From positions 39,680,001 through 39,744,000 of the forward strand of contig NC_059430.1 in NCBI RefSeq assembly GCF_021028975.2: 64,000 bases of DNA, written 5' to 3'. Below, piece by piece: positions 1 to 64,000 of this stretch. Origin of the DNA: Sphaerodactylus townsendi (lineage: Eukaryota). Both the position numbers and the translations under genes were made by a program. Below the pieces are notes generated by a model. That model was not told the DNA's origin. It did no database searches and saw only the letters and a list, made by a program, of their open reading frames with translations. Numbering within the stretch: the first letter of the stretch is position 1; each line of letters opens with the position of its first letter.

Positions 1-1839
1 TTCCACATTTTCTCTCTCTGACAAGCGTCTCTCCAATGGGCCCTATGGCATGTGCTTTGCTTATTGACTTATTTTTGGTGGTGGCCTAGGGTTGTCAGAT
101 GATGTCAGATCCACGTTGGTAAATTCCTGGAGATTTGGGGGTGAAGGCTGGGGAGGGCAGGGACCTCAATAGGTCCCTGCCCTCCCCACCCTCCAAAGCA
201 TCCGTTTTCTCTAGGGCAGAGGTGTCCAACTGGCCATTCCAGCAGGGGCTAATGGGAATTGTAGTCCATGAACATCTGAAGCGTCAGCATTGGACACCCC
301 GCTCAAGGGGAACTGATCTCTGTAGCTTGGAGATGAGCTGTAATTCCAGGGTATCCCGGGTCCTACCTGGAGGCTGGCATTTCTGTGGCAGCACCGTGAC
401 TCATTTATGGCCTGCTCTATTCCATGAGGTGTTGAAGAGCCACCAACATTCACATGCCACTATTGAGCCAATGAGTCTCTAATCCAGTCTCACCAGAGTG
501 GGCTATTCTGTCAGGGGAGGAGAAAGTATATGTGAGGATGCTATGCAACTCAGCGTATGTGAGGATGCTATGCAACTCTTAGAAACCTTCAGAGTTTGGG
601 GAATTGAATCTGGTTTAACAACAGATGTTTTTATTGTCCTCAAGCAAATCTGCTCCTCTATTCTAAAGGGGTTGTAATGCAGCCAGCTGAAGAAAAACAT
701 CTTTTTCTTCTTCGCCAAGAATATATTTTTCATGGAGAGATCAAGGGTGACCATCCGACCATTTTTAGGTCGCATTTTAACACACAAAGTACACAAAACA
801 AAACAAACCTGCAACAGAGACCTTAAACCACTAGTGCTGTAAACAAAAGTTATTAGTATATCATAAAAATTCAATCCAGTAGAAGCTGAAAAACAGATTT
901 TTGTCTCTTCATCAACATACCAAAGGAGAGCATTCGACTGTTGGTGCCACCACAGCCAAAGCAAGAAACACTCCCTAAACTGCAAAGTATTAGCAGATCC
1001 AGTTCAGTCCAAACTCTTTTCTGGCACAGGCTCATAGGATTGGCCTGTAAATTGCAATTAAAACATAACTCATGTCTGCATAGCATTCATCACACCCAGG
1101 TTTCAACAGCACTATTGCAGACCAGACAGACAACCCGTACTCCCCCAAAAAGGAATGTTACAAAAACACCACAGTCTCATTCCCCAAATTATTCTAAAAA
1201 TGATCTATGACTCACAAGAGCCTGTGACAAATAGAACATCATGTAGCTGGAAATATGATTGGATACTGAGATAACAGAATGCTCCATTTATGTATGTGAA
1301 TTTAGTTGCCTGGAGCATAATTTTGCTACCAAAGTTCAGGAATTATGAAGATTTCAGCTTCCAGAATCATGACAGGGACTTTTAAATTATTTATGTGTGT
1401 ATTTTTTTAAATTTATGAATATTTTACCCTGCCTTATACAGAGGTCTCTAGGCAGCTCACAATAAAGTTAAAATAATAAAACATACCTATGAAAACATCA
1501 TAAATAAAACAGTAACAATAAAGCATCATAAAATCAACCCCAACGCTCACTTTGTCACCCCCACCCCCAGAACATCAGCTGTAGAGGTGCTTCCGGGGGG
1601 GAAGAATAAAGTCCTTGTCATGCACCTAAACTCATAAAGGCCAGGCACCTGTCAAATCTGGGGGGAGACTATTCCAGAGCCTAGGGCAATCATGGAGAAA
1701 GCCCTTCCAGGTACCCCAGCCCCCAGTCAAAATGCACACGTGTAACCCAGGTGAATGGTGCTTGAGGAGAATGCCCTCTCCCCCTCCCCCCGGGATAACC
1801 CTCTAGTGCCAGAGTTACACTCTGGCATAGTTACACTTA

Positions 1840-2308
1840 CAGCCCAATCCGAGGTGGGGGTGTTGAATACACCTATGGAGGTGCTGCAGGGCTGTGCCAG
1901 CAGATTTGCCCTCCCTGGAGCACTTACCCCAGCAGAGGGGCGAATCTGCTGGAGGGCAGGCGCTGCAGCTCTCCACAGCAAGCAGACATGGGGCAGAATG
2001 CCCTGATGGTGCTTCTCCATCCCGGTTGGGCCACCTCCATCAGCATTCTGGGGGTGTGGCCAGGGCACAGCTGACATTAGTCAGCTTCCACCCAGTCTTT
2101 GCCTGCCAAAACGCTGGCACATGGGTTTGGGTTTATGCCACCTTTTTGGATGGCATAAGCCCATAGAGCCCAATGAAGGACTTTTCGGCAGAAGAGAGGC
2201 TTAAACAATTTTTTTTACTCCCTGCACTGTCAAGAAGCCCTCTTGCAGACAGTGGGGCAGTGCCAAAATGATGCTTTGTCCAGCTGCCACAGGCTATGGA
2301 TTGGGCTG
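1840..2308. mobile_element. Non-autonomous TIR DNA element
   Basis: Terminal inverted repeats CAGCCCAATCC ... GGATTGGGCTG. Confidence 0.55.
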
Positions 2309-2554
2309 CCCATCAGCTCTCTTTGTGGTTTTGTCTCCCTCCAGGATTACACAGTTAGTTCATTTATGATGAAATTCATTTATTGTAAAGAGAAAGTATT
2401 TGCAAAGTTAATTTCTCTTTAATTATATTCTATATCCCCATTCCTCTTTCTGGTCAAGTTTGTAGTTTTTCTAATTTTTAAAATTAAAACAACTTGTGTC
2501 CTACGCACAGTGGGATGTATGGCTGGATGTTGATTAATGTTTTTTTAAAAAATA

Positions 2555-3593
2555 CTAGCGGAGCCTGGCCACGCATTGCTGTGGCAATTGTCCTTCTCAT
2601 CACAGTCCGCAACCCACACAGATGTCCATGCAGGTCCAATGATCCCCAGCATAGCCTTTTGGGGAGGTCAAATGGAATCCCTCTTTCCCTTTTCAATTCA
2701 CATCGTTATATGGTGCTGTCTTGTTTTTTTAGTATAAGGTAACCCTTTCCATTCCACAACGGAACTGTCCAGAGTGCAAATCCCGCTGTCCATGAGGCTG
2801 GTTGACACGCACAGTCCTGGCTTGGGTAAGGCAGAACTGGGGCAAGGAGGCTATCCCAGTCAGGCAGCAGAGGCAGGGTGGTGAGGCGCTCAGATCGAGG
2901 CCAGCTCCCTGGATTCTTAAAGGGCCATGTGCAAAAGAAGCGGAGCCAGTAGTGTTGGTTCACCCCCAACCCGCGGATTTTCTTAGAAGAAAAAGGCAAA
3001 CTCCAGCTCGCTTTTAGTAAAAGAGAGCTGTGGCGAATATGTGTGAGGAAGTGGGTAAGTGGTGGTTGGATGTGAGGGAGGGCAGAGTGAGGTGTATGAG
3101 GATGAGCTGGATGTGTATGAGAGTTTGTGTGTTATGTGATAGCAGTGGGTGAGGCACAAAGAGTGAAAGTTACCTGCGTGTGAGGGGGGGAACCCCCTCC
3201 TCATGTCTCACACGGCAAAGTGTGTATGTGTTTCACTTCCACTCGTATTACCTACCAGTATTACCTATTTACTGTTTTCACTGCTCATCTCTGGCCATCT
3301 GAGCGAACATTCTAAGCCCTCATACCAACCCCTCAGGCAACAGACATGCTGCACGAACATTCTAAGGGTGACAGTTGAACACAGCCAGCTTCATGGCCTG
3401 GTGCGCCAGGAAAAAGACATTTTACCTGGCTCAGGAATGGACTTTTGGCTATTTAAAAGTCCAATTACCTGCCCGCAACAGGGAGGAACGTCATGTGAAA
3501 ATTTGGGGGCGATCCATCCAGCCGTTTCGGCGTTAGATCATGACTAACAAAGTCACTGTTAGCTTTATGTATATATATATATATATATATAGA
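2555..3593 (-). mobile_element. Non-autonomous Helitron
   Basis: On the minus strand it starts TC (then (TA)n) and ends CTAG, with a subterminal hairpin GCCAC...GTGGC (2568-2585). It is inserted between A and T with no TSD. Confidence 0.8.
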
Positions 3594-6500
3594 TTTAACT
3601 GATGAGGATACAATTGAAAAGTTGGCAAAATAAGAAAATTGCATTAGCCCCCATGGAGGACTGTATTATGCTACAAGGCCTTTTCAAATTAAGAAAAAAG
3701 GAAGAAATTATTATAGTTGTCGATGTGAATTAGCCACTAAGCTAATAATACTGGCTATTGCTATATAGCCTAACACAAGAAACTATAAAGGAAGGATCCT
3801 TGTATTAAATTGAGGTAGGCACTCTACTAGAGATCATTGAAACAAAAAGAGCATTTTGAGTGAAAGGTATCAGTCTCTCAACTGTCAGAGACTAATTACA
3901 TTTTTTTTTTAAATGTAGTCTGTTTTTATCTGAGAGGAAACAAAAAAGGAGGGGAGGAAATCTCTGAACAACAAGAACAAGGGGTACAAAGTACCAGAGG
4001 TCTGAAAAATAATTGTAGAAACATCCAAATACCAAAAAGTACATATATAACTCAGTAATTGCAAAATGTGGTAGAAAATATTTTAAAAAAACAATTTTGA
4101 TTACAAAAATACAGGTATTCAAATATATGCAAACAAGGTTTTTCCACTCAACATATATAGCATGAACAAGTCTGAGGACCTTTATATTCTCCATTGGAAA
4201 GAATGAGAAATTTGGGGTGAACTTTTGAAATTAATGAAATTTGCTAAGACAGGATAGGGTGCAACAATTTGCAACTCTCTCTTACTTTAGTATAGGTATG
4301 TCTGTAATTTTACTTGCAGAAAATGAAATCATACTTGTAAATTCCATAAATATGTCAATTAATATAATTTTTGTTCTAAGCTATAAATCATGTGTTTCGT
4401 ATTGCTAACCAGTAAAATATATTTACCGGGAGGTTCAACAGGAAATTATGTACTGCATATGTTTCAATTTTCCAAAAAAAAAAAATCTGGTTTTTTTAGT
4501 GGGGGGATTATTTTTATGACCTCATTCTGCCCTGTTTTATCCTTGCCAGAATTCTATGAAGTTAGGCTGAGAGAGCGACGGGCTCAAGAATTACCCCCAA
4601 GCTTCAGGGCAGAATGGGAATTTAAGGCAGAACCTACTCTGTGGCTGTCTCATATTTAGAGCGACAATAGATTTCGAGAAGAATCACGGGAAACCTACAA
4701 AGCACCATTGTGCAGCAACCCAGAAACAGTTTGGTAATTTATTAAATCCCACAGCACTTTAGTCTAAGGAATCCGACTTTAATGCTTGGAATCACAGTAG
4801 TCATTGTACTTTGCAATCACTGATTCTGCAGGCAATGATGACCTTCTTAACTAGTCACACAATCCATAATCTAGCCCAGACAAAGTCAGTCAATTTAAGC
4901 CAATGCAGTTCCACTGATCCCTTTGCTTTAATTAAATGTGGCCCATGCTCTGAGTAAAGTTGCCAAATTGGGGGGGGGGGGGGGGGCAGAAAGGAGAACC
5001 CAGCCCGACCTGCTTCGCCACCTGTGCCCAGCGGCCACAGAGTCTGCATAAATCAGCAAGAGAAGCTTTTCATGGCAGAGATAAAGTACCTTCTCTGCTC
5101 CTGTCTGCAGATCAAATTTCTGTTAGGAGCCATGGGGGGAAAACTGGCAGAGTAGCGAGCAGATTAATTGTCTCCAAACAGTGACTGTAAAGGGCATGTT
5201 CACACACATTAATGCATCCATCAGCCCAAACCTGCTTTTGTACATTGGTGACATGAAAATGCAAAGTGTGTAAACACAAGCCAAAACAGGTCAGGTTCTC
5301 TCCTTGAAAGAAAATGAAAACAAAACCTGGCTTTGATTTCACCTGCATGTGGACAATATAACACGCCCAGCTTCAGATTGCCTGTGCTGAGTTCATGCAG
5401 GCCCCAGCTAGCCTGTGCTGTAAATGTGGCTGCCAGTCAGGCACAAAGGGAGACAATGTACACAAAACACAAAAGTGCTAGATACATGTCAAGCCTTATC
5501 TACATTCCTCAAGCAACAACATCTGCACAGGAGTTTGCCCCATTGTTCTACTGGGGAAGGAAGATGCCTTCCTATACTTCCTGTTTAGCACTAAAGCAGG
5601 GGCACAAGTTGTTCTGGCACAGATATTCCCTTCTTAGGAAAGCATTTTGAATGCCAGAACATAGGAAGTCATTAGCCTGAATCCCATGTTTAACAACAGA
5701 AGTAGCTTGCCTACACAGAACTCCACTACAAATTGATAAACAAATTTCATTGAAAAGAACCTTAGGGTTCTGTACTATGTTTATACAATGTCCCTTCAAA
5801 AGATTCCCAGTTGAGATCAGTCTTCTATAATGTGCAGACACTAAGGAATGCTGGATATATTCTAGGGCACACAACCAGTTCATGCTAGGTAACAGTAAGG
5901 TGCCTCACATGAATTTGAAAGTATGTCCTTGAAAATATTCCAGATATGTTGGATGTGAATTGGGGTTCCAGCACAGATAGATCAATATGGAAAAGGTTCT
6001 TTGGATTCAATTTAACTAGAATGGTGTTAAGACTGGTGATTGTGTCATCAACAAGAGCTCATTTTGTGAGATGACTTCTTGAGAGGTAGGTGAATCTGTC
6101 AATTTTTAATAGATATCCACCATAACTGCTTGGAAAAGCTGAAAGGAGGAACAGGAGAAGTTGTGTATATACACAGGAGAGGGTAGTTTCAAACAATTAA
6201 AGAGAAAATAATGTCTAGGTAGACTTAAATAGAATGTGAGGTAGGTGGGAGAACTCAAAGTTGCTCTATGAGCAGCAGTGCACCTTGAAAAGTATCTGTT
6301 TGCCTCCATTTGTGTTCTACTTCTATGTTTATAAAGCAAAGAGTTTTAAAAAGGGAGTCTTTGCCTAAATTTGCAAATCTCCAGACTAAGGGCTGCCACT
6401 GGTACCTATCCCGGAATTGCAACTGATCTACAAACTGAAGACATCAGTTCCCTAGGAGAAAATGGCAGCTTCTGAGGAGTGACTCTATGGCATGTTCCTA

Positions 6501-7074
6501 CTGTGCTTCCCACCCACCCCCACAAATGTCACCCTCCCCAATTACAGCTCCCAAATCTCCAGAAATTTCATAAGCTGGAGTTGGCAATCCTAAATTTAGC
6601 CCGTTTTGTTGGGGGAAAGGCATATCTCTACCATAAAAGGGATTTGAGATCTACTTTTCCACAAAAATGAAAGCTGGGAATTCACAGGAAATGACTCACA
6701 GATTGTTATAATATTATAGAGAGGGAATGATATTCATTTGCCTATTTAAAACAAAAACAAAACCACAGCCCCAGATGGTGGGGGAGGCCATTATAGGGAC
6801 AAGGAAAATGGCTGTTGTCTTGGCAGGCCTGGGAAAAACCTGCCTTTCCCACCCACTTGGCCTTCAACCAGATTTTGAGAAAGATCAGAGAAAAAACAGG
6901 AAAACAGGGAGGTACACAAATGTACCACAGGGTTGTGGGGAAACAAGAAAAGAAAGCCCCAACTTCCCAGCAGGATTGAACTTTGGGCAAGTAACCTGCG
7001 CGGAAACAGCCAAAGACCAGCAGCATTATGCATTTTTATAGAAGATGGCATGGAATGTTACACAAATACAAGGC

Positions 7075-10072
7075 ATGATGTTGATGATGTTATCCATTCA
7101 GTTGTTCTCGATCCTTAGTGACCCGATATGCAAGCTCTTTCCACATTTTTCTATTAAGTACTGCTTCCTTCAGCTGGTTGTTGCTCATGCCTGTATCAGC
7201 TTTTATGGTATCTAGCCATCGTGTTCTTTGGTGTCCAGGTCTTCTCCTGCCATTGACAAGTCCAAGCATTATAGATGTTTCTAGCGAATTTGATCGCATC
7301 ACATGACCAAAGTATGTAAGTCTGAGCCTGGTTATTTTCCCTTCTAGTGAGGTATCTGGTTTTATGAGGCTCAAGACTTCTGCATTTGTTACCCTAGCTG
7401 TCCATGGTATGCGCAGTAGTTTTCACCAACACCACAACTTGAAAGCGTCTATTCTTCTTCTTTCAGCTTTCTTTATAGTCCAGCTTTCATAACCAAAGAT
7501 GGTTATTTTTTTAAAAATTTATTTTTCAAACTTATATACCGCCCAACCCCCGAAGGGCTAATGAGGAAGATGATGGCTTGGACTAGCCTGTGCTTGGTTT
7601 TGATGCTGATGTCTCCACTTTTCCAAATTTTATTCATGCTCAGCATGGCGCTACGTCCTTATGCTATTCTCCGCTTTATCTCAGGAGTTACTTCTCCGTT
7701 ACAGTCAATTTTTGAGCCTAGGAAGATGAAGTCTTGGACGTACTCAATGTCCTTATTGTCAATGCTAATTTGGGGCCGATCTATGCTAGCTGTTGTCATG
7801 ATGTTTGTTTTTTTCATATTGAGATGGAGGCCCATTTTTTCGCTTTCAGTTTTGATCTTTACTATCAACTGTCTCAGATTGCTCTCGGTCTCTGCAAGCA
7901 GTGTTGTGTCATCTGCCAAGTAATGCTTGAAGATTGTTGATGTTTCTGCCACCAATTTTCACTCCTATTTTTGAGTCTTCTAGCTCCGATTTTCGTATGA
8001 TCACTTCCAGCATAGAGATTGAACAAGAGTAGGGTAAGAGGAATGCAGGCCCCTTGTCGGACACCTTTTGCCTAAATTTTGGAACCACAGTCTGTGTCCC
8101 CATGTGCCATTCCCTCACTGTGTGGCTTCCTGGTTGGTGTAAGGACAAGCTGTATCCAGCTTGATCAGATGTGGTGACACACCTAGTTCTTGCAGGGCTT
8201 ATGCCATAGCTTATCATGCCTCTACACAGTCAAATGCCTTGCAGTAATCAAGCTGAAGCACATGTAGGTGTTCTTCACCGAGTATTCTTTCGAGGCTTTC
8301 TCCATGATCCATCGCTAAAGTTTGCAATGTGATATGGCAAGTGCCACGCGGCCACGTTGAAAGCCTCCGCCTTTCGTACATCAGGGAATTCTGTGCTTTG
8401 ATGATTGACAATCTTTAGCCTTTCTTGTATTATCTTGAGGAAAAAATCTTGCTTTGCATGTGCAGGATGAGGGGCTATTGTCGCGATAATTGGAACAAAA
8501 CCACGGTAACTTCCTCACCTTTCTTTTAGTAAAGCTGGATGAAGACTGATCTTTTCCAGTCCTGGAGGCTACTCAGTGGATTCCCATACTGGCATTCTGG
8601 CACAGGGCCATGATGGCTTTTAACTGGTATGCGGGCTGCATTAACTTCTGCTCGGGATATTGTCTTCATGCCAGGTGCTTTGTGTTTTAGCTAGTTGCTT
8701 CATCGCCTAACTGACTTCTGACTCCAGGATTGGTGGCTCCCAAATCCAGGTTGCTCATGCCTCTCATGTGTGTTGGAACCGATTTCTATGCCCTGCAAGG
8801 AATAGGTAACTCTTCTGTGTATTCTTTCCACCTTTCCTTGATGCTAGGGTGGTCGAATGGTCATTCCTTTCCCTTTCTTGTCCTTGATGTGTTTCCTTTG
8901 ACGGGCTACAAGTGAAAAGGTTTTCGTGGTTCTTCTTGATCTGTGAGAAGAGGCTCCTTGTGTAGCCTTCCAGAAGAGTCTTCTTCAAGTTTGCCCTTTT
9001 ACAAGCGCTCTCATTCCAGTCTGCTTCTTTATCTTTCCTTGTTGCCTCAGCTGAAAAATCAGCATTCAGCTTTCACACTTCACTCCTTTGTTGCCAGCTG
9101 CTTTTGCTGCTCTTCTATTGTCTGCAATTTTGATGGTTTGTTCTGACAACCAGTATTGTCATTTTTCTGGCTTCTTGACATGCTTGTGGGCTGTTCCCAT
9201 GATTGTTTTCTGTATTTCATCCCACAGCTCCTTCAGGAGTTTCCTTTCTCTTGCTGTGTATTGAGTAAGCTCCAAAATCTATTTTGTCACCTCAATAGTA
9301 TATGAAAGAGGGACTTTGGATGTTTCAAATTTTCTTATTGCTGCGCCTTTTTTGATGCTACAGAATCTGACCCTAATCTTAGCTGCAAGAAGTTCGTGGT
9401 CTGAACCACAGTCAGCCCTGGAAAGATTTTTGCCGCCATGATCGAGCAGAATGAAGTTGATCTGATTACGGTGGAGTCCATAGGGGAATTCCATGAGTAC
9501 AGTCGGCGTTTTGGCTGCATGAAAAATGTGTTTGTTATCCTGAGCCGATTTTCTTGGCAGAACTGTACCAAACGATCGCCAGCTTCATTTCTTTCTCCAA
9601 GCCCGAAACGGCCTACAACATCTGCCTCTGACTGGTTTCCAACTTTGGAGTTGAAATCGCCCATGATGTAGACAACATCCTTCTTTGGAAGTTCGTTCAG
9701 AGTTTTTTGGACTTCAGCATAGAAGTCTTCAACTACCTCCTCATCGGCATCCGTCGTCAGAGCGTAGACCTGCATAATGGAGATGTTCACTGGTTTACTG
9801 TGCATACGGATGGCCATGATGCGATTGTTGGTTGCTTTGAAACTTTCTAGTGCCTTTGAGGTCTTCTTGTTTGTGATAAAAGCCACTCCATTCCTTCTGA
9901 TGTCATCATGTTCGGAATAAAATACTGTGAAATCATCTGATTGAAAATATCCATTCCCAGTCCAGTGTAGTTCACTGATTCCGAGAATATCAATATGAAG
10001 TCTTGTCATTTCACGTTTTACAATGTCGAGTTTGCCCAAATTCATGACACGCACATTCCAAGTTGCCAAGGC
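7075..10072 (-). mobile_element. RTE-clade (BovB-like) LINE, degenerate
   Basis: APE endonuclease ORF 9335-10069 (ATWNVR, LGISE, MGDFNSKVG); RT fragments (DYCKAFDCV, ADDTTL, FIFLGSKI); C-terminus (YFGHVMR...RWLDTIK); short-repeat tail near 7075-7090. Confidence 0.92.
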
Positions 10073-10260
10073 ATGAAATTATACAAATGGAATAATGGAA
10101 TGATGTTCAGTGAATTATGTAGATATTCCATTGTTCCCTAGAGGGGAATCAATCCAAATCTTTAAGGTAGTTGACACAGACACTGTATGAAGCACATGAG
10201 CAGGGCAAGGAGAGAGATGCAGTCTTCTTAAAGGAGAGGAACCCAATGACCTGTTTCCAA

Positions 10261-11143
10261 CAGTAGCATAGCACCCACAGGGACATGTGGGGTCACATGT
10301 TCTGGGCGGAGAACATTTGGGTCATGTGGGGGGTGGAAAATCACCCCCACATCCTTTCTCCCTCCCCCCTGCTGCGCCCCAGACAGGGGCTCCTAGCCAG
10401 GCCCAGCAAAGGGGAAGGTTCAGCCGGCGCTCCCAGGGCTGGGAGTGGCATGGCTTGCACTGTGAAGGGTGCGCTAGCTGGGGAGAGGGCCTTCCCAGTT
10501 GGGCGCGGCAGGCAGGGAGGCGGCGCCGGGACTGGCCTCTCCCCAGTCAGCGTGCCCTCCGCAGTACCAGCCACACCGCCTCTGGTCCTAGGTGTGCCAG
10601 CTGAGCCTTCTCTTGCGGGGCCAGCTGGCCCTGGTGCCACGTCCTTGCCTGGCACGCCCAAATGGGAAGAAGCACTGAGGCCTGGCCTGCAGGGCTGCGC
10701 CTTGGTGGCTGGCCCCGTAGAAGGCTCAGCAGGCGCACCCAGGGCTGGGAGTGGCATGGCCAGCGCTGCGGAGGGTTCACTGGCTGGGAGGAAGGCCTTC
10801 CCATTTGGGCACGCCAGGCAGGGAGGCGTCTCTGTGGCCGGCCTCTCCCTGGCCAGCATGCCCTCAGCAGAACCAGGCACACTGCTCCCAGGTCAGAACA
10901 GGGAAGGAGGGGTGTGCCACATGGGGGGCAATTTTGCAAAAAAAAAAAAAAAACCCCACGCCTCCCCTGCACTGACTTGGCTCATCTGAGGAGATGGCGC
11001 CCCTCAGCCCCACCTCGCCAGGCAGCCCGGGACCACTGCTGGCTCAGGTAACTGGGGCGCGGGGAGCGCAGCTACCATGGGGTGCGGGGGCACTGGTGGT
11101 GTCCATTTTGCCCCAGATGCCATTTCCCCCCACTAAGGCTCTG
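10261..11143. mobile_element. hAT-type non-autonomous element with an internal ~305-bp tandem duplication
   Basis: 8-bp TSD GTTTCCAA (10253-10260 and 11144-11151), CAG...CTG termini, and repeated blocks near 10415-10570 and 10720-10875. Confidence 0.75.
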
Positions 11144-11249
11144 GTTTCCAACGCACTGTAATGCCAGAAAGATCAGAACTAAGTTCAGGGTTAAAGGATA
11201 TTAGTTGTTTCTTATACAATAAAATGTTTTTATGGATGTGGCCATTATT

Positions 11250-11645
11250 TTACTTTTTTAAATGTTTTTATTGATATTTTGGATCATTACATGCTTATGC
11301 TATACATCGTTATATTCCATTTTTCATATCCTTTTACCCCCTTCCCCCCCACCCCCTCTTCTTCTTCTCTTCTTTAAATGTGCAGCAGCAGGTTCATTCT
11401 TTCTAGTCTTCTTTTCCAGTTTTCTTCTGTGATTCCAATTTCATTTAACCAGTCTTTGAATTCAGTCCAGATCCACAACATATCCTTTTGTTTTTCTTGC
11501 CATATTTGATTTCTTGACATTATATCAAAATTTTCTGATTGTATTTGTTCCCATATTTCTGTATAGTCCAGATTCTTTTGTCTTTCCATGGCCATTATCT
11601 TACTAAAGACATGTACATTCTCTTCTAAAGTACTTTCCAAATGAT
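11250..11645 (-). mobile_element. L1/Tx1-like LINE 3' fragment
   Basis: Trp/Lys/Glu-rich ORF2 C-terminal-like ORF 11374-11640, followed by a purine-rich 3' UTR and an A-rich tail on the minus strand. Confidence 0.5.
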
Positions 11646-12481
11646 GTGGAACAGGAGTTCAGTGGAACTTTAGAAACTAACAATTTTATTTATCCATCAG
11701 ATGCACGAAGCTTTTGTCTGTTAAGCAGATATATTTATGCTTTGGGTATAACAGTGTCAGTGTAATGGATGACTAGTGATGAAGTAAGCTCTGACCCATG
11801 AAAACTTATGCTAAAATAAAATTTGTTAATTTTTAAAGTATTACTGGACTCTTATTTTGATGTGGATCAATGTGGATATTCATATGGGATCTCCAGGGAG
11901 TGTAACCCAATGGAAGTTATATCCCTCATTCTTTCTTTCCTTCCAGGGAAGTTGCAGTGAGAAAGCCTCACTAAACATCTTCTCTCACTTAGATCAGAAA
12001 TGCTCCACATCTTCTCCTCTCAGCTTCTCCCCAAAGATGTGCAGATAAAAGGTAGCACTTGTGAATTACCGTAAAACAATCAGCAGGCGGCACTATTGAC
12101 TCGCCTCTACACAGGACTTTGCATCTCCATCATACCCAGAAAATCATCTCCAGCTTAGCAGAAATACTTACATGCACTTTGTGTTCTGTTCTTTATGTAC
12201 TCAAAGTTGGGGGCTTACAGTCAACAGGACTTCTGCTTTGTAATGGCAGTTGATGGACTCCATGGGCAGGACAACACTAGTTTTAACACACAGAAATACG
12301 TATTAAAAGTTAAAACAAGTCAGCAGAGGGTTTTTTGTTGTGATAATCAGTGTTTTGTGGTCATCATCATCATCATCTCCAATCCAAAAAGTACAAACTT
12401 AAGTAAATAATTTATGACTCCCCTACAGGGCCTTTTGCAACCAGCCAATTGTGCTTTTCAAGGCGAACACTGATTCTAAGG

Positions 12482-13306
12482 CAGGGCTGTTGATGTTGAA
12501 CTCCTTTGTTACAAGGACCAGATACAACACAAATGTGATTTGTTTGGGCTGGGCCCTGGGTGGGTGGGGGTTCCCTTGGCTGACGAGCCCGCAGTAGGCT
12601 TGCCAGCCCAGATCAGCACTGGGGGGAAGGGAGGAGGTGGATGTCTCAGGTGGCTTGCTAGCCCAAATTGAAAGAGGGGTGGCTCATCATCACTGATTGG
12701 GAGTCGGGTGGTTACCTGAACTGGCTACTCCGCAGTGGGCTCACCAGGCCAGGCCAGGCCAGATCAGGAGCAGGGTGGGGTATGTGTGTGTACTGGCGTA
12801 TCCACAGCAAAGTGCAGTGGCTGCCTGGACAGGTGAGTCTGCAGCAGGCTCATCAGCCTGGTACTGAATGGTAGTGAATAGATGGTCAACATGGGGGTAG
12901 GGGGCAATGGTGGGATTCAGCAGGTTCGCACCACTTTGGCAGAACTGGTTGTTAAAATGTGCTTGTAAACAACCAGTTGTTAAATTATTTGAATCCTACC
13001 ACCAGAACCGGTTGTTAAATTATTTGAATCTCACCACTGGTTGGGGGGGCGGGGGGGGGGTTGCTGCTGCTGCTGCTGAGCTCGCAGCAGGCTCATCAGC
13101 CCAGGTTGGCACCCAGGGAGGTGACTCACGTGTCACCAGCACAGAATGGGAGCAGCATGGGGTGGATGCCTGGACGAGCGAGCCGCCATTAGGCTCTCCA
13201 GGAAAGATCAAAGGGCGAGGGGGTTTCCCTCCATTATCTCTTGGGCCTGATAAGCCCTCTCAAGGTACCGATCTGGCTCCCCCCAGCCGCGTGTTTAATA
13301 GCCCTG
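12482..13306. mobile_element. hAT-type element with a nested MITE (12905-13039)
   Basis: CAGGG...CCCTG ends; a related 5' end recurs at 40343. The nested element has CA.TGGTGGGATTCA / TGAATCTCACCACTG ends and a 7/8 TSD (GTAGGGGG / GTTGGGGG). Confidence 0.6.
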
Positions 13307-13417
13307 TTCTAATGCATTCCTACCACTTGTGTCCAGCAAAGGAAAAGTCGTCATAGGAACCTGAAGTGTAGGCTCTCTGTGCTGGTTACGGTTTTTGCTT
13401 CTTCATCTACCTCTTTG

Positions 13418-13593
13418 AGTTTCCATAGCGTAAGAGGGCATACCCCGGAAGTGAAGCAGCCATGTCGCCGAGTGACCTCCGGAGCTGAACTGGGAGCGGG
13501 AAGAGGTGGGGTCGGAGCCCCTGAAGCGTGACACAGCCTCCGTGAAGGGGTCAGAAGCCGCTGTCGGTTTTTTGTCCTTCGTCCCTCTTACAG
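13418..13593 (+). promoter_or_regulatory. MIEF1: MIEF1 promoter and non-coding exon 1
   Basis: ETS/GABP motif CCGGAAGTG at 13445-13453, local CpG enrichment, and a strong donor CAG|GTAAG at 13593/13594. It lies upstream of the exon-2 acceptor (AG at 14336-14337). The TSS cannot be fixed exactly. Confidence 0.65.
13462..13488 (+). CDS. Short upstream ORF in the MIEF1 leader (MSPSDLRS*)
   Basis: gccATG TCG CCG AGT GAC CTC CGG AGC TGA, just downstream of the ETS motif. It is real only if the TSS lies upstream of 13462. Confidence 0.35.
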   Translation: MSPSDLRS

Positions 13594-14361
13594 GTAAGCC
13601 TCTTGAGAGCCTCAGAAAGACTGTTGAACTGCAGTGCTTGGAAAGGGGCAGATCTGGCTCAGGCTGCTTAATCACAGGGGTTCCCTTTCGATGACTCCGA
13701 GCAAGATTCAACATGTAAGGGTGGTATAGCGTAAATCAGGAGTGTCAGATATGTAACCCAGGGAGGGGGCTTATCGGCCTGCAACCCAGCTGGGACAACA
13801 TCCCACGCCTTATTCTTGATCTTGCTGTAGGCCAGTCTAGTCTGCCACCCCACCCTGCTGTGGACTCCCCAGGCAGCCAGCCCCACTTCTGATCTGTGCT
13901 TTTGATCCACCTCTCCCCTGCGTGAGTCTTGGCTGACAAGCCTGCTGTGCGTTCGCTAGTTGAGTAGCCATCCCCCCCTTGTGATCTGTGATAGCTAGCC
14001 AGCTTTGGGTGCACCAGCTGAGGTAGCAACACACACACACACTCACCTGTACAACCACCTCCCCTAGAGCCAAGACTGCTGTGAGCTCACCAGCAGTGGC
14101 TCCCCCCGACACATACTGCTGATCACCTCCCCCAATGCCCTTCTGGAGTGGCAAGACCACTGCCACCTGATGTTTCCCATATGAGCCCTGTAAAAAATTG
14201 GGTGGGATAAAAACGCAAAAATAAAATAATAAAAACTATTATTCTATCAGTTACTGTTGTTCCTACCCTAGAAGCCATAAATGAAATATATCACTGAAAG
14301 GAATTGTGTTGCTTTTCTTTTGTCTATGTACCGACAGTTTATCCTTGTCCGTTCATCCTCC

Positions 14362-14574
14362 ATGGCAGCGTGGACCCGTGAAGCAGTGCTGAACCTCTAT
14401 CGCACTTTGCTGCGTCAGGGGCGTGGTCTGCGCTATACTGATCGTGATTTCTACTTGACCTCGATCCGGAAAGAGTTCCGCAAGAACCAGTATCTTGAGC
14501 GGCTTGAAGATAAGGAGAGGCAACTGGAGAAGGGCCAGGCTTTCCTACATACCAAACTTGGCGGCTTGGTTTAG
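14362..14574 (+). CDS. MIEF1: AltMIEF1 / MIEF1 upstream-ORF microprotein (MIEF1-MP), 70-aa LYR-motif mitoribosome assembly factor
   Basis: [70 protein letters not shown]. It has the LYR motif plus the downstream F (EFRKN). Length (70 aa) and sequence closely match human AltMIEF1 as recalled. It lies in exon 2 after the acceptor ...accgacag| (exon starts 14338). Confidence 0.95.
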
Positions 14575-14849
14575 AAATTTCCCCTCCCATTCTTCTGACT
14601 CCATTTTCTCAAGTCTTTTGAACACTTGTTCTAGATGGTTAATATTGGCTAGTTGCTGCAAATCTGAAAAAAGAAACCTATATGTTTTCTGTATACATTC
14701 CTGGGAATATTCCTCTGTCCTCATCACAAATGCATTAGGTTTCAGGTGCGTTATGTACAGCTATGGACTGCTGTTTTAATATTTCATTGCCTTGATTGGT
14801 AATTGCCAAAACAGTCCTAAAATTCAATTTTGAGAGGGTGAAGGTAGGA

Positions 14850-15150
14850 GCTCTATGGTGCTGAGTGGTAAGTTGCAGTACTTTAATCAAAGTTCTGCTC
14901 ACAACCTGAGTTCAATCTTGACAGAGGTCAGTTTCAAGTAGTTGGCTCAAGGTTGACTCTGCCTGCCATCTTTCCGAGGTGGTTAAAATGAGTACCCAGC
15001 TTTCTCTGTGTAAAGTGTAGATGATGGGGAAAGGCAATAGCAAACCACCTCGTAAACATAGTCTGCTTAGTAAATGTTGTAATGTGACATCACCCCATGG
15101 GTCACTAATGATCCAGTGCTTGCACAGGGGACTGTGCACTTTGCCTTTTG
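14850..15150 (+). mobile_element. Sauria/Squam-type SINE in a MIEF1 intron
   Basis: tRNA-like head plus the characteristic core tcaaggttgactctgcc...ccgaggtgg..aaaatgagtacccagc. Confidence 0.65.
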
Positions 15151-15720
15151 GCTAAGATTCACAGGAGCAGGGACAGCTTTGATGACATTGCAAAAATGGG
15201 CTTGAGCATTTTGACAGGCAGAACATGCACACAGAAGCTGGAGAAACTCCTATTTAGATTTGGTGACTTTTAGTAGACACAGGAGGATTCGGTCTCAGAA
15301 CAGGGTTGACTAATTTCTATGGTGATCCCCACCTACAGCGTTGAAATCAGTTTGGCATGATTAAGTCACATGTAAGAGCAGGGATTTACCTGTTTTCAGT
15401 AGTATGAGGGCACTATAATGTGCAAGGTAAGAGGTCCCGGGTGTGGGAAAACCGGATTCAAATCTCCATTCAGCCATGACATTCGCTAAGTGGCCCTGGG
15501 CATTTTTGCCTAAGCTGTCCACATTTTGCTGACAGTGCATGATAGAAGAACTGAAAAACATGTCTTAAGTGTTGTTGAATGAATAATTTATAATAATATG
15601 TTTCTTAGTAATGATCTACGAGAAGAAGAAAATCTAACTCAGTAAATATTGAGTGGCATAAGGGGAAAGTTAAAGGTGTTAACAGTTTTGGTTTTTTTCT
15701 CCATCTCTTGTAAAGGAGCA

Positions 15721-15864
15721 ATGGCAGGCGCTGGAGAGCGCAAAGGCAAAAAGGATGACAATGGCATTGGCACGGCCATTGATTTTGTCCTGTCCAATGC
15801 TCGACTTGTCCTGGGCGTGGGAGGTGCTGCCATGCTGGGGATCGCCACTTTGGCTGTCAAAAGG
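15721..15864 (+). CDS. MIEF1: MIEF1/MiD51 coding exon 1 (N-terminus and outer-membrane TM segment)
   Basis: MAGAGERKGKKDDNGIGTAIDFVLSNARLVLGVGGAAMLGIATLAVKR; acceptor ...tgtaaag| (exon starts 15716); donor |gtaaga at 15865; 144 nt. Confidence 0.96.
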
Positions 15865-15961
15865 GTAAGAGTGGTTGATGGGGAGATGAGCCTTGAGGGA
15901 GAGGCGTGTGGAAATTGAGGGGATATTACAATATGTTTCCTATCTCCTACTCTCCCTTCAG

Positions 15962-16139
15962 ATGTATGATCGGGCAATCAGTGCCCCAACCAGCCCCACA
16001 CGCTTGAGCCAGTCAGGAAAAAAAAGCTGGGAGGAGCCAAGCTGGCTTGGGTCGTCACGGTTACTGAATGAAGATATGAAGAGTAACCTTAGCCGTTCCC
16101 TGCAGACTCTTCCTACAGATCCTTCAGCATTTGAAATGG
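15962..16139 (+). CDS. MIEF1: MIEF1/MiD51 coding exon 2
   Basis: MYDRAISAPTSPTRLSQSGKKSWEEP...; acceptor cccttcag|, donor |gtgaga; 178 nt, ends in phase 1. Confidence 0.95.
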
Positions 16140-17696
16140 GTGAGAAGTAGCCTTGAACTAATTAATTTTGCCTTTAAAAAAAACAACTCCATTCTAAGTC
16201 CACCCTAATTATAAAAGTTTTTAAATGTTTATTTCATGCTGAATTACTAAAATGTAAGAGGCCAGAGACTTAGTCATTCAGACCCTTTTCCCAGAGAAGA
16301 AAGGAAAAAGACTTGGTTTAGAAATTTCCCCTTCTATACATTGGCCTCCTTTTTCTCAAGCCTTTGATCATCTGTTCTAGATGGTAAATATTGGCGAGTT
16401 GCTGCAAATCTGAAAAAATAAATCTATAGGTTATCTGTGTGCATTCCTGGGAATATTTGATCATTGCTCATAAACCTATCCTTCTCTAACAGTGGGGTTA
16501 TCCATCTCCCTCTATCTTGATTAAATAAAAACCTTTTAATTCAGGCAACAGTAGGGCATTTAATCTGGCAGCCAAAAAATATTACAGTATCTGCAAATAG
16601 TCAAAGATTTCCAGTATGTCAGAAGGGTTACTGAAGGTTGTAATCCATTATAGGATAGAGAACACACTCTTCTATCTTGCAAAATTGTCCTTCTGAAATT
16701 AACTTTAATAACTTTAACCCTTGTCAACTCTACTTTGTAATTCTCCATAGATAATGAAAAGGCAGAAGTAAAGCCTAACTGTTTCAGTCTTTGATTAAGC
16801 AGCTTCTTCCAGTTATTCTTGATGTCCCCATGGGCCAAGGGGTCCCTTTTGCCTGGTGTGAAATTCAGCCCAGTTAATCACACAAAGCAGAGAAAAGCCA
16901 AGTTGTGTTTTATTTTCTGCATAGATAGGACAACAGCATACGTGTCACGAGGGAATTACTTCCAGATCTTGTGTAATTTGATTCAAATTTATATTGTGCT
17001 TATATATCTTTCTTCAGGGGCTGACTGCCAGCCTCTTCTGACCTATGTGATTCTGCAGATCCACCTCCCCATATATCCTCCCTGCTTTCCCAGGGGTAAC
17101 ATCATGCTAATAATGTAGTGTTCTCTGAGTTCCCTCTTGGTGCCAGCAGCTGATCCTTGACTTCGCAAAATGCAAAACATTTCCCTTTATCTTAGAAATG
17201 TTTTAGAACTAGAAAGTACAATCTAAGGGTTAGACCACTTAGCAACATGTATATATTTTGTTGGGTCAAAATCTTGCAACGTACAACAACTTGTTCTTTA
17301 AGATGAAGAAGGAAATAGACCCTTCCATTCACAGCTTTGTCTGAAATGGGTCACTAGTTATACTAATGGTTAATCTATTGTTTTGAAAGCAGTCTGTCAA
17401 CCTGCCTGACAAAAGTTGTTGTGAGGATAAAAAAGAGGAGGGAAGATCCGTGTATATCAACCTAACCTCCTTGAATGAATGGTGGGATAAAAATGCAATG
17501 ATACATAGTGGCTCTTCTGAGCACTATTCTGTAATGTGGCAACTGCCCCATGTTTCAGGACAATGGGTAGGTCCTTAATTGATAGGGCTTGTAGTTTTCC
17601 ACAGTGGAAGTGTTTTCCACAGTGTAACATTCAAATAGCAGGCTTCATGGCAGGGAAAGACATAAATCTAGAGCTTCTGGGTGATGGTGCTTGTGA

Positions 17697-18173
<477 letters not shown>

Positions 18174-19134
18174 TAAATATCTTGCAGAGCAAATGGATTG
18201 CTCTGAGTGACTGTGAAAAAAAACTTTTTTCACCTTTCTTTCTGCAGTTCTTATTGTCAGCTCTTTCTGGCTGTCCTCTATCACGCTGTCTGTGTCTTTT
18301 CTCTCCTGTTTCGATTCCAAAGATTTCAGAATCTGTTTACATGCTTTTCTGTTCTTTTCTTGTATGGCAGATTTGGATTGGAGAACTCCTTTGTTCAGCT
18401 ATTACATCAGCATTTATTTATATCCCACTTTCCTCCTTAGTACATGATTCTCTCCGCTCTATTTTTGCACAATGACAACCATGTGAGGGAGACCAGGCTG
18501 AGAGTTTGTGAGAGGACCATGGTCAAGCTTACACGGTAGATTTGGGGATTTGAACCCAGGTTACCCAAAGTCCTAGTCCACCTCTCTGTCCACTATGCCA
18601 CACTGTCTCTCCTTAGTACCTTTGTGAAAGGACCATCCTTTAGTGAGCTCTTCATAATGGACTTATGAGTTAGCACCATACTAACTCCTGCATATTTTAT
18701 CCTGGATGAAACTTTAATAATGAAAGTGACCCGCCCAGGCTTGAGGTACCTGCAAGGAGAGGAAGACAAATTTAACCCAGAAGGAGTTCCATTGCTGTCA
18801 AAAAGATCTTTCCCTTTCCCACCCTCCCAAGAATTCTTCTGGCTGCACCCAGGTTTTAAATATCTTCAGTGACAGGCAGACTGACATAGCTTGTAGAGAA
18901 GGCTCATTGTTTACCTTCTGGAGTAGAGCTTCTGCTTCCAGTTTTTGTTTCCACACCCCCGATTTATGAATACATATTGTATGCCATGTCTGCTACATCA
19001 ACATGTTCTAGCAGGACCTTGAATAATGATGCAGACTCCAGCTAAGTGTCTCTTTGCATCTCCTTATTCACAGAGTTGCTGTGACTTTTATAGACCTATA
19101 ATGCTTAGCTTGTTACTTTTCTCCTCCCGGATAG

Positions 19135-19941
<807 letters not shown>

Positions 19942-22900
19942 TAGCTGCCTTATGTCTGAGAAGGGTGTTGGGACCTGCAGGTTCTCTGACACTTTTAATA
20001 TATGCACACACCCTGTCCTGTTCTTTTGGCAAGCCCGGTTTCTTAATTATATACTCTATGTGGTCCTCTAGATTTCTTGGTGCTACTGGTCCAGTTCTAC
20101 TGCTTTGGCAGCAGCTGTCTGAAGGAGCAAGAGGCAATGTGGAAACTGGGGTTCAGAGTTGTGGGTCCATCTTTGTTGCTGTGACAACTGCCTCCTTCAA
20201 CACTGCATTCCTTTTTTTTCTGTTACTGGTGCTGCAGTGAAAACAGACAGTCCCATCCCAGAAAAGGATGGAACTGGGCCAGTAAAACCCCTGGCATTTT
20301 TAGGAATCCTTGTGAGGCGATGCATTTTTTTTTCTTGGATACTGTCCCCTATGGATGATTTGTTAATCTTGTTGGTCATTTTCACACCCAAAATGTGCAT
20401 GGCTGCCTGAATGGGAAGTTTCAAATGAAAAGTATTTATTGCAGGGGATGTATTTGTGTGAGCACTGAACAGTGATTGTATTTAAAGTGTTCAGGGAAAC
20501 AGGGCAGAATTTCCAGGGAGATTTGGCTTACTGCATCAGTTCTTCCTATTGTTGAACCCTGATCAGTAATTTCATCTTTGGAAGCTGGGCTGGTTCAGAT
20601 CCAGGAGGCACTCCTTTGCCACTGTAGTGCCCTACATCAAACAATACACAATTCTCCTTGCACCCATGTATTCGGATTTTTTAAATTAATTTACCTCTGC
20701 AGAAGAATGTTAGAGTGATTTTCCCCCATTGGCTGCTCTCAAGATTATTTTTCTGCACCCTGATTATAATTTCCTAAGAAAGCGGGAACAGTCGAGGAGC
20801 TCTTTGCCATCTTTAATTGTGACATCCAAGTCTGAAGGCAAAGAAACAACTTTTGCGAACGGCTCCATCACGAGCACTTCAGTTGAGAGCAGCTAATCAC
20901 ACAGCAAGTGAAGGGCACTTAAAGGTCAGCCCTTGATTTTCATATATTGGCAAAACAGTGGGGAAATTATGAGTCCTGCTTTCTGCCTGCCCTGAGTCAC
21001 ATATGTAAAGATGCAAGCAGTGAAGATTTTGGAGAAAGGAGAATGTAATTTTGAGCTGGCAAGACCCATTAAATTGCACTGCTTATGAATTTGCAGAAGG
21101 TGGCATATTTTTACACTTTAGTCCTGTTGCTTTTAGGGAACTAGTAGTTTACTACTCCCACTGCCATTGTTACTCAGCTGTCCTCTGTGTCCCTCCCTGC
21201 TGCTTTTAAGGGAGTAACCGCCCACTTCAGCTATATCTCCTCCTCTGCAAGCGTGGAATTGACATAGACAGTGAATGTGTTATCTCTCAGGAATACTCTT
21301 CTACCACTGTCACCCCTTAAATATTCCCTGAGATGTATATGTGTGATTTTTGTGTAGATGACTCTTGGGTTGTTATGTTTCCAGTACCTAATATTGCTAT
21401 TTGAAGGCAGGACAAATAGGAAGGTGATTTGTAGGTGCAGGAACTTGAGTAGAGGTTCTCTTCCCTTTCTTCCTTTTGAAAATGGTGCTTATGTTAACAT
21501 CTAAACCTCGGTCGTGGTTTTTAATTTGCTTTCCCTGTTTAAAAAGTGCCCCGATTCATATTCCACCTATTTAAAATCAGATGTTTGCAAGACAGTATTT
21601 GTTTCACACGAATGAAACAGTGTTACAGCTGTTTAAGCTTTACCAGACTGCCAGCCAAAGACTTGAAAGGTTTTAATGTGGGTGTCCAGCCATCTGTAGC
21701 CAGGAAAAGCAGCATTTTTTACTCTCTAATGTTTGTTCTGGTTTTCAGTGGCTGCTTTATTTTTCTTTTAAATCAACGTCCTTTCTTTCCCTACTTCTCT
21801 TCTAGTATAAGTCTTCCTGTCACACTTGGTGATGAGTGAAGCTGTGGGTATAACTCAGATCGAGTACTCTGCTGTTCGGACAAATAATTTTACAAATTGC
21901 ACAAAGAGTGTGATCTCATTCGGTGGCGGTCTCTCTTTCATCTGGTGCTCGTTTCCAAGTGGTAGTCTTTCCACAACGCGATAAATGGCTTAATAGTAAA
22001 GGAAGCTACTGAATTGGTTGGAGGAATCCGGTATCTCCTGCCATTCCATTTGTCAAACACTTATTAATACATACTCCTTTTAAAAAGAACCTCTTTGTTA
22101 CTTGTTAGAAAAATAATAATAGATTGTTGTGTGTGTGTTGCTGTCAAACTGGATTATTTGGAATGTAGGATGGGATTTTCCCAGGAGCAAGTCACCTTTT
22201 TTTTGCTTTCTTCACTTTTATCACTCTAGCTGCTCTGTTCTGAAGAGTGATGTATTTTGTGTAGGTATCTGAAAAAGGGTGCCTGTTTAATAATAAGACC
22301 AGTGCTTATAATCTCACAAGCAACAAGTAGTAAAGTCTCTGCCACTGACACTCAGTGGAATAGCCAGATTTTTAAAGCATGGAACAAAACTGGATTGTCC
22401 AGTTCCCTCAGTTCTGGGGAGGGCTGTGTGTCTTGCACAGAGCTCAGGCATTATGTCGTGAGGGGCAGCTATTAAGAATCTTGCACTAATGCTACTTTGT
22501 GACTACACAACTCAGTCGTATGAAATGCTAAGATGTTAACTATCAGTATTCACTAAAAATGCACATGGGCAGTGTTTGGTGATTATAGCACAGGAGGCTT
22601 GGTATTCAATATCCGTGGACTTCTGAAACTTCAGAACAAAATCTGGATGTCGAGAATGTGAAATGGAGCTCATGACTTATGGAGGTGGAAAACCCAGACA
22701 GTCAGAAGGCTGTCACAGGTTCTTGAATCATGAGAATGCACTGGTGTAATGCCTTAACGATGTCATGGAAACCAATACGATTTTTCCCTGAACTGCACAG
22801 TGGGGGACCAACTAGTACAAATATAGATTTTTGTTGCAGTCAAACACCCCTACTGATTCTGAGTCAGATAAAAATTCTTCACGCGAAAAAAGAATTATGT

Positions 22901-23080
22901 AAATAACAGCAAGTGAAAGGAGCTTAGGTACCCAGGATACTTAAGATAACCGAATGAGATCTTTTACCTTGTCTCAAGCCCTAATGCACTTTAAGGGGGA
23001 TTAGGGGAAGGAAATCTAGTGCATGGTCTGTGACAGTATGTGGAAATTCTGAAATAAAATAACTTTCCACAACACTATGG
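19942..23080 (+). other. MIEF1: Probable long MIEF1 3' UTR ending at a polyadenylation signal
   Basis: About 3.1 kb with little recognisable repeat sequence. AATAAA at 23053-23058 is followed by a GT/T-rich downstream element (ggctgtgtttta). Confidence 0.5.
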
Positions 23081-23294
23081 CTGTGTTTTAACTATTTTCT
23101 TAACCTGAAATGCTCAGAGGTTTATCTGAAAGAGAACTTCTGCAGTGCTTTGATCAGCCCACAGGTGTGCGGAAACAAACGGACTTGCTCCTGGACTTCT
23201 GGACTTGAAAGCTGTTGCACAGAGTGTGACTTAAAAAAAAATGAGCAGGAGGCCTGAGTCGAAATCAATGTTGAGCTTAAATGTTATGCTAGAG

Positions 23295-23531
23295 CAGGGG
23301 TCTGCAACCCACGGCTCCGGAGCCACATGCGGCTCTTTCAGCCTTATACTGCGACTCCGCATGGCCTGGAGGTCGGAGGGTAGCATGGCTGTGTCTCTCC
23401 AGGAAAGGTGCGTGGAGGGGCCAAACTGGAGGCGGCTCCATGCAGAGCTGCCTCTCTGGCTCGGTAGATCTTCGGGGCCGTGAAAAACGGGTCCAAATGG
23501 CTCTTTGGGTGGTAAAGGTTGCTGACCCCTG
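23295..23531. mobile_element. hAT (Charlie-like) MITE
   Basis: TIRs CAGGGGTC.GCAACC / GGTTGCTGACCCCTG; 8-bp TSD TGCTAGAG on both sides. Confidence 0.85.
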
Positions 23532-23892
23532 TGCTAGAGAGAAACATAATACAAGATCTGCTACAGTATTTTTCATCCTAACTGTCTTGGTTTTCACTTT
23601 TTAAATGAGTTGTTTTCTAGGGGTGTGGGAAGGGTGGTCTTGAACAGAGGCTACAGAGTTCTGATGTATGGCCCTGGAGATGTATGTGTCTTCCATAGCT
23701 CCATCATCGTTGGAGTTTCACTCTGATCTTTTATTGAATTTGCAAAACATCAAGGAGAGAAGAGAGTGCTCACCCCTGTTTCCCAAGTTTTCATGGCAAT
23801 AGTAGACTTTCACCTTTCAGGATCATGGGTAGGAGAACACAATCATATCTGGGGGGAATGAAACCCCTTCAAAGCTAATCCTTTGTGTGCTT

Positions 23893-24130
23893 GAAGAAAA
23901 GAGTTGGTTTTCATACCCCACTTTTCTCTCCCTTGAAGGAGTCTCCAAGCTGCTAAAAATCACCTTCCTTTCCCCACAGCAGACACCTTGTGAGGTAGGT
24001 AGGGCTGAGAGAGTTCTGAGAGAACTGTGACTATCTCAAGGTCACCCAGCAGACTTCACGAGGAGGAGAAGGGAAACAAATGTGGTTCTCCAGAACAGAG
24101 TCCGCCACTCTTGACCACTACTCCATTCTA
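23893..24130 (-). mobile_element. tRNA-derived SINE
   Basis: Closely similar copy at 31030-31330 (cacagcagacaccttgtgaggta..ctgagagag..aactgtgact..caaggtcacccagca). Confidence 0.65.
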
Positions 24131-27059
24131 GCACTTCTAAAAAAGAGCTATTTTTGAAGGAGTTTATACTCCCCTGTTTTTATGTTACTAGACATGAGTA
24201 AATGCTTCTAGGTTTCCTAATCCAGGATTGTGGCATTACACATCTATGGTACTTAAGAACAAAACCCCCTTGCAGCAATCTCTGAATTCTGAAGAGGGAA
24301 ATATTTGAGAAACAACCAACCTGTCCAGCTTCCACCTCACTGCTTGTTAGAACACCCAAGATTGGTGTTCTAAATTTCTCTTTTGTATGAACTTCATCAG
24401 ATTAGGGTTTTGCATTCCTTACTAACACATATCCCTGTTCTGGCCATCCCATCCCTGCTTTTCAGCTATTTTCCTAATCCTTCAATGCCTTGTTGTTTCT
24501 TCCTACTCAGCAAGGATTGCAATAAAAACAATATGTGTAATTCTAAGTATAGAAGTTAGGTTCACATGACTTGGATCTCTGTTAAGAGTTATATTCTTCT
24601 TGTAGGTTGGCATTGTTATGAGATCCCTCTGCTTCCTTTACTGGACAGCAACCAACTGCAAACTAGCCTGATGGGTAATGGAAAAAGGAATTAGACATGT
24701 AACACTGCTGCCCCCAGGCTGATGATATTCACTGTACTTCTTGCTGGTATTTTAGCCATTTATCTCCCTGCCTTCACTGCCACTGGTAGTATAAGCTCAC
24801 CCACCTCTGGGTCAATGTTTATATTTGTATAATGTTATACACGTATTAAGTTTCTTTTCTGTATGCTTCTTGCCTGTTTTGTCTCTCCTAGATGGCCTAG
24901 AATGAGCTTGCAACTTTTTCTCTCTTTCCAGTTAACTCACTGCAGCCCAGAGAGGACTTTATTGCTAGCAAAAGGTTTGGCCTGTAGGGAAGACTCCAAA
25001 GCTCAGCATGGTGAAATTTCAAACATCCATTGCTTGCAGCCCTTCCCACTTCTCTGTGAAAATAACTTTAAAAATTGGTGATGTCATGACACTCTGTGCT
25101 ACCAAACTGATGGCAGTAGATCGCCAAGGCTTCAGGCAGAGTTATGTGCCTTCCTTAGGAAATCTCTACATCACTAGGTTTCTTTGGAGTTTTTTGAGCA
25201 TTCAGTACCCTTAACTACCTAGCCTGTGAAGGATAAAACTTGTCCTGTATTGCTTGCCTTCCCTTGTCTTAATTCTATATAATTCTATATGGTATATAAT
25301 TCTATATTTCCTGGAAGATTGGTCTGCTGGTGTCAGGATGCTGGTGCCTTTGGGGCAATGATGTCATCACAGCATTAGACTGCCTAGTTTGTAATTACAG
25401 TAGTTTCACAGTGATTTTTTGGGGGGGTTAGGGAGATGCTAAGGAGAAAATACTGGAACGTTCTGCAATTCAAGGAGCCGCAAAAGAAGAATGTTCCTTC
25501 AAAGAAAGCAAGTGTATTTCAAGTGGCTGCTGGAGGCATAATAGTGATCAGCTGATGCACTTCACTATAACATAACCTGACAGCAATTGTATCACTGCTT
25601 GAAATGAAGATGATAACACACCCTCTCCACTCCATTTACTCTACTTCTCAGTTTTTGCAGTCCTGCTGGTACTGTTAGCTGCCAGGAGGTTTTGAGAAAT
25701 GCATTTGGCTTTTTGAGTACATTATGCCAAATAAGCATGTTAATAGCAAAAACCAAATTTACTAAAGCAACTTTGAAAATGCAAGTAAAAAAGATACCAA
25801 ATATACAGCTTGGACTTCCCCAAGTGAAGCAACTCTTCCTTCCTGCCCAATGTCTGTACTCTGATTCTAGTTAAGATTAATGATTTTGATTAATGGTTCA
25901 ACAACTTCTGTTTAATTTTTATTTATGGTATGAAATTGCTTAAATTTTAATCTGTTAATAGGTCAAGTTTTATGTAATTGCTGTTTGAATAACAGCCGTG
26001 TTGTGAGCCACCTTGAGCCCTTCGGGGATGAGGCGGCTTATAAGTCGAATAGAGAGACGGTAGTGGAGGAGGAGGTTGTGAAAGGCACAATACTCTTGTA
26101 TTTTGTGTATCAGCTCCAGTTAGCAAGCACCAAAATGACCCCTAATAAGCTGCAAATCAGATCTCCCTTGCTTCCTACTATGATCTTGGTTTCTTTGGTT
26201 TCCTCGCTATTAAGACGTGGTGATCTGGTCCCTACTGTCATTTATTTGAGACATTTACATGTAGCTTGTCTAAAAAACGAGATGTCCAAGATGGCAAATG
26301 ATTGTTGTGACTAATTTCTATTATGAGCCACTCTAAACTGTTTGATCATCTTGACACTGTTAATTGAAAGCACGCTTACTCCAGAGTTCTTGACATTGTT
26401 CCAGAAGGATAGCAACAAGGAGTTGGGTGGCATCTTAAATTCTAATAAGCTTATTGTGGCATAAGGTTTTGTACTACTATCCGCCCCCCACCCCCGCACA
26501 GTAGCTACACAGCAGCAACAATGGGGTCCAAAGTGGAGGTACCAATCCAGGGACTATCTCTGGCAATAAACCTCAGGACCGGAACTTTCCTTTATCTACT
26601 CAAGGGTCACTATCATGGGGCCTGTGCCTAGGGCTCAGTCAACTGTTTGGTGTTTTTGCATGTCAGTTGACAGCAATGTCCTTCTTCGGCCAAACTGGGC
26701 GCTGGCTAAGGAAAGATGAAACAGACACAACCCAGCTGTTAAAAACTGAAGAAATAATTTCATCCTCCATTTTAAAAAATCAATAGATTACTCCATTGTG
26801 ATGGTATAGAGAAGGGATTGATACTATGACATTTTGCTTTGGACGAGGCCAGGAAGGGCTTGTTCACTACAGAAAGTAATTGGTCTTCTTTAGGAGTTTG
26901 TTGACACTATGAATCTTGTCTTGCTGGTTTGTCACCTGTTGGGTGTACTCCACTCCCACTGTGATTGTATAATTTGCATTTTTGCAGGATATAGTTTCCA
27001 TGTGTTCTCTGTGAAGTAATGACAATCCCCATCTGTTTGTTGGACTGCTGAGTCTTCTG

Positions 27060-27612
27060 GCCTCATTTTAAGGCCCTTTGCGGCTTGGGGCCCTCATACT
27101 TGCGGGACAATCTTACCCCATATGTCCCGAATAGGCCGTTGCGCTCCTTATCAGCGGAGCTGCTGGAAGTCCCCGGTCCTTCAGTGATGCGCTGGCCTCT
27201 CCCCGGGCCAGGGCCTTTACAGCCCTGGCCCCTGCCTGGTGGAACGCTCTCCCACCAGCTGTTCGGGCCCTGCGGGACCTTGGTGAGTTCCGCAGGGCCT
27301 GTAAAACTGAGCTGTTCCGCCAGGCTTTTGGAGAGGCTGGCCGCGGATTCGCTACCCCCTGGTGAGGCCCCTGCTGTATGTTGTAATCTTTGGCAATGCC
27401 TCATATTGGTTCCATCTCTTGGCAGTGCCGCCCCTCCTGGCCTTGGGCCCGGGCACCACCCATATGGGATTTAAGCTGCTTTTTGTATGCTGCTATTGAT
27501 TTTAAGGGTTGTAATTATGTTTTAATTGTTGTTAGATATTACGTGTTGTAAACCGCCTAGAGCCCTTCGGGGATGAGGCGGTCTACGAAATCTAAATAAA
27601 TAAATAAATAAT
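27060..27612 (+). mobile_element. L2-clade LINE 3' fragment
   Basis: ORF2 C-terminal-like GPSYLRDNLTPYVPNRPLRS; 3' stem-loop ccgcc..gagccc..gggatgaggcgg; (TAAA)n tail. Confidence 0.75.
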
Positions 27613-27624
27613 AATAACAACAAC

Positions 27625-28603
27625 TACATCTGGAAGACTAAAAAAAGAAATAGAAGGATTAATTCTCGCTGCTCAAGAACAAGCAATTAGAGCAAATGCA
27701 ATAGAAACAAAAATCGTTAAAACATCTAACAATGCCAAATGCAGATTGTGTACTGAATTGGATGAAACTGTGGATCACATACTCAGCTCATGCAAGAAGA
27801 TCGCGCAGTCTGATTATAAATTGCGGCATAATTCAGTTGCCAAAATGATTCATTGGAATTTATGTAAAAATTATGGTTTTCCCACACCCAAGAACTGGTG
27901 GGAACATAACACCGAAAAAGTGATCGAAAATCAGCAAGCCAAAATATTACGGGACTTTAGAATTCAAACAGATAAAGTACTGGCGCACAACACACCAGAC
28001 ATTACCATCATCGAGAACAATAGACTGGATTATTGACGTTGCAATACCCAATGGCATCCGGGTCGAAGAAAAACAACTAGAAAAAATTACAAAATATCAA
28101 GATTTAAAAATTGAACTGCAGCCAGAGGTGGGATCCAACCAGTTCTCACCACTTCTCTAGAAGTGGTTACTAATTTTTCCTGAGTGCCGAGAAAGGGTTA
28201 CTAAAGCAACCTCCGTGCCCAATAGGGACTGGAGGTGCGTGTGTGCGGCGACGCCACTGTTTGAATCCCACCACTGACTGCAGCGTCTATGGCAGAAACC
28301 AGCAGCAGTGATCCCAGAGGTGATCGGCGCACTGGGTGCTGTCCCAAAATCCCTGGGACAGTACTTGCAACAACTTAACATCAATAAAATCACTGTCTGC
28401 CAAATGCAGAAAGCTGCTCTACTCGGCTCTGCAAACAGTTTACGCCGATACATCACGTCCTCCTAAGTTCCAGGGTGGAACTCGAAGTGGATAGAAGGCC
28501 AACACCAACCAGTGATCTGGCGGTTGTGATACAATGTGTTTGTTGTTTTTGTCAATAATAATAATAGTAATAATAGTAATAATAATGATAATAATAATAA
28601 TAA
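27625..28603 (+). mobile_element. R4/Dong-type LINE 3' fragment (REL endonuclease), interrupted by a hAT MITE
   Basis: EGLILAAQEQAIR, CCHC finger CRLC...HILSSC, RHNSVAK, PDITII...DVAIP...KYQDL; flanked by (TAA)n-type repeats. Confidence 0.85.
28123..28276. mobile_element. hAT MITE nested in the R4/Dong LINE
   Basis: TIRs CAG.GGTGGGAT / ATCCCACCACTG; perfect 8-bp TSD ACTGCAGC. Confidence 0.85.
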
Positions 28604-31029
28604 TTTTTATGTTTTATGTAATGTCAACTGCCAATTATGTGATGGGGAGGGAATAATACTTCAGCATCTGTCAAGGTGGATCCTGACTCAGGAAAATGTA
28701 TGCCACAATAAACATCTTAGTCTTCAAGATGCCACAACGCTGTTTTTGATCCTGGATCTTCTCATTCTAACCCAACTCATCACTCTCCATCCCTTATACC
28801 TTCTGTTTCATTTAAGGATCTCCTCCCAAAACCCTCCACAGGGCAAAATAATTGGAATAAATAACCAGCCTGAGCTTAGCTCCCTTTGCCTCAAATCAAG
28901 AAGAAGAGTCACCTCCCATACCCAAAGTGAATTGTGGAGGATCTACTGCTCACTGTTTCAGTAATCTGCCATTCAGATTGAGAACACTGACATTAAACCT
29001 AACATCTCTTAATTTATTAAATACTTTCTGTGTACGCTGCCCATTCCCACTAACTTCTTAGCACTACTCACATTACAGTGAATACATGCACACCTTGAGA
29101 TTTTCCTTTGTCCATGCACTGGGTAATTCTTAAATTACATTCACAGCATGTACAGCTGAATATACCATTTTTTACCATTGCATGTACAGCTGAACCCCAC
29201 TTTTACCCATAAAGTATATGCATATAATTGACTGTTTCTTACATTCTTATATCTTTTGATTTCATTCTTCCTCTTTGGAATTAAGAAATGTCTTTAAAAC
29301 ATAGCTTTGTTTTAATTCCTTTGTTGATTGTTTTATATTTTGTATGTTATTTTCTTTTACCAGATCAGGTTTTATATCACAATGTGCCTGTCTATACTCC
29401 TTCCTTTTCATTCCTTCTGTTTCTTGTTTATTATTTAGATTATAAACTATTTTGGACATCATAAATGTTAGGAGACCTTTTTTGTGACTACCACACAAGT
29501 GTACAGCTAAGGATTCTTCTGTGATTCTGGTTGCCTTTAAGAGGAGTGCTCTGGAAAGCATAGCCAGAAATGTTATAATCTTTTAACCTTGGCCTGGAAA
29601 TAGCAAAAAATCACTTGTATCTGTCTTCCTATGGTATGATTTGTACCAACTTCTACTTTCAAAAATGTGTATACCATATGACAAGGTAGGCAAATTATTA
29701 GAAAATCATTAGCTATCATGCCAGGTTCGGAGGGGGGGGGGGCAGGGTGCTCCTGTGGGTAGAGCTGACGTTAGTTGGTTTCCATCCTGGATTTGTGGCT
29801 AGCTGTACTGTGGCTCTGGCCCTGGACTTATGCCACCCTTTTGAGTGGCTTAAATTCATTAATCCCAACAGAGGGCTTTCTGGCAGCGGAGAGGGTTTTT
29901 GCTTATTTCTTTCTCCCTCCCTCCCTGTCCCTCTAGAAAGCGAACAGGATTGTGCTGGTAGTCTTGGAACCATAGAATAAAATAGAAACCATAGAATAAA
30001 ATAGAAAGAGACATGGCCCGCTTATATGTTTGACAGTGAAAGGGGAAATTTTTAAAAAGTGGCTGTCAATCCCTGCCTCCAATTCCGTCTCTGCCATGAA
30101 ACTTCTGGGAGGCAAACCACTCTCTGCTTCAGCTCCTCACCTGCAACAGGGGGATATTATTGATCAGTGTTGTATGGCAGTTGTAAGGACAACACCTGAA
30201 AGTCAAATTCAAATTATTAGTCTTGTGCATGGTCAGATGCATGAGCCTTTGGGCACAAACTGAAAGGCAAAAAGCCAAAGAGCTCCTGATCCCTAACTTG
30301 TGGTTCCTAGCCTTTGGCCTTGAGTTAGCTGGCCCAGTCAGATGCAGGAATAGCCCTGGAGTTGTACAGTATTTTCTTTTGTTGCTGGTTGTTAGTTTGT
30401 CTTTTTTTTTCTATTATGGGTTTTCTTGATAAGCTGCTTTGAGTTGGGAGTGGGGGTGGGTAGTGAGAAGAATGAATGAATGAACTTTATGGTCTTAGAT
30501 CGGCAATTAAGAAATTATCATTACTTTGGCAATAAAAAGTTAACATTACTTCAGGAACAGGAAAGCAAAACAGTTAAGATATTCATCATTAACAGCCAAA
30601 GGATCCCATGGTCTACAGCAATAGTGGAAAAAGAGTTTGTCGTTACATGAAATCTAAGAAACTGAGCCTTACCTGCTAAGTGTTTCCACTTTCTGCATAC
30701 AAGAAAACAGAGTCTAGCCACAGAGTATGAAATGTTGGCCTCTTTGTCTTCAAGAAGGGATATAATCAAAAAGGCCTCAGCAACTGGAGAATAATTCCGT
30801 TGTTTAAATTGAAGTATCAAAGGAGAAATGGGAGTGAAATATAAATATTTAATTAAACTGGATTATTGTAAAGATTAATTAATCGAAGGCGTGTTATTTA
30901 TTTGGATAACATTCAATAGCTACTTCCCACTCCCAAAATGTTGAAGATAATATTTTATGTTGTTTGATGACAAAACTTCAACAGGAAGTTTGCGCCCCCC
31001 CCCCCCCAATAATTAATATTGACATGAAA

Positions 31030-31330
31030 TAGAAGAAGAAGAGTTTGGATTTATATCCCACCTTTCTCTGCTGGAAGGAGACTCAAGATGGTTTACAAGC
31101 TCCTTCCCCGTCCTCTCCCCACAGCAGACACCTTGTGAGGTAAGTAGGACTGAGAGAGCTCCGAAGAACTGTGACTAGCCCAAGGTCACCCAGCAGGAAC
31201 GTAAGAGTGCAGAAACACACCTGGTTCACAAGATAAAGCCTCTGTCACTCAGGTGGAAGAGTGGGGAATTAAACACAATTCTCCAGATGAGAATCTACCT
31301 GCTCTTAATCACTACACCATGCTGGCTCTC
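31030..31330 (-). mobile_element. tRNA-derived SINE
   Basis: Same family as 23893-24130; (GAA)n tail on the plus strand. Confidence 0.65.
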
Positions 31331-31751
31331 ACAGGGACTTTCGGTCTGGATTTGTTGCTGGACTAGCATATTTATTGTGGCATGCGGTTTTGTGAGCCAG
31401 AGTCTACTACATCAGATACACAAAGTGTTTCATTCTGTTGGCAGAGATGTATATATACTCATAAGCATACAACCAGAAGGGCAAAAGCAATGGCAATGGC
31501 AGAAGAGTAATTACCAATTTGGAGGGGGGGATTGTAAGGCCCAGTAATATCCCTCTGGTGTACCCTTATTTGTTTAATCAGACAGAGTAATGCCTCAAAC
31601 AGCGTGGGCTCCGAGGCACAAAAATTCATGTTCCAATAAACATGTTGATGTTAAGGTGCCACAGGGCATTCTGTTGTTTTGATTCTAAAACTTAACCTGT
31701 ACAAATGTTTGTCCTTTATATGTGTTTTTGGTGTTGTTAGTCAGACTATTC

Positions 31752-32080
31752 CAGTGATGGTGAACCTTTTAGAGACCGAGTGCCAGGGGCGGGGCAAGGG
31801 GAAACTCTGTCTGGGGCACACATGCGCCCCTGCCAGGCCCCCGTCTGCCCCTGCCCTGCCCTAGAACGTCCCTGGAACACTCCAAAACACCCCTGTTACA
31901 CCCCTGGAATGCCCTTGCCATGCCCTGCAGGGGCACATACCTAGTGCATTGTACCTAGTGCACCCCTCACCCCCTTGGCGTATGCCACTGAGTGGCCAAA
32001 CTAGGGTGACAGCATGCGTGCCCACAAAGAGGGCTCTGAGTGCCACCTCTGGCACACGTGCCATAGGTTCGCCACCACTG
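31752..32080. mobile_element. hAT MITE
   Basis: TIRs CAGTGATGGTGAACCT / AGGTTCGCCACCACTG; perfect TSD GACTATTC. Confidence 0.85.
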
Positions 32081-34764
32081 GACTATTCTGCCAATGTTAA
32101 CTGCAGTGGTATAGATTCTTGACCGCATTTTTGTTGTTTAAAATGCACAGGTACAGGACCAGGTTATTGCCAGTTTGAACTTTTGCGTTCTTCAGATGTC
32201 TCTTCCTGATTGTACATTCTCTACACAACATTGTACGTTCTTACATAACAAACTGCATTTCCAAATGCAGGGTGACCTGTGCCAGTTGCTAACTATTTGG
32301 CATGACCTTTTAAAGCAAACAGCAGAATTACAACTGTCTCAGTAAAAAACACAGGGTGATGACGTGTCCATGCAGTTACTTTCCTCTCCAACCCCTTTTC
32401 CTAGTCTGGGTTAATGCACTTCCTCTTTCTATATCCTGTGAAAGATTATATCAGTGAAAATTGAAAATGTTCAGAAATTCTCAGAAATAAACATGTGAGA
32501 CAAATGAACAACTTTCAAGAGGATAATTCTGAAGTGTTTTAGTTATGAGATGTTACATTTTCAAATACCAAAGTAGCTATATTACCGTAGGTTCAGTTAT
32601 TAATTAAAAATTAATTTAGAAAGCAGGTGTAGTGTATTCAGTAGTTAAACAAATTGTACCCCAAAAGAGCTAGTGGGGTATAGTGACTAAAGTGTTGGAC
32701 AAGGGCCTAGGAAATTCAGATTCAAAGCCCCATCGTATGTGGGAAAATGAATTTAACAAGTGATAAAAAGTAGGATGAGGCACAGAACATTGTAGACAAA
32801 TTGTCCCAAAATAAATTGTCCCAGAAAATACTTGCCAAAACACAAAGAATTTCCACTACATCCATACTTTTAAACCTGCCCTGCGGATTAAAAACTTTTT
32901 ACTTTTGAACAAGAATGTGCTTTAACTAGGTTAGATAGTATTGGGGGTAGAACTGGTGTGGTTCATTGTGAGGATGGGAAGCGACTGGGGAGAATAGAAA
33001 TTAAAAACAGCCTAGGAAATATTGGGCAGGAATGCACAAGGTGGTAGGGTGACTGAGAAGTGTTTCAAAGATCAGGAAAGCAAGGAACAAAGGAGAAAGG
33101 TCTGATTAAAATAGAAAATATTTAAAGTAACCAATATAATAAGGCTAGGAAGATTGAACAGGTTTGAGGTTATGGAGAGGGCAGTTCTCATATAACATGT
33201 GGTGCAGGAGAGGCAGTGCACAGCGAAGGCAACAGTAGCTCTGCCTTCGTTAACAACAGAACCAAATAAGTCGTTTAGCACGTTAATGACAGGTTTATTA
33301 TGGCACAGATTTTTGTGTTTGAGTCTGGAGCTTATTTGCGTGATCCTCACAGGGCTGTTTTGAAGCTAAATGTTGGGAGATCCACGTTTACGATCATGAG
33401 CTCCTGGGAAGCAGGGCAGGCTAAAAATGCGATTAGATCATGAGCAATAAGCTTGAAGTGATGATGCAAATGCGCCAAGCAATTGAGAGACAGAAACTGA
33501 TTGAGCAATTGAAACAACAAGATGAATAGTCTTGAATATAGTATAAGGAAGAACAGGATTCTCTTATATTGTCACATACTGCTTAAATTAAATCAATAAA
33601 TACCCTTTTGGAAAAAAAAGATTGGACCCTAGTCTGTCTTAAAGCTGTAGTTCTTGTTTGCCCCATTTGTAGAACTGGGGCTGTTTCTGACATGTGTACA
33701 ATAGTTGCATGCTAGCGGAGCCGTTTGCTGTGGTTTTCATGTGTTTAAACCAGATATGGACTGTTGATCACACTCCTGCACTTTCTCTCTCCTCTCACAT
33801 AGTGATATTGCAAACAAAACCCTACAACTAACTAACATTACTGGGGCTAGTTTCAGAGTCCTAGTTACTAAACCCAGTTAATTCAGGCATTGCATTCAGA
33901 CACTGTGATTAGTTAAAAACTGCCATTTTCAACCATGGAGTGCTGTGCAAGGGGAGGAAGAGAGCAGTGTGAGCTCTGTTAACTGAGTGGCGCCCCCTTC
34001 CCCGCCTTGTTTTTCTGCATTTACCATCCATGCACTTTACCAACTTTATTATTCAACTTTATTATTCTCTTAGAGAGGAGCCTGGCACCTCTCCCTTTCT
34101 TGTTGGGGTGATCTTAATGAATTAGCTGTTAGGATACTTGTTATTGTTATATTGACCGCTGTTTTAAATGGATTTTAAAGGACTTAGTATTGTATTGTCT
34201 GTACTGACTTTTAATTGACTGTGTATCTATGGATGCTGTACACCGCCCAGAGCCCCTAGGGGATGGGGCGGTTTAAAAATCGAATGAATGAATGAATGAA
34301 TGAATGAATGAAGGTCATGAAACCCCTGAGGTCTAGTCTGTGACATTTCTATGGTGGAAATATGTACAAAATAAGAACGGCGGCCATTCGCATGAGCAGG
34401 TATTGGCGACAACGCAATCTTCTTCGTGTTGCTGGATTATTTTGCAACGTGTAAAACAGAACACATTTGGTTTCGACTGAGCTCAAGGCACACATATGGC
34501 TCCAAGGCGTAGTTTAGCCCCCGCTCCTCTTCTGAGGGCCGGGAAGTCGTGAAAGAAAAGCGGATGAAAGCTTCGCTACCTTCACAAATGCCGCAGGCCC
34601 AACCAGAGTCAATCCTAAGGAGGCTCCACCTCTCTCCAAACCCCCTGCGTCGCGAGGCGGATGAATTTTTAATACACACGGTGGCCATAGAAACAGAACA
34701 GGCTAACCCCCTCCCCCCTCCCATTCCTCTACAATTTACGGAATCTACAGACGTCTTTCCGTCT

Positions 34765-35240
34765 TTAAGCCAATGGTAGTGCGCTTTGCACGTGAACACG
34801 GCCATGTCAGCCAATCAAACTTTTACTATCCACGTGCTCACTCGAGCTGAGGAATCCACCTCAGCAACTGGCTTTCAACCCCCACCAGTCTAAAGTAAAC
34901 CAATAGGAAGCCAACCGTCAGTTTCTGCGTCACGTGGTCTGACCTTAATTGAGACAAGACGCGGAGCGATTTCGAGATCGGTGTATAAAATAGTGCCTCA
35001 AATCTTTCCACCGACCCCTAACTTGGGCTAAATAACTGCGGTCTGGAAGGGTTTATAAAACGAGTATTTGATTTTCTGCGTCTTGGAGAGGGTCTTGATG
35101 GAGAATTTGGTCTTTTGAACGACTCTTTTTTAAATTCTAGACAGTTGGCGGAAGGCTGTTGGTGAATCCTAGAAAAGCGCGAGATGACGGATCTCTTTTA
35201 GTATAAAAGCGAAAAACGCGGGTGCCGCGTCCTCATTGTT
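34765..35240 (+). promoter_or_regulatory. ATF4: ATF4 proximal promoter
   Basis: CCAAT boxes at 34770, 34811 and 34900; CACGTG E-boxes at 34789, 34831 and 34931 (the last in TGCGTCACGTGG); TATAAAA at 35202-35208 with an Inr-like CTCATT about 30 nt downstream; CpG-rich. Confidence 0.75.
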
Positions 35241-35333
35241 AGACTGTGGAGACAAAGTGGAAGGTCCAGTATTGCGGTAGCCTGCGAAAGGCGCGGCTCT
35301 GACCAGCTAGGAACAACTTCCGCAGCCGCCACC

Positions 35334-35354
35334 ATGGCCGTGCAGGGGTGGTAG
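35334..35354 (+). CDS. ATF4 uORF1 (MAVQGW*)
   Basis: Perfect Kozak GCCGCCACCATGG followed by GCC GTG CAG GGG TGG TAG; same position as the reinitiation-promoting uORF1 of vertebrate ATF4. Confidence 0.85.
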   Translation: MAVQGW

Positions 35355-35431
35355 TGCACGCGGCGGCATCGGCCATTGCAGAGGCGCAGCAACAGCGGCC
35401 GCGGCCTCGGCACCTCCCGGCACCTGCAACC

Positions 35432-36896
35432 ATGGCGTGAGTATTGGGCGAGGGGCCGGGGACACGATACGGATTGGAGGCTGGGTCGCTTTATTCCCGG
35501 GACCTGGAAGAGGGGGGGACCCATATGAAACAAATAGTTGAGGAACAGAAGGGTTTGGGGGGGGGGGGGGCTGTTTGGATGTCTGTCTCCCATATAAGGG
35601 GTGGGATGGGAGAAGGGTGGGTGGTATTTTCAGCTTGGGAGTGGATCGCTAGTCTCTCAATGGGAAGATCTTGTAGGAAAGGAAGGGAGAAGAGAAGGGG
35701 GAATGGAGTCCCTGGGAGAGCTGCCCGGGTGGAGTATGTGGGAGAGACTATATTCGTTGAAAATGAGCGCCATTTAATGAGCTTTGGGGCTCCGTGGGGT
35801 CATTAGAGAGCCGTTAACGCCTATAAGAATCCCCTTGGGAGGCAGCCTTTCTGACGCAAGTAGAGTCAAAGTCTCTGCACAAGGAGGCACAGACTGCCAC
35901 GGAGGCAAACATGGTGGGGATCCTGATTTCTGTCTCGATGGGGTTAATTAGTCTCTGGAGTGTGGGGGTTTGTCTGTCATGCCTTTGTAGAAAGAATATC
36001 CGTTCCTCGATTGCTGATTGTGAATACGTATATACATATGGGAGTTACAGTACAGTAAACCTTTATTTGTATGATGATGACAGAAAAAGGGAAAAACTTT
36101 GTTATACAACAATGGGTATATTAATAAGAGCATAAAATGCATAAAATAATAAACATAGATTACATTAAAAACGTTACTAGTGATTCTGTATTGTTATCTG
36201 GTTGTGAATTCAAACTATTTGCCACCTCTTAATGTTTCTTTTGGGGTGGACTGCAGACTGCCAGACTGCAGAATACCAAGGCGAGTCTTGAGTAACCTTG
36301 GAGAAAACGTGGCAGGACACAAAATGGCGGCTTATTTATAGGGTGGGGACCGGCTCAGCAGGCTGATCCTGAAATGGCTGCAGCTGTCGTTGACGCCAGT
36401 GAATGCGTGAATCAGACCAGACAGGGCGGTGGGTGGAGCGGTAACTGGTTTTGACCAAATATGGTCATAAGGAACTTTAGTAGACTGCCACAAAGAAGGA
36501 TATGCGTGACAAATCCTAGTTGGCGCTGTTGGACATTTTGATGGCATTCAAAAGATTTCTGAATTTGAAGAGGATACAATAGTAGTTCAAAAGAAGCAGG
36601 ACTGCAGTAGTGTCATGCTGTTTAGTAAAATGTGAAATATAAAGTAATTCCCACAGTAGAGATGCCTCGTTTAAATCCAGTGGTCATATTTTTAATGACA
36701 AACCTCTTGTTTCCATTTTTTCAGGTTTTTCAAGGCACCACACAGCAGCTTTGCTGTAATCAAGAAAGAGACCATCTACGTGTCTATTCTTTTTGACCAC
36801 AGAGTACTAAAGCTTGGCAAAAATGAGCCTCTCAAACACAGAGATGATGCTGGGGGACTTTTTGTCCCCCTTCAACCAGCCGTGTTTGGTGGCTGA
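35432..36896 (+). CDS. ATF4 uORF2 (58 aa, spliced 35432-35436 + 36725-36896; overlaps the ATF4 start out of frame)
   Basis: accATGGC|gtgagt donor and ttttcag| acceptor. Spliced product is MAFFKAPHSSFAVIKKETIYVSILFDHRVLKLGKNEPLKHRDDAGGLFVPLQPAVFGG*. The TGA at 36894-36896 lies past the ATF4 AUG at 36823. Confidence 0.88.
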
Positions 36897-37042
36897 TGAA
36901 GAAAGTCTGGGACTCCTAGATGACTACCTGGAGGTGGCCAAGAACCTCGGTTCGCATGGGTTCTCCAGCAACAAGGCTAAAGTGGGATACTCCAATTGGC
37001 TGACTGTGGATAGTTTGAACGATGCCACAGACAACAGCCAGG
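36823..37042 (+). CDS. ATF4: ATF4 coding exon 1
   Basis: MSLSNTEMMLGDFLSPFNQPCLVADEESLGLLDDYLEVAK..., the typical ATF4 N-terminus; donor G|gtaaga at 37043. Confidence 0.95.
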
Positions 37043-37284
37043 GTAAGATAGAGATGTAATCACAAATTATGAGTTGTGGTAATACAGGGTGGCAGTTTCT
37101 TAGGAAAAAACTTAGGAGTGGCAACATTAACTATCAAGATTAGAATTGATATGATTAGCTGTAAATGCTCAAGACTATATCAAGCATCTACAAGGAGGGG
37201 AAAGGCAATTAAGAATCAAAATAGTGTTGTTTTTTATTAGACATAGAAAACTGAATTTTATTGGCTATTTTTCTTCCTTGACAG

Positions 37285-38132
37285 AGGATGCCTTCTCTGG
37301 CATGGATTGGATGGTGGAGAAGATGGATCTGAAAGAGTTTGACTTTGATACACTGTTAAGTATTGATGACCTTGAAGCCACCGTCTTCCCAGATGAACTC
37401 ACAGCCACGTTGGAAGATACGTGTGAACCATTTGACCCTTCCATCCCAGAAAGTCCCAACAAAGAAACTCCACTGACAGAAGAACCAGTTATACAATCCC
37501 CCACAACCCCCCCTGGGGCAGACCAGGTGGCTCCACTAACTCCTTTGTTGCCATTTCCACTTTCCCCAGAGTCACTGATTTCCCCTGCAGACCATTCTTT
37601 TAGCTTAGAACTAGGCAGTGAAGTGGATGTTCTTGAAGGAGACAGGAAAACTGAAGCCCAAATTGTTCTAGTGGTAATTCCCAAGTGTGAGAAAGAGGAA
37701 GAAGTCCATTCTGACAATGACAGTGGCATAGGCATGAGCCCATCTTACTTGGGGACACCCCAGCAAAGTCCTACAACTTCCATTAGTTCCCTCAGTGATG
37801 GCCAGTCAGTTATAGCTTTGCATAACAGTTATGTGCGTACCAAGCCTTATGATATTCCTGCAGAAAAGGTAGTGTCCCCAAAGGTGAAGGGAGAAAAACG
37901 AATAGATAAGAAACTGAAGAAGATGGAGCAAAATAAAACAGCAGCTACACGCTATCGGCAGAAAAAAAGAGCAGAGCAGGAAGCTTTATCAGGAGAGTGC
38001 AGTGAACTGGAACAGAAGAATGAGACCCTGAGGAAGAAAGCAGATTCCTTAAGTAAAGAAATTCAGTATTTGAAAGATCTGATGGAAGAGGTCCGTAAGG
38101 CCAAGAATAAAAAAGTTAAAGTCCCAGAATAA
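37285..38132 (+). CDS. ATF4: ATF4 coding exon 2 (bZIP transcription factor)
   Basis: EDAFSGMDWMVEKMDL, degron DSGIGMS, basic region KKLKKMEQNKTAATRYRQKKR and leucine zipper ...LSKEIQYLKDLMEEV. Total is 220+848=1068 nt = 355 aa. Confidence 0.97.
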
Positions 38133-38203
38133 TGGTAGTCAAGGAATAGATGTTACATGCATGTATATAAGAGCTTAGCACAAACAGCTGTGTAATACTG
38201 CCT

Positions 38204-38209
38204 AATAAA
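38204..38209 (+). terminator. ATF4 polyadenylation signal
   Basis: AATAAA about 70 nt after the stop, followed by GT-rich tgtttgtggttgg. Confidence 0.75.
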
Positions 38210-39722
38210 TTATTTTCTAGTACATGTTTGTGGTTGGAGTGAATGTTTCTCAGACATTTAACACACACATTTAACTAGTTTGAGTTCCCTGAAACTTACA
38301 AAATCAAACAATTATGGAACAAGGTAAACATTTATGGGTATGAAACTGAAAGTTTAGTGGGCATTTTTCCTTTCAAAGACTGATCAGCATGCAACATTAG
38401 AGGCTGGAACTGAAGAGCTACAAACTTCTCTTATCATAGCAGTCTAGTGACTTGTCTAGATAGTTTTCATATTTAGCATACAACTGACAATTCTGAGACT
38501 AATGTGCCTGCAGTGCTAATTTTAATTTTCCTGTAATTGCGCGCCTGAAGGAAACAGCCACATGTTTGTGCGTAACTAACAAAAGTACTGAAGGGAAGTT
38601 ATGAGCAGTGCAGTCTTAGTTTGGACAGCAGGTGTAGGCCGATTTATTTTGGCAAAACTTTACAGCTGGGCAGTGTATTCTGATGCTGGAAAATCTGTTG
38701 CTCTGTTTTCAACATAGACATTTAGATACTCTCAAAACCAAGGGTTAAAATCAAACTGATGGTTGAATTCTTAACATGTACACATAACATCTTGAAATGG
38801 GAGGGTGAGTGTTAATTTTGCTTCAAACAACCCCTTGCTGCAAATTACTTGGCCCAATTAAGGTACTCGCTAGACCTGACAGGTGGTGATGGTGGTAGGC
38901 TGCAGGCAAGGCAAGCAAAAGCACTCTTCCTCAGGTATCCCACTACCATAAACAAGGCCAATAGGCATGGACATGGTTTCGATCATTAATTTTGCCCAAC
39001 TATGCTGTGCCCAAGAGAATGGATAGTTTCATATAATCCTTGGCAAGAAACCCAATTAGATTGAATCTTGGTTACCAATTGGCACAGTTGTTGAAATCGA
39101 TTCCTTGGCAACGGATTGTAAAGCAGCATGACTTGTAGTTTGCGACACTTGTCATTTAATAGATAAAACGTAGTTACCATATTCCAAGTCTGTTGCATGA
39201 ATGGTTTACACAGTTGAACTAAGTTGTGAATGTAGGCAAAATCTTATTGGTTTGCCCTTCTAAAATTGCCTACCCCAGACATCTGCTTAAATACACTATT
39301 ATGGTTCACCTTCTAGGTACCTGAATAGTATATAATTTTCCTTGGTATTTTAGCTTCACAACAACCCTGTGATGTGGCCAAGTCCCAGAAAGAAATAGTC
39401 AAAAGGATACCCAGAGACCTTCATAGAAGGATTTAAACGTGGATCTTTCTGTTAACAGTCTAAAGCGGGTGTCCCAACATGCAGCCCATTGAGAGGGCTT
39501 ATCAGGCCCACAAACCAGCTGGCAGCAACCACTGGATGACAAAAACATCCAACCAGTATGACTTACCAAGGCCTAGCTGCTTGCTGCTCTTCTTTATCAG
39601 CAGTCACGCTATGAAAGTCAGCTTCAAGGGACTCTGGGGAAATCCTTGCAGGTTTTACTTGCAATAGCAGAATCTGAATACCCAATTAGTATTTGGAACC
39701 GGAAAAACAAGGAATACTGATT

Positions 39723-40063
39723 GAGGTGGGTTTTCCAGGCTGTGTGGCCGTGGTCTGGTAGATCTTGTTCCTAATGTTTCGCCTGCATCTGTGGCTAGCA
39801 TCTTCAGAGGTGTATCACAGAGAAAAGTCTGTTTCAACTGTCTAGTGAGAAGGGAAAGTTTAGTGGGGTATATTGTCCATGTCCCCGGGTGCGGAACCAA
39901 TCAGTAAGTGTTTGGGTAGGTTCCAGTCTGTGATACACCTCTGAAGATGCCAGCCACAGATACAGGCGAGACGTTAGGAACAAGATCTACTCTGACCACA
40001 GCCACACAGTCCAGAAAACCCACCGCAACCAGTTGAATCCGGCCGTGAAAGCCTTCGACAATA
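39723..40063. mobile_element. Penelope-like element remnant with inverted termini bearing hammerhead-ribozyme cores
   Basis: Inverted arms of about 96 bp (39726-39821 and 39927-40023), each with CTGAAGA-stem-GA(A/G)AC; flanking ~15-bp direct repeat caag(g/a)aatactgatt. Confidence 0.7.
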
Positions 40064-40468
40064 CAAGAAATACTGATTTTTTTCCAGTTCCATTATTTGG
40101 ATCCAAAAAATACACATTCCTACATGTCACCTGTCTTCTGTTGACTTGCCTACCTTCATTGCATCTCTGGGATGCTGAGATCTCCTGGTTAAGCTGCTTT
40201 CACTTTACAAGATTATTTTTGTCCATCAAAGCTAGGCATGGAACAGGCCGATCTCAGTTTTGTTCAGAAAAATCAGATTCAAATCTTTTTGGCATTCAGA
40301 AGCACACTATGGGAACCAAATTAACCAGTGGAGGGTTTAGACCAGGTGTGTCAAACTCATTTTTTACAAGGGCCAGATATTACATAAATGTGATTTGGCT
40401 GGACCAGGCCACCAGGAGAGGGGTGGCTGCCTCAGCTGGCAAGTAGGCTTCCCAGCCCAGATCAACAT

Positions 40469-40499
<31 letters not shown>

Positions 40500-42383
40500 C
40501 CTCAGCTGATGAATCCACAGCAGGCTCACCAGCCCAGATTGTCACCTGGTGGTTTGCCAGGTCAGATTGGGAGCTGAGGGGTTAGGATGGGGGGGTGACT
40601 GTCTTAGTTGGGCTTGCCAGACCAGATTGGCATGGATGTGTGGGTCCCCAGGCCAGACCAGGCACAAGGTGGGATGTTGGCTAGGCTAGGAGAGATCAAG
40701 AGTCAAAGACCAAAACAGCCCTGGAAAGGACCCTTTCCCCTCCCCGTTTCCTAAAGGTACAGAAGCTCCTTTTATCATTTTGAGTTTCTTTAATAAACCC
40801 TCAATGTATTTTTTTAGATTTATACCCTGCTGAGGCCTTTTTCCTTCCCGAACCCTGTTCTCCTTAGACTCAATCACAAAATCTCCAGGAATTTCCCAAC
40901 CAGGGATGCATCTATATTTTTTGAAGGACAAAATTACACACATATCTTTTCATAAATCTCCCTCAGACCCTAGGTCCAGCAAAGTCTGTACTGCCAACCC
41001 AGCCCTCCAGGGTCTCAGGCAGAAGTCTTGTCTATCAGCTAGGATGTGAACCTTAACTGGAGAGGATGAGGATTGAACTTGTGACCTTTGCATGCCAAGC
41101 AGATGCTCTATAGCACAGCCATGACCTCCCTTGCTCTCAGGCAACATTGGTTGTGACCTGAATTGGAGGTGGGGGGAGGTGGAATGGGGTTGCTTAACAA
41201 CAGGGTGGGAAAAAACTGCCTATGATCAAAATATGTAGCATGCAAAGTGCCAAATTTTTTTGCTAAAACTATTTTTAAAGAAAAACACTGCAAAGAGCAT
41301 TAAGTTTGCACCAGGCACTGAAGAAGGGATGCTACTGCTCAGTATCTCCTCCAGCTGGCTAGAGTGCAGCCTCATCTGTCCCAGTGTTCCATGGAGTCCT
41401 GAAAGGAGCAGAGTTTGCAGCCACCCTCGCTGCAAGCCACAGTGCCTGAAAAAGGGGCAGTTTATTGCTTTCCTTAGCCAGGACCTTCAGCACTTAGCAA
41501 GGGAGCAGATTAGCAGCATTCCCCTGCTTTGCCTGGGTGGGTGCTGGGGATATCTTGCCTGGAGAGCTGTGCTTCCAGCATATCTTGGACTGGCTTTGCT
41601 GTTGCACAGCTGTTCCTGCTATGCTCTGCCAGGCTTGCAGCAGCCATTACTGCAAGCAGCAGCTTGCCACTTACCCTTGGCAACAACTCAACTACTGAGC
41701 AACTCAGCAGATTGGCAGCGATGAGCCATTCAGGCAGATCCCCCCATTCCCATACATAATGCTAGCCACAACACATGCCAGTTAAATGGACTGTCTGAAT
41801 AAGAAACTCCAAGGTAACACAGCTTTTAGGGAAGAGAGTATTTCAGAGGAGGGATGGAGTACAACATTTTTTAAAAATCACACAAGTAGTTTCCCTAGTT
41901 TTACTCCTTTAGAAGGCAATATTCCAATATCTACAGCTTGCGGGCATTTGATATATTTTTTAAAAGATGGCAGGTAGATATGAGCAAAAGTCAGTTCCCA
42001 AATTGATCCTGTGTAAATATCATAAACCCTTTAGGTTCAGTTCACCTCTCTTTTCTCTACAGGAATGAGCAGCAATCCTAAACACTCCAGTCTACGCCCA
42101 TTAATGGAACCGGAATAACTCTGCATAGAATAGTACTGTAAATCACTGTAGGTCCATAAGCAATGGGAAAAGTTATTTCATTTTCGAAGAGAAAGTACTG
42201 TAACATACATGAAAGTATTTTCTTGGTGAACAGGAGACTTGGGGTCTTCAGCAAAAGAACAGACTGTGATACCAGAACATAGGACTAAGCAAGTCATAGG
42301 GAAAGATACTGAAGGAAATGTGGCTGCCAAATCACTTAAGGAAGTCAAGAACTGATACCCATATTTCTCTCCGGCAATTCAAG

Positions 42384-42530
42384 TCACTTTGGACTAACAG
42401 CTCCAGCAAAATATTCCTTCTCGAATTTCTGGAAATCTTCATCAGTGAAGACTGTGCCCTCCGGCTTCTTCTTCTTTGCCTCCTCCTCTGGGCGGTCTCT
42501 AGCTTTCCTGCCTCTATTTTGGGCCAGAAC
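42384..42530 (-). CDS. RPS19BP1: RPS19BP1 (AROS) coding exon 4
   Basis: [14 protein letters not shown]...[23 protein letters not shown]..., matching the AROS C-terminal motif; acceptor AG at 42532-42531. Confidence 0.95.
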
Positions 42531-43211
42531 CTTCAGACAATACAAAAGGAAATGAGTTGTATTCTTTGCTAACACAGCACAAATGGTTATGGCGGTTAAA
42601 CATCAATCAAACTTGTTCCAGACCAAAGAAACATTTGATCACAAAATGTGACAGCATAGTTTAGAGTCTGTTTGGATTCTGTCTGATGAAGCAGGACCCT
42701 GTGTACTCACTGCTTTTTAGAGAAACTTGCATCAAAAGGTCAGATCTACATTCCAGCATTCCGGGATTTGTGAGAGTTTTTAGTTAGATGGTCAAGCACA
42801 GGAGTCTGCAACCTGCAGCTCTCCAGATGTTCATGGACTACAATTCCCATCAGCCCCTGCCACCATGGCCAATTGGTCTAGCAGCAGAAGACAATCCTGT
42901 CAGCTAGAAGCTGAGGCTCATCCGGACTAATTTTCCCTCTACTCTTTCTGCTGGTATTTTACATTGGTATGGCCAAGCAGATGTAGGCAATATGCTGGTT
43001 TTTGTAATTTGGAATCTCTTTTTTGTAAGCAGCTTTGGGTTCTCCCAAGGAGAAAAGTGGCTTTAAAATGCTTTAATAAAAACTCAGCTTGGGTGAACAA
43101 GGGTCTTGAAGGCAGGGAGAAGGTTATGGGTGAGTGCAACATGACAAGGAAGGAAAAAGAAAATTAGAAAGGAAGGCTACGGCATACAAAGAGGTAGAGT
43201 ATAAGGCTCAC

Positions 43212-43309
43212 CTTCTGAGTGACAGAACTGTCTGTAACAAACTGACTGCTCAGCATGTACTGCAGGTTTTCCTGCAAATGGTTAACAGCCTGGCGTTTCT
43301 GATACTCCT
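43212..43309 (-). CDS. RPS19BP1: RPS19BP1 (AROS) coding exon 3
   Basis: (E)EYQKRQAVNHLQENLQYMLSSQFVTDSSVTQK; cttcccag| and |gtgagc; 98 nt. Confidence 0.92.
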
Positions 43310-43629
43310 CTGGGAAGAAGTAAGAAAATAATTGTAAGCAGGTTTGCAAAGAGGACAAAAGACACAGGTAGGTTTAGAAACATTCTGACTGGCTGGAATG
43401 CAATATGACTTGCCACAAAGCCTGATCTCCCCCCCCCCCCCCCCGCCTTTGTACCAGAGATTTCATGGACACTTCACCCCCCCTAAAAATCAGACCTCTG
43501 CAATTACCAAACTTGAACAATATATAGAAAAATTATACTGGTACACCAAATTGCATAAAAAGTCACTTTATTTAAAACTTGAAAATATCATGCATTCCTG
43601 AGAGTCTTATATGTGCAGCTAAAGTGGAT

Positions 43630-43990
43630 AAGAAGAACTTTCCCTCTCTTCCTCATAATACTAGAACTTAAGGCCATCCAGTGAAGTTGATGGCCAACAG
43701 AATCAGACTAGATAAGAGGAAGTACTCCTTTACTTAATGAGAAATTCAATCATGGAATTCACTGCCAGTGAACATAGTGATAGCCACAGGCACAGATGGT
43801 TTTAAAAGGAGATTAGACAGACTCATGGAGGAGTGGTTCATCAATGGCTACTAGCCATGTTGACTAATGAGAAACCCCTCCACATTCACAGCTAGCAGGT
43901 CCCTGAATATTAGAAGGCAGAATTAGGGCTTCTATGATACTGGACTAGAGGAACCACTGGTCTGATCCAGTAGGCCTCTTCTGAAGTCTA
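43630..43990 (+). mobile_element. CR1 LINE 3' end
   Basis: Typical CR1 ORF2 C-terminal DNA (actagaac..ggccatcca.tgaag; tggaattcactgcca; ttagacagactcatggagga) and 3' UTR ggtctgatccag. Confidence 0.65.
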
Positions 43991-45013
43991 ATCTATATTA
44001 CATGTTTGTATTCTAAGCATATAAGCCTCATTTCTGAAACATGTTGAGTTTGTGCCTGAGTGCCTATAGTCTCATGACTATACTGTACTTTCAACATGCA
44101 TATTTTTATGTATTTATTTTTTATTATTGAGTTTTATATACCGCCCTACCCCTGAAGGATTGATGCCACTTGCAGCTTTGAATGGGAAAATATATTGTTA
44201 ATTGTCACATGCTATAGAAAAGGTGCACAACTCAAAACAGTTACATGGACCAGAATTGATCTTGATTAAAAATAAGTCGAACCATACTAGTACATACTAT
44301 TAGACCCTGCTCCATGAGTCACAGGGTAAGAAATGTTGGAGACTTGGCAACACTAAAATAAGATTGTTTTTAGCAACACAGTTTTTAGCAATGATATACT
44401 CATTAGAGAAACAGGGTCAGAAAGATATTGACACCAAGCACTCCTCAAGCTTTATATACAGCAGTTGTACCCAACCAGGAAATCGGGCTTCCAACACAAG
44501 ATGAGTGTCAAGGATTGTAGATTCATTATCCCTGTTTGCACCCCTAGACAAGGAGTACAGCATTCATGCATAGAATCTTTGCACAGCTGTGCTCTTTCCA
44601 GTGCCATGAAACCTAGTCCAGTCCTTTATCTAAGGCTTTGGATAACCTCATCCCTGAACATACCTGGCAGCAGCACTCCTCTTCTTCATTGCTGTTGTGA
44701 CTGTGTTCATTCTCTTTGGGCAAGTTCTCCCCTCCCCACCCCCCCGGCTTTACTTGTGGATGTACGGAGGATGAAGTAAGTCTGATTTGGGAGAGTGGAG
44801 CAGATACCTGCTGCAGACCAGGAAGTGTGACTAAGGGATAAACAGGATGCGGTGGAGACTTGCTGCCCATCTCTCATGGTACCACTTCATCAGGTGCCAC
44901 TTGGCTTCCCCCTTTCTTTCTTCCCTCTCTATTCCATCGCCAACATTGGCAGTCTCCTCCTTGCGGCCTCTCATCATGGGAGGCAAAGTGTATCATAATC
45001 ACTGCCTCCCAGC

Positions 45014-47258
45014 CACTGGTGTAATGCCCATTGGGCAAGGTGGGCAGCTGCCCAGGGCATCACCTTGTGGGGGGCATCAAAATGCTGGGTTCGTTTTTGG
45101 GTATTTTTAGTTGTTTTCCATTTTTGGCCTGCAGGGGGCGCAGTTTTTGTTAGCACAGAGGAATCCAGCCTTCAGATGTTCAGGAACTATTCTATCAGTT
45201 CTACCAGCATGGCCAATTGGCCATGCTGACAGAGGCTGATGGGAATTGCAGTTCCTGAACATCTGGAGAGCCGCAGGTTCCCTACCCCTGGAGCGGCACC
45301 AGAATTTCAGCGTATCATCAGGAGACTGTCCTTATGCTACCCTCCAAGTTTGGTGAGGTTTGGTTCAGGGGGTCCAAAGTTATGGACTCCCAAAGGGGGT
45401 GCCCCTATCCCCCATTGTTTCCAATGGGAGCTAATAGGAGATGCGGTCTACAGTTTTGAGGGTCCATAACTTTGGCCCCCCTGAACCAAACTGCACCAAA
45501 CCTGGGGGGTATCATTAGGGCAGTCTCCTGATGAGACCCTTAAATTTTTGAGACTGTGCCTTTAGAAATGTGCCCCCCCAGCCTGCAACCCCCATTGACA
45601 TCAATGCAGAAAACTCAATGCAGAACAAAGATTCTTGGGCAAATTTTGGAATGTTCTTGCAGGGAGGGCATTCTTGGACGTATCAGCACCAAAATTTCAG
45701 GGCATCATCTGGAGACTGTCATGATGGCACCCCCAAGGTTTGGTGCAGTTTGGTTCAGGGGGTCCAAAGTCATGGACCCTCAAAAGGGTAGCCCCCATCT
45801 CCTTAGCAAAGAATGGGGGATGAGGCACCCCCTTTGAGGGTCCATAACTTTGGACCACCTAAACCAAACTGCATCAAACTTGGGGGGGTCCCATCAGGAC
45901 AGTTTCCAGATGATACCCTGACATTTTGGTGCTGATACATCCAAAAATGCGCCCCCTTCAGGAATATCCCAGAAATTTGCCCAAGAATCTTTGTTCTGCA
46001 TTGAGTTTTCTGTATTGCTGTCAATGGGGGTTGCAGGCTGGGGGGGGGGGGCACATTTCTGAAGGCACAGTCTCAAAACTTTCAGGGTTTCATCAGGAGA
46101 CTGCCCTGATGATACCCCCCAGGTTTGGTGCAGTTTGGTTCAGGGGCCCCCTCAAAACTGTAGCCCCCATCTCCTATTAGCTCCCATTGCAAGCCTTTAT
46201 TGGCATAGACAACAGTACAACAATAATAAAAACAGATTAAAAAACATATACAATACAGGAAATAAATGTTAAGTGAAAGGAAAACTACTGGCATTTAGTA
46301 ATTTCCAGGAGAAAGTCTGCCACTATCAAACAGAGAGAAGGATCAGGATTGTCCAACAAGTAGTGTAATCTAATTAAAACGAGGAGATCTGGTAAATGTA
46401 AAGGAGTAAGATTCACATACTTGGATCTGATTTCCTTGAATCTGACAGTGTAGTAATTGGTGGGCCAGAGATTCAACTGAGCCATCATTACACAGGCACA
46501 ATCTTTTAGCCTTTTCTTGCTAATTAAATCTGCCATGTAACAAGGCAGAAGGCATAACATTAAACCTGGCGAGCATTATGGCTCTCCTTTGAGCACGGTT
46601 TATTAAGCAATACAGGTAGTGTGCCAAGTGGCCCCGTTCAAATGAGAGAGAAAAATACAGGGGGGGAGCATGTTTTCTTGGCTGCGGTGATTAGGGTAGA
46701 GAACTCTCTATCCAATAGTTGACCTTTTAATTTTCTATAAGCTTCTGAATAGGACAAAGGGCAAAGTGAATCCACTGACAGTCCAATAGAGGCCATTTTT
46801 TCTTCAATTATGGAAAACCAGGGGTTGGAATGGGTGTCAGAGAGCAGCCAGTGGACCAGGGAATTACAGTCCGAGAGAAAATGAATTTGCAGCCAGAATC
46901 TAAAAGCCCTCAGCCAAGCGGCTGATTCCAAGGAGTTTTGACCTAACTCCAGACAAAGGGCTGCCTAGGGCACGCAATTTGGGGATTAATTAGCTCCCAT
47001 TGGAAACAATGGGGGATGGGGCACCCCCCTTTGGGAGTCCAAGTCCATAACTTTGGACTCCTTGAACCAAACCTCACCAAACTTGGGGGGTAGCATAAGG
47101 ACAGTCTCCTGATGATACACTGAAATTTTGATGCTGATATGTCTAAAAATACACCAATGTCCTGGTGCAAAAATTTTTTGGTTGTGGTGGAGTGGCCGCC
47201 CATGGGGCATCCAACTCAGGTTTTGCCCAGGGCTACAGTTTGCCTCATTACGCCCCTG
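45014..47258. mobile_element. hAT non-autonomous element with palindromic interior and nested insertions (RPS19BP1 intron 2)
   Basis: Perfect 8-bp TSD CTCCCAGC (45006-45013 and 47259-47266); TIRs CACTGGTGTAATG / CATTACGCCCCTG. Confidence 0.8.
46190..46988 (-). mobile_element. 5'-truncated LINE nested in the hAT element
   Basis: 14-bp TSD ATTAGCTCCCATTG (46176-46189 and 46989-47002); ORF2-like fragments 46285-46560 and 46638-46931; AATAAA near the 3' end. Confidence 0.75.
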
Positions 47259-48129
47259 CTCCCAGCCCTTTAAATAAAGTTATGGTCTTTTGCTCAAAAC
47301 TTCTGGACCCCATAAGATTTCGAGCTCTTATAAGAACTTGGGAACCAGAAGGGCTGCTTTGGCAACCATCCTAGGCACCCGTGTATTTTGACAGCTTGCC
47401 TGAGAGTTGCTGTCTGTCTCTTGTGGTGCTGTTTCACTGGTGCCCAGTTTTCTTGATTAGGGTCTATCACGGTCATGAAGGCCAGTGCTGTCTGTTGAGC
47501 CAGGAGAGACTGTTATGGGGGCTATAGACCACTCAACACATGTTAGTGGGCCACAGATTATCTACTCTTAGTGAGCTACACAGTTCAGTGTGGTAAGTAA
47601 CATTAGGTGAGCGGTTCTTTTCGATGGACCAACTACCACCATTTGTGAGACAAAATGGAAAACTTGTTCTGTATGCAGAGAGCAAAGTTTAGCCATGTGA
47701 ATAATTTTAATTCCTTCAGACAGCCAAAGAACTGAAGAGAAAGCCTTCAGAAACCCTTTAATGTACTAAATTGATGTTCCTACGCAATACTGTAATATCT
47801 ATGTAGGCATGCAGCTCAGATCGTTAAGCAGATACCAAGAAATGAAGTATAAGCTTGCAAATGTGCATGCATATCTATAAGAGGTGCTAATATGAAACTC
47901 AGAGCTTTAAACCAATCCAAGCATCCCAAAAGGCATTTTGCAACTGAGGAACCCAACATATCGAATAGCTACACAGAATGATACAGCCTCTTAGAGACCG
48001 TTGGTTAAGAATAGTTTGAACTTTCATAGGAAGTAGCCTGTGAAAAACTCTTAAGAAAATAGAGTAAATTCCCAGGGGGAACTTCCCCCACCATGATTCT
48101 ACTAGCTCCTTTAGATTAGAGGCTCTTAC

Positions 48130-48270
48130 CTAATGCAGATCTAGTAACTTTGCCTTTGACTGTAGCTTTATCTCTTTTGCGGCTTGAGACGATCTTTCTT
48201 TTCTTCCTCCTCAGCAACTGTTTCTTGAGCCGAGTTGGGGTCGCTGTTGGTTTGGGCCGGGAGGCGGCCG
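48130..48270 (-). CDS. RPS19BP1: RPS19BP1 (AROS) coding exon 2
   Basis: (A)AASRPKPTATPTRLKKQLLRRKKRKIVSSRKRDKATVKGKVTRSAL; ctag| and |gtaaga; 141 nt, phase 1/1. Confidence 0.88.
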
Positions 48271-48445
48271 CTAGCTTAACAAAAAGGGGGAACGAAAAAG
48301 ACCGCTAAGACTAGAATCCTCTGCATATGGATTAGTTCTATGGGATAAAATGGGACTTCTGCTTAAGCATGCAATTGATTCGCACCGTAATTAAGCTTAA
48401 CAGATGCGAACGGAGAAAGTTCTCATTTCAACTCTCATTTATTAC

Positions 48446-48497
48446 CTGTCGATTCCTCCAGCAACTTCAAACCCTTCCTTAGTAAAGAAGCCGACAT
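48446..48497 (-). CDS. RPS19BP1: RPS19BP1 (AROS) coding exon 1
   Basis: MSASLLRKGLKLLEEST (compare AROS MSAALLRRGLELL); donor G|gtaat; 52 nt. Total is 438 nt = 145 aa. Confidence 0.92.
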
Positions 48498-48564
48498 TTT
48501 CCTCCTTTCGCCCAAGTGAATTGCAGTTCTCTCTGTTTCAACTCTATGGTGTTTTCTATGGTTT

Positions 48565-48660
48565 CGGTTGCTTCCGGGTTCGGACTAGCCACTCTTCCGG
48601 TATCCGAACGCCTTTCCACGCTCGATTTTGCCCCACTTCCGGCCGTTCCGGTCCGTTCCT
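48565..48660 (-). promoter_or_regulatory. RPS19BP1: RPS19BP1 promoter (clustered ETS/GABP motifs)
   Basis: Four TTCCGG cores (CCGGAA on the minus strand) near 48572, 48595, 48637 and 48646; CpG-rich and TATA-less. Confidence 0.7.
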
Positions 48661-48835
48661 GATCAGGTTGTGTTGCAAGTGCTCAGAGGGGCTGTTGCGT
48701 TCTATTATTTGAATGGGAAGGCGTTGCGGCCAACCTTGATAACTGATTTCCGTTTGTAGGGTTACCTGTGAAATCAATTGCTTTATTTTTATGTTTTAAT
48801 TTTTTTCCTTAGAAATTTATCTCCAGTGTAAAACA

Positions 48836-48837
<2 letters not shown>

Positions 48838-48872
<35 letters not shown>
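48838..48872. repeat. (GT)n microsatellite
   Basis: Pure GT run; another lies at 40470-40499. Confidence 0.95.
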
Positions 48873-48875
<3 letters not shown>

Positions 48876-50170
48876 AAACAATCAGAATTAACCTGCCTTA
48901 AAGTGAAAAACCTCTGTAATCGAGTATAAATTATAGTACTTAAACGTCCTTCTAACACACACACATTTTACGGACTTTTGCTAAATGTTTTTTTGGGGTG
49001 GTGGCGGTGAGTGGCTGTTAATGAAAATAAGGTGTAAGGACGACAGGAGATGGTTAAAAGTGCTTCTAAATGTGTGAGACATGTTATGGAAAGTCAATAA
49101 GATGCGACTTTTATGTATAGAAAATGGATCCTGAGGGCCCTTATTCACCAGTCTTTTTAATTAGATGATGGTACATATTAAAAAGCTGCAAAAGGAGTTT
49201 TGTGGTTCCAGAGTTGGCCCTGGTTAGTATTTGGATGGGTGTTCTGGTTTCCAAGGAACACAAGAGTCATGATGCAGAGGAAGGTAATGTCAAACCACCT
49301 TCTCACTTTGCCTTGAAAACTTGCTGGATGACCTTGGGCCAGTCAGACACTTTCAGTCTTGACCCTGGCAAGTATTTGAATGGGAGACCTTCAAGGAATA
49401 CCAGGGGCATGATGCAGAGGCAGGCAATGGCAAACCACCTCCAAACATCTCTGCACTGAAAACCCTCCAAGGTTGCCATACATCAACTGTGATTTGACCC
49501 CCCCCCCAAAAAAAAAGCAGCCAAAGAGGCATCAGCCAAAGATCCTGCTTTGATTGCCACTGCCATCTGAGGCTAGATGGGTGGCAACCTGAGAAAGGGC
49601 CTTCTCTGTCGTGGCACCAAAACGTTGGAACTCTCTCACCTGGGAGATTCATCTGTCTCCTTCTATTGGTGTTTTTTACCTGCAGGTGAAGACCTTATTG
49701 TTTCATCTAGCATACCCCCATTAATTGTCCCTTCTTCAAGTTCTGTGTGTTTTTAATTGTCTTTTATAATTTTAAGTGTATTAAGTAATTTAATGTTTTT
49801 ATGTTGACCATGACAGGATAAAAAGGCAACATTAAAAAGTTAGAAATAAAAAAATAAATACAACCAGGATCCTACTATGTAATTTTGCAGCACAGGCATC
49901 ACAAACTGGGGGAGGGTGGAGTTGTGCTTCATCTGGGGGTGGTGCACAAACAGCATGGCTGAGCCGCCTCATAAGTGGCTTGCTGTGCTGTGACCAGCTT
50001 CAGGATAGCAGAACATAAGGCAGAACTGTGAACCTGGAACAGTGGCTTAGCAGTGTCAGCGTGGAGGGGGTGGGGCACAGGCTTTGACAGACAAGATGGC
50101 TGTCATTCATCAGAGAGGCGGAGAAATGAGGAGCCAGCCCAGGGGCAGGGAAGTGTGGGAGGTCGTAGAT

Positions 50171-50356
50171 CAGCGGTTCTCAACCTGGGAGTCGCGACCC
50201 CTTTGGGGGTCGAGTGACCCTTTCACAGGGGTCGCCTAAGACCACTGGAAAACAGTCTTTTTATATTTTATATATACCCATTTTATGGTTGGGGGTCACC
50301 ACAACATGAGGAACTGTATTAAAGGGTTGCGGCATTAGGAAGGTTGAGAACCACTG
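50171..50356 (+). mobile_element. SPIN (Space Invader)-family hAT MITE
   Basis: Ends CAGCGGTTCTCAACCT..GTCGCGACCCCTTTGGGGGTCG and GGGGGTCACCACAACATGAGGAACTGTATTAAAGGG..GGCATTAGGAAGGTTGAGAACCACTG match the SPIN/URR1 termini as recalled; perfect TSD TCGTAGAT. Confidence 0.85.
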
Positions 50357-51660
50357 TCGTAGATGATCTCCCAACTGCCTTCTGACCTTCAGCCCCTGAA
50401 AGGGGTAAGGAAAAGGCCAGGGAACTCCAAAAGTAAAGGACAGGGAAACAATACCCCAGCTGGATCCTAACCTATAGGCTTGGGAGTAATTTCCGTTGCT
50501 TTTTAGTGGAAAATATTCCAAACAGGTATGTTTAGAATTGCAATTAGAACCATCCATCCTTCTGCTTAATAGCCTGATGAATGTAGTATAGAGAGTAACA
50601 CGAGGAATGGAAGTTGTTGGGACTAGTGGGTGGTTCTTTTCACCCAGCCAAAACTGGGCTTTAAATACATCCCCAATTTAAATTGTAATATGTTTATTTG
50701 CTACTTCCCTGGCATGTATGGATGAGTTTTTCCTTGGGCATGTGAAATATTCTCAGACAATCTAAAGAGATTTGTATAACCGCTTCAGTGGGTCCAGGCT
50801 TAAAGTAGTTTTCACTCTTGATTGTTATCTCTTTTATATTGTTGAAAAGGTAATCTCTTCCTGAAAAAGCAAGTTACACTGTGATAGAAATAACTTACTG
50901 GAGCAGCAAACAAACCTAGTGAATGTCTTTCAGTGTAATGTACATGGATCAATGATAGTTTATTTAGTCCTCATTTATAATCAGGCAGCATTTCTTGGAC
51001 AAGTGGCAATCAAACCCCCTCATTCCAGGTTTTTCTGTTTATCATTCTATTCTGATTTCAGCCTCATTGGAACCCTTCGCAGTGCAGCACTTGAAATAAA
51101 TTGGTGACTTTAGTAGCAGTTGTTCTTGTCATGCTAATGCTGGCACTATTACGAGATTTTATCATTACATTTTCTGTTCCTCAAGGAATCAAATTTATTT
51201 CTGCTTTGCTGGTGCCAGATAGCATCATATTGTGCCAGTTCTTTTAGAAGTTTATTGACCAAAAACTTTAAAATTAATTTTTCTAGATAGTTTATCATTC
51301 TCTCAAATGCATGTGACATATTTTATACTACGCGGTGTGCTTTTTGAACAATACTGTCGTTCGATCTGAATCAGCAGCTGAGACACTGCTGCGCAAATCA
51401 GAGCTTCTGGTTGGAACAAGCTCTTCTGTGCTTTCATGTGAGACTGCAGCTTTGGGCTGTAATCCTAAAGATTCTTTATAGAATGCAAAATCTGTTGAAC
51501 TCACTGAGATTTACTTTTGAATACATGGACAGGCTTGCAAGGTAACCTTTACTGAATGCACTGAGGCATTTTTGAGTTAACATGCATAAAAACAGAGTTT
51601 AGAAGATAAAATATATCAACAGCAAGAATTATGGCAGTTCCATTCTGTCAAGCTGAAATA

Positions 51661-51809
51661 CAGAGGCGTAGCAAGGGGGGAAAATGGCTGGTGCACTGGT
51701 GTGTCCTCCGCCCTCATTCTGCCCTGTTCTGCCACGCTCTCACCACACCCCCACAGGGGCGCATGCCTGGTGCGTTGCGCCCCCCGCTTCCCTTGGAGCT
51801 ACGCCTTTG
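51661..51809. mobile_element. hAT MITE
   Basis: TIRs CAGAGGCGTAGC / GCTACGCCTTTG; perfect TSD CTGAAATA. Confidence 0.85.
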
Positions 51810-52589
51810 CTGAAATATGATCTTAGCTATTTTTTCTAAAAGTGCCCTAGGGGCTTGGTAGATTTCCTTTGGGTGGGGATAAGTGGAGACTCCAGAAAAG
51901 TCACCATGTTGCTGGCAGCCTAACCTTGAAAGGAGGAGTTGAAATGGACAACTCTCACCAGATAATCTCAGGATGGGAGTGTTTTGTTTGATCAAAACCA
52001 GTATCTTCTTCACTGAAACATCTTTTAAACATCCCTGGTATCAATTAGTGCTTATTTACAGCTTAATAGTGAAGGTGTGTGTTCTCCCTGTGTGTGTAGT
52101 TTATTTCAGTGTAAAGGGAATGATACCATGTGTGTTATGTACTGTCACTTTCCATCTCATAGTGACCCTAAGAATTAAAGACCTCCAAACTACCCTATTG
52201 TTGATATCAGGTCTTGCAAACTGGCAGCTGTGACTTTCATTATTGAGTCAATCCATCTCCTGTTGGATCTTCTACTTTTCCTGCCGCCGTTTACTTTTCC
52301 AAGCATTATTATCTTTTCTAGTGAGTCTCAACTTCTCATGAAGTGACAAGAAGTATGATAGCTTTTGTTTAGTTTTAGCTTCTAGGGAAAATTCAGGCCT
52401 GATTTCTCTCTAGATGAATCATATCATATATCTTAATTTTGGTGGAACTTCAGGTGGACTCACCAGTTCAAATCTGGAACTATTTTTTTCTCCAAGAGGG
52501 GGATGTTTGCATCCTACTTATGAGATGCTTTGACAGTACTCACTGACTTTTGCTCACACAGAGGACGGACTAGAGTGTGAAGGCCTTGA

Positions 52590-52765
52590 CCTGGATAGGC
52601 CATGCTAGCATGATCTCATCAGATCTCAGAAGCTAATCAGGGCCGACCCTGGTTAGTACTTGGTTGCTATGCAGAGGCAGCAATGGCAAACCACCTCTGT
52701 TAGTCTCTTGTCTTGAAAACAGTTGCCATAAGTCGGCTATGACTCGACAGTACTTTACACACACA
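52590..52765 (+). mobile_element. 5S rRNA-derived SINE
   Basis: Head gatctcatcagatctcagaagctaa.cagggc..cctggttagtacttgg resembles the 5S internal control region, followed by a non-5S body. Related pieces occur at 49215-49500. Confidence 0.6.
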
Positions 52766-55700
52766 GAATGTGAATGTGAGGAAGAGCTTGAATAAGATCC
52801 CAAAGAGACTGCTTTTTTATCTATCTATCGATCGACCGACCGACCGACCGACGAACGGATGGGATTTCTATACCGCCCAATCCCCAAAGGGCTCTGCTTT
52901 ATCCGTGCTTATCTTTTAACCTGTTATACTTTAACCTGTTATACTTTAAAAAGAAAATTTGCTTCAGGCTCATTTTCATTTTCTATTAAATTTGTATCAC
53001 AACTTTACTTTTTTAGTTGGATAAAGACTAGTCTGTTTGGGTCACAAAGCAGTCACTAGAAGCCCTTGGTCCTGAACTGCCCAATCTCTCTAAAAGGGAT
53101 TTCTGTGGAATTGTTTTGCTGCTCTATATTCCTTTCTTATGCAGTGGCTTTACTTTTAGAAATAAGGCAGGAGACTCTTCCATTTGTCAGAGAGTAACAG
53201 GTAGTTAGCCTTTTAGCACTGGCTAAATATTACTTAAGTGGTTTTTAAGGTTTTGTTTTGTTTTTAGTCTTTTGGAATGCTCGTCAGGAATTTCATTGCT
53301 TTCATTGATTAGTAGGACAACTGATGTGTCTCAGAACTTTTTACTGTTTGTTGTTTAGCCAGTATTATAAAATTTTTACTGCTAGCATAAATAATTTTAA
53401 TTCATGTTTCCTTTTCCATTCCTATCTATAAAAGTTGGCAATAATTTTGTTAAAAATTCTGCATCTACTTGAAAAGTAAAATAAACACAAAAAAGCAAGG
53501 AAGGCCATCTGCTAGAAATGCTTTGGGTATAGGCTAACTTATTTTAGGGCATGGACCTCTAAGTAAGCTATCCAGGTGTCTTCCAGTTTTAATATTAGTG
53601 ATTGTCTTTAAATATACAATGTATTTAGAGCCAGTCTACTCTAAGAGAAGATGAGCAGAGGTGGTTAACACAGCAATGATAGGGTACCTATCACTGGGAA
53701 ATACCTGGAGATTTTAGGGGTGAAATCTGGGGAAGATAGGATTTCAGGAGGGGAGGGGCATCAGCAGGGTGTGATGAAATACAGTTCACTCTTCAAAGTG
53801 GCCAGTTTTTCCAGGGGAATTGAACTCTGTCATCTGGAGACAAATTGTAAAAGCGGGAGATACCAAGGTATCAAGTGAGTTGGCAACCCTAAGAAATGAA
53901 GATATACATTGTGCTGGCACTGTATTTTTTTGGTCAGCTTGATATTCACCCAGTCATTATTGGAGAAGTGTGTTGTCCAGTTAGTGGGTTAGCCCTGCAC
54001 TCAGAATACCTTCCTGCCTGTTGCATTTTTATCCTGCCCTTTCTATGAAGAACTAAGGGCAGCAAACATGATTCTCCTTGTGGTAAACCTGCCCTGGGTC
54101 TGTGCATTCTTGCATGCATGTGCATGTAAACCATGTTTCCTCTTTGCTGTGCTGCCACCTCAAGTTAAAATCCAGCCTCCCCCATAACCAGTGTCTTGGG
54201 GAAACCTGGTAATGTCTGCCTCTGAGAAAGTACAAAGGGCAGAGCTTTCAACCCATCCCATGTAAGCAAGTGTAAGTGATCTACATGTCATGGGGAGGAG
54301 TTTGAATCATAGTCTGCTTTCTTAAACAATAAAATACGTTATTGCTATAAATTCAGCTAGAGCACAGACATAGAAAATAGCCATCAAGTATGATGGTTAC
54401 AGAACTAATGAAAAGAATGTAAAACATAAGTCTAAGCTAACTTAACAATGCAGAACAGTTACCTCTGACAACCTCCAACACAAATAGAATAGGTACAGTG
54501 TAATGACTATACAAAAAGGGAAGGGACCACTGTACCCTGCTGCCAATAATTATAACAAACCTAAAGTGCAATTTTTAATACAGTGTAAAAGTGAATTGGT
54601 GCAAATAGGAGCAAAACTGTACATACTGTGTTAAAATAAGCAATGTCATCCTAATAACAATTAGTCTTATCATGTAACAATAACCAGAAAAGATGTTAAC
54701 ATACAATCACACAATTAAGGACCACACACAGACTGTCCTTATTGTTTCTGTATGGATTTTACAGAAGCACAAAAATGGAAATAAGACAACAGTCAATGGT
54801 AATATTCCAAAAAACTTGCATGCTCTGTCATTCCTTTTTCAGGTAAACTTTGCAATGGTTCTTCAATTATCCAGTCTCCCACTTTCCAAGACCTGCAGTG
54901 TCCTCCCAGTGAAATTGACACAAATATCCTGAATGTGTAGATGTCACAGAATGCAGCCCACAGCGAGCAGCGTTTTCAGGGAAAAACCTTCCTCAGTTTA
55001 TAAGTTTGCTCAGGAAGATTAGTTACAGGATTCAAATAATGAATGGATAAGGATTTCACCCATATTCACTGATATAAATAGTTTAAAAACCAATAATAAA
55101 TACCCACATGAATAATTATAAGTTAATAAATAGAATAACCTCACATTATAAACAGAGTGATGAATTCTATTAGTAGAGCAGTCAATATTGTTTATGATAA
55201 AATTAGATTAGTAATACTCACAAATTGTGGAATGAAACTCTCTCAATTCTGTGGTGACTGAATCTCTGCCACTGTGTGCTTGAACCATGCACAAATCCAT
55301 TCAAAGACTTTTATTAGATACAGCTGTAGCCAGCTGGCTGAATCTCTCAAAGGTAAGTACAGTAATAACATTGTTACATTTGTTATATTTTCCTTTCGCC
55401 TCTCTTACAGATCCACAGGGGACCATTACAATGCCCAACATACACCAAAGAAACTCTGGTCAGTTTCACAGAAAACTGGACTGATTGTTATCCGCATTCA
55501 ATCCCCATTCTATACATGAACCAAGTTTATGAATCTGCTACGCTTCCGGCTTCAATAAATATTTAGTAATATTCACTCCTGTTTGTTGTTTTCCTTGGTG
55601 TTTCTAAAGAACACAAAACTTAAAGTCCCTATGGCTATGTTTCTGTTCAATAAAATGTTAAACTGTGGGGGCATCCATACACACGTGTGCATACTGTTCT

Positions 55701-58094
55701 GCATGTCATCTCCATGTAATTTTTTTTACAAGTGCACAAGAGAACATACATACATTGCTTAGTAGCACATGTTGAAAAATGATACAGTTGCCCTGTGTTG
55801 GTGAGAAGACTTTCTCAGATTTAGGAGACTTGGCCCACATAGGAGGAGATACCCCCAGATACCCTCCAGTCATTCTGGAGGGCACGCTTCACCCATTTGC
55901 AAACTCAACTTATGTTTTACAACTGCTATCCATCTTGACTTTCATCCCAGCAGGTGAGCAAATGGCTATCTCCCATCAGAAACCCATCTCCTGCTCTCCC
56001 AAACCTCTTGGTGCATTTTATGATTCTCTTCCCTGGGAAAATAAACTGTTGACAAGATCTCAGGAATTCGCTGAAGTGCTTCAAATCACTTTATATCTCG
56101 TAATCATAGCACTCTTCTTCACTTTGTCTTCACAACAGCACTGTGGTAGGTCACTTGGAGAGAAAGTGACTGGCCCAAGTTAAGGATCTGAATCCAGGTC
56201 TCCCGGCCTAATCCAACACTCTAGGGATTATACCACAATAGTTGTCGTTGGTTTAAGCCAGGTTTATCTCTGAGATGGGTTGGTGAGTCTGTGTTCTTTC
56301 TTAAGAAATATTTCAGACAGGATTGTTAGGGTGCCGAGAGAAAGACTGACCATGAGAAGTCCCATAGATATTATAATGTGAACTTTTGGGAGCCTTTAGA
56401 AGATGAGAGAGAATCAACTCAGTGCATGTGATTTGTAATTATAGGCTTTTGAGCAGGGGCTTCACTCCATATAGTGTCCCATGTTGCACAGCTGGAAAGC
56501 AGATGTGCTAATCTCTGTTCTGCTTTCCTTTGAAGTTGCAGGGCCTGGAAGACATTTGTGAAGTCTTTGTTAATAGCTCATGATTCCCCCACCCCCCTGT
56601 ACTCCTGTACCAAATACATTTAAAACTTTTGAAGAATATGTTTTAATAACTTAAAAAAACAATACTAATGACTAGCAATGATTAGTTTGCACATACCCAT
56701 TTTAAGTGAAAATAGAAAACCGCACAGCACCCCAGTGATTCCGGCCGTGAAAGCCTTCGACAATACGTTGAAAATAGACTGAGTTAAGCACCCCTTGTAC
56801 TGGAGCTGCAGAGCCAGAATTTGAAACATGACTTCCTTTGGAATCTGTGGGATTCCATTAGTTACAGCATTATACCCTTTTCCTAGAATAACATTGTTAT
56901 TATGTGTCAACATCCAACTCTGTCATTATTCATATTTATCTGTATTTGCCAACCTTAGGCAATTTGCTCTGCAGTTGCTCTGCCTACAAAGAGATTCAGA
57001 TCACTGCCTTACTGTTCTGCAGGCATGTGGTGGAGACACTTGACTTTTTACAAGTGACATTGCTTTGAAAAATGCTGTTTCCTCCCATTTCGTTCATGGC
57101 TGACTGGATACAAGCAAATGGGAGGCATTTCCTTTGACTTTGCTCTTAAACATATTTATCATATAATTATTTTTGAGTGTCAGAGGGACAGGAGGGGGCT
57201 ATCCCCCTTAACCCACCATCGGTTCCTATCTAATTTCTTCTCTTCAGAAATACTTATAAATAATGAAAGGCCCGGCAAGGCTTTAAGAGGCTTGCTGGGT
57301 AAACTACTAGGCCTTCCGGTTCAGCACTTTCACAATGTTTATTGTAAGTGTTTGTGGGGTGACCCATTTGTCCTTTTCTTTGCTGCATTACTTTTCTCCT
57401 TTTGGGGGCCTGCCTTGGCATAATCCATACAGAAATTCTCTTGGGCAAAAGCTCCTTTGACATGAGTGGGAGCTTTGCAAAGGAGAACTCCTTGGCAGAA
57501 CCTGGCCCTGTGTTTCCACAGCAGAGTCTGCCTGTTCAAGGCATGTCACTTTTCTACCTTCTTGGGTTTTTTTAATTTTCACTGGCTTTTAATGTTCTCT
57601 ACTTCAGAGATCCCTCCTCCTCCCCACCTGTCCAATAATAGATTTCTCAGCATAATAAATATACACTTATGATTCAGTTGTCGTATAGTGCCCATGTTTT
57701 TTTTTTGTAGGGTTTATTTATTTGAGCTTATATTTATTTATTTATTTTTTGAGCTTATATACCGCCCCATCCCCGGGGGGCTCTGGGCGGTGTTTACCTC
57801 TGTGGTGGGAATAATGAATTTTCTGGAGAAAATACTTAAAGTACTTACTTAAACTTTTCTCGGGTATCACATCTGTTGGCTATAAAAGGGGGTTAGATGG
57901 ATTCATGTAAGTTCAGTCCATCAAGGGCCACTTGCTAGGGTAACTACAGGGATCTTCCATATTCCGAGTCATTAAACCTGTGAGTACCGTTGCAAAGAGG
58001 CAACATCAGGGAAATGCTTGGCCTCTATGCCCTGTTTGTTGACCTTCCAGGACAACTGGTTGGCTGCAGTGTAAAACAGGATGATAGACTAGAA

Positions 58095-58240
58095 CCGTGG
58101 TGGCGAACCTTTGGCACTCCAGATGTTATAGACTACAATTCCCATCAGCCCCTGCCAGCATTGCCAATTGGCCATGCTGGCAGGGGCTGATGGGAATTGT
58201 AGTCCATAACATCTGGAGTGCCAAAGGTTCGCCACCACTG
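58095..58240. mobile_element. Palindromic hAT MITE nested in a CR1 3' end (~57870-58270)
   Basis: Almost perfect 146-bp palindrome; TSD GACTAGAA. Related copies lie near 217-300, 42798-42878 and 45157-45290. Confidence 0.88.
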
Positions 58241-60381
58241 GACTAGAAGGACCATTAGCCTGATTCAGCAGGGCTCTTCTTATGTTCTTATGGTGTTGAA
58301 CTTGCATCACAGAATTTAGTTGTGTGATTGTCAGAGGTGCTGCTGGATATTCTTTATGATGTTGGCAAATGGCACTCCTACCCAGCCTGCAAGCCACCGT
58401 ATAAACTTCCTTTTCAAAGTTTTTATTTTGTATATGTTGACAAATATCCTTTGAGCACTCCATCCACTGGAACCCTGATCCAGGTCATTTTTTGTTTGTT
58501 TTAAAAATCTATACAGAAGAACATAGCTACTGCCTGTCCAGGGAGGGGGCTGCCACCTATCACTTTGCAGGCTTTCCCACCTATCTTCCTTAATCAGATG
58601 GTTGCTCAAGGATCACATGATGCCCTGCAACTGGCAACCCTGCCCCAGCAAATGCCAGAACTCCCTGGAAGCCAGAAACCAGGAGAAGCTGCAGGGAACT
58701 GGCTGAATTACCTGGGCAGCAGGAACAGGCCTCAGCTGTTACCAGCACAGGCCCAACCCAGCTTCAATCAACAAATCTCAACATTTCCACAGAGTGGGGT
58801 GGGGCCAGCACAGCCCAGAACAGGCTGCACCCAGGGAGGAGGAACTAGAGCCCTGATGGGCCAATCTCGACCCAGCAGGGCTCGACAGGCAGCCTTCTAA
58901 CCACTAGAAGGCTGGAATAGGGAGTCCCAAAGGGAAAGGAATCCTTTTTGCATAAAAGGAACACAGGGGAAGAGGCCAGGGAGGAAGGAAGGAGAGAGAT
59001 TAGAAGGGTGTAAGAGTGCTGTAAACTGCTTGCCATTAATGTCTGCCTGCTGGAAACAGCTGTCCTTCAAGTGCTTCATTGCTTCATGGATAGTTCACCA
59101 GGGTGCCAGTGTACCCTGCAAGGAGACACTCACGCCATCACTTACCAGTTTTATGAATCTTTACGTGAATGATTTTGGCATCTTTGGAGGCAGCCTTTTC
59201 CCTTTCTCTCAGAATGCAATGCTTGTGTTTTGTTTTTAACAGACTGCAGCATCATGACAGTTCTCTCGCCCTGCCATTAAATGTGGATGGAAGAGTTCCT
59301 ATTATTGCTTCATGGGAACTTGTATGGGGATTGTGCAAAGGATAAAATGATGTGGCTGGGTATACCTTTTCTGGTTAGACTAGGAGGCCCCTGGGCTCCA
59401 GCTCAGCCAGTCTGATTCCAAAATGTTTGTGAACGTCTAGTGATCAGGAAAACACAGTTGGTCACCTTAAATATAGCAGAAATGGCAGACTCTCAGATCA
59501 GCTGGTAGTCTCTTCCAAAGATTGGGAGCAGCTTGGAAGACTGTCTGGTCGTATCGGATACAGAAGCAGCATAAGGGAAAGTCTGAAAGTCTGTTGAATT
59601 TCTTCCATGGTTAATTTATGATGTTTTAAACAGGGTTTTTCTATGCATTGAGTTAATATCAGAATAGTGATTTATGTTGCTCCAGCTGTAGCAGAACACA
59701 CTTAAATAATCTAACTTAGCAAATATGCAATGAATCAAACAGAAAACTTCTGTTGCACCTTAAAAACTAACACAGTTTATTCCAGCATAAGGTTAGAGCT
59801 CACTCCTTCAGATGTACAAAGTGAAAAAATCTTTTTAATGGATTTTTAGAAGGAACCTTATAGTAATGGGGGGTGGGGGGAGGCAGATAGTAGCAGACCA
59901 AGAGAAGATTCTCTTCCCCCTTTTTTAATGTGACATTTCTACCTTATCCTCCGTGACGAATGAAGTCTGACTCACAAAAGGTTAGGCTGGAATAAACTTG
60001 ATGGCCTTTAATGTGCTATGGGACTTCTGTTTGCCACAGAATAATACTGGCTACCTCTTTTAAAATATTAATCAATACAAGTGTGTACTCATTAATTTGT
60101 CTGCAGAATTGTTCCTCTGTTAAACATCTGGAAACAACTGGCTACTGCTGTTCTTTCCGTTCTTTTCTAGTTTTTTTTTTAAAGGCACCATTATAGCTTC
60201 TTGGGGCTGCTTCTTTTGAGGGAGACAATCATGAAGGCTAGGCTACCATGAGCAAGCGACTTTAGCCTGAAATGGGTACTTGTTGCCATGGCCGGCTTTC
60301 ACCACATGATGTCACTGTGAGGCAGAATTTCCATTTCAGCTGGGCTTGAATAATCTGCAGATAGAAGAGACCGGTCAAGAA

Positions 60382-60475
60382 AATCAAGTGTTGTCGGCGT
60401 GTGGTGAAGTCTGTACATTTCATGCATGAACCGATGAAACGTACAGACCTCACCACAGGCCAGCAACACTTGATT
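60382..60475 (-). ncRNA. Candidate pre-miRNA-like hairpin (unverified)
   Basis: 42-nt arms with 5 non-matching positions and a 10-nt loop; no TIR/TSD context; not recognised as a named family. Confidence 0.35.
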
Positions 60476-62709
60476 GGTTGCTTATTATGAGGACAGAACT
60501 TTATAATCTCCTGCCATGCTGTCAGGTAGGTCACCCATATTCCCATGTTGCAGACTGGGCATTTTTGCTAAGAGAGTGTGGTTTGCCCTTGGCCAAAAGG
60601 GAAATTCATAACTGAGCAAAGTTTCAAACGTTGATATCTCTGTTTCAGACAGGTCTTCCTACAGGTATTTCTAGGGTGATCAAATAGAAAGGAGGGCAAG
60701 GCTCCAGATACCTTTAATGCTTCTGCAGGAGAAGGGAATTTCAGCCTGTGCCACTTGTCATGCACAAGTGAGAAAAGCTGCACCTGTTGAACTTGCCTCT
60801 TTTCCTCAACACAGGTGCTTCATCCAGGACTGGAGCAAGGGGGAACTTCACCTGGGGCATGCGTGCGCCCTGTGCCCCTGCCACACCCCAGCCCTGGAAC
60901 GCCCCTGCCATGCCCCTGCACTGGCTTCCTCCTTTTATTTGAAAGAAAGTTTCCTTTTTAATCACTAGATTTGTCCAGTATAAAAATAGCAGTATTGAGC
61001 AATCCGTTGCACACCTCCCGTTGCCCACTGCTGTCCCAGACTCTGGTTTGCAATTCACCTGGGAGAAGGCACAGTTCCCAACATTTCCACACACCCCAAA
61101 TTATTTTTCAAAGCGGTGCTGGTGTTTAAGATGGCATTAGGGTGGTTGAAGGCATTGTGAGAGAAACTTCAGGTCTCATGCAATGGATAAGTGCCGTTAT
61201 CGCTGTCAAAATCCACCCAGAGCACCATGAAAGGGTGGGGTTTTTTGGTAGCAAGGTACAGTGGGGTAACTTGTCCCTCTGTGATTCTCTGGGAAATCCA
61301 ATATGTCTGATTTTATCAGCTGTCTGAAAAATAAAGAGTGCCACAGAAGAGAAACTACATGTACAAGCCAGATCCAGAAAATCATAGCCTCAAATCCTTA
61401 ATGTTTGGAAAGGCCCTATGGCAGCTATCCCCCTTCTGCTGCATTCTCTAGTCTAAATGGGGTGGGTGGGGAAAAAGAGTGAAGAGGCATGGTGTGTTCC
61501 TGTGGTGTTGATTGTCCCACCCTGCTGCATTGCCAGAATGAGAGCCAAGCAATTCGCCTAACTCTCTCTCCCCCCACCCTCATTAGCAAACAAATAGTGT
61601 GCAATTAGAGGGTTCCAAGACGCAGACCTAAATCCCCATTTGTATTCTGGCTCGAACACCAGCACAGAAGGGTGGCTGTCCAATTAAATGGACAAAAATG
61701 CTTGTTATGGGTCCAGCTCAGTAGGGTATGATGATATGTCTCCGTCCCGCATAACCTGCTTTTTCTAACCCAGCCAGCATTTTGCAGCCTCTCTCCCTGC
61801 CTGCCTGCCTGCCTCTCGGTTCTATTTTTTTTTTTACTCCTCTCTGCCTGAGCTTGCATTCATCCTCCTTCCTCATGTCAGTGCCTTTGTACTGCATTGT
61901 CATCTCTTTCCTCCCTGCCCCTTTCTTCTATTTCCACCCTTTACTCTTTCCTCAAAGTTCAGTCCTAGTGATTATTTTTATGGAGGGTCCTGTGTTTTTG
62001 CTCAGGAGGCATCAGGATAGACTTCCTTGCCTCTTGAAAATAACCACAATTGCCCTTCGGACACTGTGCTTCTTTCCTCTGCTTGTTGTCATTTTCATTT
62101 CTTTACTCAATGAGATCTCTTGCTGAAGGGACCCAGATTAGAGGCTATTTGGCATAAGCATGTCGTACTGAGTGTTTTGCATAGCCATACAGGTGGAATC
62201 GTGTCTCTTCTCTGGCATTTCTGTTCCTTGCTAGCAGAGAGTCCTGGGTGTGGACCTGAGAGAAATGGCCAGTTGTGGTTCTGATTGCAATGGGTTAGGT
62301 GAGAGAAGGCTAGCATGTCTTGCAAGGACGTGGACAGCCATCCAAGGGCATCTGGAATTGGGTGGGGAAGTGGCTGTACCTGTAGGCATGGCAACTGGGA
62401 ATGTGCCAGCCAGGCGTCCTATATATGGCAGGATTTTTGTATTAGCATCCTGAACATGGAGGCCACCAAAAAGTAGGGCTTTAAACATTCTGGTTGAGGT
62501 CTCTCCTTCCAGAACTGTCCAGGAGAAGATTTTTTTTGTATATATCCTGTGAAGCTCTAAAGTGTAGCAAAGTATGCCTGATTCCAGTGTGACACGACTC
62601 CCTCATTGGCATGGTCCTGTGGCATACAAAAACAAAGACAGACAATAGAATTTCAAAAATCTGCATGGATTTTCTGGCAGCGATAAATAAGCTTTTGTTG
62701 AACCTCTGT

Positions 62710-63457
62710 CAGGGGGTACCAGCCATGGCGACATGAGGGGGCAAATGTCCCCAGGCGGTGCCCACGTAGTCACAGGGAGGGGGAATCGCCCCCACCCCTC
62801 CTCCTTCCCCCCCTGTCGAAGTCCAGGGGCCGCAAGCAAGTGAGACCGGGGCGCGGGGAGGAGTCTTGGTGTCTTCTCTTTTTTTGTCTGTGTCCTCTTT
62901 GCTAGCCTCTTGTCTGTCAACTATCCCTTCTTCCCTCTCTTCTTGGCGTGCCCAGAAATCTCTACTCCCCTTTGACTGGCAGCTCCTGCCGCTTGCCCAG
63001 CCAGCACGAGCTTCACGCCCCTTGGCCTGGGGCTGACTGTCATGCCTGCTGCTTGCTGCCCCACATGAAGAGGGGAGCCCCCCATGCTGGTGCTGCCCAG
63101 CCTGTTCCCCTCCACCCCAGGCAGCTCCTCCTGGGCTCAGCCAGGCTTGGCTGGGGTGGCTTAATCCTAGACAAGGGGTCTTAGGCTGGCAGCCAAGGTG
63201 TGCTTTTAAGGAGAGCCCAGGAGGGACTGGCCTGGGCAAGCCATCCTCAAGAGAATAGTAAGTTTTTTTAAAAAGTAAAAAGTGCACCCAAACAGATCTG
63301 GAAGACAAGATGGCTCCCCGAGGATGGCCCCATTCCTGACAGGGAGGCCGTGGGAGAGGGGCGCGTGAAAAATTCAGTTCTTGCCCTGGGCTCCATGGGG
63401 GGTGGGCGGAAAACTCAGTTCTTGCCACTGGCTCCATTTTCTGTTGATACGCCACTG
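62710..63457. mobile_element. hAT-type GC-rich non-autonomous element
   Basis: CAGGGGGTA.CA / TGATACGCCACTG ends; 7/8 TSD ACCTCTGT / ACATCTGT. Confidence 0.65.
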
Positions 63458-63621
63458 ACATCTGTTCATTGGCATTTAAAAGTAGAGGAGAACTTCTGTT
63501 CTGAAAGCCACGGTTACCGTATCTATAAGCTTCCTAACGTAGTTCCAGGTCAGTCCAATAATGCAAATGGTTCACCATCTCAGCCAGACTTTTTCTTGGG
63601 ATTAGGCTTCTCCTAGACCCC

Positions 63622-63759
63622 TTCTGCACATGCAGAATAATGCACATTCAATCCACTTTCATAGTTGTTTGAAAGTGGATTTTGCTACTCCACACAGTAA
63701 AATCCAGCTTCAAAGTGCATTGAAAATGGATTGAAAGTGTGTTATTCTGCATTTGCGGA
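63622..63759. mobile_element. Foldback MITE
   Basis: Inverted arms tgcagaataatgcaca.tcaatcca / tggattgaaagtgtgttattctgca. Confidence 0.65.
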
Positions 63760-64000
63760 GTCTACTTAGCTGTATGAGATTCCCTTGTCCCCCAGACTCT
63801 GAAGGCTTTCTGCATGAAGAGGGAGATCTAAACATTTGCAAAATTACCAAACTGGTTTGTTGGATCATAAAACTGTAGGACTGAGAAACTGTAGGACTGA
63901 TTTCTTTTGTTTTGCCTTGGATTCATGTTGATTCCTAGATCTAGAATAGACTCCTTTCCTACATCGTTCAAGATTACTTGGCTGCTTTCTTTTGACTTTC

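Follow-up and report, generated by a model that had tools for sequence, protein, structure and literature searches.

The closest described system to the locus reported here is the MIURF-MIEF1 gene of human and mouse, which encodes a LYR microprotein (AltMIEF1, also called altMiD51, L0R8F8 or MIEF1-MP; PDB 5ool_v and 9e9c_v) upstream of MiD51. Human MIEF1 was described as a candidate bicistronic mRNA whose upstream ORF (uORF) product carries a LYR domain (PMC4383229), and the microprotein was reported to be conserved from human to zebrafish and to be co-expressed with MiD51 (PMC5703645). According to PMC6283296, the human uORF lies in exon 2 and the main coding sequence in exons 3-6, with a spacer of 98 nt; the microprotein is 2.6-5.7 fold more abundant than MiD51, and frameshifting the uORF raises MiD51 levels. 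Five AUG uORFs have been listed for the human leader (PMC9825577), a scanning-complex peak was seen inside the long uORF (PMC7619398), and the repression exerted by the uORF was described as sequence-dependent (PMC7530721). At the protein level, L0R8F8 bridges MALSU1 and mt-ACP (PMC7312649), and human data place the MALSU1 binding on mitoribosomal large-subunit intermediates (10.1101/2021.03.29.437532, PMC7312649). The MIURF-MIEF1 gene is also treated in 10.1101/2025.07.07.663426 and PMC12190854. The LYRM superfamily to which such proteins are assigned is marked by a LYR triplet and a conserved downstream Phe (LYR-F; PMC11293456).

We analyzed a window of 64,000 nucleotides from the gecko Sphaerodactylus townsendi; gene features are given on the + strand. 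Taken as a whole, the evidence makes it likely that the window holds the gecko MIURF-MIEF1 orthologue, with an intact LYR microprotein ORF and a MiD51 ORF that would be translated from one spliced mRNA by leaky scanning. The microprotein ORF (AltMIEF1/MIURF/L0R8F8) occupies 14362-14574 and encodes 70 aa followed by TAG, with LYR at residues 12-14 and a Phe at position 39. It scored 35.8 bits against Pfam Complex1_LYR (PF05347), for which the curated cut-off is 24.8, and it matched both the human AltMIEF1 chain (PDB 5ool_v, E 5.7e-28) and the solved mouse AltMIEF1 chain (E 7.9e-31). The match to LYRM4 (E 0.009) was far weaker than those to the L0R8F8 chains over the full 70 aa. Both LYRM features are present, namely L12-Y13-R14 near the N-terminus, which is invariant in our alignment A2, and the downstream F39, which is invariant in the 50 full-length cores described below. 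A predicted structure placed helices at residues 6-20, 28-41 and 48-65 with low confidence (mean pLDDT 59.9, pTM 0.31). Searches with this model, by Foldseek (0 matches at E<=0.001) and by VIA-align (none at Z>=8), are uninformative on the fold either way. Judged by its sequence, we regard 14362-14574 as, with near certainty, encoding the gecko AltMIEF1 orthologue as a functional protein. By orthology to the human protein, the gecko microprotein is predicted to be imported into the matrix, to bind mt-ACP via LYR-F and to bind MALSU1 on late mitoribosomal large-subunit intermediates. Two in-frame extensions of the ORF, to 97 aa (ATG 14281) and 82 aa (ATG 14326), were rejected, as both ATGs lie 5' of the acceptor at 14338 and are probably intronic.

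Downstream, MiD51 is encoded by four exons: 15716-15864, which carries the AUG at 15721; 15962-16139, with AG/GT ends and an open frame; 17788-18050, with AG/GT ends and PF21297; and 19135-19941, which runs to the stop codon and matches MiD51 in the PDB. When joined, these exons gave a protein of 463 aa with a single terminal stop. The last-exon protein matched MiD51 with E 4e-165 vs 2e-74 for MiD49, which identifies the downstream ORF, from its sequence, as an intact MiD51 and not MiD49, on the same strand as the microprotein ORF. Recruitment of Drp1 by the gecko MiD51 is predicted by orthology. The only AATAAA between the MiD51 stop and position 24000 is at 23053; this is a candidate poly(A) signal that would give a 3' UTR of ∼3.1 kb. 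The identification as AltMIEF1 5' of MiD51, made in the preliminary description, is thus borne out by the Pfam, PDB and homologue matches and by the intact 463-aa MiD51, and the human roles given there (mt-ACP/MALSU1 binding, and Drp1 recruitment by MiD51) are supported.

The gecko locus shares with human and mouse MIURF-MIEF1 a 70-aa LYR ORF that opens shortly after exon 2 begins, a 463-aa MiD51 in four coding exons with its AUG a few bases into exon 3, additional leader AUG uORFs (five in human, up to five predicted in the gecko) and a pyrimidine at -3 of the microprotein AUG. It differs from human in the predicted spacer, which is 176 nt with three weak uAUGs as opposed to 98 nt, in the -3 base itself (T in the gecko, C in human), and in a 147-nt local duplicate of the 3' end of the uORF in a downstream intron. 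Its microprotein is also like the AltMIEF1/MIDUO entries annotated for reptiles, birds and amphibians, with identities of up to 91%. As a conserved protein-coding uORF that would damp its main ORF, it further resembles SLC35A4/STREMI, PYURF-PIGY, ASDURF-ASNSD1 and ATF4-type control (PMC13303939, PMC4383229). However, the proteins of the first three are unrelated to the gecko microprotein, and the inhibitory uORF of ATF4 overlaps the main AUG whereas the gecko microprotein ORF ends before that of MiD51. The preliminary description had called the system known in mammals and easily missed by gene pipelines. Neither statement is supported: annotated copies of the protein exist in reptiles, birds and amphibians alike, its conservation to zebrafish has been published (PMC5703645), and the exact gecko sequence is present in NCBI, UniRef and nr. 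The gecko arrangement is therefore already known, already annotated in many reptiles, and an ordinary member of its kind.

The 147-nt duplicate comprises 14565-14711 (+), which covers the last 10 nt of the uORF and part of the spacer, and 16312-16457 (+), which lies in the intron between the second and third MiD51 coding exons. The two copies are identical in 126 of 147 columns (86%), with an alignment score of 187 vs a shuffled maximum of 30. Because the duplicate begins inside codons for conserved C-terminal residues, the exon copy is the likely source and the intron copy the derived one. The intron copy has AATAAA at 16417 where the exon copy has AAGAAA. A role as an H/ACA snoRNA or other structured RNA was rejected, since no Rfam family matched at the gathering score (best E 3.3) and fold z-scores ranged from +0.03 to +1.40 on both strands. 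A minus-strand coding piece was rejected as well (open for 59 codons in copy 1, frameshifted in copy 2), as was a common repeat, there being no third copy within the 64-kb window. Around the duplicate no clear target-site duplication was seen. On sequence grounds, it is probably an old and inert local duplication.

To assess conservation of the microprotein, all 76 candidates retrieved by the homologue search were accepted as homologues; they came from lizards, snakes, turtles, crocodilians, birds, amphibians and mammals, and most carry the names AltMIEF1, MIDUO or MIEF1 upstream ORF protein. LYR was kept in 75 and F39 in 74 of the 76. With the query included (77 sequences), 50 could be used as full-length cores from the conserved Met, the other 27 being partial, without a start or of a different length. 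All 50 cores were 70 aa long and aligned to the gecko query without gaps at 69-91% identity, with 28 invariant positions. These values were compared with neutral drift simulations of the gecko DNA at assumed distances of 0.3, 0.6 and 1.0 substitutions per site. Mean identity fell to 55% (maximum 77%), 34% and 20%, respectively, and start, frame and stop remained intact in 202, 23 and 4 of 5000 runs. Protein-level identity and fixed length are thus far beyond the neutral simulation, which indicates that purifying selection acts on the ORF; its absence had been named beforehand as an observation that would refute the bicistronic reading. Internal Met was scarce in the alignment (2 columns vs 7.75 simulated, P 0.01). 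Under the same simulation Ile was about equally scarce (5 columns vs 11.3, P 0.015), so avoidance of Met is not demonstrated. A metagenome scan with alignment A2 returned 288 pattern matches, of which 0 were confirmed. In one bird model (P0060) Val replaces the conserved start Met (HPSPVAAWSR), which may reflect a sequencing error or a non-AUG start.

The start contexts were reproduced as first described: the AUG of the 70-codon ORF at 14362 is flanked by T at -3 and G at +4 and is the sole ATG in any frame within the 213 nt of that ORF, and the MiD51 AUG at 15721 has a strong context with G at both -3 and +4. This layout had been put forward as suited to leaky scanning. As a route to MiD51 it is plausible, and vertebrates have kept the weak -3 base, but the ATG-free argument weighs little: given a Met-free protein, out-of-frame ATGs are expected to be absent by chance with P = 0.75 under uniform synonymous codons and P = 0.83 under MiD51 codon usage. 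We consequently rejected the lack of ATGs as a sign of design. The path to MiD51 is also less simple than had been suggested, as the leader has up to four other uAUGs (13462, 14635, 14682 and 14730). The first opens an 8-codon uORF1 (13462-13488; G at -3, T at +4), which is part of the mRNA only if transcription starts 5' of it. The other three lie 3' of the uORF stop and 5' of the exon-2 donor with the best score, and all of their frames stop before the MiD51 AUG. They form a 5-codon uORF at 14635-14652 (T at -3, G at +4) and an 18-codon uORF in weak context at 14682-14738, whose stop is shared by the weak ATG at 14730 and lies 12 nt 5' of the MiD51 AUG in the predicted mRNA.

For the homologues, the -3 base was inferred from the residue preceding Met in N-extended gene models, assuming that its codon lies in the same exon. 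Such models were available for 37 of the 76 tetrapod homologues, in which this residue was Pro (33), Leu (2), Ser (1) or Ala (1, Xenopus). On this reading, 35 of 37 have a pyrimidine at -3, one is ambiguous (Ser) and one has a purine (Ala), in a tally that is built on gene-model extensions, is bird-heavy and contains related sequences. All five N-extended teleost models have Leu before Met, again implying a pyrimidine. Every tetrapod homologue that includes the start has Ala as residue 2, and 12 of 12 teleost models have Gly, so +4 would be G throughout. A leaky start context therefore appears, from these sequences, to be conserved from teleosts to mammals. The literature passages searched do not state the conservation of the -3 base, which Fig. 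2 and the supplements of Andreev 2015 may show.

These data favor, with a modest lead over even chances, leaky scanning as the way in which MiD51 is mainly reached. Scanning ribosomes would meet the short exon-1 uORF first and then resume scanning; the majority would initiate at the microprotein AUG, with its weak -3 and good +4 base. A smaller share would bypass both this AUG and the spacer uORFs, three in number, short and weak, before initiating at the MiD51 AUG in its strong context. The microprotein would then outweigh MiD51 as a product and damp it. Queuing might slow leak-through to MiD51, and reinitiation after uORF1 may add stress sensitivity. From orthology, the microprotein would enter the matrix and bridge mt-ACP (via LYR-F) and MALSU1 on late mitoribosomal large-subunit intermediates, while MiD51 would recruit Drp1.

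The same bicistronic mRNA could instead deliver MiD51 mainly by reinitiation, either delayed after the 8-codon uORF1, so that the microprotein AUG is skipped at low ternary complex as in ATF4, or after the 70-codon ORF itself. We rate this as unlikely. In its favor, the predicted leader places uORF1, which is short and has G at -3, 130 nt 5' of the microprotein AUG. On the other hand, uORF1 may lie outside the gecko mRNA, depending on the transcription start, and a conserved weak -3 base would be unnecessary. Reinitiation after long uORFs is, moreover, generally poor. The human data point both ways. Two AUG uORFs with footprints precede the microprotein in the human leader (PMC9825577), human MIEF1 is moderately resistant to eIF2 repression (PMC4383229), and a shortened human uORF gave more MiD51 (PMC6283296); the authors of that knockout study read their result as increased reinitiation. 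TCP-seq, however, places scanning complexes inside the human uORF (PMC7619398), which speaks against reinitiation.

Both routes presuppose that the two ORFs share a transcript. The probable first leader exon spans 13445-13593, with 13445 as a provisional 5' end; it carries the CCGGAAGT motif, coincides with a CpG peak (o/e 0.73 over 13400-13599) and ends at a donor (CAG/GTAAGC) that matches 8 of 9 consensus positions. Exon 2 begins at 14338 and is predicted to end at 14745, before the donor CAG/GTGCGT at 14746, which leaves the 176 nt between the uORF stop and the MiD51 AUG. This donor was picked by a crude consensus score (8 of 9) from among alternatives at 14638, 14799, 14844 and 14868; the rival at 14638 scores 6 of 9, equal to the true MiD51 donor at 16140, and splicing from it would leave the MiD51 AUG overlapped by an ORF of 65 codons. 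The acceptor at 14338 is used by P0078, a UniRef entry for this species named 'Mief1 upstream protein', which matches the window letter for letter in three AG/GT-bounded pieces (12882-12896, 13555-13593 and 14338-14571). Its residues 6-18 map to 13555-13593 and join 14338 across the junction 13593-14338. Its 26-residue N-terminal extension from 12882 is probably a gene-prediction artefact. The tail of exon 1 is in frame with the microprotein and has no stop back to about 13543. At the start of this exon, at 13445-13473 and on the CpG peak, the CCGGAAGT motif comes first and then a GCCATG motif that supplies the uORF1 start; the two resemble ETS and YY1 sites.

It is very probable, on this predicted exon structure, that both ORFs are carried by one bicistronic mRNA as the main form, with a predicted splice from the uORF exon to 15716. 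An alternative that we consider improbable is that MiD51 is made mainly from an isoform that skips exon 2, and the microprotein mainly from a short mRNA of its own. The strong exon-1 donor and the separate acceptor of exon 3 would permit this, and the human transcript NM_001394030.1 has the microprotein as its main protein (PMC9825577). It is opposed by the lack of a canonical poly(A) signal: neither AATAAA nor ATTAAA occurs in 14575-15715, from the uORF to the MiD51 exon, which in 1.1 kb could also be due to chance. Published human co-expression from one transcript (PMC5703645, PMC13303939) speaks against it too, as does the gene order kept in teleosts. Among 41 long MiD51 relatives found in the best 8000 candidates, 12 are teleost models with a LYR ORF directly 5' of MiD51, which implies that the gene order is old. 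N-extended MiD51 forms that would read the exon 2-exon 3 junction were sought in this search, and the 41 matches included no reptile form.

The same 12 teleost models are annotated as fusions, and fusions or extensions were reported in about 10% of sequences of this and three other LYRM subfamilies (PMC11293456), so that the LYR ORF might be taken for the N-terminal domain of a fused LYR-MiD51 protein. We consider this very improbable and rejected it, as the teleost linkers vary in length (2-14 aa) and sequence, as gene-prediction joins would, and the five in-frame GT sites inside the gecko ORF score just 4-6 of 9. In addition, 50 of 50 full-length cores end at residue 70, and the two human proteins were found in different compartments (PMC6283296). 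The fused models (P0083, P0084, P0087-P0091, P0098, P0099 and P0104-P0106) are likely gene-prediction artefacts and serve as an annotation warning. It is next to impossible that this leader ORF arose by chance, or has decayed, and yields no protein, given that tetrapods have kept its length, start, stop and LYR-F to a degree well past neutral drift.

The surroundings of the gene were also inspected. An ATF4-like bZIP gene lies 3' of MIEF1 at 35334-38132 (+), in what we take to be the human neighbor order. Its leader is of the classic type: uORF1, at 35334, has 6 codons, and uORF2, which begins at 35432, has 58 codons, continues across the intron and overlaps the main AUG in a different frame. 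A LINE-type retrotransposon fragment with an endonuclease domain was found at 9335-10078 (-), and further LINE-type fragments were judged by eye at 7090-7923 and 27608-28036. GC-rich direct and inverted repeats 5' of the promoter (10414-10885, 12567-13203 and 13928-13959) include a 166-nt pair at 81% and a family of 32-42 nt in 5-7 copies; they are probably small mobile elements.

As to the gene itself, the present analysis is a gecko confirmation of a published vertebrate arrangement, to which the comparative conservation of the start context is a small addition. The conserved leaky start offers a handle on how ribosomes reach MiD51, a point on which the human literature is split between leaky scanning, queuing and reinitiation. 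A more far-reaching idea, which we put forward tentatively and think rather doubtful, is that the weak start of the microprotein, with its pyrimidine at -3 and a +4 G retained through the change of residue 2 from Ala to Gly, has been a selected valve since the split of bony fish and tetrapods, that together with the short first uORF it forms an ATF4-like stress switch from the microprotein to MiD51 upon eIF2 phosphorylation, and that the gecko adds three spacer uORFs as a damper. If true, this stress switch would trade production of a mitoribosome assembly factor for that of a fission receptor.

Follow-up and report, generated by a model that had tools for sequence, protein, structure and literature searches.

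A single-copy 94-base DNA hairpin in a gecko genome, probably an inverted duplication made by template switching

The window analysed in this work, a stretch of 64,000 nucleotides, contains a real DNA hairpin of 94 bases at 60382-60475, which is probably a template-switch inverted duplication that arose once, in place, and has since drifted without function. Its parts, together with a palindrome at its centre, are as follows.

60382-60423, no strand assigned: left arm, 42 nt, gapless
60424-60433, no strand assigned: spacer, 10 nt, consisting of 2 nt and the 8-nt unit 60426-60433
60434-60475, no strand assigned: right arm, 42 nt, gapless
60419-60430, no strand assigned: perfect 12-nt palindrome, spacer-less, at the border of left arm and loop, offering an alternative pairing register

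The arms are complementary at 37 of 42 positions, with no gaps. Folding of 60372-60485 was predicted on both strands, as proposed in a preliminary description of this DNA, and gave -61.8 kcal/mol (z -8.6) on the plus strand and -64.1 kcal/mol (z -11.2) on the minus strand; 0 of 200 shuffled sequences folded as well on either strand, and the predicted hairpin is stable and unbranched on both. The predicted apical loop is 10 nt on the plus strand and 5 nt on the minus strand, where the inner pairs are weak. Pairing ends abruptly at 60382 and 60475, the repeat does not extend into the flanks, and no target-site duplication (TSD) was found in the sequence flanking the hairpin. The 94-nt hairpin with a 10-nt loop and unpaired flanks that had been described is thus confirmed. 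Scanning the whole window picked up three short-spacer inverted repeats (145-192, 58097-58238 and 60382-60475), the first of them being a GC-rich hairpin with 22-nt arms, a 4-nt loop and one mismatch that is probably part of a repeat.

Set against the right arm's reverse complement, the left arm has a different base at 60394, 60395, 60399, 60408 and 60417. At arm position 18 the difference (G.G/C.C) is a mismatch on both strands; at positions 14, 27 and 36 an A.C mismatch on the plus strand becomes a G-U pair on the minus strand, and at position 13 a G-U pair on the plus strand becomes C.A on the minus strand. The preliminary description had noted two such A.C conversions and had taken them as a hint of minus-strand folding. 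The conversion holds, with the count corrected to three plus the one reverse case, and the hint does not survive, since a bias of 3 in 4 transition differences toward minus-strand G-U, with 1 in 4 toward plus-strand G-U, is at chance level (P 0.31). Retained CpGs had also been pointed out, and 4 were observed vs 1.4 expected, a count that lies within chance (P 0.057) and lends the pre-miRNA reading no support. Every arm CpG is without a mirror CpG in the opposite arm, and two of the five arm differences (60395/60462 and 60417/60440) are transitions of the kind expected from methyl-CpG decay.

Copy number was assessed in sequencing runs. A run search found seven runs from three organisms and two studies, none of those listed being RNA, a fact with no bearing on expression. 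Four of the seven were compared (X1, X2, X5 and X7; X3, X4 and X6 were left out) by placing their contigs on 58882-61881 at 80% likeness; bins 60982-61781, which had no cover in 3 of the 4 runs, were left out. Run depth is not copy number, and what can be read from these placements is contig count and continuity. In bin 60382-60481 the depth equalled that of one listed contig in X1 (18.8; record 8, 59446-60878), X2 (35.7; record 9, 58882-60878) and X5 (57.5; record 23, 59003-60920), and was 28.7 in X7 vs 30.2 for one listed contig (record 32). With 3 differences in 1,997 letters, X2 may derive from the very source or species of the window and is therefore not an independent comparison. The contigs covering the hairpin are 1.4-2.1 kb long and unbroken across it in all four runs, with breaks only at a repeat at about 60830-60920, which served as a control.

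60825-60920, no strand assigned: GC-rich repeat, very high-copy, outside the hairpin, serving as positive control for dispersion

Contigs broke at this repeat in 4 of 4 runs, with loose ends at 60825-60889 and a summed depth of 24,048-49,152 in bin 60782-60881. Repeats 300-1400 nt from the hairpin piled up from tens to more than a thousand-fold, with control depths of 959-2,838 in 58982-59081 and 439-1,296 in 59682-59781. Because a single unbroken contig covers the hairpin in every run while the neighbouring repeats pile up, the hairpin is not a dispersed element at 80% likeness. Within the window it likewise occurs once. The preliminary description had set its reading against many dispersed genomic copies and had stated that the hairpin lacks a TSD, unlike the MITE hairpins elsewhere in the window; one contig per run and flanks without a TSD agree with that statement, and identity as a MITE was rejected on the same two grounds.

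Several other repeats were observed in the window. A stretch related to the GC-rich repeat lies near 31899; a diverged dispersed repeat with many contigs about 85% alike occupies 58950-59125; and 59700-60050 holds a pair of oppositely oriented multi-copy fragments, separated by about 190 nt, that resemble the 3' ends of Penelope elements. At 45290-47150, repeat units of about 100 nt, some direct and some inverted, form a nested cluster, and reading frames at 7093-10078 (minus strand) and 27608-28033 (plus strand) look like fragments of LINE endonuclease and reverse transcriptase. A spacer-less palindromic MITE at 58087-58249, which we take to be hAT-like, has arms of 71-79 nt that are 94-97% complementary and an 8-nt flanking direct repeat, and related copies lie near 214-281, 42799-42876 and 45170-45290.

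Palindromic hAT-type MITEs of the gecko genome (for example 58095-58241) resemble the hairpin in that the entire element is an inverted repeat, and differ in being dispersed and bounded by 8-nt TSDs, whereas the hairpin is single-copy and has none. That the hairpin is what remains of a palindromic, non-autonomous DNA transposon of ancient date, with its other copies lost or less than 80% alike and its arms kept alike by conversion, is improbable. A spacer-less palindromic origin would fit palindromic MITEs such as 58097-58238, and excerpts of PMC8794818 describe maintenance of hairpin arms by template switching. However, at 80% likeness none of the 4 runs placed an extra contig over the hairpin, even though roughly 1,500-1,600 placed records per run (1,532-1,634) were less than 90% alike. 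Neutral copies of a family should resemble one another about as closely as the two arms do (88%), and a copy of that likeness would hold an exact seed, if seeds are 11-19 letters long, with a probability of 0.67-0.99. The missing TSD argues against the transposon relic as well, as does the Pfam result that none of the 100 reading frames scanned in 55-64 kb scored above the cut-off, so that no transposase was detected there.

A template-switch inverted duplication would account for the gapless, abrupt arms, the one copy, the missing TSD and the structure of the centre. The end of the loop (60426-60433) recurs, with 1 mismatch, as the opening 8 nt of the right arm (60434-60441), and an equally good tandem copy occurred in 0.6% of 200,000 random loops (P ~0.006). 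This near-tandem copy, beside the 12-nt palindrome, points to a palindrome-centred copying event. Repair of breaks at the centre can give rise to such duplications. Under the proposed mechanism, replication would have switched template and copied 42 bases backwards in a single event in place. In one route, a pre-existing short palindrome would have stalled replication or primed the switch, with the copy restarting at the end of the left arm; in the other, a spacer-less palindrome would have formed first and acquired the 8-nt duplication later, by slippage or centre-break repair. The two routes are indistinguishable from sequence. The five arm differences would be later point mutations, two of them the methyl-CpG transitions given above. 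Counting against a drifting template-switch product, no indel separates the two arms.

According to PMC7999016, stability is lowest in palindromes whose spacer is short or absent. The comparison system is the type 3-2-1-4 template-switch repeat of the four-point model (Loytynoja and Goldman 2017, PMC5453318) and the hairpins that result from it (Monttinen, Frilander and Loytynoja 2023, PMC10710096). Such repeats share with the hairpin a single-copy, local reverse-complement copy with gapless arms, a short spacer, a size like that of a primary microRNA (pri-miRNA) and later point changes; they differ in that the arm here is 42 nt vs 28 nt in the published example (PMC5453318/PMC10710096) and in that the loop here repeats the start of the arm as an 8-nt near-tandem unit. 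PMC5453318 states that template switching yields inverted repeats in one step, and that an inverted-repeat outcome makes up 31% of high-confidence human-chimp events. By this analogy the hairpin looks like a member of the class, with every organism compared already carrying both arms and no one-arm outgroup among them.

The hairpin was present in the three organisms, two of which are referred to here as A and C. Organism C is about 3.6-3.75% diverged from the window (72 of 1,918 letters in X5 and 65 of 1,834 in X7). The hairpin bin is free of deletions in X5, and of the 72 changes in that run at least 29 lie before 59823, so that too few are left for an arm to have been replaced. Hairpin and loop would therefore be older than the split from organism C. 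The arms have diverged by 11.9% (95% range 4-26%; 5 of 42 positions) vs 3.75% to organism C, giving, if the hairpin is neutral, an age for the event of about 3.2 times that split (range 1.1-6.8). In X7 the hairpin bin was short of about 5 letters and the following bin of 6 (about 11 at 60477-60487, as deduced from bin depths), most simply through one deletion beginning just beyond the right arm and less simply through a loss within the hairpin. Sampled words were found in organism C in 9 of 22 and 8 of 22 cases, near neutral expectation (mean 0.27-0.33; P 0.23-0.44), and by this comparison the hairpin shows no excess conservation there. Organism A has 15 substitutions in 1,433 nt, and none of those listed falls in 60255-60579, which counts against neutral drift; with P 0.05 for the 261-nt query and 0.36 for the hairpin alone, the pattern is a faint hint of constraint.

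Identified genes of the window are listed below.

17697-19938, plus strand: MIEF1 (PF21297)
35200-38220, plus strand: ATF4 (bZIP domain)
42387-48495, minus strand: RPS19BP1 (AROS), the identified gene nearest to the hairpin (PF15684 on two exons)

Judged by its ATF4, which is 87% identical to the Euleptes, Gekko and Heteronotia proteins and at most 82% to those of other named squamates, the window is gecko DNA. RPS19BP1 exons matched PF15684 with E values of 6.8e-16 and 9.4e-09 (2 of 4 scanned pieces were without a family), and the gene, with a putative start codon near 48495, runs away from the hairpin. ATF4 and RPS19BP1 are convergent, with about 4 kb between them. The hairpin lies inside no identified gene, and because it is about 12 kb beyond the start of this minus-strand gene, the RPS19BP1 transcript does not include it. 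The order MIEF1, ATF4, RPS19BP1 is that reported for mouse Atf4-Rps19bp1. In mouse, excerpts of PMC12407945 place Cacna1i, with a non-coding first exon, beyond Rps19bp1, and by analogy we infer the same Rps19bp1-Cacna1i gene order in gecko. No CACNA1I exon was detected with Pfam in the 100 reading frames of at least 45 aa in 55-64 kb, where the single weak match (Mpo1-like, E 0.0057) fell below the cut-off, and seven reading frames near the hairpin matched no Pfam family. The Mpo1-like match is a minus-strand frame in 54300-55800, an AT-rich stretch in which a GTAAGT resembling a splice donor lies at 55353 and a pyrimidine tract closes with AG at 55410. The 58 nt so enclosed would make a small intron, and the features of this stretch may be due to chance.

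One further feature lies close to the hairpin.

60282-60291, plus strand: RFX half-site-like 10-mer, 91 nt before the left arm, once in the window

We take this 10-mer to be like an RFX half-site; it is off the palindromic form at 3 of 14 places, and by chance a window should contain about 0.27 copies, a figure obtained with the 10-mer moved by one base. An RFX-like motif about 100 nt away had been reported, and the motif itself is there. It was dropped as support, together with the G-U bias and the CpG retention, both of which are within chance. A cis-regulatory element, namely a CACNA1I or RPS19BP1 enhancer whose duplicated arms would double transcription-factor sites beside the half-site, is highly unlikely. 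The nearby 10-mer, a CpG o/e that is slightly raised in 60001-60500 (0.36 vs 0.28) and, faintly, the pattern in organism A would fit an enhancer, but the motif is a half-site chosen after the fact and organism C shows no excess conservation.

The preliminary description had also proposed pre-miRNA geometry, of which the stable, unbranched hairpin stands; stem length and Microprocessor motifs fit poorly. Criteria for stem, loop and motifs come from mammals and are enriched rather than obligatory. In excerpts of PMC5340965, the optimal pri-miRNA stem is 33-39 nt (about half of well-supported miRNAs have it), bulges are depleted at about 16-21 and 28-32 nt, and apical loops of 8-16 nt are enriched. 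Measured against these values, the plus-strand loop of 10 nt lies inside the enriched range and the predicted minus-strand loop of 5 nt outside it, the 42-bp stem is above the optimum (39 only if three terminal A-U pairs fray), and the mismatch at position 18 falls within the depleted zone 16-21. CNNC was found in 0 of 26 strand-register cases (13 cut registers on both strands), and basal UG and apical UGU were absent at the expected register; the sole offsets with UGU were 9-10, and the sole one with UG was 21. Canonical animal miRNA hairpins are alike in the stable unbranched stem, the high pairing and the 10-nt loop of the plus strand, and differ in stem length, Microprocessor motifs, family match and identified host transcript.

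The preliminary description did not recognise the hairpin as a named miRNA, and Rfam gave 0 matches at the gathering score (best 36.6 bits vs 84), and mir-3688, MIR831, mir-466 and mir-4928, all far below their cut-offs, were rejected as generic hairpin matches. The core 8-mer was searched exactly on both strands, a search that an orthologue changed in those letters escapes and for which positive controls worked. It was absent from the Anolis miRDeep2 supplement (352 novel and 261 known rows; PMC4858913), the Pogona supplement (1,296 rows; PMC7576210) and the garter-snake set (203 precursors; PMC6110522), and all 10 of its places in a 20-species heart set (PMC7931589) were in let-7j and mir-499 only. 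A gecko miRNA catalogue with usable sequences was not found in the literature; MirGeneDB 2.1 covers Gekko japonicus, according to excerpts of PMC8728216.

It is unlikely that the same inverted duplication became a gecko-lineage miRNA gene, yielding an RNA of about 22 nt from either strand through Drosha and Dicer. Its putative host would be an unannotated transcript: for CACNA1I, one with a long first intron or an antisense RNA arising upstream; for RPS19BP1, a divergent RNA started at the promoter. Such a gene should yield reads of about 22 nt from both the 5p and the 3p side, their 5' ends homogeneous and offset by 2 nt. The stability and unbranched form of the hairpin, the size of its plus-strand loop, its retention in three organisms and the mouse position and first exon of Cacna1i would favour a miRNA gene, as would published precedents: a 44-nt stem in MIR579 (PMC5340965) and at least 18 MirGeneDB human miRNAs made by template switches (PMC10710096). 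The long stem with its mismatch at 18, the missing motifs and Rfam family, the core 8-mer results from the reptile lists and the heart set, and the want of an identified host gene argue against it, as does the finding in PMC10710096 that, among 111 miRNA loci made by template switches in human, 12 are intergenic. A more specific version, a gecko-specific miRNA upstream of CACNA1I born in two steps, with a spacer-less template-switch palindrome followed by a duplication of 8 nt at the centre to open the 10-nt loop required by Drosha, is very unlikely.

An inverted duplication that drifts would be ordinary: thousands of such hairpins have been reported from the primate lineage alone (PMC10710096), and the same paper counts 6,054 suitable miRNA-size template-switch hairpins in human-lineage genic regions, of which 57 (0.9%) are annotated miRNAs. 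If small-RNA reads made the hairpin a true miRNA, its importance would be modest, as a reptile case of de novo miRNA birth by template switching in which the loop-making step is still legible.
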